Below are positions 1 through 64,000 of a stretch of 64,000 nt of DNA, in pieces. The DNA comes from Mobula hypostoma (taxonomy: Eukaryota): NCBI RefSeq assembly GCF_963921235.1, contig NC_086108.1:80726001-80790000 (forward strand). Direction: 5' to 3'. The notes under the pieces are model-generated. The model was not told the origin of the DNA, searched no databases, and was given only the letters and a program-made list of their open reading frames with translations. Each line of letters starts with the position of its first letter. The first letter of the stretch is position 1. The translations under genes were made by a program, and so were the position numbers.

Positions 1-2820
1 TCCTCAAAAAATTTAATCAGGCTCATGAGGCACGACCTGCCTTTGACAAAGCCATGCTGAATATTCCTAATCATATTATGCCTCTCCAATTGTTCATAAA
101 TCCTGCCTCTCAGGATCTTCTCCATCAACTTACCAACCACTGAAGTAAGACTCACTGGTCGATAATTTACTGGGCTCTTTCTACTTCTTTCCTTAAATAA
201 GGGAACAACATCCACAACCCTCCAATCCTCCGGAACTTCTCCTGTCCATATTGATGATGTAAAGATCATTGCCAGAGGCTCAGCAATCTCTTCTCTCGCC
301 TACCACAGTAGCCTGGGGTACATCTCATCTAGTTCCGGTGACACATCCAACTTGATGCTTTCCAAAAGCTCCAGCACATCCTCTTTCTTAATGTCTATAT
401 GCTCAAGCTTTTCAGTCCGCTGTACATCATCTCTACAATCGCCAAGGTCCTTTTCCGTAGTGAATACTGAAGCAAAGTATTCATTAAATACCTCCACTAC
501 CTCCTCCGGTTCCATACACACTTTTCCCACTGTCACACTTGATTGGTCCTGTTCTCTCACATCTTCTCCTTTTGCTCTTCACATACTTGTAGAATGCTTT
601 GGGGTTTTCCTTAATCCTGCTCGCCAAGACCTTCTCATGTCTCCTTCTGGCTCTCCTAATTTCATTCTTAAGTTCCTTCCTGCTAGCCTTATAATTTTCT
701 AGATCTCTATCATTACTTAGTTTTTTGAACCTTTCGTAAGCTTTTCTTTTCTTCTTGACGAGATTTACAACAGCCTTTGTACTCCACGGTTCCTGTACCC
801 TACCATCCTTTCCCTGTCTCACTGGAACGTACATGTGCAGAATGCCATGCAAGTATCCCCTGAAGATTTGCCACATTTCTGCCATACACTTCCCCTGAGA
901 ACTTCTGTTCCCAATTTATGCTTCTAAGTTCCTGCTTGATAGCTTCATATTTCCCCTTACTCCAAGTAAACGCTTTGCTAACTTGTTTGTTCCTATCCCT
1001 CTCCAATGTTACGGTAAAGGAGATTGAATTATAATCACTATCTCCTAAATGCTCTCCCACTGAGAGACCTGACACCTGACCAGTTTCATTTCCCAATACC
1101 AGATCAAGTACAGCCTCTCCTCTTATAGGTTTATCTACATACTGTGTCAGGAAACCTTCCTGAACACACCTAACAAACTCCACCCCATCTAAACCCCTTG
1201 CTCTAGGGAGACGCCAATCAATATTGGGGAAATTCAAATCCCCCATCACGACAACCCTGCTATTACTGCACCGTTCCAGAATCTGTCTCCCTATCTGCTC
1301 CTCAATGTCCCTGTTACTATTGGGTGGTCTATAAAAACTCCCAGTAGAGTTATTGACCTCTTCCTGTTTGTAACTTACACCCACAGAGATTCAGTAGACA
1401 ATCCCTCCATGACTTCCTCCTTTTCTGCAGCTGTGACACTATCTCTGATCAACAGTGCCATGCCCCACCTCCCTCCCTGTCCTGTCCTTTCTGAAACATC
1501 TAAAGCCTGGCACTCTAAGTAGCCATTCCTGCCCCTGAGCCATCCAAATCTCTGTAATGGCCACAACATCATAGCTCCATGATCCACTCTCTAAGCTCAT
1601 TCGCTTTGTTCACGATGCTTCTTGCATTAAAACAGACACATCTCAAGCCAGCAGTCTGAGCTCATCCCTTCTCTATCACCTGCCTAACCTCCCTCTCACA
1701 CTGCCTACAAGCTTTCTCTATTTGTGAACCAACAGCCCCTTCCTCCGACTCTTCAGTTCGGTTCCCACCCCCCAGCTATTCTAGTTGAAACTCTTCCCAA
1801 TAGCCTTAGCAAACCTCCCTGCCAGGATATTGGTCCCCCTCGGATTTAAGTGCATACCGTCCTTTTTGTACAGGTCACGCCTGCCCCAAAAGAGGTCCCA
1901 ATGATCCAGAAATCTGAATCCCTGCCCCCCGCTTCAATCCCTCAGCCACGCATTTATCCTCCATCTCACCCTATTCCTATACTCACTGTCGCGTGGCACA
2001 GACAGTAATCCCGAGATTACTAACATTGAGGTCCACCTTCTCAGCTTCTTTCCTAACTCCCTGTGGTCTGTTTTCAGGACCTCCTCCCTTTTCCTGCCTA
2101 GGTCGTTGGTACCAATATGTATCACGACCTCTGGCTGTTCACCTTTCCACTTCAGGATATCATGGATGCGATCAGAAACATCTCAGGTAGATCATCCCCC
2201 CAACAATACTCAAACAGGAGTAGTTATTGTTAAGAGGAACAGCCACAGGGGTACTCTCTAGTATCTGACTCTTGCCCTTCCTTCTCCTGACTGTTACCCA
2301 TTTATCTGTTTCCCGAGGCCCCAGTGGAGGCCTATAGCTCCTCTCTATCACCTCCTCACTTTCCCTGACCAGACAAAGGTCATTGAGCTGCATCTCCAGT
2401 TCCCTAACCTGGTCCCCAAGGAGGTACAGCTCGACGCACCTGGTGCAGATGTGGCCGTCTGGGAGGCTGGGAGTCTCCTGGACCTCACAAATCTGACACC
2501 TGCTACATAACACTAGCCTCACAGACATACTTCCTATTTCTATTCTACACAAGTAACTTACCTCACCTTGACCCATTATCACTAAAGCCTCGTTGAGCCA
2601 AAGCCCTCGTACTCTGACTCCCTCTACTCTGACACCCGCTTTATAAAGCTATCTTCTTTTTAAATTCTTCCCGCTGGTCTAACTCGCTGACGTCCACATC
2701 TTGCACAATCGTTCCTCAGTCAAACCACTGAAGAAAAAAACTCTTCTCCTTTTAAATCCTTCCCGCCAGTCTAACTCGCGGACGTCCATGTGCTTGCGCG
2801 GTCGTGCCTTGATCAAACCC
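1..2820 (-). mobile_element. CR1-clade LINE, 5' part (5' UTR, ORF1 zinc finger + SGNH esterase, ORF2 endonuclease and start of RT), disrupted
   Basis: ORF fragments with CSRC..CTRC zinc finger, HIGTND esterase block, YRPPN / MGDLNFPNIDW / LDLVL / GDSDY APE motifs, NPKAFYKY and FNEYFASVFT. Frameshifts present; continues beyond the window start. Confidence 0.92.
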
Positions 2821-3075
2821 CCTCCACCTATTCCTTCCATGTATCACCTCTCCTCTCCCCCCCATTCATCCACCTTTCCCCCTACCTGGTCTCATCTATC
2901 ACTTGTTAGTTTGTATTCCTCCCTCTCCCTGGATTCCTCCCCCACCCCCAACTTCTTATTCTGGCTTCTATCCCTTTCCTTTCCAGTCCTGATGAAGGGT
3001 CTTGGCCCGAAACGTCGACTGTTTATTCCCTTCAATTGCTCATGATATCCAGCATCTACAGAATCTCGCGTCTAT
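2821..3075 (+). mobile_element. PLE pLTR tail fragment containing an HHR
   Basis: Pyrimidine-rich tract, hammerhead motif, then ccagcatctacagaatctc, as in other pLTRs in the window. Confidence 0.75.
2984..3021 (+). ncRNA. Minimal type-I hammerhead ribozyme motif, intact core
   Basis: CAGUC-CUGAUGA-A-GGG(UCUUGG)CCC-GAA-ACGU-C/GACUG: 5-bp stem I, 3-bp stem II, palindromic stem III; predicted cleavage after C3016. Confidence 0.85.
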
Positions 3076-3417
3076 AAATCCCTCCTGTTATTTGTTTTGT
3101 TGTAACCTTCCTCACAGTTGATTAACATCCCTCTCCCCACCCCCTCCCAATCACCGAGAAATTTGCTGAAAACTGCACACTCAGAAATTGCAATTTTGGC
3201 TCCAAAAGCTAATGAATAGATTGTGAAAGCAGCACTGATCAATGTGGAACACCATGCAACCTTTTTTTGCACTGTGGCCAGCTAACCTTTATTCCATTGC
3301 CTGCTTTCAATCCTAAAACCAACCACCAAACTGTTCTGCCACCTGTATGTTCTCTAATCTTGTTTACACAAGAGACTTACAGCTGCTGGAATCTGAGAGA
3401 AGAAAAACAGCTAGAGA

Positions 3418-3606
3418 AACACACACAAAATGCTGGAGGAACTCAGCAGGCCAGGCAGCATCTATGGAAAAAAATACAGTTGACGTCTCGGCCCAAAATG
3501 TCGACTATACATTTTTCCATAGATGCTGCCTGGCCTGCTGAGTTCCTCCAGCATTTTGTGTGTGTTGCTTGGATTTCCAGCATCTGCAGATTTTCTCTTG
3601 CTTGTG
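3418..3606. mobile_element. Palindromic PLE-pLTR derivative (MITE-like hairpin) inside an older related repeat
   Basis: Perfect 55-bp inverted arms 3418-3472 / 3512-3566; 16-bp flanking duplication aaacagctagagaaac (3405-3420) / aaacggctagaggaac (3607-3622), 2 mismatches. Confidence 0.85.
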
Positions 3607-4049
3607 AAACGGCTAGAGGAACTCGGTGAGCCCAGCAGCATCTGTGGAACAAAAGGATAGACAACATTTCAGGTTGAGACTGGACTGAAACAGGTTCTCA
3701 ACTTGACTTACTGTGTTCCTCCAACAGCCTGATTTTTAAGCACCTACTTTTTTTTAATTGGGCTACTATGAAATTACTTGGTGAAAGCTTTTGAAAATTT
3801 ACATGAATTTCACCTACTTTATTACAATTACTGCTCTCTACAACGTCTGGAAACTTTCCAAACAAAAGGTTGGTCAAGCAAGACTTTCTTTTTAAATCCA
3901 TGCTGACTATTTATTATATTAATTTCTTTATGGTCCACTTTCTTCATCCATAGGCCTTTCATTACCAGAAAACTCTACATTGTTAGCAAGCTATATCTCA
4001 CCAAAATTAAATAGGCAGCTGGTGATTGTGCACCTGGAATATTGCATAC

Positions 4050-5215
4050 AGATTTGGTATTTCTGCTGAAAAGGACTGTAAATGTATTTGTTATAAAGGG
4101 AATGCACCAAAGATTCCTAAGATCGATTTCTAGATGGAAGGTTTGTCCTACGAGGAGAATTTAAGCAAAATGGCCAGATAAATATCTAAAATTTTCTCAG
4201 GGTAGATGGGGGAGGGGGGGGTGATTGCCCTGCCTGGGAATTCTATAAATAGGGTTAGTCTCAAAATAAGGAGTCACCAATTCAGGAAAGATGAGAAGAA
4301 ATTTCTTCATACACAGAATAGTGAAACCTTGAATTTCTCTGTCCAAGAGGTTTGTGACAGATGAGTCACTGATTCAATTCAAAACAGGGATCAACCGACA
4401 TTTGAATATTAAGGCAATTTAAAGGATATTAGATTAGATTATGAGGACACGCAGTCCCCTTTTGTCATTTAGCAATGCATACATTAAGAAACGATACAAT
4501 TTGTTGTTTGTTCCTCCAGAATGATATCACAGAGACACAAGACAAACCAAGACTAAAAAAAACTCAAAAAAACCACATAGTTATAACATATAGTTACAAC
4601 AGTGCAAAGCAATACAGATGAAGAACAGACCATGGGCACAGTAAAAAAAAAGTCTCAAAGTCTCTCGAAAGTCCCATCATCTCACGCAGATGGTTGAAGG
4701 GAGAAACTCCCTCTGCCATGAGCTTCCAGCGCCGGAAACTTGCCGATGCAGCATCCTGGAAGCACCTGACCACAGTCCGACTCTGAGTCCGTCCGAAAAC
4801 TTAGAGCCTCCGACACCGAGCACCATCTCTGCCGAGCGCTTTGACCCCGGCCCCGGCAACAGACAATAGGCAAAGCCGAGGATCTGGGATCTTACCCTCC
4901 AGAGATTACCAATCGCACAGCAGCAGCAGCAGCGGCAGCAAAGCGGGCATTTCAGAAGTTTCTCCAGGTGTTCCTCCATGCTTCTCACGTCCGTCTCCAT
5001 CAAATCAGGATTGTGCACGGCCCCTATTTAACAAATACGATATCAATTCGGAGCGGCTGCGAGCGCTGCATCGCGCCGCATCTTCTCCTCCCCTCCAGAT
5101 ATGAAGTTAGTACCGAAAAATAGCCGTGAGGTAAAAAATCAGCCACAATCTAATTGGATAGCAGGTAAGGCTTGCCGGTTCTGGTAGTCTGCTCCAGCTC
5201 CTATGTTCTTGTGTT
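4050..5215 (+). mobile_element. Degraded CR1 3' end interrupted by a younger insertion
   Basis: Remnants of the CR1 ORF2 C-terminus and 3' UTR that rejoin across 4430-5097 (aaaggatat|gaagttag). Confidence 0.65.
4430..5097 (-). mobile_element. Non-autonomous non-LTR retroelement with (AATCT)n tail and GC-rich 5' end
   Basis: TSD gatat at 4425-4429 and 5098-5102; minus-strand tail (aatct)n; GC/CpG-rich head AAGATGCGGCGCG; no RT motifs. Confidence 0.65.
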
Positions 5216-6762
5216 CTTCAATGGATAAAGTTTTGTTTGTTCTTATTTTTTTTCAATTCCTTAAGGATTGTGTCTTACACACCTTTAAGTCACACAGGTA
5301 AGGACAGAAGTTGCATCAAATTAAAGCACTATAACACACTTTGCTTGTGGTTCTCAAAGCTGCAGAAACAGATTAAAAATGAACCCTGAGCTGCTCTCGA
5401 AAAAATCATGAATGTCTTATGAATAATAAGGACACATGATCAGTCCTTCGTGCAGATGTTCTATTAGGCAAAGTGAGGAACCACAGAAGTAAGCCAACGC
5501 TGGGGAAGCAAGGCTGATTAAAGCTTGGCTATATAATCTGGGTCTGATGGGACCAAACTGTGTCTTTCAGATTCTTGTCATGTCAGGCATATTTTTCTGA
5601 TTGGACAGTTAAGGATGGATCACAGCACGCAAGTCTTCATCTGAGCATGATTTTATCATCTCACCACATGCTTCCTCTGTTCTTGATCATTAGCTGCACA
5701 GGGACTGCAAAACCAGAATTTTCATAAATTCTTTTGCTCAAATACTGGTGCCATAACCAGTCTTATCAGTGGCATACCACATGTCCCAAAATTCGTTGTT
5801 CTGCAGCGACAGTAGAGCACTGTAAATTAAAAAGTTACTACAAATTATAGTAAAATATTAAAAAATAAATACAGTAAATAAATGGTGCAAAAAGAGAGCA
5901 AAATAATGATCGTGGACTGTTCAGGAATATGAGAGCTGTTCCTAAAAAATTGTACTGTTCTGCAAATGTCTGTTGTGTTAAGTTATACCAGGAAAAGATC
6001 ATGACCTTGGACTTATTCATTCTGGTTCATGTTGGCCTAGGTCAGGTTCAAATATCACACATTAATATTACACCCATGCAGACTTCTCAATATTCAGCGT
6101 TCAGCATGACAGACTGTTGTGAGCTTCTGGAAGTAATTCCAGAAGCAGGTCCAGGCCTGCAGGGAGCACATTTACTAGTCACGCTCTGTGTAGTAAAGCA
6201 CCAGATTATAGCAAAGATCAATATTATTAATAAGCACTAGACAGAGGTCGTTTATCTTGCACTCCCCAAGATACACCTATGAATGCAAATAAAGCTAGAC
6301 AGAACAAAAAATGTACAAATTACCATGGCAATCACAATATTCAGTAACATTTTCATCCACACCTATTGCTTTAGATGCAGCTCTTATGGTAATTTATGCT
6401 GCCTACTCACGTCCATGATCGCAGCGTGTAGAAGCCACTGGTGGCACTCTTCCTAGGGTGCAGTTTCAGCACAAACTCCAATTGCATTAGTTGCAGCTAA
6501 GAGTTAATCACTCCATTTGATGCCAACCTCAATCTTTTAAAAGTGGTTGCGATTCACAGCCGCATCATCTGCTTATCGCTCCAGATTCCAACATCTGTAG
6601 TTCTCTAATTTCACCAAACCATCCACTGACGCCTACGATAGACCTATGGATGCTCACAGTTAACTCAACTACACCCATCTTTCACTCTGTCTCTTGTAAG
6701 GATGTCATATCACTTCCTTTCAGTGTCCCCATTTCCATTGGCCTGGGGTGGGGGTGGGGGGG

Positions 6763-7005
6763 GGCACAGTAGCGTAATGGTTTGTATAATGCTATTACTG
6801 TGCCAATGACCCGGGTTTAATTCCGCCACGGTTTGTAAGGAATTTGTACGTTCTCCCCGTGACCATGTGAGTTTCCTCTGGGTGCTCCAGTTTCCTCCCA
6901 CATTCCAAAGATGTATGGGTTAGTAGATTAATTCGTCTCTCGAATGTAATCAGGTTCATTGGATGAGAAGGGCCTGTTACTGTGCTGTGACTCTAAATCT
7001 AAATC
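6763..7005 (+). mobile_element. tRNA-derived V-SINE (HE1-like)
   Basis: A-box-like tagcgtaatgg, B-box-like ggtttaattcc, then V-domain-type core gtacgttctccccgtg...gggtgctccagtttcctccca. Confidence 0.75.
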
Positions 7006-7019
7006 AAAAAACTGTTCTC

Positions 7020-7690
7020 TAGATAAGGCTTTCTGTCTAGGACTTTTTCAGGATATTTGGCTTCTTCTCTCCCATAGCTGATGGAGCCTCCATGTGTAAT
7101 TCCTCTGTTTCCTACACAACTGCTCACATCTATCACCTCTCCCCACAAAGAACAGAGATAGAGCTAACTTAGTCATCAACTTCCACTCCACTGGCCTCCA
7201 CAACCAGCATATCACCTTTTGCTATTTCGATGAGCTTGAATGGGATGCCACCACCAGTCACATCTACCCTTCTCCCCACCTTACTCTTTTCTGCAGGGGC
7301 TACTAGCCCCATGGTTTCCTGATCTCCTCACTGTTTGTTTCCTCCAGGTGCTCCAGTTGTGGGCATGCTATGTTGGTGCTAGGAGTTTGGTGATACCTAC
7401 AAGCTGCCTAGCACAGTCCTCACTGAAGTGACTTGACACAAAATTACTCAATTCACTGTATGGTTCAATATACGCATGACAAATAAAGCTATCTTTCATC
7501 TAAGGTTTCTGAGAAGGTGAAGGGAATTTAGATCTTTCCACATGAGGCAGAGATTCATGTGTACTTCTGCAATCTGCACTAGGTGCTTGTGATGCGGCCT
7601 TTCTACATTGGAATGACCAAACAAAGACCAGGTGACCGTTTTGCAGAGCACCCATAATCTGCCTACGACAGCCATCTTAAGCTTCCTGCT
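7020..7690 (+). mobile_element. Highly degraded PLE (post-RT and GIY-YIG remnants)
   Basis: Residual similarity to the 54300-54900 segment (acagagatag..., tgcggcctttctacattgga, ggtgaccgttttgcagagcac). Confidence 0.55.
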
Positions 7691-7717
7691 GCATGTCATG
7701 GAGACTTATTAGGGAGA

Positions 7718-7864
7718 GTGAACATGGACTTGTGTGGAGGAGATCACGTGAACATGGACTTGTGTGGAGATCATGTGAACATGCACTTGTGTGGAGGAGA
7801 TCACATGAACATGCACTTGTGTGGAGGAGATCACATGAACATGCACTTGTGTGGAGGAGATCAT
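7718..7864 (+). repeat. 30-bp minisatellite, 5 units, inside a CR1 RT fragment (7700-8090)
   Basis: Unit (g/a)tgaacatg(g/c)acttgtgtggaggagatca(c/t); unit 2 lacks 3 nt; no spacers; flanks translate as CR1 RT LIRES.HG...RSCL.N.IE.F. Confidence 0.95.
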
Positions 7865-8109
7865 GCCTTAGAAATTTCATTGAGATTTTTAAAAAGGTGA
7901 CAAAGATGGCAATGAGTGTAGGGCAGTGGATGTTGTCGACAATGAGCTTAGTAAAGCATTCAACACTCTTAGTAAAGCCCTCTCATGGTAGACCAATCCA
8001 GATAAATAAGGCACACTGAATCTACAGAGACTTGTAAGATTAGATTCAAAACTGGCTCAGCAATAGAAGACAGAGTGTAGAGTCAGTGGGTTGTTATAAT
8101 GCTGAATAT

Positions 8110-8260
8110 GAAGGGTTCAAAACATTGTTGAGGATCCCTACCACCTACAATCTCTTTGAGCCACTACCGTCAGGAAAGAGGTACAGGAACATCAGGATTA
8201 GGACTACAATACTGGGCAACAGCTTCTTCCTTCAGACTGTGATATTAATGATACCCGACC
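8110..8260 (+). mobile_element. Rex/Babar-like LINE 3' fragment
   Basis: LFEPLPSGKRYRNIRIRTTILGNSFF, the same C-terminal motif as in 37819-38208. Confidence 0.7.
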
Positions 8261-8329
8261 ACCACCACTGTACGGTTCATTGTTTAGCTGAGGCCCTCCA
8301 TTGGCCGAGGTCAACAATGAATGTTGCAA

Positions 8330-9675
8330 CCTAGCCATCTGCATGCTATGCAAGCTGGTACACAAAACAGGGCAGTATGATATGGAGAGCAAGCTGTTGC
8401 CCTTACAGCAGGCTCTTCCTCTCCACGCATCTGATGAACCCAAAGGAACGGCAAAGACCAATACAGTTTGGCACCAGCAACATCACAGGAGTTGCTAGTC
8501 AGGGTTGAACTCAACGTAGGACTGATTAGGGACTCCAGCTCCAGGTTTTTCCCCCAGGGTTTACTCCCAAAGCCATCCCATGAGTGGGTATAACTGTAAG
8601 GCAGCAGAGGTTTGAGATCAGAGTTTTCCTTTTCTTGAATGAGCTGCCAAACATGGCTATGAGTCCCATCCACCCAAAGCAACTGGTTTTATGGCACCAG
8701 TAACATCAATAATTTCAGATATGCAGATGACACTGTGTAAATTGCAAGTACGGAGGAAGAACTACAAAACTTAATCGATGTAATTGTTGAAGAAAGTGCA
8801 AAACTGGGTCTATCTATCAATTGCAAAAAGACAGAATGTATGGTGATATCCAAAAAGAAGGAGAATCCTATCTGCAGGCTGAGAATAAATGGGGAAGACA
8901 TAAAACAAGTACAGAACTTTTGCTACTTAGGAAGCTGGGTGACATCAGATGGCAGGTGAAACTTGGACATCAGAAGAAGAATAGGGATGGCAAAAGACAC
9001 TTTTACAAGAATGAAGAGTATACTGACCAATACTAAACTAGGCATGACAACCCACCTCAGAGTACTGAAATGTTACGTTTATCCAGTTATGTTATATTGC
9101 TCAGAATGTTGGACAATATCTAGTAACATGAGGAAATGAATTGTAGCAGCAGAGATGTGGTTTTTGAGGAGGATGCAAAGAATATCATGGACGAAACATA
9201 TCTAACGAGGATGTCATGAACACAGCAAACACAAAAAGAGAAATAATGTATGAGATCATGAAAAGGCAATGTAACTTCATTGGACATGTGATTAGGAAAG
9301 AGGAGTTAGAATGCACGGTAATTATGGGAAAGATTGAAGGGAAGAAAGCAAGAGGAAGACAAAGACAAATGATGATGGAGACAGCAGCCAGAGAATTGGA
9401 AATGAATACCAATGAATTGATCTGCTTGACCCGAAACAGGAGTGTGTGGGCCATGGCAGTCAAAGCTCAAACTAGGCATAGCACCTGATGATGACGAACC
9501 TGTCTTTGCCTCTTCTCCTGTCAGTAGAAACAGTTCCACCAGGATGAGTAGCTAATCCACATGTGAAGGCCAGGAGCTTTATTTGGTCGTCAGAGGCTTG
9601 GTGAAACGCACACCATTGGGAGCATTTAATAGGTAGTGGAGTTTATCCCACTACCTCCCCCAGTTATGACGACCA
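8330..9675 (-). mobile_element. Non-coding repeat, probably RTE 5'-UTR-derived, split by an RTE insertion (8330-8702 + 9496-9675)
   Basis: Sequence appears continuous across the insertion (caccagtaac | ctgtctttgcc); structured minus-strand 5' end. Family assignment is from recognition only. Confidence 0.45.
8703..9495 (+). mobile_element. RTE-clade LINE, 5'-truncated (RT C-terminal half)
   Basis: NINNFRYADDTV, F.YLGS, RRIGMAK, AAEMWFLRRMQRISWT, GHVIRK, GKIEGKKARGRQR; ends in a (TGA)n tail; contains stops. Confidence 0.88.
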
Positions 9676-9689
9676 AAAAGAACCCACTG

Positions 9690-10310
9690 TTTACCTGTGT
9701 TGTGTATTACATGCATATTTTATTAACTTATTTGCGGTAATATTTTGTTTAATGTGCTGAGTGTGGTATGTGTTGTGTGGATGCACTGTGGTCTGGAGGA
9801 ACATTTTTTCGTTTGGTTGTACAGTCAAGCTGACCTTGAACTTGACGACCAGTGGTGTTTCAGAGATCAGTGCAGGACTGCTGTTGTTGAGAATGCATAC
9901 AAATGATTTGGATGAACATGTAGGTGGGTTCAGTAACAAGTTTGCAAACGACACAAAGATTGGCAGAGTTGTGGTTACTGAAGAGCGATGCCAAAGGAGA
10001 CAGAAGGATACAGATCTGTTAGAAATGTGGGCAGAAAAATGGCAGGTGGAGTGTGAGATATTACACTTTGGAAAGTTTAATTTAAAAGGAATGTCTACAG
10101 TAAATGGCATGAACCTTAGGAGCACTGATGCACAGAAGGATCTTGGGGTGCGTTGATTAACTGTTTAAGAGTGATAACACAAGTGGATAAGGTCAATATG
10201 AACAGAAAAATTATGAGATATGTTGTGGATCATAAAAATTTGTTATGGCCACATTTGGAATTCTGTGTGCAGTCTGGTTGTCACATTACAGTGAGGATCT
10301 GGAGGCTCAA
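9690..10310 (+). mobile_element. LINE 3' tail with (TTGAAC)n followed by a degraded CR1 RT fragment
   Basis: Tail ccttgaacttga at ~9840; then NKFANDTKIG, WAEKWQ, LHFG, KDLGV. Confidence 0.75.
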
Positions 10311-10717
10311 TTGTAATCAATGCCTCTTTTACTTAGATAGCCCACTGAGATTGTCACTTTGAAGAAATATTGAAGGGTGTTCTCTACCAACAGATGAGTA
10401 TTCAACAAAGAGTCAGTGTCCTTGCACAAAGGTTAAATTAATATAGGAAGATGAAGTCATTAATAATGACATTGTAAAATAAATTGCATAGTTTATGTAA
10501 TACAAAATTGAAAAGCTAAAGATACTGCAGCATCTACAGCTGATTTATGGGATTATTTATGGGAATAATCAACTGCCTCTAGGTAAATGGTTGTTAGCTG
10601 AATTTTGATTCCACTGTAACCATATTGGTAACTATAGAAACAGTTAAATAATGTTCAAATCTCCATTTCACAGATACATTGATAAAGCTCTTATAACTTT
10701 GTCTTTCATGTATGATA

Positions 10718-11270
10718 GGTGTCTGTGGAATTCTTTGCCACTGGCAGCTGAGGAGGCCAAGTTTTTATGTATATTTAAGGCAGAGGTTGATAGGTTCTTG
10801 ATTGTTCATGAAAATGATTCCAGCATTGAATGGCTTATCAGATGAAGTCCATTTGACAGCTCTGGGCCTGTATCACTAGAATTCAGAAGAATCAGGGGTG
10901 ACCTCATTGAAATCTGTCAAATGGTGAAAGGCCTTGATAGAGTGGATGTGGAGAGGGTGTTTCCTATGATGGGAGAGTCTAAGACCAGATGACACAGCCT
11001 CAGAATAGGAGGGCATCCTTTTAGAATGGAGGAATTTCTTTAGCCAGAGAGTTGTGGATCTGTGGAATTTGTTGCCACAGGCAGCTGGGTCTTTATGTAT
11101 ATTTAAGGCAGAGGTTGATAGATTATTGATTAGTCAGGGCATGAAGAGAAATGGAGACATGGCAAGAGATTGGGGCTGAGTGGAAAATTGGATCAGCCAT
11201 GATGAAATGGCAGAGCAGACTTGATGGGCCAAATGGCCTAGTTCTGCTCCTATATCTTATGGTCTTATGC
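10718..11270 (+). mobile_element. Two CR1 3'-end fragments
   Basis: LWNSLP / FKAEVDRFL coding remnants; 3' tail tcttatggtcttatg. Confidence 0.85.
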
Positions 11271-12048
11271 AAATATTTAAGGGAGCATTATTTTTTTCAA
11301 TGATGAAACAAATTCCCTAATAGAGTAAAACAGAGCTGATATTTATTGTAGGGCAATGATCTTTCATTGGCCTGAAAAGTTAACTCTGTTTCTCTCTCCA
11401 CATATACTGTCTAACCTTATGAGTATTACCTCCAAATCCAGTTTTTATTTCACTTCTGCAGTGATTGGCATATTTTTCTTTTCTTGTTGATAGTTTGGAA
11501 ATAGACCGAATCATAGATGGAAAATGTGTTTTCATGTAAGTGTGACTCACTCTAACAAGGACAAAAAGACATTTTTTAAAAAAGCTAATAGCAAACTGCC
11601 TGCCCTTTGCCATACTTTTTTGTTTCGTCTTCTTCCAGAAGTTATCTATTTTTCTACTCAATTATGTTTGTGTCCACTGTGAAAATATTCCACTCCGCTG
11701 TGAAAAAACTCTTCCAATTTATCATCCCATAAGTTACAAGCTGAGTCTAACCCTTACTAAGTCAGTGGAAACAATTCTTCATTATTATGTCAAAATGTTG
11801 TAGAATTTTAATAGCCTCTTAAAGTTCCTCTTAGTTTCAATTTCAGTAAAAATATTTGGTTCAATTAAGTATCAAAGCAAAGCCTATATGCAGAGAAGTC
11901 CCCCTTCACATTACTAACATGGTGCAGGAGAAATGGTCCTATGCCTAACCACAAACAAGAGAAAATCTGCAAATGCTGGAAATCCAAGAACACACACAAA
12001 ATGCAGGAGGAACTCAGCAGGCCATCTGACTCCTCATCATTTTTTCTC

Positions 12049-12086
12049 CAGTCCTGATGAAAGGTTTCAGCTTGAAACATCGACTG
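12049..12086 (+). ncRNA. Minimal hammerhead motif, catalytic boxes intact, stem III ACAU
   Basis: CAGUC-CUGAUGA-A-AGG(UUUCAG)CUU-GAA-ACAU-C/GACUG. Confidence 0.75.
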
Positions 12087-12606
12087 CAGTCTTTTCCATA
12101 GTTGCTGCCTGGCCTGTTGAGTTCCTCCGGCATTTTGTATGCGTTGCTCGGATTTCCAATATCTGCAGATTTTCTCATTGAGATTGGATTACTACACTGC
12201 GAAACCTCTTCGAGGGATGCATACCCTGAAGAAGTTTAAACCTTCCCTTCGACGGCAGTTCAGTGAGACTCTCTCTCCCTGCTCCCCCTCTGTGATCTCT
12301 GCTGCCCTCAGACTCTTCGACTATGTGCTCACCCAGGCCTGCTACCACAGCCATGTATCCTTCCTGGGAACATGTCTCCACTGCCAGCGTGTACCACATG
12401 GCTTGCAGATTAGTTTTCAAGCTTCTCAATCTGGACCCTCTGAGGACCCCAGGAACTCACATTCAACTAACTGTTTCTCCCGCTGTATCTCCCTCTGCGT
12501 TCTCACCAATCAACTTCCCAACTCTTTACTTCACCCCTCCCACCTCCCAGTTTCACCTATCACCTCGTGTTTCTCCCTTCCCCTCCCCTGACCTAACCTT
12601 TTTCTC

Positions 12607-12644
12607 CAGTCTTGCTGCAGGGTCTCAGCCCGAAACGTCGACTG
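12607..12644 (+). ncRNA. Degenerate hammerhead motif
   Basis: CAGUC-UUGCUGC-A-GGG(UCUCAG)CCC-GAA-ACGU-C/GACUG; stems intact, CUGANGA box mutated. Confidence 0.6.
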
Positions 12645-12864
12645 CACTCTTTTCCATAGATGTTGCCTGGCCCGCTGAGTTCCTCCAGCATTTTGTGTGT
12701 GTTGCTTGGTCCTACGCCTAACTTCATATGTGGTGTTTAATTATCGAAACAAGCTATGATTAAGTCAAAAATAATACCTGCACATTGTGCTAACGTTATT
12801 TTTTTACATTTTACACATCAAATGCTTCATGCAGGTTCACCCTATTAATGCCCAGCCACACTCC

Positions 12865-13480
12865 TTAGAATATTAAAGAAAGGATGTAATGTTGAGACTT
12901 TATAAAGCACTGGTGAGGCCTTACTTGGAATATTGTGAACCGGTCTGGGCCCCTTATCTTAGAAAGAATGTGCTGAAACTGGACAGGGTTCAAAGGATGC
13001 TCAGGAAAGTTATTCCAGGATTGAATGGCTTGTCATATGAAGAGCATTTGATGGCTCTGGGCCTGTATTCGCCAGAATTCAGAAGAATGAGAAGTGACTT
13101 CATTTAAGCCTATCGAATGGTGAAAGGCCTTGATAGAGTGGATGTGGAGAGGATGTTTTCTATGGTGGGAGAGTCTAAGACCAGAGGACACAGCCTCAGA
13201 ATCGAGAGGTGTCCATTTAGAACAGAGATGAGGAGGAACTTGTCCAGCCAGAGAGTGGTGAATCTGTGGAATTCTTTGCCACAGGCAGCTATAGAGGTTG
13301 TGTATATTTAAGGCAGAGGTTGATAGGTTCTTGAATGATCAGGGCATGAAGGGAAACAAGAGAAAGCAGGAAAATGGGGCGAAGTGGAAAATCGGACCAG
13401 CCATAGTGAAATGGCGGAACAGATGCAATGAGCCAAATGGCCTAATTCTGCTCCAATATCTTATGCTCTTAATGAACTGA
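12865..13480 (+). mobile_element. CR1 3' fragment
   Basis: LYKALVRPYLEYC, TRGHSLR, RVVNLWNSLP and 3' UTR. Confidence 0.92.
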
Positions 13481-13827
13481 GTGAATGGACAATCAAAAAG
13501 AGATATTATTCACATAAAGGTTTTTAATTTTTTAAACGTTATGTTTGAAATGAGAGCATCCGAAAGGTATGCAAAGAAAAACAAAACGCAGAAGCTTTGG
13601 CCGAGAGACAGACTGTGCACTCTTTCCTCTGTCCTATCTGATCAAATTACAGAGGCATTTATGAATCAGAATGCTGGTAGTATTTTGCAATGGGGAAGTT
13701 GCATTGTGCAAGAATTTATGAATCGCTGCCTATCCCGATAACTTCAGTTGCAATGCGATCCAATTTCTTCTCGACTTCTGCAGTAGATTACATTATGTAC
13801 ATCGGTATTAGTTACTGGAAGTCTCAC

Positions 13828-13881
13828 CTTCTGAAGATCATCAAGCCCGTATTCCACTGCTGATGTCAATACTTCCAGAGC
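13828..13881 (-). CDS. btbd19: BTBD19 coding exon 3 (ALEVLTSAVEYGLDDLQK)
   Basis: Acceptor tttttTAG at 13883-13882; donor AAG|GTGAGA at 13827; 54 nt, phase 0-0. Close match to recalled BTBD19 VLEVLTAAVEYGLEELRE. Too short for the ORF track. Confidence 0.9.
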
Positions 13882-14519
13882 CTAAAAAATGTCAACAGAA
13901 TCAAAAAGGATCAAGTAAACAAACTGATAGAGAACATAGTTTTCATTCTTCAATCCTGAACTAATCAAAATGATATCTTAATCTTGACGTAAGAATGACA
14001 TGTACCAAAGTCAGTTCTTCATCATGTTGGTTCCAAGCTCTGTGCTAAACTTTGAACCCCACTATGTGCTAAAGTATCAAGAAAGATTCCCTTGGAAAAT
14101 GTTTATTTCACATTGCTGCAAGAAGAGCATCAACTGAGCACACCAGACACTGGCTCTTCTGTTTTCAGGTTTCAGTGCCTCTAGTAGACACTATTCTGAA
14201 AATATTCAAAAATTAACCTTCAATGCTTCTTGCTCTACTCATTACATTTTTAAGAGTCATCCATATTCTATTATTATATTCTTCTTCCTCATCTTGTTGA
14301 AAAGATGAAGCTGAAAACTATAAACTTCCCTTTATATCAAAATGTCATATCACCCAATTATCACTTTCAACTGACTTGCAGACTTTTCGCGTGAGAAGCA
14401 ATTTCATGCACAGGGGTGGAGCAGAGCACAGAGATGAGGGGAAAAGAATCAGAACATATGGGAAAAATTGAAAAGTATGAATACTTTTACATCTGTGCAT
14501 CTCTGACTAGAATGGATAA

Positions 14520-14870
14520 TATGCATCTTTATCACTCCCAATACTAGGCAGTTATACCAGCGCATTACTGGGGAGCTGTTGCATTATCAGAGATGCCATC
14601 TTTTGGATGACAGGTTAAACCAAAATCCCATTTACTTTCTCTGGAAAACAAAAGATCTCATGACACAATTTTTAAGACAAGAGGGCAGGCTAATCTAATA
14701 TTTCCCCTTCAATCAACATCACCAAAATTCAGACTTTTGGCCATTATCATATTGCCTTTTCTAAAAGTCTGCTGTATGCAAATAGTTTTACATATCAACA
14801 GTGTTTACCCTTCTAAAATATATCATGAGGTTTAAAGCACTGGGAGATGTCCAGGCCATGGTTTTCTTCT
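14520..14870 (+). mobile_element. Old Deu-domain SINE (SacSINE1/AmnSINE1-like)
   Basis: gatgccatcttttggatgacaggttaaacc...aaaagatctcatgacaca...aatcaacatcacc...gctgtatgcaaat resembles the Deu core and an L2-like tail; heavily diverged. Confidence 0.55.
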
Positions 14871-14931
14871 TTTAAAAAAAAAATTAGCAGTTTAATATCC
14901 CTCTATTTCAATTAACTTACTCAAATGTGAT

Positions 14932-15355
14932 TAGACCATAAGACATAGGAGTAGAATTATGCCATTCGGCCCATCAAGTCTGATCTGCAATCCATAATGG
15001 CTGATTTTTATCCCTCTCAAACCCATTCTTCTGCCTTCTCCCCACAAGCTTTGATGCCCTTTATAACCAGAACCTATCAATTTCTACTTTAAATAAACCC
15101 AATCACTTGGCCTCCACATCCTTCTGTGGCAATGAATTCCGTAGGTTTACCACTCTCTGACTAAAGAAATTCCTTCCTCCTGTTCAAAAGGGATATCCTT
15201 TTATTCTGAGGCCCTCGGGTCCTAGACTCTCCTATTAATGGATAATCCACACCAGGTCCACTTTATCCAGGCCTTTCAATATCCGTGAGGCTTCATCCTT
15301 CTAAACTCCAGCGAGTACAAGCCCAGAAGCAACATTAGCTACTCATGATGAGCCC
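14932..15355 (-). mobile_element. CR1 3' fragment
   Basis: Begins with reverse tail agaccataagacatagga; reverse complement of CR1 3' UTR and ORF2 end. Confidence 0.85.
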
Positions 15356-15959
15356 CTTCAAATCGACCATCTCTGCTTATTTTTTTTACATATACATGTT
15401 CATCTTTCACCTGTATTGACTTTATATATTAAGGTTCAAATTTGATGATTACTTCTAAGTTGAACAATGATGTCCTTCCCTTCCTGGCACACGAACTGAG
15501 ATTTCAAAAGATAATTATAACAACATTTACATTTATCTCCCCAAATGACTCAGTTAGTACAAAAAGAATTTGGTTGAACATACAGTTCTGAAAGAGACTC
15601 AGTTACCCCTTAACCCACATATCTCCCCACTCAAATGGGATGGATGTTGGGCAAGAATTAATATGTGCTTCAATGCGATGGCCCTGAAGGTAAAGATTCA
15701 CACTCATTGCCTACACTCACAAGTGAAGACCACCTACAAGCAAGGCTGCATTGAATGAAACCACATACCACATGACTCATTAAGAGGGGGAGAATGTTAT
15801 CAAAGTAAATCCTAACCATAGTGTAAGACTTAATCAAGGGAACAAGTAGTAGTGTTCTTGTGCACCAGCTATTTAGTTCTGATAAGCAGGCTCATCAGAT
15901 TAAAATAACACCTCCTGTTCCTACTGAAATTTTGTTGTACATAAAGAGTCTTGAGTTTT

Positions 15960-17200
15960 GCCTTCCCGCTCCACCCTCCCCCCCCCCCATTTTCTATAGA
16001 GGTCATTCTCTACATGACCCCCTTGTCCACTTCGACCTCCCCAATTATCTCCTTCCTGGTATTTATCCCTGCAACTATGACAAGTACTACACCTGCCCTA
16101 CACTCCTCCCTCACTACCATTCAGTGCCCCAAACAGACCATCTAGGTGAAGTGAAAATTCTCCTGCAAATCTGCTGGGGTTGTCTATGTAGTATCTGGTG
16201 CTCCTGGTGTGGCAAAGCAGTGAACAAAGTGGTCCTCCAATGTTGATTAGAGGACGCCTTGTTGAGTGCCTTTAGTCTGTCTACCACAAAGGCAAGATCT
16301 CCTGGTGTCTACCCCTCTTAATTTGACTTCCCATTCAAAAATGTCTGTCTGTCATGTTGAGGTCAAATTCAGGTTGAAAGCGCAATACCTTATATTGAAT
16401 TGAATTGAATGTTCTTTATTGTCATACATGGGTACAGTGAAACTCTGTTTGGCTTCCTCTCAGGCAATAAAATAAAGCAGTAGATAAAAACAAGGCAGTA
16501 ATAGAAAAACAGTATTAAACAGATAAGTTGCAGCAGCACCAGAATATCACAGTAATGCACAAAGTGCCATTAGTGCAAGTATTTGAGTCCTTGCATGTGT
16601 GTGCTCACAGTTTCAGTCATTGTTCTGTGAGAGTGGTGTGATGGAGACCACAGCTCTAGGATAGAAGCTGTTCCTCAGTCTATTTGTTCTGGCTTTTAGT
16701 GTCCTGTTATATTCCTTCTGGGTAGCCTCCAAGCCAATGCCATGAACATCAATCTCTCTAACATCTGGTAATTTCTCCTCCCACCCTCTGTCTCTCTTTT
16801 ACCATTCCCTTTTGTTTTTCAATTCTCTTCTCTCACTCCTTCTCTTCTCTACACCTGCCCATCACCTCCATCTGGTGCCTTCCTGCTTCCCTTTCTTCCA
16901 TACTCCACTGCCCTCTCTTATTAAGTACCTTCTTCAGCCCTTTACCTCTTTCACATACCTTCCCAGCTTCTTGCTTCATCACCCTTCCCCCATCCCTCCT
17001 GCCCCACCCATACAACTTACCCCTCACCTGATCTCACCTATTACCTGCCAGCATGTATTTCTTCCCCTCCCCACACCTTCTTTTCCTAGCTTTCACCCCT
17101 TTCCTTTCCAGAAGGGCCTCAGCCCTGAATGTTGACTGTTTGGTCCCTTCCACAAATGCCGCATGGCTTGCTGAGTTCCTCCTGAATTTTGTGTGCATTG
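15960..17200 (+). mobile_element. Degraded PLE 3' part (GIY-YIG + pLTR), interrupted by a minus-strand LINE tail at 16397-16706
   Basis: Similarity to 54560-55410; nested insert with (ATTCA)n tail flanked by ttatatt at 16390-16396 and 16707-16713. Confidence 0.75.
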
Positions 17201-17789
17201 AATTGTTCAGCTTGTATTCTGTTCATTTCTATGTTTGAGCAAATTACTATCACCTCAGTTAAAACCGAGATGATGTCTGGCAAGAAATAATAATTGTGGT
17301 CAACAGAAAGTCCACTTACTGGAGCAAACAGCAGAGACAAATTCAAGTTGTGACATAGTCAGTGTTGAATGCCTTGAGTTCACCTCAACTAGTGAAACCA
17401 TTTCAGTTTTCAAATCATGTAGATTTTAGTATGTACATGTCTGGTGTTCTTTGAAATTACTTGTTGGTTTGGAACCTGAATTATTTTTTTTAAAGTGCGT
17501 TCCAAGATGGCTGGATGTTCCTGGGGAGAATATTCAATCCCAGCAGGACAATTGAATGTGAATCAACTGGTGGTCAACCGAAAGATATATCAACTCTGAT
17601 TTTAAAAAAACTTTCCACCATTTTGAAAGAAATACCAAAAATACAAAGCATCACGGCAACGGTTTTTTGGCAGATTTACTGCAATTTCACTGCACAAAAC
17701 AGACTGTTTGAAAAGTATTTAGTTGACAGATTTTATCTTGCAAAAGTTGGAGTTAACATGATGTTAACTACCTTACAGTGCAGTCAATA

Positions 17790-18700
17790 CTTCTATTTCT
17801 GAGACAGCCCCTTGGAATCAGGCATGAGTTGCTCTACACCATTTCTGAGGTCCTGGATGAGATGGAAGTGAGGGACATTCTGTCACAGACAGTTCAGGAG
17901 GTGGGAGCTCCTTCCACTGCATTTTCATTTGCTTACCGAGGACCCCAAGGTGTTCAGTGACATTCTGACTGCTTCTCCTCCATTTTGAGTTGTCATGGGT
18001 CAGGGATTCCCATGAGTTGCTGGGAATATTACACTTCTCAAGCAGGATTTGAGAACACCCTTGAACTGCTGATAAATTTGTTCTGATAAGACTGAGTAAA
18101 GTGTCTCTATTGGGAGTCAGGCATCAGGCACATAAACATTATGACTTGCTCATTGGAGCTGCGTGTGTAAGCAGGGACTCAGTGCAGAGTTTTTTAGCCT
18201 GGCAAAGGGGATTGACATTGATTTGCATCATCCACCATTGGATCTGAATGTTTCTTACAGTGAAAGTTTAGGTAGGTCATCCTCCATGCTTTAAAATACC
18301 AGCTTGAGAAAGTCCATGACTCAGCCACATACTGCATTTTGGTGCTGGGTTTTAGCTCTTAAGCACTTTCCTTCCAGTAACGTCCCTGTTGGTACAGCAA
18401 AGGCAGTGGCGATGCTCATTATCCATATCTGCCTCCCTTGAGAGGTGGCTATCTAGTCATAGGAAAAGATCCATGTTTTCTTAGATTTAGGAAGCAAATC
18501 GGGAGGGGTCCTCTTTTATCAGGATATTTAATGCAAGGCCTCATCGGGTTCATTAGATAACCTGGAGCTCAGCTCTAAATGTGCACATGGACAAGCATTG
18601 TCTACATTCTACAGCTCAAGGACTTGGTCCTGGGGAAGAGGAGTTGTAAGCTTCCCCACTTTAGCTCTATTCTGTTATCATATTTGTTTGAGGAAAACTG
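17790..18700 (-). mobile_element. Highly degraded RTE-like LINE
   Basis: Reverse-strand remnants resembling RTE 3' coding sequence; similar short piece at 30310-30430. Confidence 0.45.
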
Positions 18701-19619
18701 AAGGGTTAGGGTGAAAACAGAATGAAAAACGTTTTGAGGCACTTAAGACAGGTGGGTGGGTGGTGAATAGCAGGCAAAATTAATTAACATGGGTGGGCTC
18801 CTACTAAACTTTGGGAATAGTCCTTCAAATTAACTAACACACTGTCTTGTCAAAGGCACATGGCAATATCTTCATCGCCTAGTCCAGGCTCCAGCACTGT
18901 TAGGCTATGCCATTATCCAAGTGAGAGACTTTGAAATGTCTGTATTACCTATGACATTGCAAATATTAATGATAATTGAACTGACTGTTCCTAATCCATT
19001 GTTATCTCAATGTGAATCCGAAGCAACAGCAAGTGGGAAACAATATGATGATCCCAATCAACCAGAACCACTAAATATCCATAAAATTTATCTGCCCTAA
19101 TATCCACCATGATCAACACACTCAAAGATAATTATGAGTTCTATACCAGAAGATAGCAGGAAGGTCATGATGAAAATGATCAGGTGGTCCAAGAGCTAAG
19201 TGACGTCAAACGCAGAATGTTCTTGGTTAATAGCTCAAGGGAAAAGAACTAGCTGAAAGCCAAGCTCCATGAGAAAACCTACAATGTAAAGAACATTTGG
19301 GCAGAGAGATCCATCAACTCACTAATCCCCATTGCAACTGGAGGATTAAGACCATCTAAAGACCATCTCGCCAAGAAGAGGAGAGCTTTTCCAAGGCCTA
19401 TGTCTGCTGGAAGAAGCATTTTGAATAGCTCTTCAATTATGGCTCTGTCCCTAGCACAAGTATCTGGTCAAAAGCTACCAGCACTCTTGAACAATAATAT
19501 GTCAAGAAGGCTACATCTCAATTTATAACCAGCAAGATCTCAAAGTAATCAGTTCTGCAACCTGGCAGAGACAAACTTCAGTCACAACTTCACAATATCA
19601 TCTCCTCTATCAGCAAGCA

Positions 19620-22600
19620 GGAGGGCAACAGGACCTCAGACACACCTTTCCCCTCAGTGATAGGTACACCGCTTTGCTTACTGTTGGGAGAGGGTTGGTG
19701 ACCAACCAGCAGGAGGCTGCTGAGATGGGGTCTCTGGCACTGTGACTCAGAAGGGAAGGGGGAGGAGGGGACCATAGTAGAGATAGGGGATTCCATAGTT
19801 AGAGGAGTAGACATGAGATTCTGTGGATGCAACAGAAACACTCGGTTGACATGTTGCCTCCCAGGTGCCAGGGTCAGAGACATCTCGGACTGAGTCCACG
19901 CCATACTAAAGATGGAGGGTGAGCAGCCAGAAGTCTTGGTATATATTGGCACCAATAACATAGGTAGGAAAAGGGATAAGATAGAGAGAATTTTGGGAGC
20001 TAGATAGGAAGCTGAAAAACAGGACCTCCTGGGTAGTAATCTCTGGATTGTTGCCTGTGCCATGCACCAGTGAGGGTAAGAATAGGATGATTTGGCAGAT
20101 AAATGTGTGGCTAAGGAACTGATGCAGGGACAGGGCTTCAGATTTCTGGATCATTGGGATCTCCGCTGGGGAACGTATAACCTGCACAAAAGGAATGGGT
20201 TAAACATGAACCCGAGGGGGACCATTATCCTTGCGGGCAGGTTCGCTAGAAATGTTGGAGAGGGTTTAGACTAACTTGGCGGGGCGTGGGGAACTAAGTG
20301 ATAGAGTTGAGAACGAGGCAGTTGGTGTACAAGCAGAGGCAGTGGTTAGTGAGGCTGTCAGGACGGACAGGCAGATGACAGGGAAAAATTGCAGTAAGTG
20401 GGACTAATTGCAGTTTAACAAGGTGACAAAATCGAAAAGGATGATGAACACAAGACTGTAAATGTTATGAATGCATGCCGGATACAGAATAAAGTAGATG
20501 ATCTTGTAGTGCAGTTTGAGATTGGTAATATGATGTTGTGGGCATTACTCAGTCATGGCAGAAAGAAGATTACAGTTGGGAGCTTAGCATCCAAAAATAC
20601 ACATTATATTGAAAGGATAGGCAGGTAGGCAAAGGGGAATGCATGTCTCTATTAGTAAAAAAATGAAATCAAATCCTTTGAAAGGGGTAACATAGTATCA
20701 GAAGATGTAGAATCATTATGGGTAGAGTTAAGAAACTGCCAAGGTAAAACCACCCTGATGGGAGTTACTGTACATACAGGCCTCTGAACCAGGATGTGAG
20801 CTACAAGCTACAATGGGTGATAGAAAATGCATGTCAATAGAGCAATACTATGATAGTCATAAGGGATTACAATATGTAGGTAGATTGGGAAAATCAGGTT
20901 GATGCTGATTTTAGATCCCAAGAGAGAGAATGCCTATGAAATGGCTTTTTTAGAGCTGTTTGTGGTTGAGTCCACGAGGGGATTGGCTATACTGGATTGG
21001 GTGCTGTGTAATGAAAAGGATTTGATTAGGGAGTTAAAGGTAAAGGAACCCTTAGGAGATGGTGATCAGAATATGATAGACTTCACCCTGCAATTAGAGA
21101 GGAAGAAGCTAAAGTCAGTTGTATCAGTACTACAGTGGAGTAAAGGGAAATAATGGCATGAGAGAGGAGCTGGCCAAAGATGATTGGAAGAGGACACTCG
21201 CAGGAATGACAGCAAAGTAACTGGGAGTTTCTGGGAGCCATTCTGAAGGTGCAGAATAGATACATCCCAAAGAAGTAGTAGTAATCTAAAGGCAAAGGCA
21301 GGATAACACAGCCATGGCTGACAAGGAAACTCAAAGACAACATAATAGTCAAAGAGAGCACATGTAATGGAGCAAAAAGTTGTGGGAAGTTAGAGGATTG
21401 GGAAGCATTGAAAAACCAACAGAAGGCAACTAAAAAAGTCATAAGGAGGAAAAAGATGAAATTTGAACGTAAGCTAGCCAACAATATCAAAGAGGATAGT
21501 AAGTTTTTTTCACATTTATAAAGAATAAAAAAGAGGTGAGAGTAGATATTGGATCGCTGGAAAATGATGCTGGAGAGGTCGTAATGGGAGACAAAGTAAC
21601 GGTGAACAAACTGAATAGGTATTTTGCATCAGGCTTCACTGTGGAAGACACTAGCAGTATGCCTGAAGTTCAAGAGTGTCAGAGGACAGAAATGAGTACA
21701 GTTACTATTACTAAGGAAAAGGTGCTTGGGAAGCTAACAGGTCTGAAGGTAGATAAGTCACCTGGACCAGATGGACTACACCCCGGGGTTCTGAAAGAGA
21801 TAGCTGAAGAGATTCTGAAGGCATTAAGGATCTTCCAAGAATCACTGGATTTTGGCATGATTCCAGAGGACTGGAAAATTGTAAATGTCATTTTACTCTT
21901 CAAGAAGGAAGGGAAGCGAAGAAAGGAAATTATAGGCCAATTAGCCTGACCTCTGTGTTGGGAAGATGTTGGAATTGATTGTTGAGAATGAGGTTTCAGG
22001 GAACTCAGAGGCACAGGGCAAAATAGGCCAAAGTCAGCATGGTTTCATTAAGGGAAAATCTTGCCTGACAAATTTGTTGGAATTCTTTGAGAAAAAAAAC
22101 AAGCAGGATAGACAAAGGAGAATCAGAGGACGTTGTGTATTGGGATTTTCAGAAGGCTTTTGACAAGATGCTGCACATGAGGCTGCTTAGCAAGATAAGA
22201 GCCCATTTAGTACAGGAAAGATTCTGGCATGGATAAAGCTTTGGCTGACTGACAGAAGGCAAGGTATGGGAATAAAAGGAGCCTTTTTTCTGATTAGCAG
22301 CAGTAACTAGTGTTGTTCCACAAAGATGTGTGTTGGGACTGCATTTTTTACTTTGTATGTCAATGATTCAGATGACAGAATTGAAGGCTTTGTGGCAAAG
22401 TTTGCGGACGATACGAAGATACATAGGTGGAAGGGCAGGTAGTGTTGAGGAAACAGGGAGGCTGCAGATTAGGAAAATGGCTAGATGTATTAGGAGAATG
22501 GGTAAGAATTTGGCAGATAGATTACAGTGTTGGGAAGTGTATGGTCGTGAACTTTGGTAGAAAGAATTTTTTTTTAAAGCATAGAGTTTTTTTCCAAATG

Positions 22601-23685
22601 TAGAGAAAATTCAAAAATCAAGAAGTGCAAAGGGACTTGGGAGTCTTTGTGCAGGATTCCCCTCAGGGTTAACTTGCAGGTTGAGTTGGGGGTGGGGAAG
22701 GCAAATACAATGTTAGCATTCATTTCAAGAAGACTAGAATATAAAAACAAGGATGCAATGCTGAGGTTTTATAAGGTATAGGTGAGACCTCACTTGGAGT
22801 ACCGTGAGTATTTCTGGGCCTCTTATCTAGGAAGGGATGTGCTGATATTGGAGAGGGTTCAAAGGAGATTCACAGAAATAATAAGACCATAAGACATAGG
22901 AGCAGAATTAGGACACTTGGCCCTTCGAGTCTGCTCTACCATATCATCTCAGCCCCAATCTCCTGTCTTCTCCCAGTATCCTTTCATGCCTTAACCAATT
23001 TAGAATCTATCAACATCTGCCTTAAATATACATAAAGACTTGGCATCCGCAGCTGCCGGTAGCAACAGATTCCACAGATTCACCACTTCCTGGCTAAAGA
23101 AATTCCTCCTCCTCTCCATTCCAAAAGGATGCCCCTTTGTTCTGAGGCTACGCCCTTGGGACCTAGACTCTCCCACCATAGGAAACATTCTCACTACATC
23201 CACTCTATCAAGGCCTTTCACCATTTGATGTTTCAATTTAGTCACCCCTTATTCTTCATAATTCTGGGACTGAAAGGCTTATCATATGATGAGCATTTGA
23301 TGGATCTAGCTGTATCCACTAGAATTTAAAAGAATGAGGAGGGATCTCATTGAAACCTATCAAATGCTGAAAGGCCTAGATCAAGTGGATATGGAAAAGA
23401 TGTTTCCTATAGTGGAGGAGTTTAGGACCAGAGGGCATAGCCTCAGAACAGAGGGACGTCCATTTAGAATGGAGATGGGGAAGAATTTCTTTAGCCAGAG
23501 GGTGGTTAATCTGTGAAGTTTATTGCTACAGCCAGCTGTGGAAGCACAATCATAAGGCAGGGTGTGATAGGGTACAAAGAGAAGGTAGGAGAATGGGGTT
23601 GTGAAGGAAATGGATCAACCATAATCAAATGGCAGGGCAGACTCAATGGCCCAAATGGGCAAATTCTGCTCCTATGGTATTCATG
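19620..23685 (+). mobile_element. CR1 LINE, near full length (ORF1 esterase, ORF2 APE + RT, 3' UTR), many stops and frameshifts
   Basis: GDSIVRG and IGTN esterase blocks, ILDWVLCNE, KSPGPDGLHP, QHGFIKGKSCLTNLLEFF, KFADDT, RVVNL and 3' tail. Confidence 0.95.
22883..23257 (-). mobile_element. CR1 3' fragment nested in opposite orientation within the 19620-23685 CR1
   Basis: Short duplication ataat at 22878-22882 and 23258-23262; host sequence rejoins across it. Confidence 0.88.
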
Positions 23686-24240
23686 ACCATCTCAAGAAAG
23701 GAAGCAAATTTGACAATGGTAACTATGAGGGTTCTCTTTCTTCTGTCATGATGAAAGTCATCATAAGGGTACTTTTCTGGTTCCTTCCCAGAAGCTGAAG
23801 AATTACTACCCAAATTGAACATTAGTAAATGAAAATCTGAATTCAACAGTGAACATAGGGCCCTAAATGAAACAAACCAGACTATAATTTAATCTGAGCA
23901 CAAACCCTTTTTAATAGAAACATAAAAAAGAGCCCAAAAATGCATTATGACACTATTTACCAGGGCAGTAGCAAGGTCATTCCTCCAAATCCAGCAATAA
24001 TACACAGGGATTTCCTTACAAAGCTCTTCCTTTCCTCTTGCTCCAACCCCAATATCCCTTTGCACCCACCAACTGCCTCCTTCTTATCAAACTACCTTGG
24101 CATTTCCATGTTAGTGAGCTACATCAGTTACCAACAGTATACAGGCTCTACTTAACAAAAATAAGTTAATGATATTACTCCACTTTTCATTATGAAATCC
24201 AGTTGAAATCGATCTATTAACCTCGAACATTAGTACTCAC

Positions 24241-24466
24241 CATTTTGCTGCTCAGCATCACGGAGTTTGTGTAGAGAAACTCAATCACAGCCAGGAAGAC
24301 ATCTGGCTGCACATCTGAAACAACAAATGGAATGTCAGCTCCTTTCGCATCACGTGACAGAGGTTGCTGGGCGAACATGGTGCTAAATGCCTCACAACGG
24401 TGCGCTAAGATGCAGCGATGAGCATAAACCACTTTCCTCTCTTTTCCAACAATGAACTTTACATCA
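24241..24466 (-). CDS. btbd19: BTBD19 coding exon 2, BTB domain (SDVKFIVGKERKVVYAHRCILAHRCEAF...FLAVIEFLYTNSVMLSSKM)
   Basis: Acceptor tttttaaaccAG at 24468-24467; donor ATG|GTGAGT at 24240; 226 nt (1+225). BTB motifs DV.F.VG, AHR..L..R, FLYT; FLAV.EFLYTNSV matches BTBD19. Confidence 0.93.
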
Positions 24467-25216
24467 CTGGTTTAAAAACAGAAAGCAAAACACAAATTAG
24501 CCACAACACACACTTGTAATTACAACAAAAGCAACCTGCATTTATAAAGCCTCTTCAACATAGCAAAACAACCCAACATTTTTAACAGAGTGTTATGAAA
24601 CAATATTTGATAGCAAAACATACATGAGAAATTGGGGCAGCTGACCAAGAGGAAGCCTCTCAAAGTCCAACCCTAGGTCCCCATTGTGAGAGATGGAATT
24701 GGGGAAGGCCAGGCCACAGGGCTCTGGTGAAGCTGTATAGGCCAATCCCTTGTACAGTTGATTCAATGAATTGCAGAAGAGTTGATTAACTCCAACCATA
24801 CCATCAACCATAACACCTTTTCCACATCCACTCTATCTAGGCCTTTCAGGATGAAGAAGCCAGGAGGTCATCGATGGCCTCTCGATGGGAGATAAGGGCC
24901 CAAGTAAGTAAGCAAGCAAGCAAGTGGCCAAAGGAAGGAGGTAGGTTTAAAGAATGTCTTGAAAGAAGAAAATGAAATGGAGAAGGTTAGAGAGAGAATT
25001 CCAGAGCCCATGCCATGGCAGCAGAAAGTCTGGATCCTAATGGTGCTGCAATTAAATCCTGGAAAGTGGAACTGCTAGGGTGCAGGTACCTCAAGGGTAA
25101 CGGGACAAGAGAATAAATTCTTCAAATTAATTACGTTCCCAAAAATGCCACAATGATATAATTGTCACTCTAGATGTGTCAGTATCACATAGATTACCGT
25201 GCATTTTTCTGACAAA

Positions 25217-26230
25217 AGACCATAAGACATAAGAGCAGAATTAGGCCATTCGGCCCAACAAGTCTACTCTGCCATTTGATCGTGGCTGATATTTTCCCCC
25301 TCTCAACCCTATCTTCCCGCCTTCTCCACATAATCTATGACACCATTACCGATCAAAAGCCTATCAATCTCCTGTTTACCTATCTGCCATGACTTGCCAT
25401 CCACAGCCGTTTGTGACAATGAATTCTAAAACAACAGCAACCTGCATTTGTGCTTCACCACCCTCTGGCTAAAGAAAATTCCTCCTCATCTCTGTTCTAA
25501 AAAAAAATCCTTTTATTCTGAGGCTGTGCTCTCTGATCCTATGCTCTCTCACTACTGAAAATATCCTCTCCCCATCCACTGTATCCAGGCTTTTCAACAG
25601 TGTCTAAGTTTCAAAAGATCCCCACCCATCTCATCCTTCTAAACTCTACTGAGTACAGGTCCAGAGCCATCAAACATTCCTCCACATTAACTCCCTCGTC
25701 TCTCCTCAGGACTCCCTCAAATACCAGTACCTCCTTCTTCGGATATGGGGCCCAAAAATGCTCACAATACGCCAAATGTGGTCTGACCAACACCTCATAA
25801 AGTGTCTGCATTACGTCCTTGGTTTATATACACAGAGAATATGGAATATTCTAGTCCTCTTAAAATGAAAGCCAACTTTGCATTATCTTCCTTATTACCA
25901 ACTCTATCTGCAAGTTAACCTACATAAAATATTGCACTAGGTTTCCCAAGTCCCTTTGCACCTCCAGTTTCTGAATTCGCTACCATTTAGAAAATAGTCC
26001 ACATCTTTTTACCCTCTACCAAACTGCATCACCACGCAACTTCCTTATGCTGGCTTCCATCCACCACTTCTTTGCCCAATCTCCCAACTGTCCAACTCCT
26101 TCTGCAGAATCTTTGCTTCCTCATCACTGCCTTCCCTTTCACCATCCACAAACTCATCCAAAATTATCATTATCATATAATGTAAAGAGTAGGAGACCCA
26201 ATACCAATCCCCAGGGAACACCATTATTTC
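25217..26230 (-). mobile_element. CR1 3' fragment (late RT to tail)
   Basis: LYEVLVRPHLAYCEHFWAPY; reverse tail agaccataagacataag. Confidence 0.88.
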
Positions 26231-26358
26231 AGGTGGTCAACTGGACATACCATGTCTTTCTGACTATAATTTATGAATGCTATGTTTATTAGAGAACCTT
26301 CGCAAAGAATAACAATAAAAGGCTTGTAATTTTTTTACGTGTAACAAGGAGAAAAACA

Positions 26359-27037
26359 CTTCACTTGTGAGTCTGTTGTGGTCATCTATTGCATCCAGTG
26401 CTCCCGGTGCGGCCTCCTCTACATCGGTGAAACCCGACGAAGATAGGGGGACCGCTTCATCGAGCACTTCCGCTCCGTCCGCCAAAACAGACAGGATCTC
26501 CCAGTAGCCACCCACTTCAACTCAGATATAGCTTCCCACTCCCAGTCAGATATGTCCATACATGGCTTCCTCTACTGCCATGATGAGGCTAAACTCAGGT
26601 TGGAGGAGCAACACCTCATATACCGTCTAGGTGGTCTCCAGCCCCTTGGTATGAACATAGAATTCTCCAACTTCCAGTAATTCCCTCCCCCTCCCTTCCC
26701 CTATCCCTATTTCACTCTGCCCCCTCCCCCAGCTGCCTATCACTTCCCTCTTGGTTCCGCCTTCTACTACCCATTGTGTTTTCCCCTATTCTTTCTTCAC
26801 CTTTCCTGCCTATCACCTCCCTGTCTCCCCTCCCCCACCCCTTTATCTTTCCCCTTACTGGTTTTTCACCTGAAACCTACCAGCCTTCTCCTTCCCACTC
26901 TCCCCCCCCCCACCTTCTTTATAGGACCTCTGCCCCTTCCCTCTACAGTCCTGACGAAGGGTTCCAGCCCGAAACGTCGACTCATCGTTTCCACGGATGC
27001 TGCCCGACCTGCTGAGTTCCTCCAGCGTGTTGTAAGT
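26359..27037 (+). mobile_element. Young 5'-truncated Neptune-type PLE (GIY-YIG + pLTR)
   Basis: VIYCIQCSRCGLLYIGETRRR.GDRFIEH; very similar to 54745-55415; flanking duplication gagaaaaaca at 26349-26358 and 27038-27047. Confidence 0.92.
26946..26983 (+). ncRNA. Minimal type-I hammerhead motif, intact core
   Basis: AGUC-CUGACGA-A-GGG(UUCCAG)CCC-GAA-ACGU-C/GACU; predicted cleavage after C26978. Confidence 0.85.
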
Positions 27038-27709
27038 GAGAAAAACAATCACTTTATGGGAACACTTTACCCTATTCCCTCCCCATTAGGTGTTAGTTCT
27101 GCAACCATCACTTAACATATGTTATTAAGAAATTCATTCTTCATACTTGAGTCCTCCCACAGACGGAGTGTGGGAAAAATTACAACCAAGCCCAATACTA
27201 ACCACATGCAAAGTATATTTGCAAGCACCAACAGCAGGGATTTTTAAATAAACATCAGGAGTGGATTTCTTTAAACTGAAGATAATGATTTCAATATTAA
27301 ATCTTGCCATCATTCGAGTTGCTGGTTGGCTTTAAAGAGGCAAAAACAAAATCAAGCCGTGGAGCAGATGTCCTGACTCCTCAGCCAGCTAATCCCATGC
27401 ATTTCCTAAACTCAATGTTCAAATGTGACATTTCACAATGCGCCCAATAAATCTTCCACACATCCCACAGCACAGTATATTGGCAGGAAGTCCCAGGAAT
27501 GGAGATTAAACGCGGGGGAAGGAGAAGGGAGAAAAATCACCTTTGGTAACATGGTTGCAAATAGCAAAAAAAAATTAATAATTTTCACTGTATCTCTTCA
27601 CCAGCTATTGGTACCTCTTCTCATGTCACCTTTTTTCCCTAATCAATGTCATTTGCTGCAAGACGCCTTGGGATGTTTATCTGCCTGAAACTGTAATTGG
27701 TGAAGCCCA

Positions 27710-28980
27710 CAGCTTGTTTTTTATTCTTGTTTTGTGATCTGGGTGTCATTGGCATTTGTTACTCATCCCTGATGACACTGAACCATGTTCTTGATCTGTT
27801 CATGTTCTTGTCACTCTTTGTACATCCAAAATGCTGTCGGTGGGGATTTAGACTGGGTGGTAATGAAAGAATGACATGACATTTCCAACTTGGTACAGTG
27901 TAATTGTGGAAGGGTACCTGCACGGCATGTTATTGATCACTTCGATGGTACATTGTGTCTCTGGGAGGTTTACTGGCATGCTAGTATTACTGGATGAGAG
28001 TGCTGGATGGGCTACTAATCAAGCATCTTCATGTTGAGCTTCTTAAATGTTGTTGCTGCTGTACTCATTTCAGCAGGTGACGACTATTCCAGCAAACTTA
28101 AAAGGCCTTAGGGTATCATGAAGTGAGTTATTTGCTGCAAGATACCTCTGGCCTACCCTTAAAACTGACTATTTATGTAACTAATCCAGTTGTCTTTCTG
28201 AACGATGGTGTCCTCCCCAATACTGATGATAGGAAGCTCACTGATGATCATGCCATTAGTTTAAGGAGTAAAGGTCTACACTCTCACTTACTAGAGACAG
28301 TCAGTGCCAGGCACTTTGAAAGCATCACTGGGACGTGATGTCTATCAGCCATATCTAAATGTTAGTTAGGTTTTGCTGCATGCAGCTTTAATCCAATCGA
28401 TTTACTGGGAAGTTGAAATTGGAATTAAATCAGCAAGAAAGTCACTTGTGACATGATAGAAGGGAAATCATTGATGTTAACAACTGAAGACATTTCCCTG
28501 AGAAACTATTAGTTTTGTCCCGAGGTTCTGATAATTTCCAATTGTTGGAGTCATCTTCCTTTGTGCAAGATATGATTCCAACAATTCATGTGTTTTTCAA
28601 TTATGTTTTTCAAGTTCCAAGGTTTACCAGGGCTCCTTGATATCTTACTCTGTCCAATACTGCCTTAATGTCAAATGGCGTCAATCCCACAGCTTCTCTG
28701 GAATTCAGCTCTTTGGTTTATGTTTGGACCCACACTGTAAAGCTGTCCAACATAAGTGGTCCTACCAAAAGTCAAAGTGTAGGTTATTGAAGAGAAACTA
28801 CTACTTGATTGTACCAATGATAACAACTTCCACTTACAGATAGATAAGAGTCAACTGATTGGGTGTTAATTAGATGTACTGGCTTTGTTCTGCTTTTTGT
28901 GAACAAGACGAACTGAACAATTTTCCACATTCTCGGGTAGATGCTAAAGTTGAACTATGCTGAAATATATTTGCCAGGGA
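27710..28980 (-). mobile_element. Very old degraded LINE (CR1/L2-like)
   Basis: Reverse-strand remnants resembling RT coding sequence; no open frame. Confidence 0.4.
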
Positions 28981-28984
28981 TGAG

Positions 28985-31075
28985 GAGACACAAGACCCTG
29001 TAGATGCTGGAGTCGGGAACAACTAATTGATCTTCTACAGCATGGTTCGAAACCAATTTTTAATGCCATGGACCCTTATCATTGATCAAAGGGTGCATGG
29101 ACCCCAGTTCAGGAGCCCCTGTTCTAGATGAAGTGAGTGAGTTGAGTAGCATCTTCAGGGGGAAAGGAATTGAAGACATTTTGGGTCAAAACACTGCATC
29201 AGGACTTCTTTCCAAACTCAAAAGGATTGAACCAATCATCTTAGGAATCAATAGGTAAGGCAGCAACTACGGAGAGGAATAAACAGTCGATGATTCGAGC
29301 CAAGATCCTTCATTGGGACAGGAAAGAAAATAGGCTCTCTGCCATCATAACAGGGGTAGGGTTCCGCTCATCCTTACAAACCATTCCACAAACCTCCGTA
29401 CCAGTACATTATTCTCCATTATTTCCGCCATCTCCAATGGAATCACTACGCACAACTTTCTCTCCCCTTTCTGCAGGAATTACTCTCTAGGCAACCCCTT
29501 TATCACTCGCCCCTCCCCCGTGATCTACCATCTGACATTTATCCCTGCAAGCGATACAAACGTTACACCTTCCCCTACATTTCCTCCATCACTTCCATTC
29601 AAGGATCCAAATAGTCCTTCCACCTGATGTGACACTTCACCTGCAAGTCAGTCTATTGTATCTGGTGCTCCAAGTGCAGCCTCTTTTATATCGGTGAGAC
29701 CCAACGTAGACTGGGAGACCACTTTGTTGAGTACCTTTGCTCCACCTGCCACAAAATACAGGATCTCCTGGTTGCCACCATTTCAGTTGACTTCCTATTC
29801 TGACAAGTTGGCATGCCTTTCTCTATTACCACAATGAAGCCATACTCCAACTGAAGGAAAACACCTCATATTCTGTATAGGACCTAGAGGCTACCAAGGG
29901 AAGAAGGAGGGGATGGGCAGGTGAGAATAACAGGAGTTTATGTTATCGGTTCAGGCTACATAGCATAACATAAACATTGACTTCTTTAACTTCTAGTAAC
30001 TTCTTTCCCTTCCCCTTCTCTCTTTTTCCATTCCCCATTCTGGGTACCCTCTCACCCCTTCACTTCTTCTCACTTGCCCATCCCCTTCTTCTTCCCTTTC
30101 TTTCATGTCCATTCTCCTCTCCTATCAGATTCCATCTTCTTCAATCTTTTCCTTTCCCACCTATCACCTCCCAGCTTTTCATTTCATCACCCCCTCCCCC
30201 TGCCTACTCCACCCACCTACCTTCCCCTTCACCTGGCTCCATCACTCACCTTCCAGCTTGTACTCCTTCCCCATCTTCTGATTCTGGCTTCTTTCCCCTT
30301 CCTTTCCAGTCTGTCACAGAGAGGTCAGGAGAAGAGATGACAAAGATGAGCTCCTTCCACTGGGTTTCTATGTGCTTGCTAAGGACTACAAGGTGCTCAG
30401 TGACATCCTGAATGCTTCTCCTCCATTTTGATTTGTCCTCTCTATAGATGCTGTCTAGCCTGCTGAGTTCCTCCAGCATCTTACGTGTGTTACGCTTTTT
30501 CCATTCCCCATTCTGGTTCCCTTCTCTTCTCCTCCCCTGCCTTTGTCTTCCCATTGGTGCGCCTCTTTCTTCCATGGTCCACTGTTTTTTCCTATTAGAT
30601 TCCTTCTTGTTCAGCAGATTAATTCTTCCACCTATCACCTCCCACCTTCTTACTCATCACCCTTACCCTGCCCACCCACCTTCCCCCTCACCTGGTCTCA
30701 CCTATCACATGCCAGCTTGTACTCCTTCCCCTCCCTCCATTTTCTAACTCTGACCTTGCCCCCCTTCATTTCCAGTCCTAATGAAAAGTCTCAGCCCAAA
30801 ACATTGACAATTTATTCCCTTCCATAGATTCTACCTGACCTGCTGAGTTACTCCAGCATTTTGTGTGTGTTGCTCAAGGTTTCAGGTCATTAATTTTTCA
30901 TCAAAATGCTGAAGATGAGTCAACTCTTCAATAGAAAAGAGTTAATATTTCAGGTCAATGACCTGAAATTCTGTTTCTGTTTCTCCCTCCAAGGATGCCA
31001 GCACGTCTGCTGAGTATTTTCAGCATCTTCAAGTTTTCTTTCAAATTTCTAACATCTGCAGCTTTTTGCCTTCAA
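28985..31075. mobile_element. Cluster of degraded PLE pieces (minus tails 28985-29330; plus GIY-YIG and pLTRs 29350-30880)
   Basis: GIY-YIG remnant tgcagcctcttttatatcggtgagacc; degenerate HHR motifs near 29170 (-), 29284 (-) and 30773 (+). Confidence 0.75.
29041..29121. mobile_element. Diverged ~80-bp hAT (Charlie-like) MITE inside a pLTR tail
   Basis: Reverse-complement homologue of 45651-45729; imperfect 8-bp TSD ttctacag / ttctagat. Confidence 0.7.
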
Positions 31076-31225
31076 CCATACAGAAAACCATTAAATTTGG
31101 CAGTTCAGGAAGTTCACTGTCAAAACCACTGATACAGAATTAAATGGGGCTTTTGAAGTATTGGTTCTTCTGCTAATGAGGAAATTGTTTAAGACAATAC
31201 ATACGAGCTTCTAGCCAATCCCTTA

Positions 31226-34200
31226 AGACCATAAGCCATAGCAGAATTAGGACATATGGCCCATCCAGTCTGCTCCGCCATTCAATCATGGCTGATCCTT
31301 TTTTATTCTCCTCCTCAACCCCAGTTCCTGGCCTTCTCCCCATAACCTTTGATGCCATGTCCAATCAAGAATCTATCAATCTCTGCCTTAAATACACCCA
31401 ACGACCTGGCTTCCACAGCTGCATGTGGAACAAATTCCACAAATTCACCACCCTTTGGCTAAAGAAATTTCTCCACAACTCTGTTCTGAAAAGGTGCTGC
31501 TCTATCCTGAGGCTGTATCCTCTTGTCCTAGACTCTCCCACCATGGGAAACATCTTTTCCACATCTATTCTGTCTAGGCCTTCCAACATTCGAAAGGTTT
31601 CAATGAGATCCCCCCCTCATCCCTGGAAATTCCAGTGAGTACAGATGCAGAGCCATCAAATGTTCCTTATATGAGAACCCTATCATTTCTGGAATCATCC
31701 TTGTGAACCTCCTCTGGACCATCTCCAATGCCACCACATTTCTTCTAAGATGAGGAGCCCAAAACTGTTCACAATACTCAAGGTGAGGCCTCACTAGTGC
31801 CTTATGAAGCCTCAGAATAACATCCCTGGTCTTGTATTCTAGACCTCTTGAAATGAATGCTAGCATTCCATTTGCCTTCCTCACCACTGACACTACCTGC
31901 AGGTTACCCTTTAGGTTGTTCTGCACAAGGACTCCCAAGTCCCTTTGTATCACAGATTTTTGGATTTTCTCCCCATTTAGGAAATAGCCTGCACATTTAT
32001 TTCTACTACCCAAGTGCATGACTGTGCATTTTCCAACATTGTATTTCATTTGCCACTCTCTTGCCCATTCTCCAAACCTGTCTAAGTCCTTCTGCAGCCA
32101 AACTGTTTCCTCAACACTACCTGCACCTCCAACAATCTTTCTATCATCTGCAAAACTGGCAACAAAGTCATCTATTACATCATCTAAATCATTAACATAC
32201 AGTATAAAAAGCAGTCCCAACACTGACCCTGCGGAACACCTCTAGTCACTGGCTGCCAACCAGAAAAGCATCCTTTTATTCCCACTTGCTGTCTCCTACC
32301 AATCAGCCAGTGCTCTAATCATGCTAGCAACTGTCCTGTAATACCATGGACTCCTACCTTGGTAAGCAGCCTCATGTGAGGCACCTTGTCAAAGGCCTTC
32401 TAAGAGTCCAAATATACAATATCCACTGTATCCCCTTTATCTATCCTACGTGTAATCTTCACAAAGAATTCCAACAGGTTCGTCAGGCAAGATTTTCCCC
32501 AAGGAAACCATGCTGACTTTCTCCTATCTTGTCCTGTGTCACCAAGAACTCCATAACCTCATCCTTAACAATTGACTCCAACATCTTCCCAATCACTGAG
32601 GTCAGGTTACCTGGTCTATAATTTCCTTTCTGCTGCCTTCCTCCTTTCTTAAAGAGTGGAGTGTCATTTGCAATTTTCCCATCATGTGACACCATACCAG
32701 AGTCCAATGATTTTTGAAAGATCATTACTAATGTCTCCACAATCTCAACTGCTATCTTTTTCAGAACCCTAGGATACAGTTCATCTGGTCCGGCTGACTT
32801 ACGTACCTTTAGGTCTTTGAGCACCTTCTCCCTTGTAATAGTAACTGCACTCACTTCTCTTCACTCACATCCTTCAACATCTGGCACACTGCTAGTGTTT
32901 TCCACAGCGAAGAATGATGCAAAATACTCATTTAGTTCATCTGCCATCTCCTTGTCCCCCATTATTATTTCTTCAGCCTCATTTTCCAGCAGTCCTATAT
33001 CCACTTCCAGCTCTCTTTCATTTTTTTACAACTTGAAAAAACTTTTACCATACACTTTGATATTGTTTGCTAGCTTGTTTTCATATTTTATCTTTTCCCT
33101 CCTAATGACTCTTTTAGTTGCTTTCTATAGGTTCTTAAAAGCTCCCAATCCTCTGTCTTCCCATTAATTTTTGCTTTGCTGTTTGCCCTCTCTTTTGCTT
33201 TTACGTTAGCTTTGATTTCCCTTGTCAGCCACGGTTGTACTATTTTGCCATTTGAGTATTTCTGTGTTTTTGGAATACATCTATCCTGCACCTTCCTCAT
33301 TTTTCCCAGAAACTCACGCCATTGCTGCTCTGCTGTCATTCCTGCCAGCATCTCCTTCCAATTTACTTTGGCCAGCTCCTCTCTCCTACCACTGTAATTT
33401 CCTTTACTCCACTAAAATACTGCTACATCAGACTTTACTCTCTCCCTATCAATTTTCAAGTTGATCTCAATCATATTGTGATCACTGCCTCCTCAGTGTT
33501 CTTTTACCTTAAGCTCCCTAATCACCTCCAGCTCTTAGTTAACACCCAATCCAGTAAAGATGATTCCTAGTAGGCTCAATGACAAACTGCTGTAAAAAGC
33601 CATCTTGTAGGCATTCAACAAATTCGCTCTCTCGAGATCTATTACCAACCTGATTTTCCCAATTAACGTGTATGTTGAAATCTCCCACAACTATCATAAC
33701 ATTGCCCTTTTGACATGCCTTTTCTTTTTCCCGTTGTAATCTGTGGTCCACATCCCAGCTACTATTGGGAGTCCTGTATACAACTGCCATCAGGTTCCTT
33801 TTACCTTTGCAGTTTCTTAACGCAACCCTCAGGATTCAACATCTTCCCATCCTATGTCACATCTTTCTACTGATTTGATGCCATTCTTTACCAGCAGTTC
33901 CACGCCACTCCCTCTGCCTACCTTCCTATTCTTTCGAAACAACGTGTAACGTTGGACATTCAGCTCCCAACGATTCACTTCAGCCACGAATAAGTGATGG
34001 CCACGACATCAAACCTGACAATCTGTAATAGTGCAACAAGATCATCCACCTGATTTCTTATACTTCGTGCATTGAGATATAACTCCTTGAGTATTGTATT
34101 TGCTACCCTTTTTGATTCTGCACTGCTAATGCACTGATACTCACCCTGCTGGCTGCAATTTTGTCCTATCATCTGCCTGCCCTTCCTGACAGTCTGACTG

Positions 34201-34465
34201 CATGCTATCTTTGCTTTTTTACCATCCATCCTATCCTGAGTCCCTTCACTCCGGTTCCCACCCATGCTCGCCAAATTAGTTTAAACCCCCCCCCCCCAAC
34301 AGCTCTAACAAACCTGTCCGTGAGAATATTGGTTCCCCTCAGGTTCAGGAGCCACCCGTCACTTTTGAACAGGTCATACCTCCCCCAGAAGAGATCCCAA
34401 TGATCCAAGAACCTGAAGCCCTGCCCCATGCACCAACTTCTCCGCCACGCATTGATCTGCCAAAT
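31226..34465 (-). mobile_element. CR1 LINE (end of ORF1, whole ORF2 span, 3' tail), disrupted
   Basis: YLNARSIRN, VYRTPN, VGDFN, NYRP.NLTSV, QHGF, FADD, LVRPHLEYC, RVVNLWN in successive minus-strand ORFs. Confidence 0.95.
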
Positions 34466-37262
34466 CACCCCCTTTAAGTTTTAGAAGAGTGCAATTTTTC
34501 AGTGAGGTAACAAAAGGTACAAACCCTCCAAAGTATTCTGCTTCTAGTAATAAGAACAAAATAAGCCAGCAACAGTCCAGGGTTGGTGTCTTGAGCTGCA
34601 CCCAAATCAGATATCAGATTCATTATACGTACCACCAATCACTTTTAGGGGATTCAGGGCAATACTCTCAGCAAACTTAAATCTCAGTGGGCTCTGCAAA
34701 CCCCACCTACAAAGTAATCCCCCAGAGTCAGTGAGGAATAAATGATATTCACAGTTTTCAAGATTCATTGCTGCTTCTGGAACCTATCCAGCAAAAATTA
34801 AGTATTTACTGCTGTACCAAATAAATCACTCAAAGTATGATTCAGTCATTTATTTGATACAGCATTGTATGATGAACACACATACAGTTGAAGATGTGGA
34901 ATCGTATCCAATCAAACTATCTGCACTGCCACAGAACTTTTAATTGTGACTTTAGCTTAGGTTGAAAGGTCACTAATATTAAATTCATACCAAAAAAGAT
35001 GTCTGGGTCTGCCAAATATGCTTCCCGGCAGCATATCAGCTGTCTTACAGTTAGTAATGAAGAGTATAAATGTTGCAAGGTCAATTTGTTTATGGCAGGG
35101 AAACATGCTTAGTGTAAGCTGAGATGTGGAGTGTGAGAACAAGTAGAATACTGTATCATTTTTGATGATGTAGACTTAAAAACATCTACTCACACCACTT
35201 GTCACAGTTCTATTTCTCAAATAACCCACACATTCCAACTAACTTGCTTCTTTCGTTAATTTACAAACTCTCTTTATCATCAGCCTCCACCCTAGCCATG
35301 CCATTCCTCTCAGATTTCCCCTGGTCTATCGGATTACTTTCCTCCTTACTGTAAGGGATGCCCAGAATTTCCTGCGAGAGTATGATATAAATACCAGTTG
35401 CTGTCGTTGACCACATTGCATTAAACGATTGGCCATATAACTGGAACCGTATTGAGAAACAATAAGCAGTAGACATTCAGGAAATGCAAGCATCAGAAAA
35501 TAATTCCCAATTGAGAGCATTTTATCCAGATAGTTTCCATCTGACAAATATACACTGTTTCTACTGTGAAAGGCACACAACTATTTATTTAAGTTAATGT
35601 CGTCAGATAATAATCACAGGTTATCAAAGAAAATTCCCTCAAACACTACAGGCAATCAACTAGAAACTCAAGGGTGTCATTATAATCTACACTATTCAGC
35701 CCTTACTTGATGCAATGCACAGATGGCTATACCAGATTGCCCAGATTATGGTCAACACATTCAAAGTATCTGATCATCTTTCTTTCTCTCTCCTCTCTCG
35801 CCATCCTTCAGCATAACAATAATAACCAGACACTAATCCATTTTCTTTTTAAGAAGATAGTTCATGGACAGAACATAAAATAGTTTTTGACTGGAAACTA
35901 TTTCACAGATGTTCCCCACAGAAATCTAATTTCACATCTTGCTTAATGCTTGCCAAATGTTCCTATGCCATTTACTTGTGAACTATTTTTAGAATGTAAC
36001 ACATTAAAAGAAATAATGAGCCAGGAAAGAGCAGCATATTATTTTTCTGTGAATTTCTCCTTTCTAACCAGATGAGTCAATTATTATGTTTAAACAGGAA
36101 AGCTTAGAAATAAAACTGCTAGACCTATGAAGCTGCATTATATTTTACAATACATAGCAGCGGGATGACTAGGTAGAGTTTGTACTTCTCAATGTGAATT
36201 GTCAATCTCCACTACGTGCATTTGTCAGACTCACAGTGGGCAGACAGCAGCCATTATAAGGAAATTTTTCCATTATACTACTGCAAAAGTATTGCACTGG
36301 TAGTACAGTTCTATAATCTCAGAAGTTGCTTTGTAAATGCAAATTCTTCTGTGGGTGGGCCTCTGCAAACATTCTTTCAATCACTACAGGTATGGGGAGA
36401 GTTAAGAACTCAAAGGAAGAAGAAACACTGGCATAGAAGGATATATGATATTTTTCATTATCACTATTAAGATTCTTACAACAGTTCTTTTTCTCATGAC
36501 TTATTTTGTAAATGCATAACTAGCTACTCTCCTGTATTATAATATCCACAATGTTTTATCTCGAGATAATCCTGTTAATCTCTTGAAAATCTTGGAATGG
36601 ATTTATGCCATCATTTATCATTCAATATGGCATTATCATCTGTCAGTTACATAGACTTGACAACTGTACTTTGGTAGAAAGTATTAGAATGAATGAATTG
36701 TTGGGGCAGAAATTTGTTTTGCTCCAATCTTCAAATTGAACTTCCTCTAGAATTTTTTGTAATGTTATAAATATACATTCCTAATCATTATATAGAGAAG
36801 TATGTTCATAATATCTGAGGCTGACATTTCAATGTTGTACTGAGTGAACACCGCTCTCTTAGAGATGACACAATAGATTGTGCTAACCAAATTTGTGGGC
36901 CTGAAGATAGGTAAGCCCCTTGGTCCTTGATGGAATGCATCCCAGCGTACTCAAAGAAATGGCAGAAGTTATAGTTGAAGCCTTGGCGATATTTTACCAA
37001 AATTCTCTGGACCCTGGGCAGGTCTCAGCAGACTGGAAGACGGCAAATATCACGCCACTGTTCAAAAAAGGATATAGGCAAAAGACAGGTAACTACAGGC
37101 CAGTTAGTTTAACATCTGTAGTTGGGAAAATGCTTGAAACTATCACTAAAGAAGAAATAGCGAGGCATCTGGAAAGAAATGGATCCATCAGGCAGACGCA
37201 GCATAGATTCAACAATGGCAGGTCATGTTTGACAAACTTACTGGAGTTCTTGGAGGATATAA

Positions 37263-38411
37263 TACCATCAGCATTTAATACCATCATTCCCACAATCCTG
37301 ATTGAGAAGTTGCAGAACCAGGGCCTCTGTACCTCCCTCTGCAATTGGATCCTCAACTTCCTAACCGGAAGACCACAATCTGTGCAGATTGGTGATAACA
37401 TCTCCTCCTTGCTGACGATCAACACTGGTGCACCTCAGGGGTGTGTGCTTAGCCCACTGCTCTACTCTCTATACACCCATGCCTGAGTGGTTAAGCATAG
37501 CTCAAGTACCATCTATAAATTTGCTGATGATACATCCATTGTTGGTAGAATATCAGGTGGTAAAGAGAGAGTGTACAGGTGTGAGATATGCCAACTGGTG
37601 GAGTGGTGCCTCAGCAACAAACTGGCACTCAATGTCAGTAAGACAAAAGAGCTGATTGTGGCCTTCAGGAAGGGTAAGGCAAAGGAACACAAACTAATCC
37701 TCATAGAGGGATCAGAAGTGGCGAGAGTGAGCAGCTTGAAGTCCCTGGGTGTCAAGATCTCTGAGGTCCCAATGCAGTTATAAAGAAGGGAAGACAGCAG
37801 CTCTCCTTTATTGGGAGTTTGAAGAGATTTGGTATGTCAACAAATGCACTCAAAAACTTCTATAGTTGTACCGTGGAGAGCATTCTGACAGGCTGCATCA
37901 CTGTCTGGTATGGAGGGGCTACTGCACAGGACCGAAATAAGCTGCAGAGGGTTGTAAATCTAGTCAGCTCCATCTTGGGTACTAGCCTACAAAGTACCCA
38001 TGACATCTTCAGGGGGCAGTGTCTCAGAAAGGCAGCGCCCTTTATGAAGGACCTCCAGCACCCAGAAAATGCCCTTTTCTCACTGTTACCATCAGGTAGG
38101 AGAGACCGGAGCCTGAAGGCTCACACTCAGCGATTCAGGAACAGCTTCTCTCCCTCTGCCATTAAACCCTTGGACATTGAACCCTTGGACACTACCCCAC
38201 TTTTTTAAAAGCATTTCTGTTTCTTGCACGATTTTTAATTTATTCAGTATATGCATACTGTATAAAGTATACCGAACAAGATTTACTTATTTATTTATTA
38301 TTATTGTTATTTTATTTTTTTTCCTCTCTATTATGTATTGCATTGAACTGCTGCTACTAAGTTAACAAATTTCACATCACATGCCGGTGATAATACACCT
38401 GATTCTGATTC
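37263..38411 (+). mobile_element. Rex/Babar-like LINE, 5'-truncated, (GATTCT)n tail
   Basis: SAFNTIIP, NTGAPQGCVLSPLLYSLYTH, KFADDT, VESILTGCITVWYG, LPSGRR; TSD tataa at 37258-37262 and 38412-38416. Confidence 0.92.
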
Positions 38412-39412
38412 TATAACAAGCGCAGTGGATAGAGTGGAACAGATGGACGTTATTTACTTGGATTTCCGGAAGGCGTTCAATAAGGTGCCGCATAAAAGAC
38501 TTACCCATAAGATAAGGAGGCATAGAATTGGGAGTGATGTGTTAGCATGGATAGAGGATTGGTTAACTGATAGAAGGCCGAGAGTTGGGATACATGGGAG
38601 TTACTCTGGTTGGCAATCAGTGGTGAGCAATGTGCCGCAGGGGTCGGTGCTGGGCACTCAATTGGTCATAAAATCCATTAACAATCTGGAAGAGGGGACT
38701 AAGTGTAGTGTGTCTAAGTTTGCTGATGACACTAAATTAAGTAGAAAAGCAAATTGTGCAGAAGATACAGAAAGTCTGCAAAGAGATATAGATAGGTTAA
38801 GTGAGTGGGCAAGGGTCTGGCAGATGGAGTACACTGTTGGTAAATGCGAGTTCATCCATCTTGTAAGGAAAAATGGAAGAGCAGATTATTATTTAAATGG
38901 TAAAAAATTGCAGCATGCTGCTGTGCAGAGGGACTTGGGAGTGCTTGTGTATGAATCACAAAAGGTTGGTTTGCAGGTGCAGCAGGCTGTCAAGAAGGCA
39001 AATGGAATGTTGGCCTCCATTGCTCGAGGGACTGAGTTTAAGAGCAGGGAGGTTATGCTGCAACTGTACAGGGTACTGATGAGGCCGCACCTGGAGTACT
39101 GCGGGCAGTTTTGGTCTCCTTACTTGAGGAAGAATATACTGGCTTTGGAGGCGGTGCAGAGGAGGTTCACCAGGTTGATTCCAGAGATGAGGGGATTAGA
39201 CTATCAGGAGAGGTTGAGTCTCCTGGGACTGTACTCGCTGGAATTCAGAAGAATGAGAGGAGATCTTATAGAAACATTAAGTTTTGAAAGGGATAGATAA
39301 GATAGAGGCAGGAAAGTTGTTTCTACAGGTAGGTGAGACTAGAACTAGGGGAGATAGCCTCAAAATTCCGGGGAGTAGACTTAGGACAGAGTTGAGGAAG
39401 AACTGCTTTTCC

Positions 39413-40856
39413 GAAACACACACAAAAAATGTTGGAGGAACTCAGCAGGCCAGGCAGCATCTATGGAAAAAAAGTACAGTTGATGTTTTGGGGAGGGGGG
39501 AACCCTTTGGCAGGACTGGAGAAAATAACTGAGGAGTAGATTTAAAAGGTGGAGGGAGGGGAGAGAGAACTACCAGGTGATAGGTGAAACCTGGCGGGGC
39601 AGGGATGAAGTAAAGAGCTAGGAAGTTGATAGGTGAAAGAGACAGAAGGCCATGGAAGAAAGAAAAAGGGGGAAGGAGCACCAGAGGGAGGCAATGGGCA
39701 GACAAGGAGATGAGGTGAGAGAGGGAAAAGAGGATGGGAAATGGAGAAGGGGAGGGTGGAGTGGTGGGGGGCATTACCAGAAGTTTGACAAAGTGATGTT
39801 CATGTTATCAGGTTGGAGGCTACCGAAACGGAATACAAGGTGTTGTTCCTCCAGCCTAGGTATGCCCTCATCACGACAGTAGAGGAGGCCATGGATGGAC
39901 ATATCAGAATGGAAATGGGAGGTGAAATTAAAATGGGTGGTCACAAGGAGATCCCGCTTGTTCTGGCAGATGGAGCACAGATACTCAGCAAAGCAGTCTC
40001 CCAGTCAACATAGGGTTTCACCAGGTTACAAGAGGCCCCACCAGTAACACCGAACACAGTATATGACCCCAACAGACTCACAGGTGAAGTGTCAACTCAC
40101 CAGGAAGGACTGTTTGGGGCCCTGAATGGTAGTGAGGGAGGAGGTGTAGGGGCAGGTGAAGCACTTGTTCCGCTTGCAAGGGTAAATTCCAGGAGGAGAT
40201 CAGCGGGGAAGGATGAATGGACAAGGGAGTCACGTAGGGAGCGATCCCTGCCGAAAGCAGAAAGTGGGGGGAGAAGGGAAAGATGTGTTTGGTGGTGGGA
40301 TCCAGATGGAGGTAGTAAAAATTTCGGAGAATTATGTGCTGGACGCAGAGGCTGGTGGGGTGGTAGGTGAGAACAAGAGGAACCCTAACCCAGGTAGCGC
40401 AGCAGGAGTATGGGGTAAGAGCAGACGTGCGTTAAGTGTAAGAGATATGGTTGAGGACAGCGTTGATAGTGGAGGAAGGGAAGCTCCTTTCTTTGAAAAA
40501 TCAGGACAGCTCCTTCGTTCTGGAACGAAAAGCCTTTCTTCTCCTCCCTACCCCACCCCCCCCGCCTTTCTTCTTTCTTCCATGGCCTTCTGTTTTTTTC
40601 ACCAATCAACTTCCTAGCTCTTTGCTTCATCCCCCCCGCCTCCAAGTTTCACCTATCGCCTGGTGTTTCTCTCTCCCCCACCCTCACCTTTCAAATCTTC
40701 TCCTCAGCTTTTCTTCTCCAGTCCTGCTGAAGGGTTTTGGCCTGAAACGTCCACTGTACTCTTCTCCATAAATGCTGCCTAGTCTGCTGAGTTCCTCCAG
40801 CATTTTATGTGTGTTGCTTGGATTTCCAGCATCTGCAGATTTTCTCTTGTTTTCGG
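39413..40856 (-). mobile_element. PLE insertion with inverted termini: minus-strand post-RT/GIY-YIG/pLTR (39413-~40535) + plus-strand pLTR (~40536-40856)
   Basis: Both ends are outward-facing pLTR tails; interrupts the CR1 at ttttcc (39407-39412 / 40857-40862); HHR-derived motifs at 39477-39518 (-) and 40719-40756 (+). Confidence 0.88.
40719..40756 (+). ncRNA. Hammerhead motif with variant core CUGCUGA (A6C)
   Basis: CAGUC-CUGCUGA-A-GGG(UUUUGG)CCU-GAA-ACGU-C/CACUG; first stem I pair mismatched. Confidence 0.6.
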
Positions 40857-41169
40857 TTTTCCCAGAGAGTGGTGAATCTGTGCAATTCTCTGCCTAGTGA
40901 AGCAGTGGAGGCTACCTTAGTAAATATATTTAAGAAAAGGTTGGATAGATTTTTGCATTGTAGGGGAATTAAGGGTAATAGGGAAGGTGGAATGGAGTCC
41001 ATGGCTAGATCCGCCATGATCCTATTGAATAGCAGATCAGGCTCGACAGGCCAGGTGGCCTACTCCTGCTCTTATTTATCATGTTATTTATCATTCCTTA
41101 TTTTAAAAACATTTAGAACTATGTCTGAAGGTGAAGAACATAGTCTAGGTCTTAAATGGATATTTGTCA

Positions 41170-42440
41170 TCTGTAGTCAGAATGAGGAAGCAATTGTGGA
41201 GAATTCACGGAGGAGGATGTTGGAATTCTAGAGCAAGTTACCATTGAAAAGGAGGAGTTATATCTTAGCAGGCTTAAAGGTGCATAAATCCCCAGGTTGA
41301 AGGCCAGATGAGATACATCCCAAGTAGAAGTGGGAGGGAAGGAAGGAGATTGCTAGAGCCCTGACTGAAATCTTCTCTAGCCACAAATGAGGTGACAGAT
41401 GACTGGAAGACAGCAAATTTTTAACCTTATTCAATATGGGAAGTAATAGTAAAGCAGATAATGATAAGCCAGGGAGTATAATAGCAGTTGTAGGGAACTT
41501 AGCAAAGTAAAATGTGTCATTGTAAAGGGGGATCCCGTCTGAATAACTTGATTGAATTTTTTAAGCAGGTGACTGAGCATACCAAAGAGGGTGGTGCAAT
41601 TGACATGGTCTATGTACACTTCAGCCAGGCTGGTTCAGGGTAACTTGCCAAATTGGATCTGAAATTGGCTTGATAATAGAAGCCAATGGTTGAAAGTTAT
41701 TTCCTGATTGGTTGAAAGCATACGGGCAGTTTTATACTGCTCAGCATCTAGCTATACTAATATTCTGGGTGTGAGTGTGGGGGGGATGACTAACAAGCTT
41801 GCAGATGATATACAGATTGGTGGTTATATTGATAGTGAGAAGGACTGTCTTCAGCTATGGAGGAATATTACTCAAACTATTACCGGACTTCCTCAGTGGT
41901 CTAAGAAAATTTGGCATGTCCCAATGATCCTTACCCATTTTTACAGATGCGCCAAAAGAAACCATTCTATCCAGATGCACCACACCTGGTATGGCAACTG
42001 CTCCACCAAAGACCACAAGAAGTTTCAGAGAGTTGTAAACATGGCCCAGATCATCGCACAAATAGCCTTCCCTCACATGATTCCGCCTACACTTCCTGCT
42101 GACTCATGAAAACAGCCAACATAATCAAGGACCTTCTCCTACCACCCAACTTAATCCACCCTCTCCCATTGCGTGGAATGGACAGAAGCTGGAAAGCATG
42201 TACCAAGCTTCGATCCTGCTGCCATCAAATTCCTGAACAGGCCTCTCTTACACAAAGGGTGAATTTGTCACTTTGTTGCAGGCCTTGCACTTTTATTTCT
42301 TTACTTGCACTGCATTTTCTCTGTGGCTGCAACACAGCATTCTGTTTTCTTTTCACTAACTAAATGTACTTATAACCTGTCTGGGTAGCCCACAAACAAG
42401 CTTTTTTCACTGTATCTTAGTACACTTGACAAAAACAAAT
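41170..42440 (+). mobile_element. Degraded CR1 RT (41170-41870) followed by a Rex/Babar-like 3' fragment (41870-42440)
   Basis: KLADDIQIGG, then TWYGNCS..DHKKFQRVV and a 3' UTR like those at 48600-48850 and 60350-60600. Confidence 0.7.
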
Positions 42441-42442
42441 AA

Positions 42443-44075
42443 ACCATAGGACACTACAGCACAGAAAACAGGCCATTCGGCCCTTCTAGTCTGTGCCAAA
42501 ACTTTATTCCACTAGTCCCATTGACCTGCATCCAGTCCATAACCCTCCAGACCTCTCCCATCCATGTACCTATCCAATTTATTCTTAAAACTTAAAGAGT
42601 GAGCCCGCATTTACCACGTCAGATGGCAGCTCGTTCCACACTCCCACCACTCTCTGAAGTGAAGAAGTTCCCCCTAGACCTTTCCCCTTTCATCCAAAAA
42701 CCATGTTCTCTTGTATTTATCTCTCCTAATCTAAGTGGAAAGAGCCTATTCACATTTACTCTATCTATACCCCTCATAATTTTGTAAACCTCTATCAAAT
42801 CTCCCCTCATTCTTCTACGCTCCAAGGAATAAAGTCCTAACCTGTTCAATCTTTCCCTATAACTCAACTCCTGAAGACCCGGCAACATCCTAGTAAATCT
42901 TCTCTGCACTCTTTCAATCTTATTGGTGTCTTTCCTAAAGTTAGGTGACCAGAACTACACACAGTACTCCAAATTTGGCCTCAATGTCTTATACAACTTC
43001 ACCATAACATCCCAACTCCTATACTCAGTACTTTGATTTATGAATGCCAGGATGACAAAAGCCTTCTTTACAACTCTGTCTACCTGTGACGCCACTTTCA
43101 GGGAATTATGTATCTGAACTCCCAGATCTCTTTGTTCCTCCGCACTCCTCAGTGCCCTACCATTTACTGTGTATGTCCTACCTTGATTTGTCCTTCCAAA
43201 ATGCAACACCTCACACTTGTCTGCATTAAATTCCATCTGCCATTTTCTGGCCCATTTTTCCAGTTGGTCCAGATACCTCTGCAAGCATTGAAAGCCTTCC
43301 TCGCTGTCCACAACGCCTCCAATCTTAGTGTCATCAGCAAACTTGCTGATCCAATTTACCACATTATTATCTAGATCATTGATATAGACAACAAACAACA
43401 ATGGCCCCAGCACAGATCCTTGAAGCACACCACTAGTCACAGGCCTCCAGTCTGATGAGCAATCATCCACTACCACTCTCTGCCTTCTCCCACACAGCCA
43501 ATTTCAAATCCAGTTTACATCCTCTCCATGGATACCTAGTGTCTGAACCTTCTGAACTAACCTCCCATGTGGGACCTTGTCAAAGGCCTTACTAAAGTCC
43601 ATGTAGACAACATCTACAGCCTTTCCTTCATCTACTTTCTTGGTAACCTCCTCGAAAAACTCTACAAAATTCGTTAAACACAATCAACCACACACAAAGC
43701 CATGCTGACTATCCTTAATCAGCCCTTGGCTGTCCAAATACTTGTATATCCGATCTCTCAGAACACCTTCCAATAATTTACCTACTACTGATGTCAGGCT
43801 CACCAGCCTGTAATTACCTGGTTTATTTTTGGAGCCTTTTTTAAACAACGGAACAACATGAACTACCCTCCAATCCTCCGGCACCATACCTGCAGCTAAG
43901 GACATTTTAAGTATTTCTGCCAGGGCCCCTGCAATTTCTACACTAGTTTCTCTCAAGGTCCAAGGAAATATCATGTCAGGCCCGGGGGATTTATCTACCT
44001 GTATTCGCTGTAAGGCAGCAAGCACCTCCTCCTCTTTAATCTCTATATGTTCCATGACACTGCTGCTTATTTCCC
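42443..44075 (-). mobile_element. Relatively young 5'-truncated CR1 LINE (RT to 3' tail)
   Basis: KSPGPD, QHGF, GVLQGSVLGPLLF, KFADDTKIGG, QRRFTRMLPG with few disruptions. Confidence 0.95.
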
Positions 44076-44490
44076 ATTACAAACCAATACAAAGGTGGGC
44101 AGAGAAAAGGCAGATGGAATTCAATCCTGCAAAATGTGGGGCAGTGTACTTTGATCAAACTAATAAAACCACAATGAATAAGGATATTACCAGGACTGAA
44201 GGCTTGAAGTGCCTAAACCTGGAAGTCAAATTCAAAGTGAAAGGGGCAAGATTTAAAAGGGACCTGAGGGGCAACATACAAAGCATAGCATTTATAATGG
44301 AACAAACTGCAAGTGAAAGCTGTAGAGACAGGTATGATTACAATGCTTAAAGGACATTCGAACGGGTACATGGATAGAAAATGTTTAGAGGGATGGGGGC
44401 CAAAAGCAGGTAAATTGAACTAGCTAGTATAAACATCTTGGCTGATTTATGCCAAAGGACCTGTTTCTGTGCTCTATAATTCTATGAATT
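44076..44490 (+). mobile_element. Degraded CR1 3' fragment
   Basis: WAEKRQMEFNPAKC, FKVKGARFKRDLRGN and CR1-type tail. Confidence 0.7.
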
Positions 44491-44656
44491 TATGACCTGG
44501 GGATTCAGGGTTGTAAGTCACTGAGGTAAAGAACATTTTGGGGAACGTGGTTAGGATAGATAGGATAAACAGAAAATTTTCCCACTAACAGAGTCTATAA
44601 GAAAAGGGCATGTTCATAAAAGGCGTAAGAGATTTAGAAAGAATTTAAGAATTTGT

Positions 44657-45499
44657 CCACACACTCTGTCCACAACAAGGAGGATGAGCTTAGAAGGATT
44701 AATGGCACATAATGGCAACTCCTTTGCTTCTATTTTTGGAAACAGCTCTATTTCCATCTTTAATATCTCTATTTTTTCCCTTTCAGGGTTCTTTTGAAGA
44801 TCCTGACCTGGAGTTACATGCTGACTACAGTTCTTTACAGGAATAGGACCCGCTCTTGGGATTTCACAACTGGCCATTATTTGGCACGCCAAGGGCTCAG
44901 CCTAAGAGCTCAGCTTGCCTTCGGAGGGCCAAGATCACGTGGCTCTGGAGATGGGCGGATCAAAGGTCGGTGTCTGGGCAGGAGATTGGTGTGTCGTGGG
45001 AGATGAAAGATCTAAGGCTGTGTGCCCAGAGTCCCAAGATCTTTGGGCACAGAGCTCGGAAAAAGCGACGCAACGGACTTTTAACATCGTAACCAGCCAG
45101 TTGTTTGTTATGTCTCCCCTCTCGCTGTGAAATGGAGACATACCTTTCTCCTTTATTAGGGGGAGAGAGAGAGAGAGAGAGAGAGAGAGCCTGTGGTATG
45201 GTGAATATCGGGTGAACAAGTAGTCTTTGGAGTACTGCGAGTCTGTGTCTTTGCTATTGCTTGAGTGCTTGATGGTGGGTGCCGATGCTTTTCTTTGCTG
45301 GTGGGGGGAGGGGGATCGTTGCTTGCTGCCGCTTATGCATGGGAGGGGAGGTAGGGGGAACCTTGGGGTTCTAACATTTAAATGCCGTTCATTCTTTGGG
45401 GGCACTCCTCTGTTTTCGTGGATGGTTGCGAAGAAAACGCATTTCAGGATGCATATTGTATACATTTCTCTGACATTAAATGTATCTTTGAAACCTTTG
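44657..45499 (+). mobile_element. Non-autonomous retroelement-like insertion with internal (GA)n, inside an old CR1 3' end
   Basis: TSD atttgt at 44651-44656 and 45500-45505; 3' end attaaa...ctttgaaacctttg (short repeat tail); CpG-retaining body; no RT motifs. Confidence 0.6.
45163..45189. repeat. (GA)n microsatellite
   Basis: Uninterrupted GA run. Confidence 0.95.
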
Positions 45500-45650
45500 A
45501 TTTGTTTACCCCGAGGCTGGCTTGAAACCTGCAGTGCTCTAGAAATGGTGGAAGCAGGTACATAATATTTAAAAGGTATAATATGAGCACCTGAAACACC
45601 ATGGACAGAAGTCCATGGGTTAAGAGATGAGAAATAGGATTAGTATAGAT

Positions 45651-45729
45651 CAGGGATTCCCATCCTGGGGTGTATGGACCCCTTGCTTAATAGTAATGGT
45701 CTATGGCTTAAAAAGGTTGGGAATCCCTG
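45651..45729. mobile_element. 79-bp hAT (Charlie-like) MITE
   Basis: Perfect 12-bp TIRs CAGGGATTCCCA / TGGGAATCCCTG; perfect 8-bp TSD gtatagat at 45643-45650 and 45730-45737. Confidence 0.93.
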
Positions 45730-46939
45730 GTATAGATGATGGCTAATGGCCAGCAAGGACATAATGGGTTGATGGGCCTGTTCCATGCTGTATGACTCAA
45801 AAAACCATACCTGACCTTTCAGGTAACCATAGTGGACAGTCCACATGTCTGACCAGAATGGCAAAACAAGCACTCTACTGTGATCTCCATCATAGCAAGT
45901 ATCCTAGAGTTGCACAGCACAGAAATAACACCGTCAGTCCACTAAGCCAATTAATATTGTTCCCCTTCACCTGCAATGGTCCTCATCCTCCGATGCCTTA
46001 GCGATTTCTATGCCAAGGAAAGGTTTCTTTGATTCCTCAAAACCTCGTTGAAAAAAAAATGGGTAATTTATGGGAACTACTGGCACAACCTCAAATTGCC
46101 AAGTAAAGGCTGGAATGGAACTGACTGCTTTGAGTTCCTCCAATGCTCCAATGGGTGCACATAGATTTTATGTAAACAGAGTTCGATCTGTCCCTTCTTT
46201 GCCACTATCTGTCTATCTGACATAGCTTTCATTAATCACCCCAGATCCCAAAAGATCTACAATGAAAGGAAATGCCTATGACCACTAAAAATGCCCAAGT
46301 GAATGCCTAAGATTGCTAAAACAGATCATTTGTTAGTCCGGTGTATATAAACTGGTTGCTGCTTCTTCTATATTAGGTTAAACTTCAAAAGTATTTCATC
46401 GGCCATAAATGCTTCAGGATGATTGAAAGTGGAATGTAAAATGCAACTCTCCCTTATTTTTCCCCAAGACTGCATCTGACATTTACGCACTGATCAAGTC
46501 TCAGTCTTCTGCTATTCTTGTCACCTGAATTCTTCGGTGGTTTTCATTTCAATTTTCTGTCCTACAGACCCTCAAGATGTAGACGGTCACCCAACGTGGA
46601 CGGACACTCTGGCACTTACTAGGCACTTTAGAAGAAGGTTGGCTGCAGGACCCGGGTTGCTTGGAAATTCCCAGTGCCACAGTTTTCTTAAAAAAAACAG
46701 AATGGGTACTCTGCATTTGTCTCTTCAGTTAAAGATTCGATTCAGAAAAAATATGCTCTTATCGAGTAAATTGCAGAGCCCCGGATATCGAAGCATTTCA
46801 CAGCTAATGAAATACTTCGTAAATCATAATGCCGTAACCTCTAATGAAATAGAGTGTATGACGAAGATAAAACATCGCAAGATGCTTGACGTTTGTGTGT
46901 GTGTATTAAAGCACTTTTATTGTTAATTCTTAATTTATG

Positions 46940-47600
46940 TTGGTGGCTCCGGGAAGTCTGTCTTAAATTGTGTTAAACTATTCAAATGGCCGCTGGTTTA
47001 TTCTTCCTGAAGCGGAACTTTCATAACAAAAATCCCAGTAATTATTTGCAAATGTTGGTGCGACGCCGGCTTTCGGTATGTGTATGTGTGAAAGAGGCCT
47101 ACAATCCTTTTTCCAATCCCCGGTGTTTCCTGCTTCCCGCAGGCGCTCTCACCTGAACTCGGGCGCGTTAATCATTTTCCTCATGTCGGCGGCGAAGGAG
47201 GCGAGGTTTCCCCATAAGCAAGTGGGCTGAACCTGTCCGGACATGTTTTCGCGGCGGCGGCTGGAACCGCGGTCTCGGGGCAGGCTGCACTTGGCTGGCG
47301 GGCAGAGGGGAAATGAGATAACAGGGAAAGAAGGTTAAAGGAGAAAGAAAACAAGAAAAGGAAATAGAAGAAGAACAGATGCAGAGAGGGAGAAAATCAG
47401 AGAAAAGAAACTAAGTTGGAATGTGACTGGCGAGAAAGCAACAAGTGAAACTTTTCTGTAAAGAATACAACTCTCAATTTAAATCAGTAGCAATCATTAT
47501 GTCAAAGGGAGACTGCTGATTTAGGCGCAAACTTTTGAATAAAACCCTGTTTGCACAAATGCAAGCTTTATTTATGACGAGCGAGGCGGTTTTTCCCAGA
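46940..47600 (-). promoter_or_regulatory. CpG-rich promoter / first-exon region of btbd19
   Basis: Local excess of CpG and GC (gcggcggcgg, cgacgccggc) around exon 1 in a CpG-poor window; ETS-like cores (ccgggaagt, gcggaact); strongly purine-rich plus-strand tract 47305-47420 upstream of the ATG. Confidence 0.6.
47153..47244 (-). CDS. btbd19: BTB/POZ domain-containing protein 19, coding exon 1 (MSGQVQPTCLWGNLASFAADMRKMINAPEF+AG)
   Basis: ATG at 47244; 92 nt = 30 codons + 2 nt; donor AG|GTGAGA at 47152. Resembles the BTBD19 N-terminus as recalled (G...F.A.LR.L.N.P.YSDV). Phase 2 joins exon 2 to give S-D-V-K-F. CpG-rich context. Confidence 0.9.
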
Positions 47601-47924
47601 ACCACTATTTGGGAGTCCACCTTGACATTATACAATCGGATTCGTATTAGTTTATTATCACATATACTAGAGTGCAATGGAATTCTTTGCTGCTGCTGTA
47701 AAACTCACAGAGTTAACAATATACACGGCAAAAATAAACATAACAATAAATAGAGTGGCAAACAAAACAGCTGAATGGTGTAAAGTGTAGTAACTAATAC
47801 AAACATAATTAATGTAAAAATAAATGATAAAGTGACAATAACGGAAGAGGTAGAATTAAGGGTTGGGGAACGTAGCAGCATCAGTGGAAGATGAAGTGAA
47901 AGAGGTGATTCATTCATGTCAAAG

Positions 47925-48850
47925 TTTAATGGCTCTCAGTCCACTACTCTACTTGCCATACACTCATGTCGGTGTGGCCAGATTATGCTCTATGTCCACC
48001 GACAAGTTTGCAGGTGACACCGCCGAAGTGGGCTTTATCTCATATGATGATGAGTTGGAATACAGGAAGGAGATAGACAGCTTAGCAACGTGTTGTCATG
48101 ACAACAACCTTTCCCTCGGTGTCAGAAAAACAAACAAGCTTGTCATTGATTTCAGAATGGGAGGTGGCGTTCGTGCTCCTGTCTGCGTCAACTGTGCTGA
48201 GGACAAGAGGGTGGAGAGTTTCGAGTTCCTAGGAGTGAATTAGCCCGTCTTGTTCAACCACATTGATGCCACGGGCAAGAAAATGCACCAGAACTTGTAC
48301 CTCCTCAAGAGGTGAATGAAAAGTTGGCATGTCGGATTTGACCTTCACCGAATTTTATCTACGCACCATAGGAAGCATCCTCTCTGGATGATTCATGCTT
48401 TGACATAGCAACTGCTCGTGACTGCAAAAGCTGTTCAAAATTGTCAGCACAGCTCAGTACCTCATGGAAAACAGCCTCCCCTCCCTCCTTCCACCTCTTG
48501 CTACCTTGGTAAAGCAGCCAGCATAATGAAAGATTCCACCCACCCCAAACATGCTGTCTTCCCATTGGGCAGGATACAACACCTTGGATGCACGTATCAC
48601 CAGATTCAAGCACAGCTTCTATCCCACCATTATAGACTACTGAATGGTTCCTTAATACAATAAGATGACCTCTTGAACATTTATGACCTTGCACCTATTG
48701 TCTACCTGCACCGTACTTTCCGCATTCTGTCATTGTTTTACCTGATATGACATCAATGCACTGTGTAATAAATTCATCTATGCGAACAGTATGCAAAATA
48801 AATTTTTCACTGTACTTCAGTACATGTTACAATAACAAACCAACTCTAAT
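47925..48850 (+). mobile_element. Rex/Babar-like LINE 3' part, degraded
   Basis: LSPLLY.PYTH, KFAGDT, DDELEYRKEI, ESFEFLGV; 3' UTR ending acaataacaaaccaact. Confidence 0.85.
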
Positions 48851-51800
48851 TTCATAAAAGGCTGCCCTTGAGAGTGGACATGCAGCTTCTGTGTCTTCGT
48901 CTAGAAAAGAGTGGCCTGGGTGCTACTCGGGGAGTGATTTTATTGTGCTCATCCTTTCCATTGGCAAAATTAAGTCTGATTTCACCACTGGGGGATCAAC
49001 TGGCTGTGAATTAATTTATTTTGATATGTATCACATTGTACAGCACCATCACACCTTCTCCGGAAGGTTTGCTCACACAGCAAATGTCTGTGCCCTGTTG
49101 CCCATGGAGAGGGAACATGTGATGATGATACAAATAGAGCCTGCTGCAAATGATGGGTATGTCAATGCAGATAATATTATCGTTTAGCATTGCGTATTTT
49201 AGAAAATTAAATATTACCTTTATTGTGTTACCAGTTTTCAGTGCTATAACAGGAAAATTGTTCTTTAGAAAGTAAAAAAATAGATTTAAAGATCCTGTTT
49301 TGAATTATAATTTTCTGACTGATGTTCAAAACGCGCAAACTCGCAAACTCTATCACCCATAATAGTCCATTAAAATTAGATGCCTATTAATGCTCAGTAT
49401 CTATTGCCTTTGTGAATGGTCTAATTAAAATAACACAACCAAATTAACATGATTTCAGGTCTCTCTGTTCAACAAAATGCAATGGCAGAAGCACAGTACA
49501 ATTTCTCAGTACGATACACTTGCCTACAGCACATTCAGATTCCAGTTGGCCATAATTACTGAGTGCTAATGGCTAGTTTCTGAAAATTAAACATTATGTG
49601 GAAAACAAAATAATGTGAATGCTGTAAATCTGAAGTAAAACACAGAAGATCCTGGAAAGATTCAGCAAGCCAGGCAGTGTCTATGGGTAAAGAATGAGAA
49701 TAATGACTTTTCAGCAGATTGCAGATAAAGCAAGTTGTACGATGCAGAAAAGGGCTGGGGGAGGAAAGAACAAAATAAAACTTATCAGTGGGTTCAAGAC
49801 AGGAGATGTTAAATGACAAAAGGAACAATGGTAAAAAGCTAAAGAAGATTATAGGACAAATAAGGAATCCAAAGATGGGAGTGGATGAAATGCACTTGGG
49901 TATAGCAGTATTAATATCTTGACGATAATGTGTCATGTGTATCATGCCGTGACCAGGCACTGTCATAAGTGAATAATCTACCAACACTCCTCACTAGGAC
50001 AATGTCTGAACAATCACTTAGGTGTGTTTTGTATTCTACACAGTCCTGCGTGAAATGTTCTGGCTCTAATGAACCAATGAGGCAGAGGCTTGTGAATTCT
50101 GCAGAAGAAGGCATTAAATATATTTACATTTTAATCTTCTCATAGCTTGTAGTTTCATCATTAATGAAGATCTGGGAAAAATTGACTACAAATATATGGA
50201 AATAATGTCAGCTTAGGAATTAAGTGTTTCGAGACTTCCCTAAAGCAGCCAAGGACAGACAACTAGTAGTGATTTGAAGGACTGAAAGAAAAAGATGGGC
50301 CTTCAGTCAAATATGTTAGAAACATTGTGATAAAATTTATATTCAATTGGACTTGGACTTTGACAAAAGTTAATATTGTTCAGAAAGATTGCCACAGAGT
50401 TGTAGCTATCACCTTGGAGACCTGTGCTGATGGCAAGTTGCCCAGAGCAGCACCAATAGATCAAGACTCCTTGCCTTCATGTGGTGTACTGGTGCAATAA
50501 GCTTACAATCAATGGCCAATCGTTTGTCAGGTGGTGAAGGCACTTGGAGAATCATTATGACTTTTTTTTACAGTTTGCAGCATGAAGAGACCTGATAATA
50601 TCCCCATGGAAGTGTAAAACATTGTTAAAAGCCAGAGGTTTCAGCAGCACTGCCTCCAGTGTGGTCATTGCAGTAAGGACGCTTTCAAAGAAATCGTAAT
50701 TCTGTTTTAACTTGGATTGCAGAAAGTAATCAGAGATCTTACATTTTCTGTGTAGGGTAAGAACTTTATTTTTGTGGTATTTTTTCCCATATAGTTTTAG
50801 TTTTTGCATCTTAGTTGAATATTGTATTGCATGTAAGTCATACTTATTAAAGTTTTCATTCATTACAAGTTTCTCTTAATGAAGGAAGGATGAAATGATA
50901 GATATCTAACCTTACAATAATCTGTTGAAAAAATATTATTTAGGAAACAATTCAAGAAAGGTGGAATGCTTCAATGGAATGGTTTTATTGTGGTTTTAAA
51001 TAGTTGTGAAACCATGAAATACATATTCATATGTTCTGTAAACTTTCACATCTGCATTACAATGACAATGCTGTGTATTTAACTTCCAAAACAATGAGCT
51101 GTACAATGCTCTATGTTACTCTTCATATTTCAACAAATGACAAATTCGAAATCTCAGTAGCATTGTCAGCAGATCAAGATGAGTCTTGGTATTTTGACAC
51201 ACAGAGGATTGGAAAATATTGGATCAAGTCAATTGTAGTGGTGACGACTTCCACTGCTACCAGTTTAGTTCAAATCTAACCTGCAGCAGAACCTGGAAGA
51301 GTAGCAAATCTGGCTAGTAGAGGGAATAAGATTGCAAGGTTTTGGCTCAGTTAGAAGCCACTGAAGACAGATGTTTATACATTCTTGTCCCTGTCTGGCA
51401 CTTGATCACATAATTTAGGTTAAACACAAGAGATTCTGCAGAAGCTGGAAATCCAGGGCAACACACGAAGTGCTGGAGAAATACAAGTCAGACAATGTCT
51501 ATGGAATAAACAGTTGACACATCATCATTAGTAATTTAGGTTAATGTCTTAGTAGAGGGATAAAGAGTGTGTTTTATATGGAACATTCGGGTAGATGCTA
51601 TAGATTGCTTGGCAACGTTTAAAGAAATCAAATCTCTAGTCTAATATTGCTCTTTCAACAAAAATAGTCAAACGTATTTTTTGATTATGCATTATTTTGT
51701 GTACAAATTGACAGCCATATTTGCCCATTTGACCATCAGGTCATAAACAAAGTGGTTCAGTCAGGTTTCTGACTGAACTGGTTTACATCTTGGGACAGAT

Positions 51801-52614
51801 AAATCCTGGGGCGTGTCTACAACAGGTTGCACTTGTGCTACAACTAGCTGTACAACATTGTCACCTCTTTTGGCTCACACACCATATTCCCTGCCATCAC
51901 CAGAAATTGGCATACAAAGTTCTTTCTACATCCTTCCATTCAGAATGTGGCCATGAGCTCATCTTCAGATGCCAACATCCCTGACCAGTCACTTAGACAC
52001 ATCAATTCCACCTCATTCATACATGATTCTACATCCAGTATCTGGGTCTCATTGATGCCATAATTGCAATTTTAAAGTAGTTGCAGATATAAGAGGACCT
52101 GCAGGTGTTCGTATGCAAATCTTTTAAGGAATTGGTTATCAAGGTGGGTATGAGTTCCATTGCTTTATAAAAAAAAAGGTTAAGCTACAAAAGAATAAGG
52201 AAATTATGCTAAACCTTTATAATTCATTGGTTAAGCCTCAGTTGGAGAATTAAGTTCACTTCTGCATAGTAAAATTTAGGAAGATCTTCAAGGCTCGAGG
52301 GTGCAGAAGCTATTTACCAAAATAGGAATGGGATAATTGATCAGTTATGTGGAAAACTGGAATTGTTCTCTTTAGACTAGAGGAGGTTAAGAAGAGTTTT
52401 TTTTAAGGTGGTCCAAATTGTGAAAGGCTTGATAGAATGGACAGAGTAGAAATTTGAAGAAGGGTTAGTAGCCAGACATAACTGAGCAGAAACACTTCCT
52501 TTACATAGTAGTTTGTAGTGTTCTGGAATGGAATGGCTGCGGGGAATGTAAACACAAAATAATCTGCAGATGCTGGGGGAGCTTAGCAGGTCGGGCAGCA
52601 TCCATGGAAAAGAA

Positions 52615-52652
52615 CGGTCGACGTTTCAGGCTGGAACCCTTCCTCAGGACTG
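52615..52652 (-). ncRNA. Minimal hammerhead motif, intact core
   Basis: Minus strand: CAGUC-CUGAGGA-A-GGG(UUCCAG)CCU-GAA-ACGU-C/GACCG. Confidence 0.8.
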
Positions 52653-53005
52653 TAGAGGGAAGGGTCAGGGGCCCTATAAAGAAGGTGGGGGGAGGGTGGG
52701 AAGGACAAGGCTGGTAGGTTCCAGGTGAAAAACCAGTAAGGGGAAAGATAAAGGGGTGGGGGAGAGGAGGCAGGGAGAAGATAGGCAGGAAAGGTGAAGA
52801 AAGAATAGGGGAAAACACAATGGATAGTAGAAGGAGGCGGAACCATGAGGGAGGTGATAGGCAGCTGGGGGAGGGGGCAGAGTGACATAGGGATAGGGGA
52901 AGGGAGGGGGAGGGAATTACCAGAAGTTGGAGAATTCTATGTTCATACCAAGGGGCTGGAGACTACCTAGACGGTATATGAGGTATTTCTCCTCCAACCT
53001 GAGTT

Positions 53006-55063
53006 GCTGAACTCTTCTTCTGTCGCCTACGTCTCCAAGCCTACCTCTTTGGCAAGGATTCCCCTCCCCCAACTGAGGACCCCTTCTCCTGTCTTCAACC
53101 CTCCTCCTCCTGGACACCCCGCCCGGGCCTTCTACCTGCACTCGATCTTTTTATCTCCAACTGTCGCCGAGACATCAACCGTCTCAACTTCACCACTCCT
53201 CTCTCCTGTTCCAACCTCACTCCCTCTGAACGCACTGCCCTCCACTCTCTCCGCACTAATCCCAACCTCACCATCAAACCCGCTTACAAAGCTGGTGCTG
53301 CAGTAGTCTGGCGGACAGACCTCCACCTCACTGAGGCCAAACGGCAGCTCTCTGACACCACCTCTTACTTACCCCTGGAACAGGACCCCACCAAAAAACA
53401 TCAAACCATTGTCTCCTGCACCATCACCACCCTTATCAACTCCAGAGACCTTCCATCCTCAGCCGCTAAACTCCCACACCCCGTACCGCTCGGTTTTACC
53501 TCCTCCCCAAGACCCACAAGCCTGACTGTCCCGGTAGACCCATAGTTGCTGCCTGCTCCTGTCCCACCGAACTTGTATCTGCCTACCTGGACTCCATTTT
53601 GTCACCCATAGTTCAGTCCCTCCCCACCTACATCCGGGATACATCCCATGCCCTCCACCTCTTCAATAACTTCCAGTTCCCCGGTCCCAACAGCTTCATC
53701 TTCACTATGGATGTCCAATCCCTATACACCTCCAGTCCCCATCAAGAAGGCCTCAAAGCCCTCCGCTACTTTCTGAATAATAGACCTCACCAGTTCCCCA
53801 CCACCACTACCTTCCTCCAGTTGGCGGAACTGGTTCTCACACTCAATAGCTTCTCTTTTGGCTCTAGCCACTTTCTTCAGACCAAGGGTGTAGCTATGGG
53901 AACTCACATGGGCCCTAGCTATGCCTGCCTCTTTGTTGGTTATGTGGAACAGTCTGTGCTCCAAACCTATTCTGGTACTGCTCCCCAACTTTTCCTTCGG
54001 TACATTGATGACTACATCGGTGCTGCTTCCTGCACCCATGCTGAGCTTGTCAATTTCATCGACCTTACTTCTAACTTCCACCCAGCCCACCAATTCACTT
54101 GGTCTATCTCGGACACTTCTCTCCCCTTTCTCAATCTCTGGGTCTCCATCTCTGGAGACGGACTGTCCACTGACATCTTCTACAAGCCCACTGACTCTCA
54201 TAACTACAAACGTTTGTACCTCAGCTATACCTCTTCCCACCCCGCCACATGCAAAAATGCCCTATTCCCAGTTCCTCCGTCTCCGCCGCATCTGCTCCCA
54301 GGATGACGCTTTCCGTTCCAGGATATCTCAAATGTCCTCTTTCTTTAAGGATTGTGGTTTCCCTTCTGATGTCATCAATGATGCCCTCACCCGCATCTCC
54401 TCAATTTCCCGCACTTCGGCTCTCACCCCATCCTCCCGCCACCACAACAGGGACAGAGTTCCCCTTGTCCTCACCTACCAACCCACCAGCCTCCGGATCC
54501 AGCATATTATCCTCCGCAACTTCCGCCACCTTCAACAGGACCCCACCACTAAGCACATCTTTCTCTCTCCACCCCTCTCTGCTTTCCGCAGGGATCGGTC
54601 CCTCCGCGACTCCCTGGTCCACACGTCCCTCCCCACGGATCTCCCACCTGGCACTTATCCCTGTAAGCGCAAGTGCTACACCTGTCCCTACACCTCCTCT
54701 CTTGCCACCATTCAGGGCCCCAAACAGTCCTTCCAAGTGAGGCAACACTTCACTTGTGAGTCTGTTGGGGTCATCTATTGCATCCGGTGCTCCTGGTGCG
54801 GCCTCCTCTACATCGGTGAAACCCGACGCAGATTGGGGGACTGCTTCGTCAAGCACCTCCGCTCCGTCCACCAAAACAGACAGGATCTCCCAGTAGCCAC
54901 CCACTTCAACTCTGCTTCCCACTCCCATTCAGATATGTCCATACATGGCCTCCTCTACTGCCATGATGTGGCTAAACTCAGGTTGGAGGAGCAACACCTC
55001 ATATACCGTCTAGGTAGTCTCCAGCCCCTTGGTATGAACATAGAATTCTCCAATATCCGGTAA
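53006..55063 (+). pseudogene. Frameshifted PLE reverse transcriptase - GIY-YIG endonuclease ORF
   Basis: RT core in ORF 53599-54306; thumb, linker and GIY-YIG in ORF 53921-55063; frame switch near 54200-54260; N-terminus missing. Confidence 0.9.
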
Positions 55064-55327
55064 TTCCCTCCCCCTCCCTTCCCCTATCCCTATGTCACTC
55101 TGCCCCCTCCCCCAGCTGCCTATCACCTCCCTCATGGTTCCACCTCCTTCTACTACCCATTGTGTTTTCCCCTATTCTTTCTTCACCTTTCCTGCCTATC
55201 TTCTCCCTGCCTCCTCTCCCCCACCCCTTTATCTTTCCCCTTACTGTTTCTTCACCTGGAACCTAGCAGCCTTCTCCTTCCCACCCTCCCCCCACCTTCT
55301 TTATAGGGCCTCTGCCCCTTCCCTCTA

Positions 55328-55365
55328 CAGTCCTGACGAAGGGTTCCGGCCTGAAACATCGACCA
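55328..55365 (+). ncRNA. Minimal hammerhead motif, stem III ACAU
   Basis: CAGUC-CUGACGA-A-GGG(UUCCGG)CCU-GAA-ACAU-C/GACCA. Confidence 0.75.
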
Positions 55366-56949
55366 ATCATTTCCACGGATGCTGCCCGACCTGCCGAGTT
55401 CCTCCAGCGTGTTGGGAGTGCTGCGGGGAATGTAGGAGTAAATTCAATTGTAACTTTCAAAAATGAAATTAATAAATGAAGACAAAATATATGGCAAGGC
55501 TGTAAGGAAAGAGCAGGAAGTGAGATTGATTGGATTTCTTTAGCAAGGAGCTGGGACAAGTTCAACTTGTGGAAAAAATTACCTCATTCTGCACTAAATC
55601 ACATGCTCTCTCTCTATCTCTCTCTCTCCCTATCTTTTCTTGCTTAGACTGGTTGTTGCAATGAGCAAATATCAAGCAGAACAACCTGACGCAAAAGGCT
55701 CTGCATATTTCATCTCCCTCCTCCTTATATTGTTCTTTTGTTAGAAGTTACAAGACAAATGGCAGAACTCTCTCATCTGGAAGACCCATTAAGTTTCTTG
55801 TACCTCTTCATGCACTTCTTGCAACTGTAGTTGCACTGTTCACAAGGTGCCCATTGCAAACCTTTTGCCAATGACTAAAAATAAGTCACATTCTTCTTTG
55901 TCTCCCTCAGGAAAAGTTTCAGAAAAAAATAGTTAACTGTAGGTTGCTAATTGTTCTTTGTGTCTTTTTATCAGTGTAGTTTTATGGTCTCATTATCTAT
56001 TGTCACATAAAATAGAAAGATCTTTAGTATGCCACTGCACCATTGCTGCACAACCTACCCTTATCTCCACAATTACTATAGGTAGTTTTGAACTGCCCCA
56101 TAATCTTTTCTTCCAATCCACTGTAATTTGGACATTGTGATGCCCTGTTCAGATTAAAGCTATCACAGGCTATTACACATTGGGTGATAACCAGAGAGTT
56201 TTGCATTCCTCCCGATGGAGAAGAACATCATGCATTGTATAGGAAAGATGATCAGACTATTTCCCAGGACCACTTTTACCTCCTAACTCCCTATCTGTTT
56301 TGCAACATTCCAGATCTCTAATGTCAGGATTTGCAATGAGGTCAGTACTCAGGTCAATTTGAAGTCTAAAGTTCCACTCGTTCAAAATTCCAATAGTAAA
56401 CCAGACCACAGGACGTTCTGAGCAAAGGCGTTTTCTTCATTGCATTTTTGTTCAACATATTATATTGCTAAATGAATGGACAAGTTGAAACATTACTAAA
56501 GCATTTTCTTTACCTGTTGAAACATGTCAGCTTCCTTTGATTGCTGCAGGATTGTGATAGTCTTGGCAATAGTGATTAATTTAACCGAGTATGGGAAGTA
56601 CAGTAGAACTGATCATCTCAGGACTAGCCAGCTCATAACTGTGCTTCATGTACATCAGTTTCCTGGAGCCCCAAAATTCACCCAGATACACCTGTTTACC
56701 CATGAGTTTTTCTGCAGTGAATGAAATCTTTTTCTGCGTATTCAAATGTTGGGTTTGAAAAAGGTTCAATAATTTTGACAGCAATCCTCTCCTTGCCAGT
56801 GTTTTCATTCCATTTGGTGAGAAAATAATGAAACTTTATTTAAAATTCTCCCATTCTCCCTTGTGCTAGAACCCTGGCATTTGCATCTTAGCATGTTCTG
56901 CTCCTCAACCCATCACGATGCCAAACTCTTATTCCATCACCTCTGCACC

Positions 56950-58320
56950 TAACCCTCTCCCCTCCCCCCTTCCCAGCCACTGATAATCCCCTTCTTCTGC
57001 CTCAAGCCATCCTCCTCCTCTTGGATACATATCTGCCCTCTTTGAGTCTCTTCACCTCTAACTGCGAACAGGACGTCAGCCATTCCCATCACCCACTCAA
57101 ACCTCACCACTCACTCCAAGCTAATCCCACCTCACTGGCAAACCCGCAGACAAGAAGACAGATTATTCACTGATATCTACTACAAACCCAATGACTCCCA
57201 CGGCAACTTCAACTTGAACCCCTCCCACCCTGCCACTTGTAAGTATGCGTGTTCCCATCATGAGGACTTCCACTTCAGGACATCTGAAGTGTCTTCTTTT
57301 TTCAGAAAATGGGCCCCATCCACCACCCCACTGTTATTGCTGGAGCCTTCACCCACATTTCCTCTACATATATCTGGAAATTCTGCCCTCACCACATTCC
57401 CTTGCCCCTCCCACCCCAGTCATCATAACAGCCCATCAATCAGCACATCCAACATATCTATCCCTCCCCAGGTACTCACCCCTGTAACCACCGTAAGTGT
57501 TATACTTGTCCTTGTCCCTGCACCTCCTTCCTTATACTATATAGGGCCTCAAAAAAACTTTCCAGTTGAGACAATTTTTTACATGTGAATCCATTGCTGG
57601 TAATTATTGCATCCGGTGCTCCCTGTGCAGCCTCCTCTACACTGGTGAGACCCAATGCAGATTTGGGGATAGTTTCATCGGCACCTCCGCTCTGAACACC
57701 ATGGCAGATAGGATTTCCCAATGGCCTGAAATTCTAATTCCACCCCCCCCCCCCCGCCAACTCACCCCTTTCGCACACTGTCTATGGTCTCCACTGCATG
57801 GTCATGTCCAAAGAACGATTAAAAGACCAGCCACCCATATTCCACAGGGCATTCTCCAACCTACATGCACATTGAATTCTCAAAATTCAACAACAGCTCC
57901 CCTCTGTCCACATTTCCTTACTTTTCTTTTTTATCTTTTCTGCTGATCCAATTGGCCCCTATCAGTTCATTCCCTCTCTCCTTTCATCACACTCACTCCT
58001 TCCACTAATTCCCCTTCCCATTTCCCTCCCTTTATTCTAACCCTCATTACCCTCTCCTATCAAATCCATCATCTTCAGCCCCTTGTTACTTACACCTATC
58101 ACCTCCCAACTTTGGACATCACTCCCCACCTCATCTGCCTATTACTTCCTGGATCAACTAATCACCTGCCAACTTGCTCCCCCCTTCCTCTATCTTTTTA
58201 TACTGGCCATCTTCCTTCCTTCTTTCTTTCCATTCCCGGTGAAAGGTTGACTGTCCGTTTCCCACCATAGATGTTGCTTTTTCTGGTGACTCAGTCTCCA
58301 GCAGTCCCTTGTATTGCCAG
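56950..58320 (+). mobile_element. Older, internally deleted PLE (ORF remnants, GIY-YIG, pLTR)
   Basis: DIYYKPNDSH, FTCES...YCIRCSLCSLLYTGET, pyrimidine-rich pLTR with eroded HHR. Confidence 0.8.
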
Positions 58321-58724
58321 TTACTTAAAACTTTTGCAATGCGGCTTTCTGTGAAATAATTTTTTTTTAAATTTACCACTAGTATGGCTATTAGTTGTAA
58401 ATCATCGCACAACCAAAGCAGCTGCTCATTAAAAGTGAAAGGTCGCTGACCAAGAGTAAAGCTGGTGTTGCAGTTGGCTACTCTCATAGAAACCGCATAA
58501 TTTTGGATATGAAAGTCAAGCTGTCTGTGCAATGAGCATCAAACCCACAACGGTAATGTTATGCCTTAGCGATGAGTTGAAGATGTGACCTATGTCTACT
58601 AGAAAGCAAATGTGGGGAGCTAACATGCAAATACAGTCAATCAACAGTGCAATCTTCTGAGTAGATTCTTTCTTACAGTATCAAATATTACTGCAAATTT
58701 CCTACAGAATGGGGAACATCTCCC

Positions 58725-58960
58725 CTGAGTATGTCAAGTTGATAGCACTCTCATCTCTGAGTCAAAAGATTATAGCTTCAAATTCCATTTTAGGCACTCG
58801 GTACAAGAATCTAGACTCACACTTCAGTGCACGTGGACTACATTTGCATGTACAGTTCTTTTTAAAATAAAATATAATTTAGGCCCTATTTTCTTTTTCA
58901 GAAAATGTAAAAGAACCTAGTGTACTGTTTTGACAAAGACCAGGGAGTTAATGGGCTTGC
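58725..58960 (+). mobile_element. Old tRNA-derived Deu-type SINE
   Basis: gatagcactctcatctctgagtcaaaag...ttcaaattcc head and aatgtaaaagaacctagtgtactg Deu-like core. Confidence 0.5.
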
Positions 58961-58999
58961 CAATACTCATGCAACTTCCTTCTCATTCAACTACCAGTC

Positions 59000-60600
59000 C
59001 ATGCTATAGAGGGCTGTAAAACAAAGTCAGACTATGTTGACAACAACAGCACATCCCTTCCTGATCAGCTTAACGCTTTCTTTGCACATTCTGAACCAAA
59101 GGGGATGGGAACCCAAACCGAAGGCCTCTAATGCACTTAAACTCAGAGTCACCATTGTGGACAATCAGTCTTCTGGAGAGTGAACCAAAGGAAAGTATCT
59201 GGCCCAGACAGTATCCCTGCCATTTCCTTAGATCCTGTGCAGAGCAGCTGGCAGGATTATTTACAGACATGTTTAACTTCTCCCTGTTTCAATTTGAGGT
59301 TCCCACCTGCTTTGAGGAGACCTCTACCATCCTGCTACTGAAGAAAACTAATGTGCCTTAATGATGCTCTGACATGCACCATCATGAAATGCTTCAAGAA
59401 GCTGGTCATGGCGCGCACTAACTCCAGCCTCCCAGGCAACTTCAACCCTCTACAATTTGCCTACCGCCAAATCAGGTCTATGGCAGATGCCATTTCCCAG
59501 GCCCTACGCTCATCTCTGGAGCATATAGACAGTAAAGGCACCTATGTGAGACTATTGTTTACTGACTACAACTCAGCCTCCAGTACTATAATTCCAAGCA
59601 AACTCATCTCCACATGCCTAGAACTGAGACTCAACACCACCTTCATGACTATCCACAACCACCCCCAATCTACACCATACACTGTGTGACTAGACTCTGC
59701 CCTAACTCCATTTACAAGTTTGCAGATGATAATACGTAGTGGACTCTCTCTCAAATAATGATGAGTTGGAGTATAGGAATGAGATAGGGAGCCTAGTTAC
59801 ATGGTGTCGTGACCACAATTTTTCCTTCAATGTCAGCCAAACAAAGAGCTGGTCATTGAATTCAGGAAGAAGGCAGTGTGAATATCCTGTCTATATCAAC
59901 AGGGCTTCAAGACCCTCGGAGCGAACATCATCAGTAGCCTGTCCTGGTCTAGTCATATTGATGTCATGGCCAAGAAAGCTCACCAGCATCTCTACTTCTT
60001 CAAGAGGCTAAAGAAATTTGGCATTTTTCCTTTGACCCTCACTAATTTTTATCGATGCACCATGGAAAGCATCCTATCTGGGTGAATCGCGACTTGGTAT
60101 GGCAACTGCTCTGTCAATGGCCGCAAGTGCTTTGGGCACAGTTCAGCACATCATGCAAACCAGCCTTATTTCCATGGCTCTGTCTATGCTTCTCACTGCC
60201 TTGATAAAGCAGCCAGCATAATCAAAGACTCCACCCAGCCCTGACATTCTCTCTTCTCTCCCCACCCCGCCCCCCCCCAAATTGGGCAGAAGATACAAAA
60301 GTCTGAGAACACCTACCGTCGGGCTCAAGGACAGCTTCCATCCCACTCTTATAAGTCTATTAAACTGTTCCCTAATACAATAAGGGTTCTTGACCTCATA
60401 ATGTACCTTGTTATAACCTTGCACAGACTGTCTAACTGCATTGCACTTTCTCTGTAACACTTTATTCTGCACTCAGTTAGAATTTTACTTTGTACTACCT
60501 CAGTGCACCATTGTAATGAATTGATCCATAGGAATGGTATGCAAGACAAGTTTTTCACTGTATCTCAGTACAGTTGACAATAATAAACCAAATTACCAAT
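59000..60600 (+). mobile_element. Rex/Babar-like LINE, 5'-truncated and degraded
   Basis: LRSCAEQLAGLFTDMFN, IMKCF, PLQFAYR, YVRLLFTDYNSA, KFADD, ESILS..WYGN; tail aataaaccaaattaccaat. Confidence 0.92.
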
Positions 60601-60983
60601 AATCATTGAAATAAATATTTTGTCTGATCATAAGGAGCAATGGATTACTAAAATGTTTCTTATTTGTGTCTCAGCCTCATAAGTCATGACACTGACCATG
60701 CTTCCAGCATATTCAGGACACCTTGTACTACGTAACAACAAGCATCTTTCTCCCTGTGGCACACATATTAATTATCAGCTATTCTATCAAAACAGCCATA
60801 ATTATCCAAGCACCTCACACGTCTCTTATCTGTATGCTTCCTTAGTTCTTGTAAAAAGTCATTTTGCCTCTGGAAGAAGAAGGTCCAATCTGTCTATCTC
60901 TCTCCAACCTTGAAGGGAGTGATCAGCTCAGGTAGGGAGAGAGAGAACCTCATTCAAATTTATCCCTAATACAATCACAAGCA

Positions 60984-60989
<6 letters not shown>

Positions 60990-61022
<33 letters not shown>
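60990..61022. repeat. (CA)n microsatellite
   Basis: Uninterrupted CA run. Confidence 0.95.
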
Positions 61023-61024
<2 letters not shown>

Positions 61025-61114
61025 CTCTGCCACTTCTCTGCCAAAGAATCCTGGAAGTTGCCACATCTAAAAACTACAATCTTATAGACTGAACTTAGTC
61101 TCCATACTGAAGTC

Positions 61115-61320
61115 ATGCAATCATAGAGTTATACAGCTTGGAAACTGGCCTTTTAGTCCAGTTGGCCTACAGCTGACCGAGACACCTAACTACATTCCCA
61201 CATTTACTACATTGCCCACATTTGGCCCATATCCCTCTAAACCTTTTCTATCTACAGTATGTATCAATCCAAGTGTTGTTTAAATGTTGTTCATGTACTT
61301 GCCTCAACAACTTCCTTATT
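61115..61320 (-). mobile_element. CR1-type 3' UTR fragment
   Basis: tttggcccatatccctctaaaccttttc is the reverse complement of the CR1 3' UTR seen at 44380-44410. Confidence 0.65.
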
Positions 61321-62599
61321 CAGTGCATGGTTCAGGGCAATTAAAACAGGAATACTCAACATAAATCAGCTGAATGAAAAAAAAATTCAAGAAGACAGGA
61401 TCCAGAAATTAACATGACTCAGCAATAGTCAGTGTTGTATGATTGATGATGTGATATGAACCAGTTCTACAAAGCTGGTACTTTGTGTCAGTAATATTAA
61501 GAAATCAAGATCTTCAGAACATAGGCGAATAGTTTAAGGAAGATTAACGACAAGTAATATCCATGTTTTTGGCATACATATGATGATGTCATTTTACCAC
61601 ATATGACCCTTTATACGTATATTCACATACAAATACAAGTCGACCAGATAACGAATAGGTTCGGTTTTTATGGACATACATAAATCAATTTTGTCTGTAA
61701 ATTATAAAATACACAAAAATCACACAATATGGTAACCATACATCTACAATATTCTGATGAATGGCATCAAAAGTATATAAGACTGACAAGAAAGAACAAC
61801 CACTGAAAGAGGAGAGAGAGAGAGAGAAGGGAAACGAGTCCTGCTGCTTGTATACATTAGACTTTGAATTTAATAGTATCCTGGAAGATTGATGGTATGT
61901 AGGTTTGTCCACAAATTATTCATTCATAACCAGAAGACAGCCTGTATTTAATTTTCCTTTTTAACGAATTCAGGAATTAGAGGTTCTATTTGCAAAATTG
62001 TTTTATCAGATGCTCTTAGGTCATGCTAAATGTGCATGTGACTCTGATGTTGATTTTACTTCTTGACCTTCTGAATGTGTGACATCCTGACTCAACTTGT
62101 TGGTGACTCATCTTCAGTAGTTGATTTTACATACACTTCTAGGAGAAATCCGTAATCACATTTTTCTCCAATCTGTAGTCATATGTCGCTTGCTGCAGTA
62201 TTTGGTCAACACAGGCGCTCCGAACTTTCCCTCCGAGTTGCACAAAATATCGTTTCATATTGGATAATTATACCATTTATCAACATCCCATTTGTCATAC
62301 TTGTTCCTTGTTCTTAACACTCTCACTATCTTGTGTTACCTAACCTCCTTCCTTTTGCCTCCTCACAACAAATTCTTGAAATGAGACGTGATTTTGATTT
62401 TGCTTCAACACTTGTCATATAGCTGTTGGCCATATAACACCCTTAAATATCCCAAATTATTTTCAAGCTTAACAATCATCTATGAATTGCATTTACAAGC
62501 AAATATAAATTTGTCCACTACAAAGATCTTACAAAAAGCAATCAAATTCTAAACTGCTTTTGTTGGTAGAGATTTAGTGATTAATGCTGAGAAGATGAA

Positions 62600-62811
62600 T
62601 TCTCCAAACATCTTCAGTCAATGCATGAGGGCACCTGCTACCATCTGAGTGTGGCTTCCCTAGTTTAAAGACTCTGCAAACTGAACCATTGCAATACTCA
62701 CTCAGTAACAAGAATCTGCACTGGTGTGTTAGTCTGAATGCTTGAGAGATAGGTGGAAGCTTGAATCCTATCACCTTCTGGGTCAAGCGTGAGAGTACTA
62801 TCACTTAGCCA
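62600..62811 (-). mobile_element. Old tRNA-derived SINE (head similar to 58725)
   Basis: Minus strand A-box TGGCTAAGTGAT and B-box-like GGATTCAAGC. Confidence 0.55.
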
Positions 62812-64000
62812 ATGGCGTTAGCAAAAAGTCAGTAAGGATGATTCCTTGGACACTAGGTATAATAAATCCATCTTGTTAAATGTAACATTTCCACCTACAA
62901 TTGGAATGTGGAAACATTGAGGAGCAAAGGGAAGAGAATGCAACTGTCTAATTACAACTTCAATGATACTAATATTGAGCAAGGAGGAGCAAAGGTTCCC
63001 TGCCGTCAACATGTCAGCAGTTCAGAATAGTTTGAGAGTGAAATCAGAGGCTGCAAAATTGCGAGAAGATTGGTTTACATTGGAATTGAAACACAAACTA
63101 TAAGTTTCCAACTATCACTATGGCTTGCTGATAACCTGTAATCTATCCAGTCCTTTAACTGTTATTTACGTTCTGAGCTTCTCTCCGAAAGAATTCTGAA
63201 TATACAATGTTTCACACTAAAGAGTAGGTGCATAGTCCTAGCTGTCAATTTTTCTTCCATACCTAGATAACAAGTGGTATTCTTAGCTGTACAAAAATTG
63301 TGGTTCTAAAATCATTCTGTCTTCAGTCTACTTCAGTAGAATGACAGCACAGTTAACAGGGACAAAAAACCTGATTGATTAACCAGTTTACCACCAACCA
63401 TTCAGCATCCCCCATCCCCTATCCCCCACAACCCTCATAAATCACTATTTCCCCCAATGCAAATCATGAGCACAGAATGTGTCGTACAATCTGATTCAGA
63501 TTAGCTAACCCACTCTGTTGCCTACCTAGATTCTATACCACAGCAGGCAATCATTTGAAATTCCCCTTGAAGTTCACAACTACAGGGAACTTGCATAATT
63601 TTCACTGCTGTTTCAATTTCCTAGCTCCTTGTAGTTGAATGTGTGGAAGATTCTTGCATTCTGACTTCTGATCAGGTGACACTTTTGCAATTTTTGGTTA
63701 AAACTGTGAAGAATTTAAGGATCAAGAACATCTCCATATACTGTACATTTACATGTATTAGACAAAAATTGGGAGCGTGTGGCTCTAGGATCTGAACTGA
63801 ATTCACACCTTGCACACAGAGGTGTAGAATTAAGACAGAAAAAATATGGTGATCATAGAGTGATTCACTCTGCGCCACTATAATACTCTTTCAAAGATGA
63901 CTCAAGAATGCTGTTGGCAGACATTTATAAACACATTCCTTTCAAACAGAGAATAAAGTACATTCTGGGCTTGAATTTTTTGAGTTTTACCAAAGAAAAC

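Follow-up and report, generated by a model that had tools for sequence, protein, structure and literature searches.

The insertion at positions 52536-55434 of the 64,000-nucleotide stretch of DNA that we analysed (the window) is a genuine single Penelope-like element (PLE) insertion with a known mirror-image layout. Its best reading, which we consider likely rather than secure, is that both nicked target strands were primed in one event; the cleanly preserved ends fit this reading but do not prove it. The initial annotation had described a perfect 15-bp target-site duplication (TSD) around a ~450-bp inverted copy of the element's own 3' end joined to a 5'-truncated ORF, and we recovered each of these parts. 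The two TSD copies were identical at 15 of 15 positions (52536-52550 and 55420-55434), the arms (52572-53005 and 54975-55408) differed at 24 of 434 aligned nt (94.5% identity), and the putative Neptune-type PLE ORF joined to the inverted arm carried frameshifts near 53475 and 54260. At its outer edge the left arm carries 21 nt of tail (52551-52571) that have no counterpart in the right arm; conversely, the final 11 nt of the right arm (55409-55419) have none in the left one. Adjoining the tail remnant is a gap of ~29 nt, sized by analogy with the family of the 3418, 11950 and 39413 loci, which would cover the short terminus. The coding end of the inverted arm is supported by a minus-strand tblastn match at 53006-52923, while the forward ORF begins at 53006, equivalent to residues 203-260 of full-length homologs (889-955 aa). 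The residue upstream of the junction is Asp in 14 of 21 motif-matching homologs, as read from the homologs and not from the family's own upstream DNA. No separate duplication round either arm alone was seen by eye. The left TSD lies in an old CR1-like LINE fragment, labelled by eye and from weak alignments; this host LINE is heavily decayed.

Table 1. PLE features in the window (positions are those of the window)
Feature	Positions	Strand	Remarks
Left TSD copy, 15 bp	52536..52550	+	Exact twin of 55420-55434; organism H contig alignment ends at 52550
PLE tail remnant (long terminus), inverted arm	52551..52571	-	First 11 nt identical to tails of the 3418, 11950 and 39413 loci
Inverted 5'-truncated copy: GIY-YIG domain end, 3' UTR, hammerhead-like motif	52572..53005	-	94.5% to 54975-55408
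Internal head-to-head junction	53005..53006	.	Filler absent; microhomology probably at most ~1 nt
5'-truncated PLE ORF: RT, Cys-rich linker, GIY-YIG with CCHH-type motif	53006..55063	+	Pfam, homolog alignment, motifs
Forward-arm 3' UTR/pLTR, short terminus without tail	55064..55419	+	Hammerhead-like CTGA..GAAA at 55333-55356
Right TSD copy, 15 bp	55420..55434	+	Exact twin of 52536-52550
Locus A, two-armed mini insertion	3421..3606	.	Tail on the right arm, short end on the left; 16-bp TSD, 2 mismatches
Locus B	11950..12706	.	Inverted stub with tail, then partial tandem; TSD 16 bp, 1 mismatch
Locus C	39413..40856	.	Minus-strand arm ~1120 nt with short end, forward arm ~320 nt with tail; TSD 6 bp
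Single-armed copy, main-locus family	26359..27037	+	Short end; 10-bp TSD
Single-armed PLE stub with tail	51424..51531	-	13-bp TSD

The ORF matched Pfam RVT_1 (E=2.9e-6) at 27.6 bits, just under the curated cut-off of 29.6, and, in line with a PLE-type reverse transcriptase, had 458 homologs at E<=1e-20, the best at 71%; identity to homologs P0001 and P0013 was 46-71%. This copy has a degenerate DKG motif. At its C-terminus, the translation and an alignment of homolog C-termini revealed a GIY-YIG motif with two cysteines between GIY and YIG (CCHH); a Pfam search of the copy itself gave no GIY-YIG hit, and PF01541 is present in several of the homologs. The Cys-rich linker between RT and endonuclease fits the homolog consensus, and a zinc-finger-like Cys motif at this place marks the Neptune/Nematis group (PMC8557442). 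Going by this linker motif rather than by an RT phylogeny against Nematis, the element would be labelled Neptune-type. Further traits of endonuclease-bearing PLEs were found: the pseudo-LTR (pLTR), partial tandem and inverted 5'-truncated arrangements, with the partial tandem at locus B; a 30-40 nt tail at one end, of which the left arm of the main insertion retains 21 nt; and TSDs of variable length (6, 10, 13, 15, 16 and 16 bp). The termini stood 14-21 nt or 56-57 nt from the core motif at loci A and B. Both main arms carry a CTGA..GAAA hammerhead-like pattern, which is not enriched in the window (109 occurrences against 109.6 expected); an Rfam search returned no hammerhead hit, and RNA folds were not better than those of shuffled sequences. 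Neither viral nor metagenome contigs contained a match to the terminal motif (0 in each).

To weigh the duplications against chance, we scored 3000 random position pairs with equal search freedom. Scores of at least 10 arose in 6/3000 pairs and of at least 15 in 1/3000, so that the main 15-bp match lies far outside the null; a score of 6 alone was reached by 188/3000. The 6-bp match at locus C is nevertheless a genuine TSD, because in the rebuilt empty site the host-LINE paralogs align without a 5-6 nt gap only if the 6 bp are counted once (6/6 alignments shown). No paralogs spanning the site were found for locus B or for the loci labelled D and E. At locus A the paralog join is off by one base and served for host identity only. 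A TSD scan of the older PLE relics at 29248-30884 and 2.3-3.07 kb yielded nothing, and 10-nt matches at the 16-17 kb and 49.6 kb relics were not counted as TSDs, having come from wide search intervals and not lying at both homology boundaries. The same plan had been proposed for the three loci A-C: all are indeed two-armed, whereas both 16-bp TSDs are imperfect, with edges that overlap element sequence by ~3 nt, and locus C is the mirror of the main locus, its long ORF-bearing, minus-strand arm lying on the left. Since the duplications span 6-16 bp, including those of 10 and 13 bp at single-armed copies, a fixed 15-16 bp stagger of the kind suggested earlier for the endonuclease is not supported.

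Next, we asked whether relatives and arm divergence agree with a single event. A contig from organism H aligns to 51435-52550 and then continues with 790 letters that do not align to the window, neither to the ORF nor to the arm; one from organism C aligns to 52334-52546, ending 4 nt before the end of the left TSD, followed by 199 unaligned letters. Judged from the left junction, the orthologous site looks empty in both organisms; organism B does have the left arm. Private changes are balanced between the arms (13 left, 9 right), and their non-CpG divergence (14/407, 3.4%) is close to that of the flank from organism H (98/2699, 3.6%), although total arm divergence (24/434, 5.5%), which includes CpG sites, is higher than that of the flank (binomial P=0.03). 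Thirteen of the 24 differences fall in the outer 103 nt (12.6% diverged there), a clustering that could reflect a partly different template. Both arms also share a variant at 52778/55202 where the other base makes up 98.6% of aligned depth in the best run, depth being a poor measure of copy number. Of the runs with small word shares, just X9 and X20 were aligned. The single TSD, the apparently empty site in two relatives, the near-equal private changes and the shared minority variant thus bear out the claim of one event. Both cDNAs are probably from the same source lineage, and possibly from the same RNA.

The termini of the two-armed copies carry most of the mechanistic information. All 8 outer ends of the four two-armed loci in the window lie at one of two fixed termini, while the inner junctions differ among all four. 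We also considered 92 related loci, 13 of which were picked for an inverted repeat; in 11 of these 13, several of them truncated at a contig end or not formed by PLE termini, no TSD scoring >9 was found. The tail occurred on one arm only at all four two-armed window loci and at both invertebrate-type loci with a duplication, L051 and L088 (6/6), a regularity that the initial annotation had overlooked. For the one-sided extensions at L051 and L088 no further copy turned up among the related loci examined, and their element origin is putative. Where the arms are clearly unequal, the tailed arm was the shorter in 3 of 4 loci (main, B and C, with L051 as the exception; A and L088 have arms of about equal length). 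Since the longer arms of the main locus, B and C lack the tail sequence of their shorter partners, the latter were not copied from them.

These observations led us to a scheme in which an endonuclease-bearing Neptune-type PLE would have made an ordinary insertion, in one event, in a cartilaginous-fish-like genome. Its GIY-YIG nuclease, by the geometry of the TSD, would nick both strands 15 nt apart and leave two 3' overhangs, and each 3'-OH would prime internally, near the pLTR of a tandem transcript, as the termini and the in vitro data on an anole PLE suggest. On one strand, priming at the short start site would give a cDNA of ~2.4 kb; on the other, a long start site ~35 nt further on would give one of ~0.45 kb. 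The two truncated cDNAs would then be end-joined nearly blunt and the gaps filled, and the copy would have decayed after insertion. The biochemistry comes from the purified anole element PAc, which cleaves and extends both strands and initiates internally at two adjacent sites that delimit the tail (PMC11167929). Priming of both strands, as proposed in the initial annotation, is made plausible by these in vitro data and by the tail on the shorter arm, as a reconstruction rather than a direct observation. Its further proposal of priming from RNA 3' ends is probably wrong: at locus B, where the order is pLTR end, tail, ORF start, internal deletion and pLTR with short end, the sequence continues from the same terminus through the tail to the start codon at 12217, the tail ending ~41 nt before the ATG. 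The template thus extends beyond both termini and priming would be internal, as it is in vitro.

The one-sided tails speak against either arm having been copied from its partner and suggest a coupled use of the two start sites. Independent priming predicts at most half of the loci to be one-sided, against the 6/6 seen, and PAc showed no strand difference in start site (PMC11167929), so that an extra coupling step is needed. One tentative candidate is ordered double priming on one RNA, the first strand starting at the short site and the second ~35 nt downstream, displacing the first cDNA. If true, this would explain the one-sided tails, the usually shorter tailed arm and the minority variant shared by the main arms, and perhaps the deletions in two tailed ends, which end at or near the short site. 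We did not find such an ordered model in the literature, nor any published double-priming model of PLE inversions, which earlier PLE papers, figures or supplements may hold; likewise, we found no literature on PLE structure in sharks or rays.

The one-sided tails would also follow directly from a self-primed fold-back, in which RNA (antisense in the original proposal) or cDNA primes itself to give inverted-repeat DNA tailed at both ends and the endonuclease trims one tail at integration. This explanation was put forward from palindromes at inversion junctions (PMC3846280), and fold-back palindromes do occur at the L051 and L088 junctions. We regard it as unlikely here, given that the main junction unites unrelated element positions ~1970 nt apart and that later in vitro work demonstrated target priming of both strands (PMC11167929). 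We gave the junction hairpins (5, 3, 4, 4 and 3 bp) no weight as a signal, since hairpins of at least 5 bp, such as that of the main junction, occur at 9-10% of random positions.

A donor that was already inverted, copied through a read-through transcript, or a single cDNA that switched template to its own 5' part or to a second RNA, would account for the minority variant common to both arms; an active Penelope form with flanking inverted repeats is described (PMC2377424), and locus B is a partial tandem. It is improbable nonetheless: the four window junctions are all different, the left ends lie at fixed element termini and not at random truncation points, and in three cases the tail sequence on the short arm is lacking on the long one. 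Still less probable are two insertions that hit one spot on separate occasions, through a preference of the nuclease for element termini. Locus A did enter the terminus of an older PLE, and both the 12.6% divergence across the outermost 103 nt of the main pair and the 13% divergence between the locus C arms would suit two dates, but the main locus has a single TSD and not two, organism H seems to be without either arm, the private changes are balanced, and a one-TSD layout recurs at four window loci and two related ones. Inverted repeats can be difficult to assemble, and the insertion is not covered end to end by any one contig, yet an assembly artefact or chance matches can hardly be the explanation when the arms differ at 24 sites, contigs from two organisms cross the left junction and the TSD scores well beyond the null distribution.

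Finally, we compared the double priming that we favour with known systems. The architecture of the main locus is already published and is not novel: an inverted 5'-truncated copy with a one-sided 30-40 nt tail within a duplication is the typical Penelope structure (PMC3846280), drawn in Fig. 2 of PMC8557442. Pen2a_Av of Adineta vaga and that scheme share with our locus the ORF with RT and C-terminal GIY-YIG, the inverted 5'-truncated copy at the 5' end with outward-facing 3' termini, the one-arm tail and the variable TSD. They differ in that the inverted arm here abuts a truncated ORF and not a direct pLTR, that the junction palindrome is not significant, and that TSDs measure 6-16 bp, whereas the rotifer examples have 8-10 bp (PMC3846280). 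PAc, a Poseidon element of Anolis carolinensis, shares the nicking and extension of two strands and the two adjacent internal start sites delimiting the tail, but it belongs to the Poseidon clade and its own start sites are inside the ORF, whereas here the tail ends before the ATG, as seen at locus B. The sections of PMC11167929 considered here discuss neither inverted insertions nor TSD length ('inverted' appears once, for a blocking dT, and 'duplication' and 'stagger' 0 times).

L1 twin priming and two-cDNA joins (PMC11702581, PMC12016303, bioRxiv 10.1101/2024.08.27.596794) likewise involve priming at both ends and an internal join of truncated cDNAs, and inverted L1 insertions have TSDs of 12-18 bp, comparable to that of the main locus. 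As had been claimed, the product is nevertheless unlike that of twin priming, in which the 3' end appears once and cDNA overlap, when present, has a median of 12 bp; here 434 nt of the 3' end are present in two copies, and poly(A) is absent. L1 rarely joins, in opposite orientation, two cDNAs that were primed separately (PMC11702581), and rearrangements can contain L1 bridges whose two poly(A) tails point outward (the same three sources); the two-ended form is rare in L1 and common here. The main insertion may work like twin priming, though it is not that product.

The mechanism of PLE head-to-head insertions is described as undefined (PMC8557442), and the main locus offers a modest mechanistic lead. 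The window, with few clean cases and one dated insertion, is too small a sample to settle the mechanism. A genome with very many well-preserved PLE copies would permit a sequence-only test of double target priming against self-priming, with the side of the tail, the lengths of the arms, shared variants and the reuse of junctions as the discriminating traits.

The layout reported for the main locus, a Penelope-like element (PLE) with an inverted and a forward arm inside an exact 15-bp direct repeat, is real: the arms, two outward-facing copies of the element's 3' end, showed 24 mismatches over 434 aligned nucleotides. Pfam recognises a reverse transcriptase in the forward arm (RVT_1, E=2.9e-6, a little below the curated cut-off), and a by-eye reading of the translation added a Cys-rich linker together with a GIY-YIG-type domain; a Pfam search for GIY-YIG on this copy gave 0 matches. 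Its ORF starts at what corresponds to residue 203-260 of full-length homologs (889-955 aa), has 2 frame changes, and is closest to bamboo shark (71%), then to unnamed and coral or mollusc proteins. From the linker motif, as defined in the consulted part of PMC8557442, we infer a Neptune-type PLE, and the host appears cartilaginous-fish-like. The internal junction looks near-blunt, with microhomology of at most about 1 nt judging by a conserved Asp codon. This architecture is already published: in the sections consulted, PMC3846280 gives an ORF with an adjacent inverted pseudo-LTR (pLTR), a target-site duplication (TSD) and a tail on one inverted arm as the typical Penelope structure, in flies and fish too, PMC2377424 describes it in Drosophila virilis, and PMC8557442 states it for all clades.

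TSD-bounded PLE insertions in the window, with the arms of the main locus.
Feature	Coordinates	Orientation	TSD	TSD score
Main locus, two-armed	52536-55434		15 bp, exact	15
Inverted arm	52551-53005	inverted
Forward arm	53006-55419	forward
Locus A, two-armed	3421-3606		16 bp, 2 mismatches	10
Locus B, two-armed	11950-12706		16 bp, 1 mismatch	13
Locus C, two-armed	39413-40856		6 bp	6
Single-armed PLE copy	26359-27037		10 bp
Single-armed PLE copy	51424-51531		13 bp

We scored 3000 random position pairs with the same search freedom as a null for the TSDs; a score of at least 10 was found in six of them. The duplications claimed at loci A, B and C are present, although imperfect at A and B, and the score of C was equalled or passed by 188 of the 3000 pairs. 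When host-LINE paralogs were compared with the rebuilt empty site of C, a 5-6 nt gap was avoided only if the 6 bp were counted once, so this duplication is genuine despite its low score. A constant stagger of 15-16 bp, as proposed in the initial annotation, does not hold, since TSDs in the window span 6-16 bp, though three of the four two-armed loci lie at 15-16; in the part of PMC8557442 consulted, nick spacing varies and TSD length with it. Two-armed copies make up 4/6 of the TSD-bounded insertions, not a blind fraction because the initial annotation had named four of the six; four older PLE relics were scanned for TSDs and left out of the count. One relic (29248-30884) is itself two-armed: its arms differ by 26%, part of its interior is a duplicated 3' region, and its TSD scan found none. 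Within 3378-3700, locus A interrupts the terminus of an older PLE on the minus strand, which would fit insertion favouring element ends, and about five 27-30 nt units form a tandem array at 7718-7886.

That both arms arose in one event is well supported by contigs of relatives and by arm divergence. We aligned contigs of four runs to 38800-54960, a stretch that leaves out the right arm. A contig of organism B, which differs from the window by about 1.4%, crosses from flanking DNA into the left arm (51437-52574). For organism H, the alignment of a contig of 1908 nt began at 51435 and stopped exactly at 52550, its remaining 790 letters unaligned anywhere on that stretch, and in organism C the alignment ends at 52546 with 199 letters over; these leftovers match neither ORF nor arm. 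We infer from alignments ending at or near the left TSD that the site is empty in H and C, which would date the insertion between the split from H and the split from B. Non-CpG divergence between the arms (14/407, 3.4%) fits this interval, being close to that of the flanks between window and H (98/2699, 3.6%). Two observations speak against the match: total arm divergence is 5.5% (P=0.03 against 3.6%), and the outer 103 nt, a CpG-rich part adjoining a deletion, hold 13 of the 24 differences. With a third copy at 26 kb as reference, changes private to one arm number 13 on the left and 9 on the right. At 52778/55202 both arms carry a minority base, the other base making up 98.6% (run X1), 96.8% (X5) and all (X20) of the aligned depth, a crude measure; this points to one source lineage, and gene conversion could yield the same pattern.

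The PLE ends are non-equivalent, a one-sidedness overlooked in the initial annotation. Ends in the window are of two kinds: the short end lies 14-21 nt past the core motif, and the long end lies about 56 nt past it and includes a tail of about 37 nt. All four two-armed loci have the short end on one arm and the tail on the other. At the main locus, B and C it is the shorter arm that bears the tail; A has arms of almost equal length. In the left arm of the main locus about 29 nt across the short terminus are gone and 21 nt of tail are kept. Tail-bearing ends at 2960-3075 and 52551-52590 have deletions of about 42 and about 29 nt that lie between short words occurring twice, the outer breakpoint of each being on or close to the short terminus; a jump of the second reverse transcriptase or later microhomology deletion could explain them. 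At locus B, terminus and tail lead on to an ATG (12217) that corresponds to residue 1 of a homolog, so the template continues past both termini. The short unit at 12024-12706, made up of the pLTR end, the tail, roughly the first 110 codons and the 3' UTR, is internally deleted and may be a non-autonomous derivative. After the long terminus at 40852 comes a consensus that opens with GTG-ATT and turns AT-rich (about 1500-2300 contigs per run, agreement only 0.4; loose contig ends inspected at 40852 and 51421), which may recall the reported ATT cleavage preference of PAc, the Poseidon PLE of Anolis carolinensis, or else be element sequence.

Of 92 related loci found in metagenomes and bins, 13 with inverted repeats were examined. 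Two (L088, TSD 12-15 bp; L051, 11-14 bp) had TSD scores above all 300 null scores, and both carry an extension of putative element sequence on one side only (42 and 50 nt), on the longer arm in L051. Their inversion junctions (L051 6850-6874; L088 1096-1378) contain fold-back palindromes, L088 also with several templated switches. Twelve contigs (L081-L092) with animal-type PLE reverse transcriptases are filed as bacterial MAGs, with four titles in all and nine of the contigs sharing one; host DNA that ended up in these bins is the most likely source.

With the staggered nicks implied by a TSD, both 3' ends would face into the insertion, and each could prime antisense cDNA, giving outward-facing 3' ends. 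In the part of PMC11167929 consulted, the PAc protein nicks and extends both strands and initiates at two internal sites bounding the tail. Priming of both strands, as first proposed, is thus plausible, but a start at the RNA 3' end is not borne out, given the template at B and the internal starts of PAc. Because of the TSD geometry, the fixed outer ends, the in vitro behaviour of PAc and the absence of the tail from the partner arm, so that the tailed arm is not a simple copy of its partner, we lean towards double target priming in one event with internal initiation; the double-priming step by itself is plausible but unproven. The one-sidedness is where this reading is weakest. Independent choice of start sites would leave at most half of insertions one-sided (by arithmetic, probability at most 0.016 for 6/6, the four window loci plus L051 and L088, and 0.06 for 4/4). 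A coupling step must therefore be involved, whether double priming of one RNA or an endonuclease that trims a self-primed intermediate, alternatives which the present data do not separate. A self-primed intermediate with one tail trimmed, as in the consulted parts of PMC3846280 and PMC8557442, would supply that coupling, and we regard it as an unlikely route. A pre-inverted donor is disfavoured by fixed outer ends combined with four different inner junctions.

The contrast drawn with L1 twin priming holds for its usual product, which differs from the two-armed PLE layout, but L1 rarely joins two separately primed cDNAs, according to the portions consulted of PMC11702581 (section 7) and bioRxiv 10.1101/2024.08.27.596794. 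Our literature search, with older reviews, figures and supplements outside its scope, found no paper that ascribes PLE inversions to double priming, a weak negative. The useful outcome of the analysis is a testable rule linking the side of the tail with arm length.
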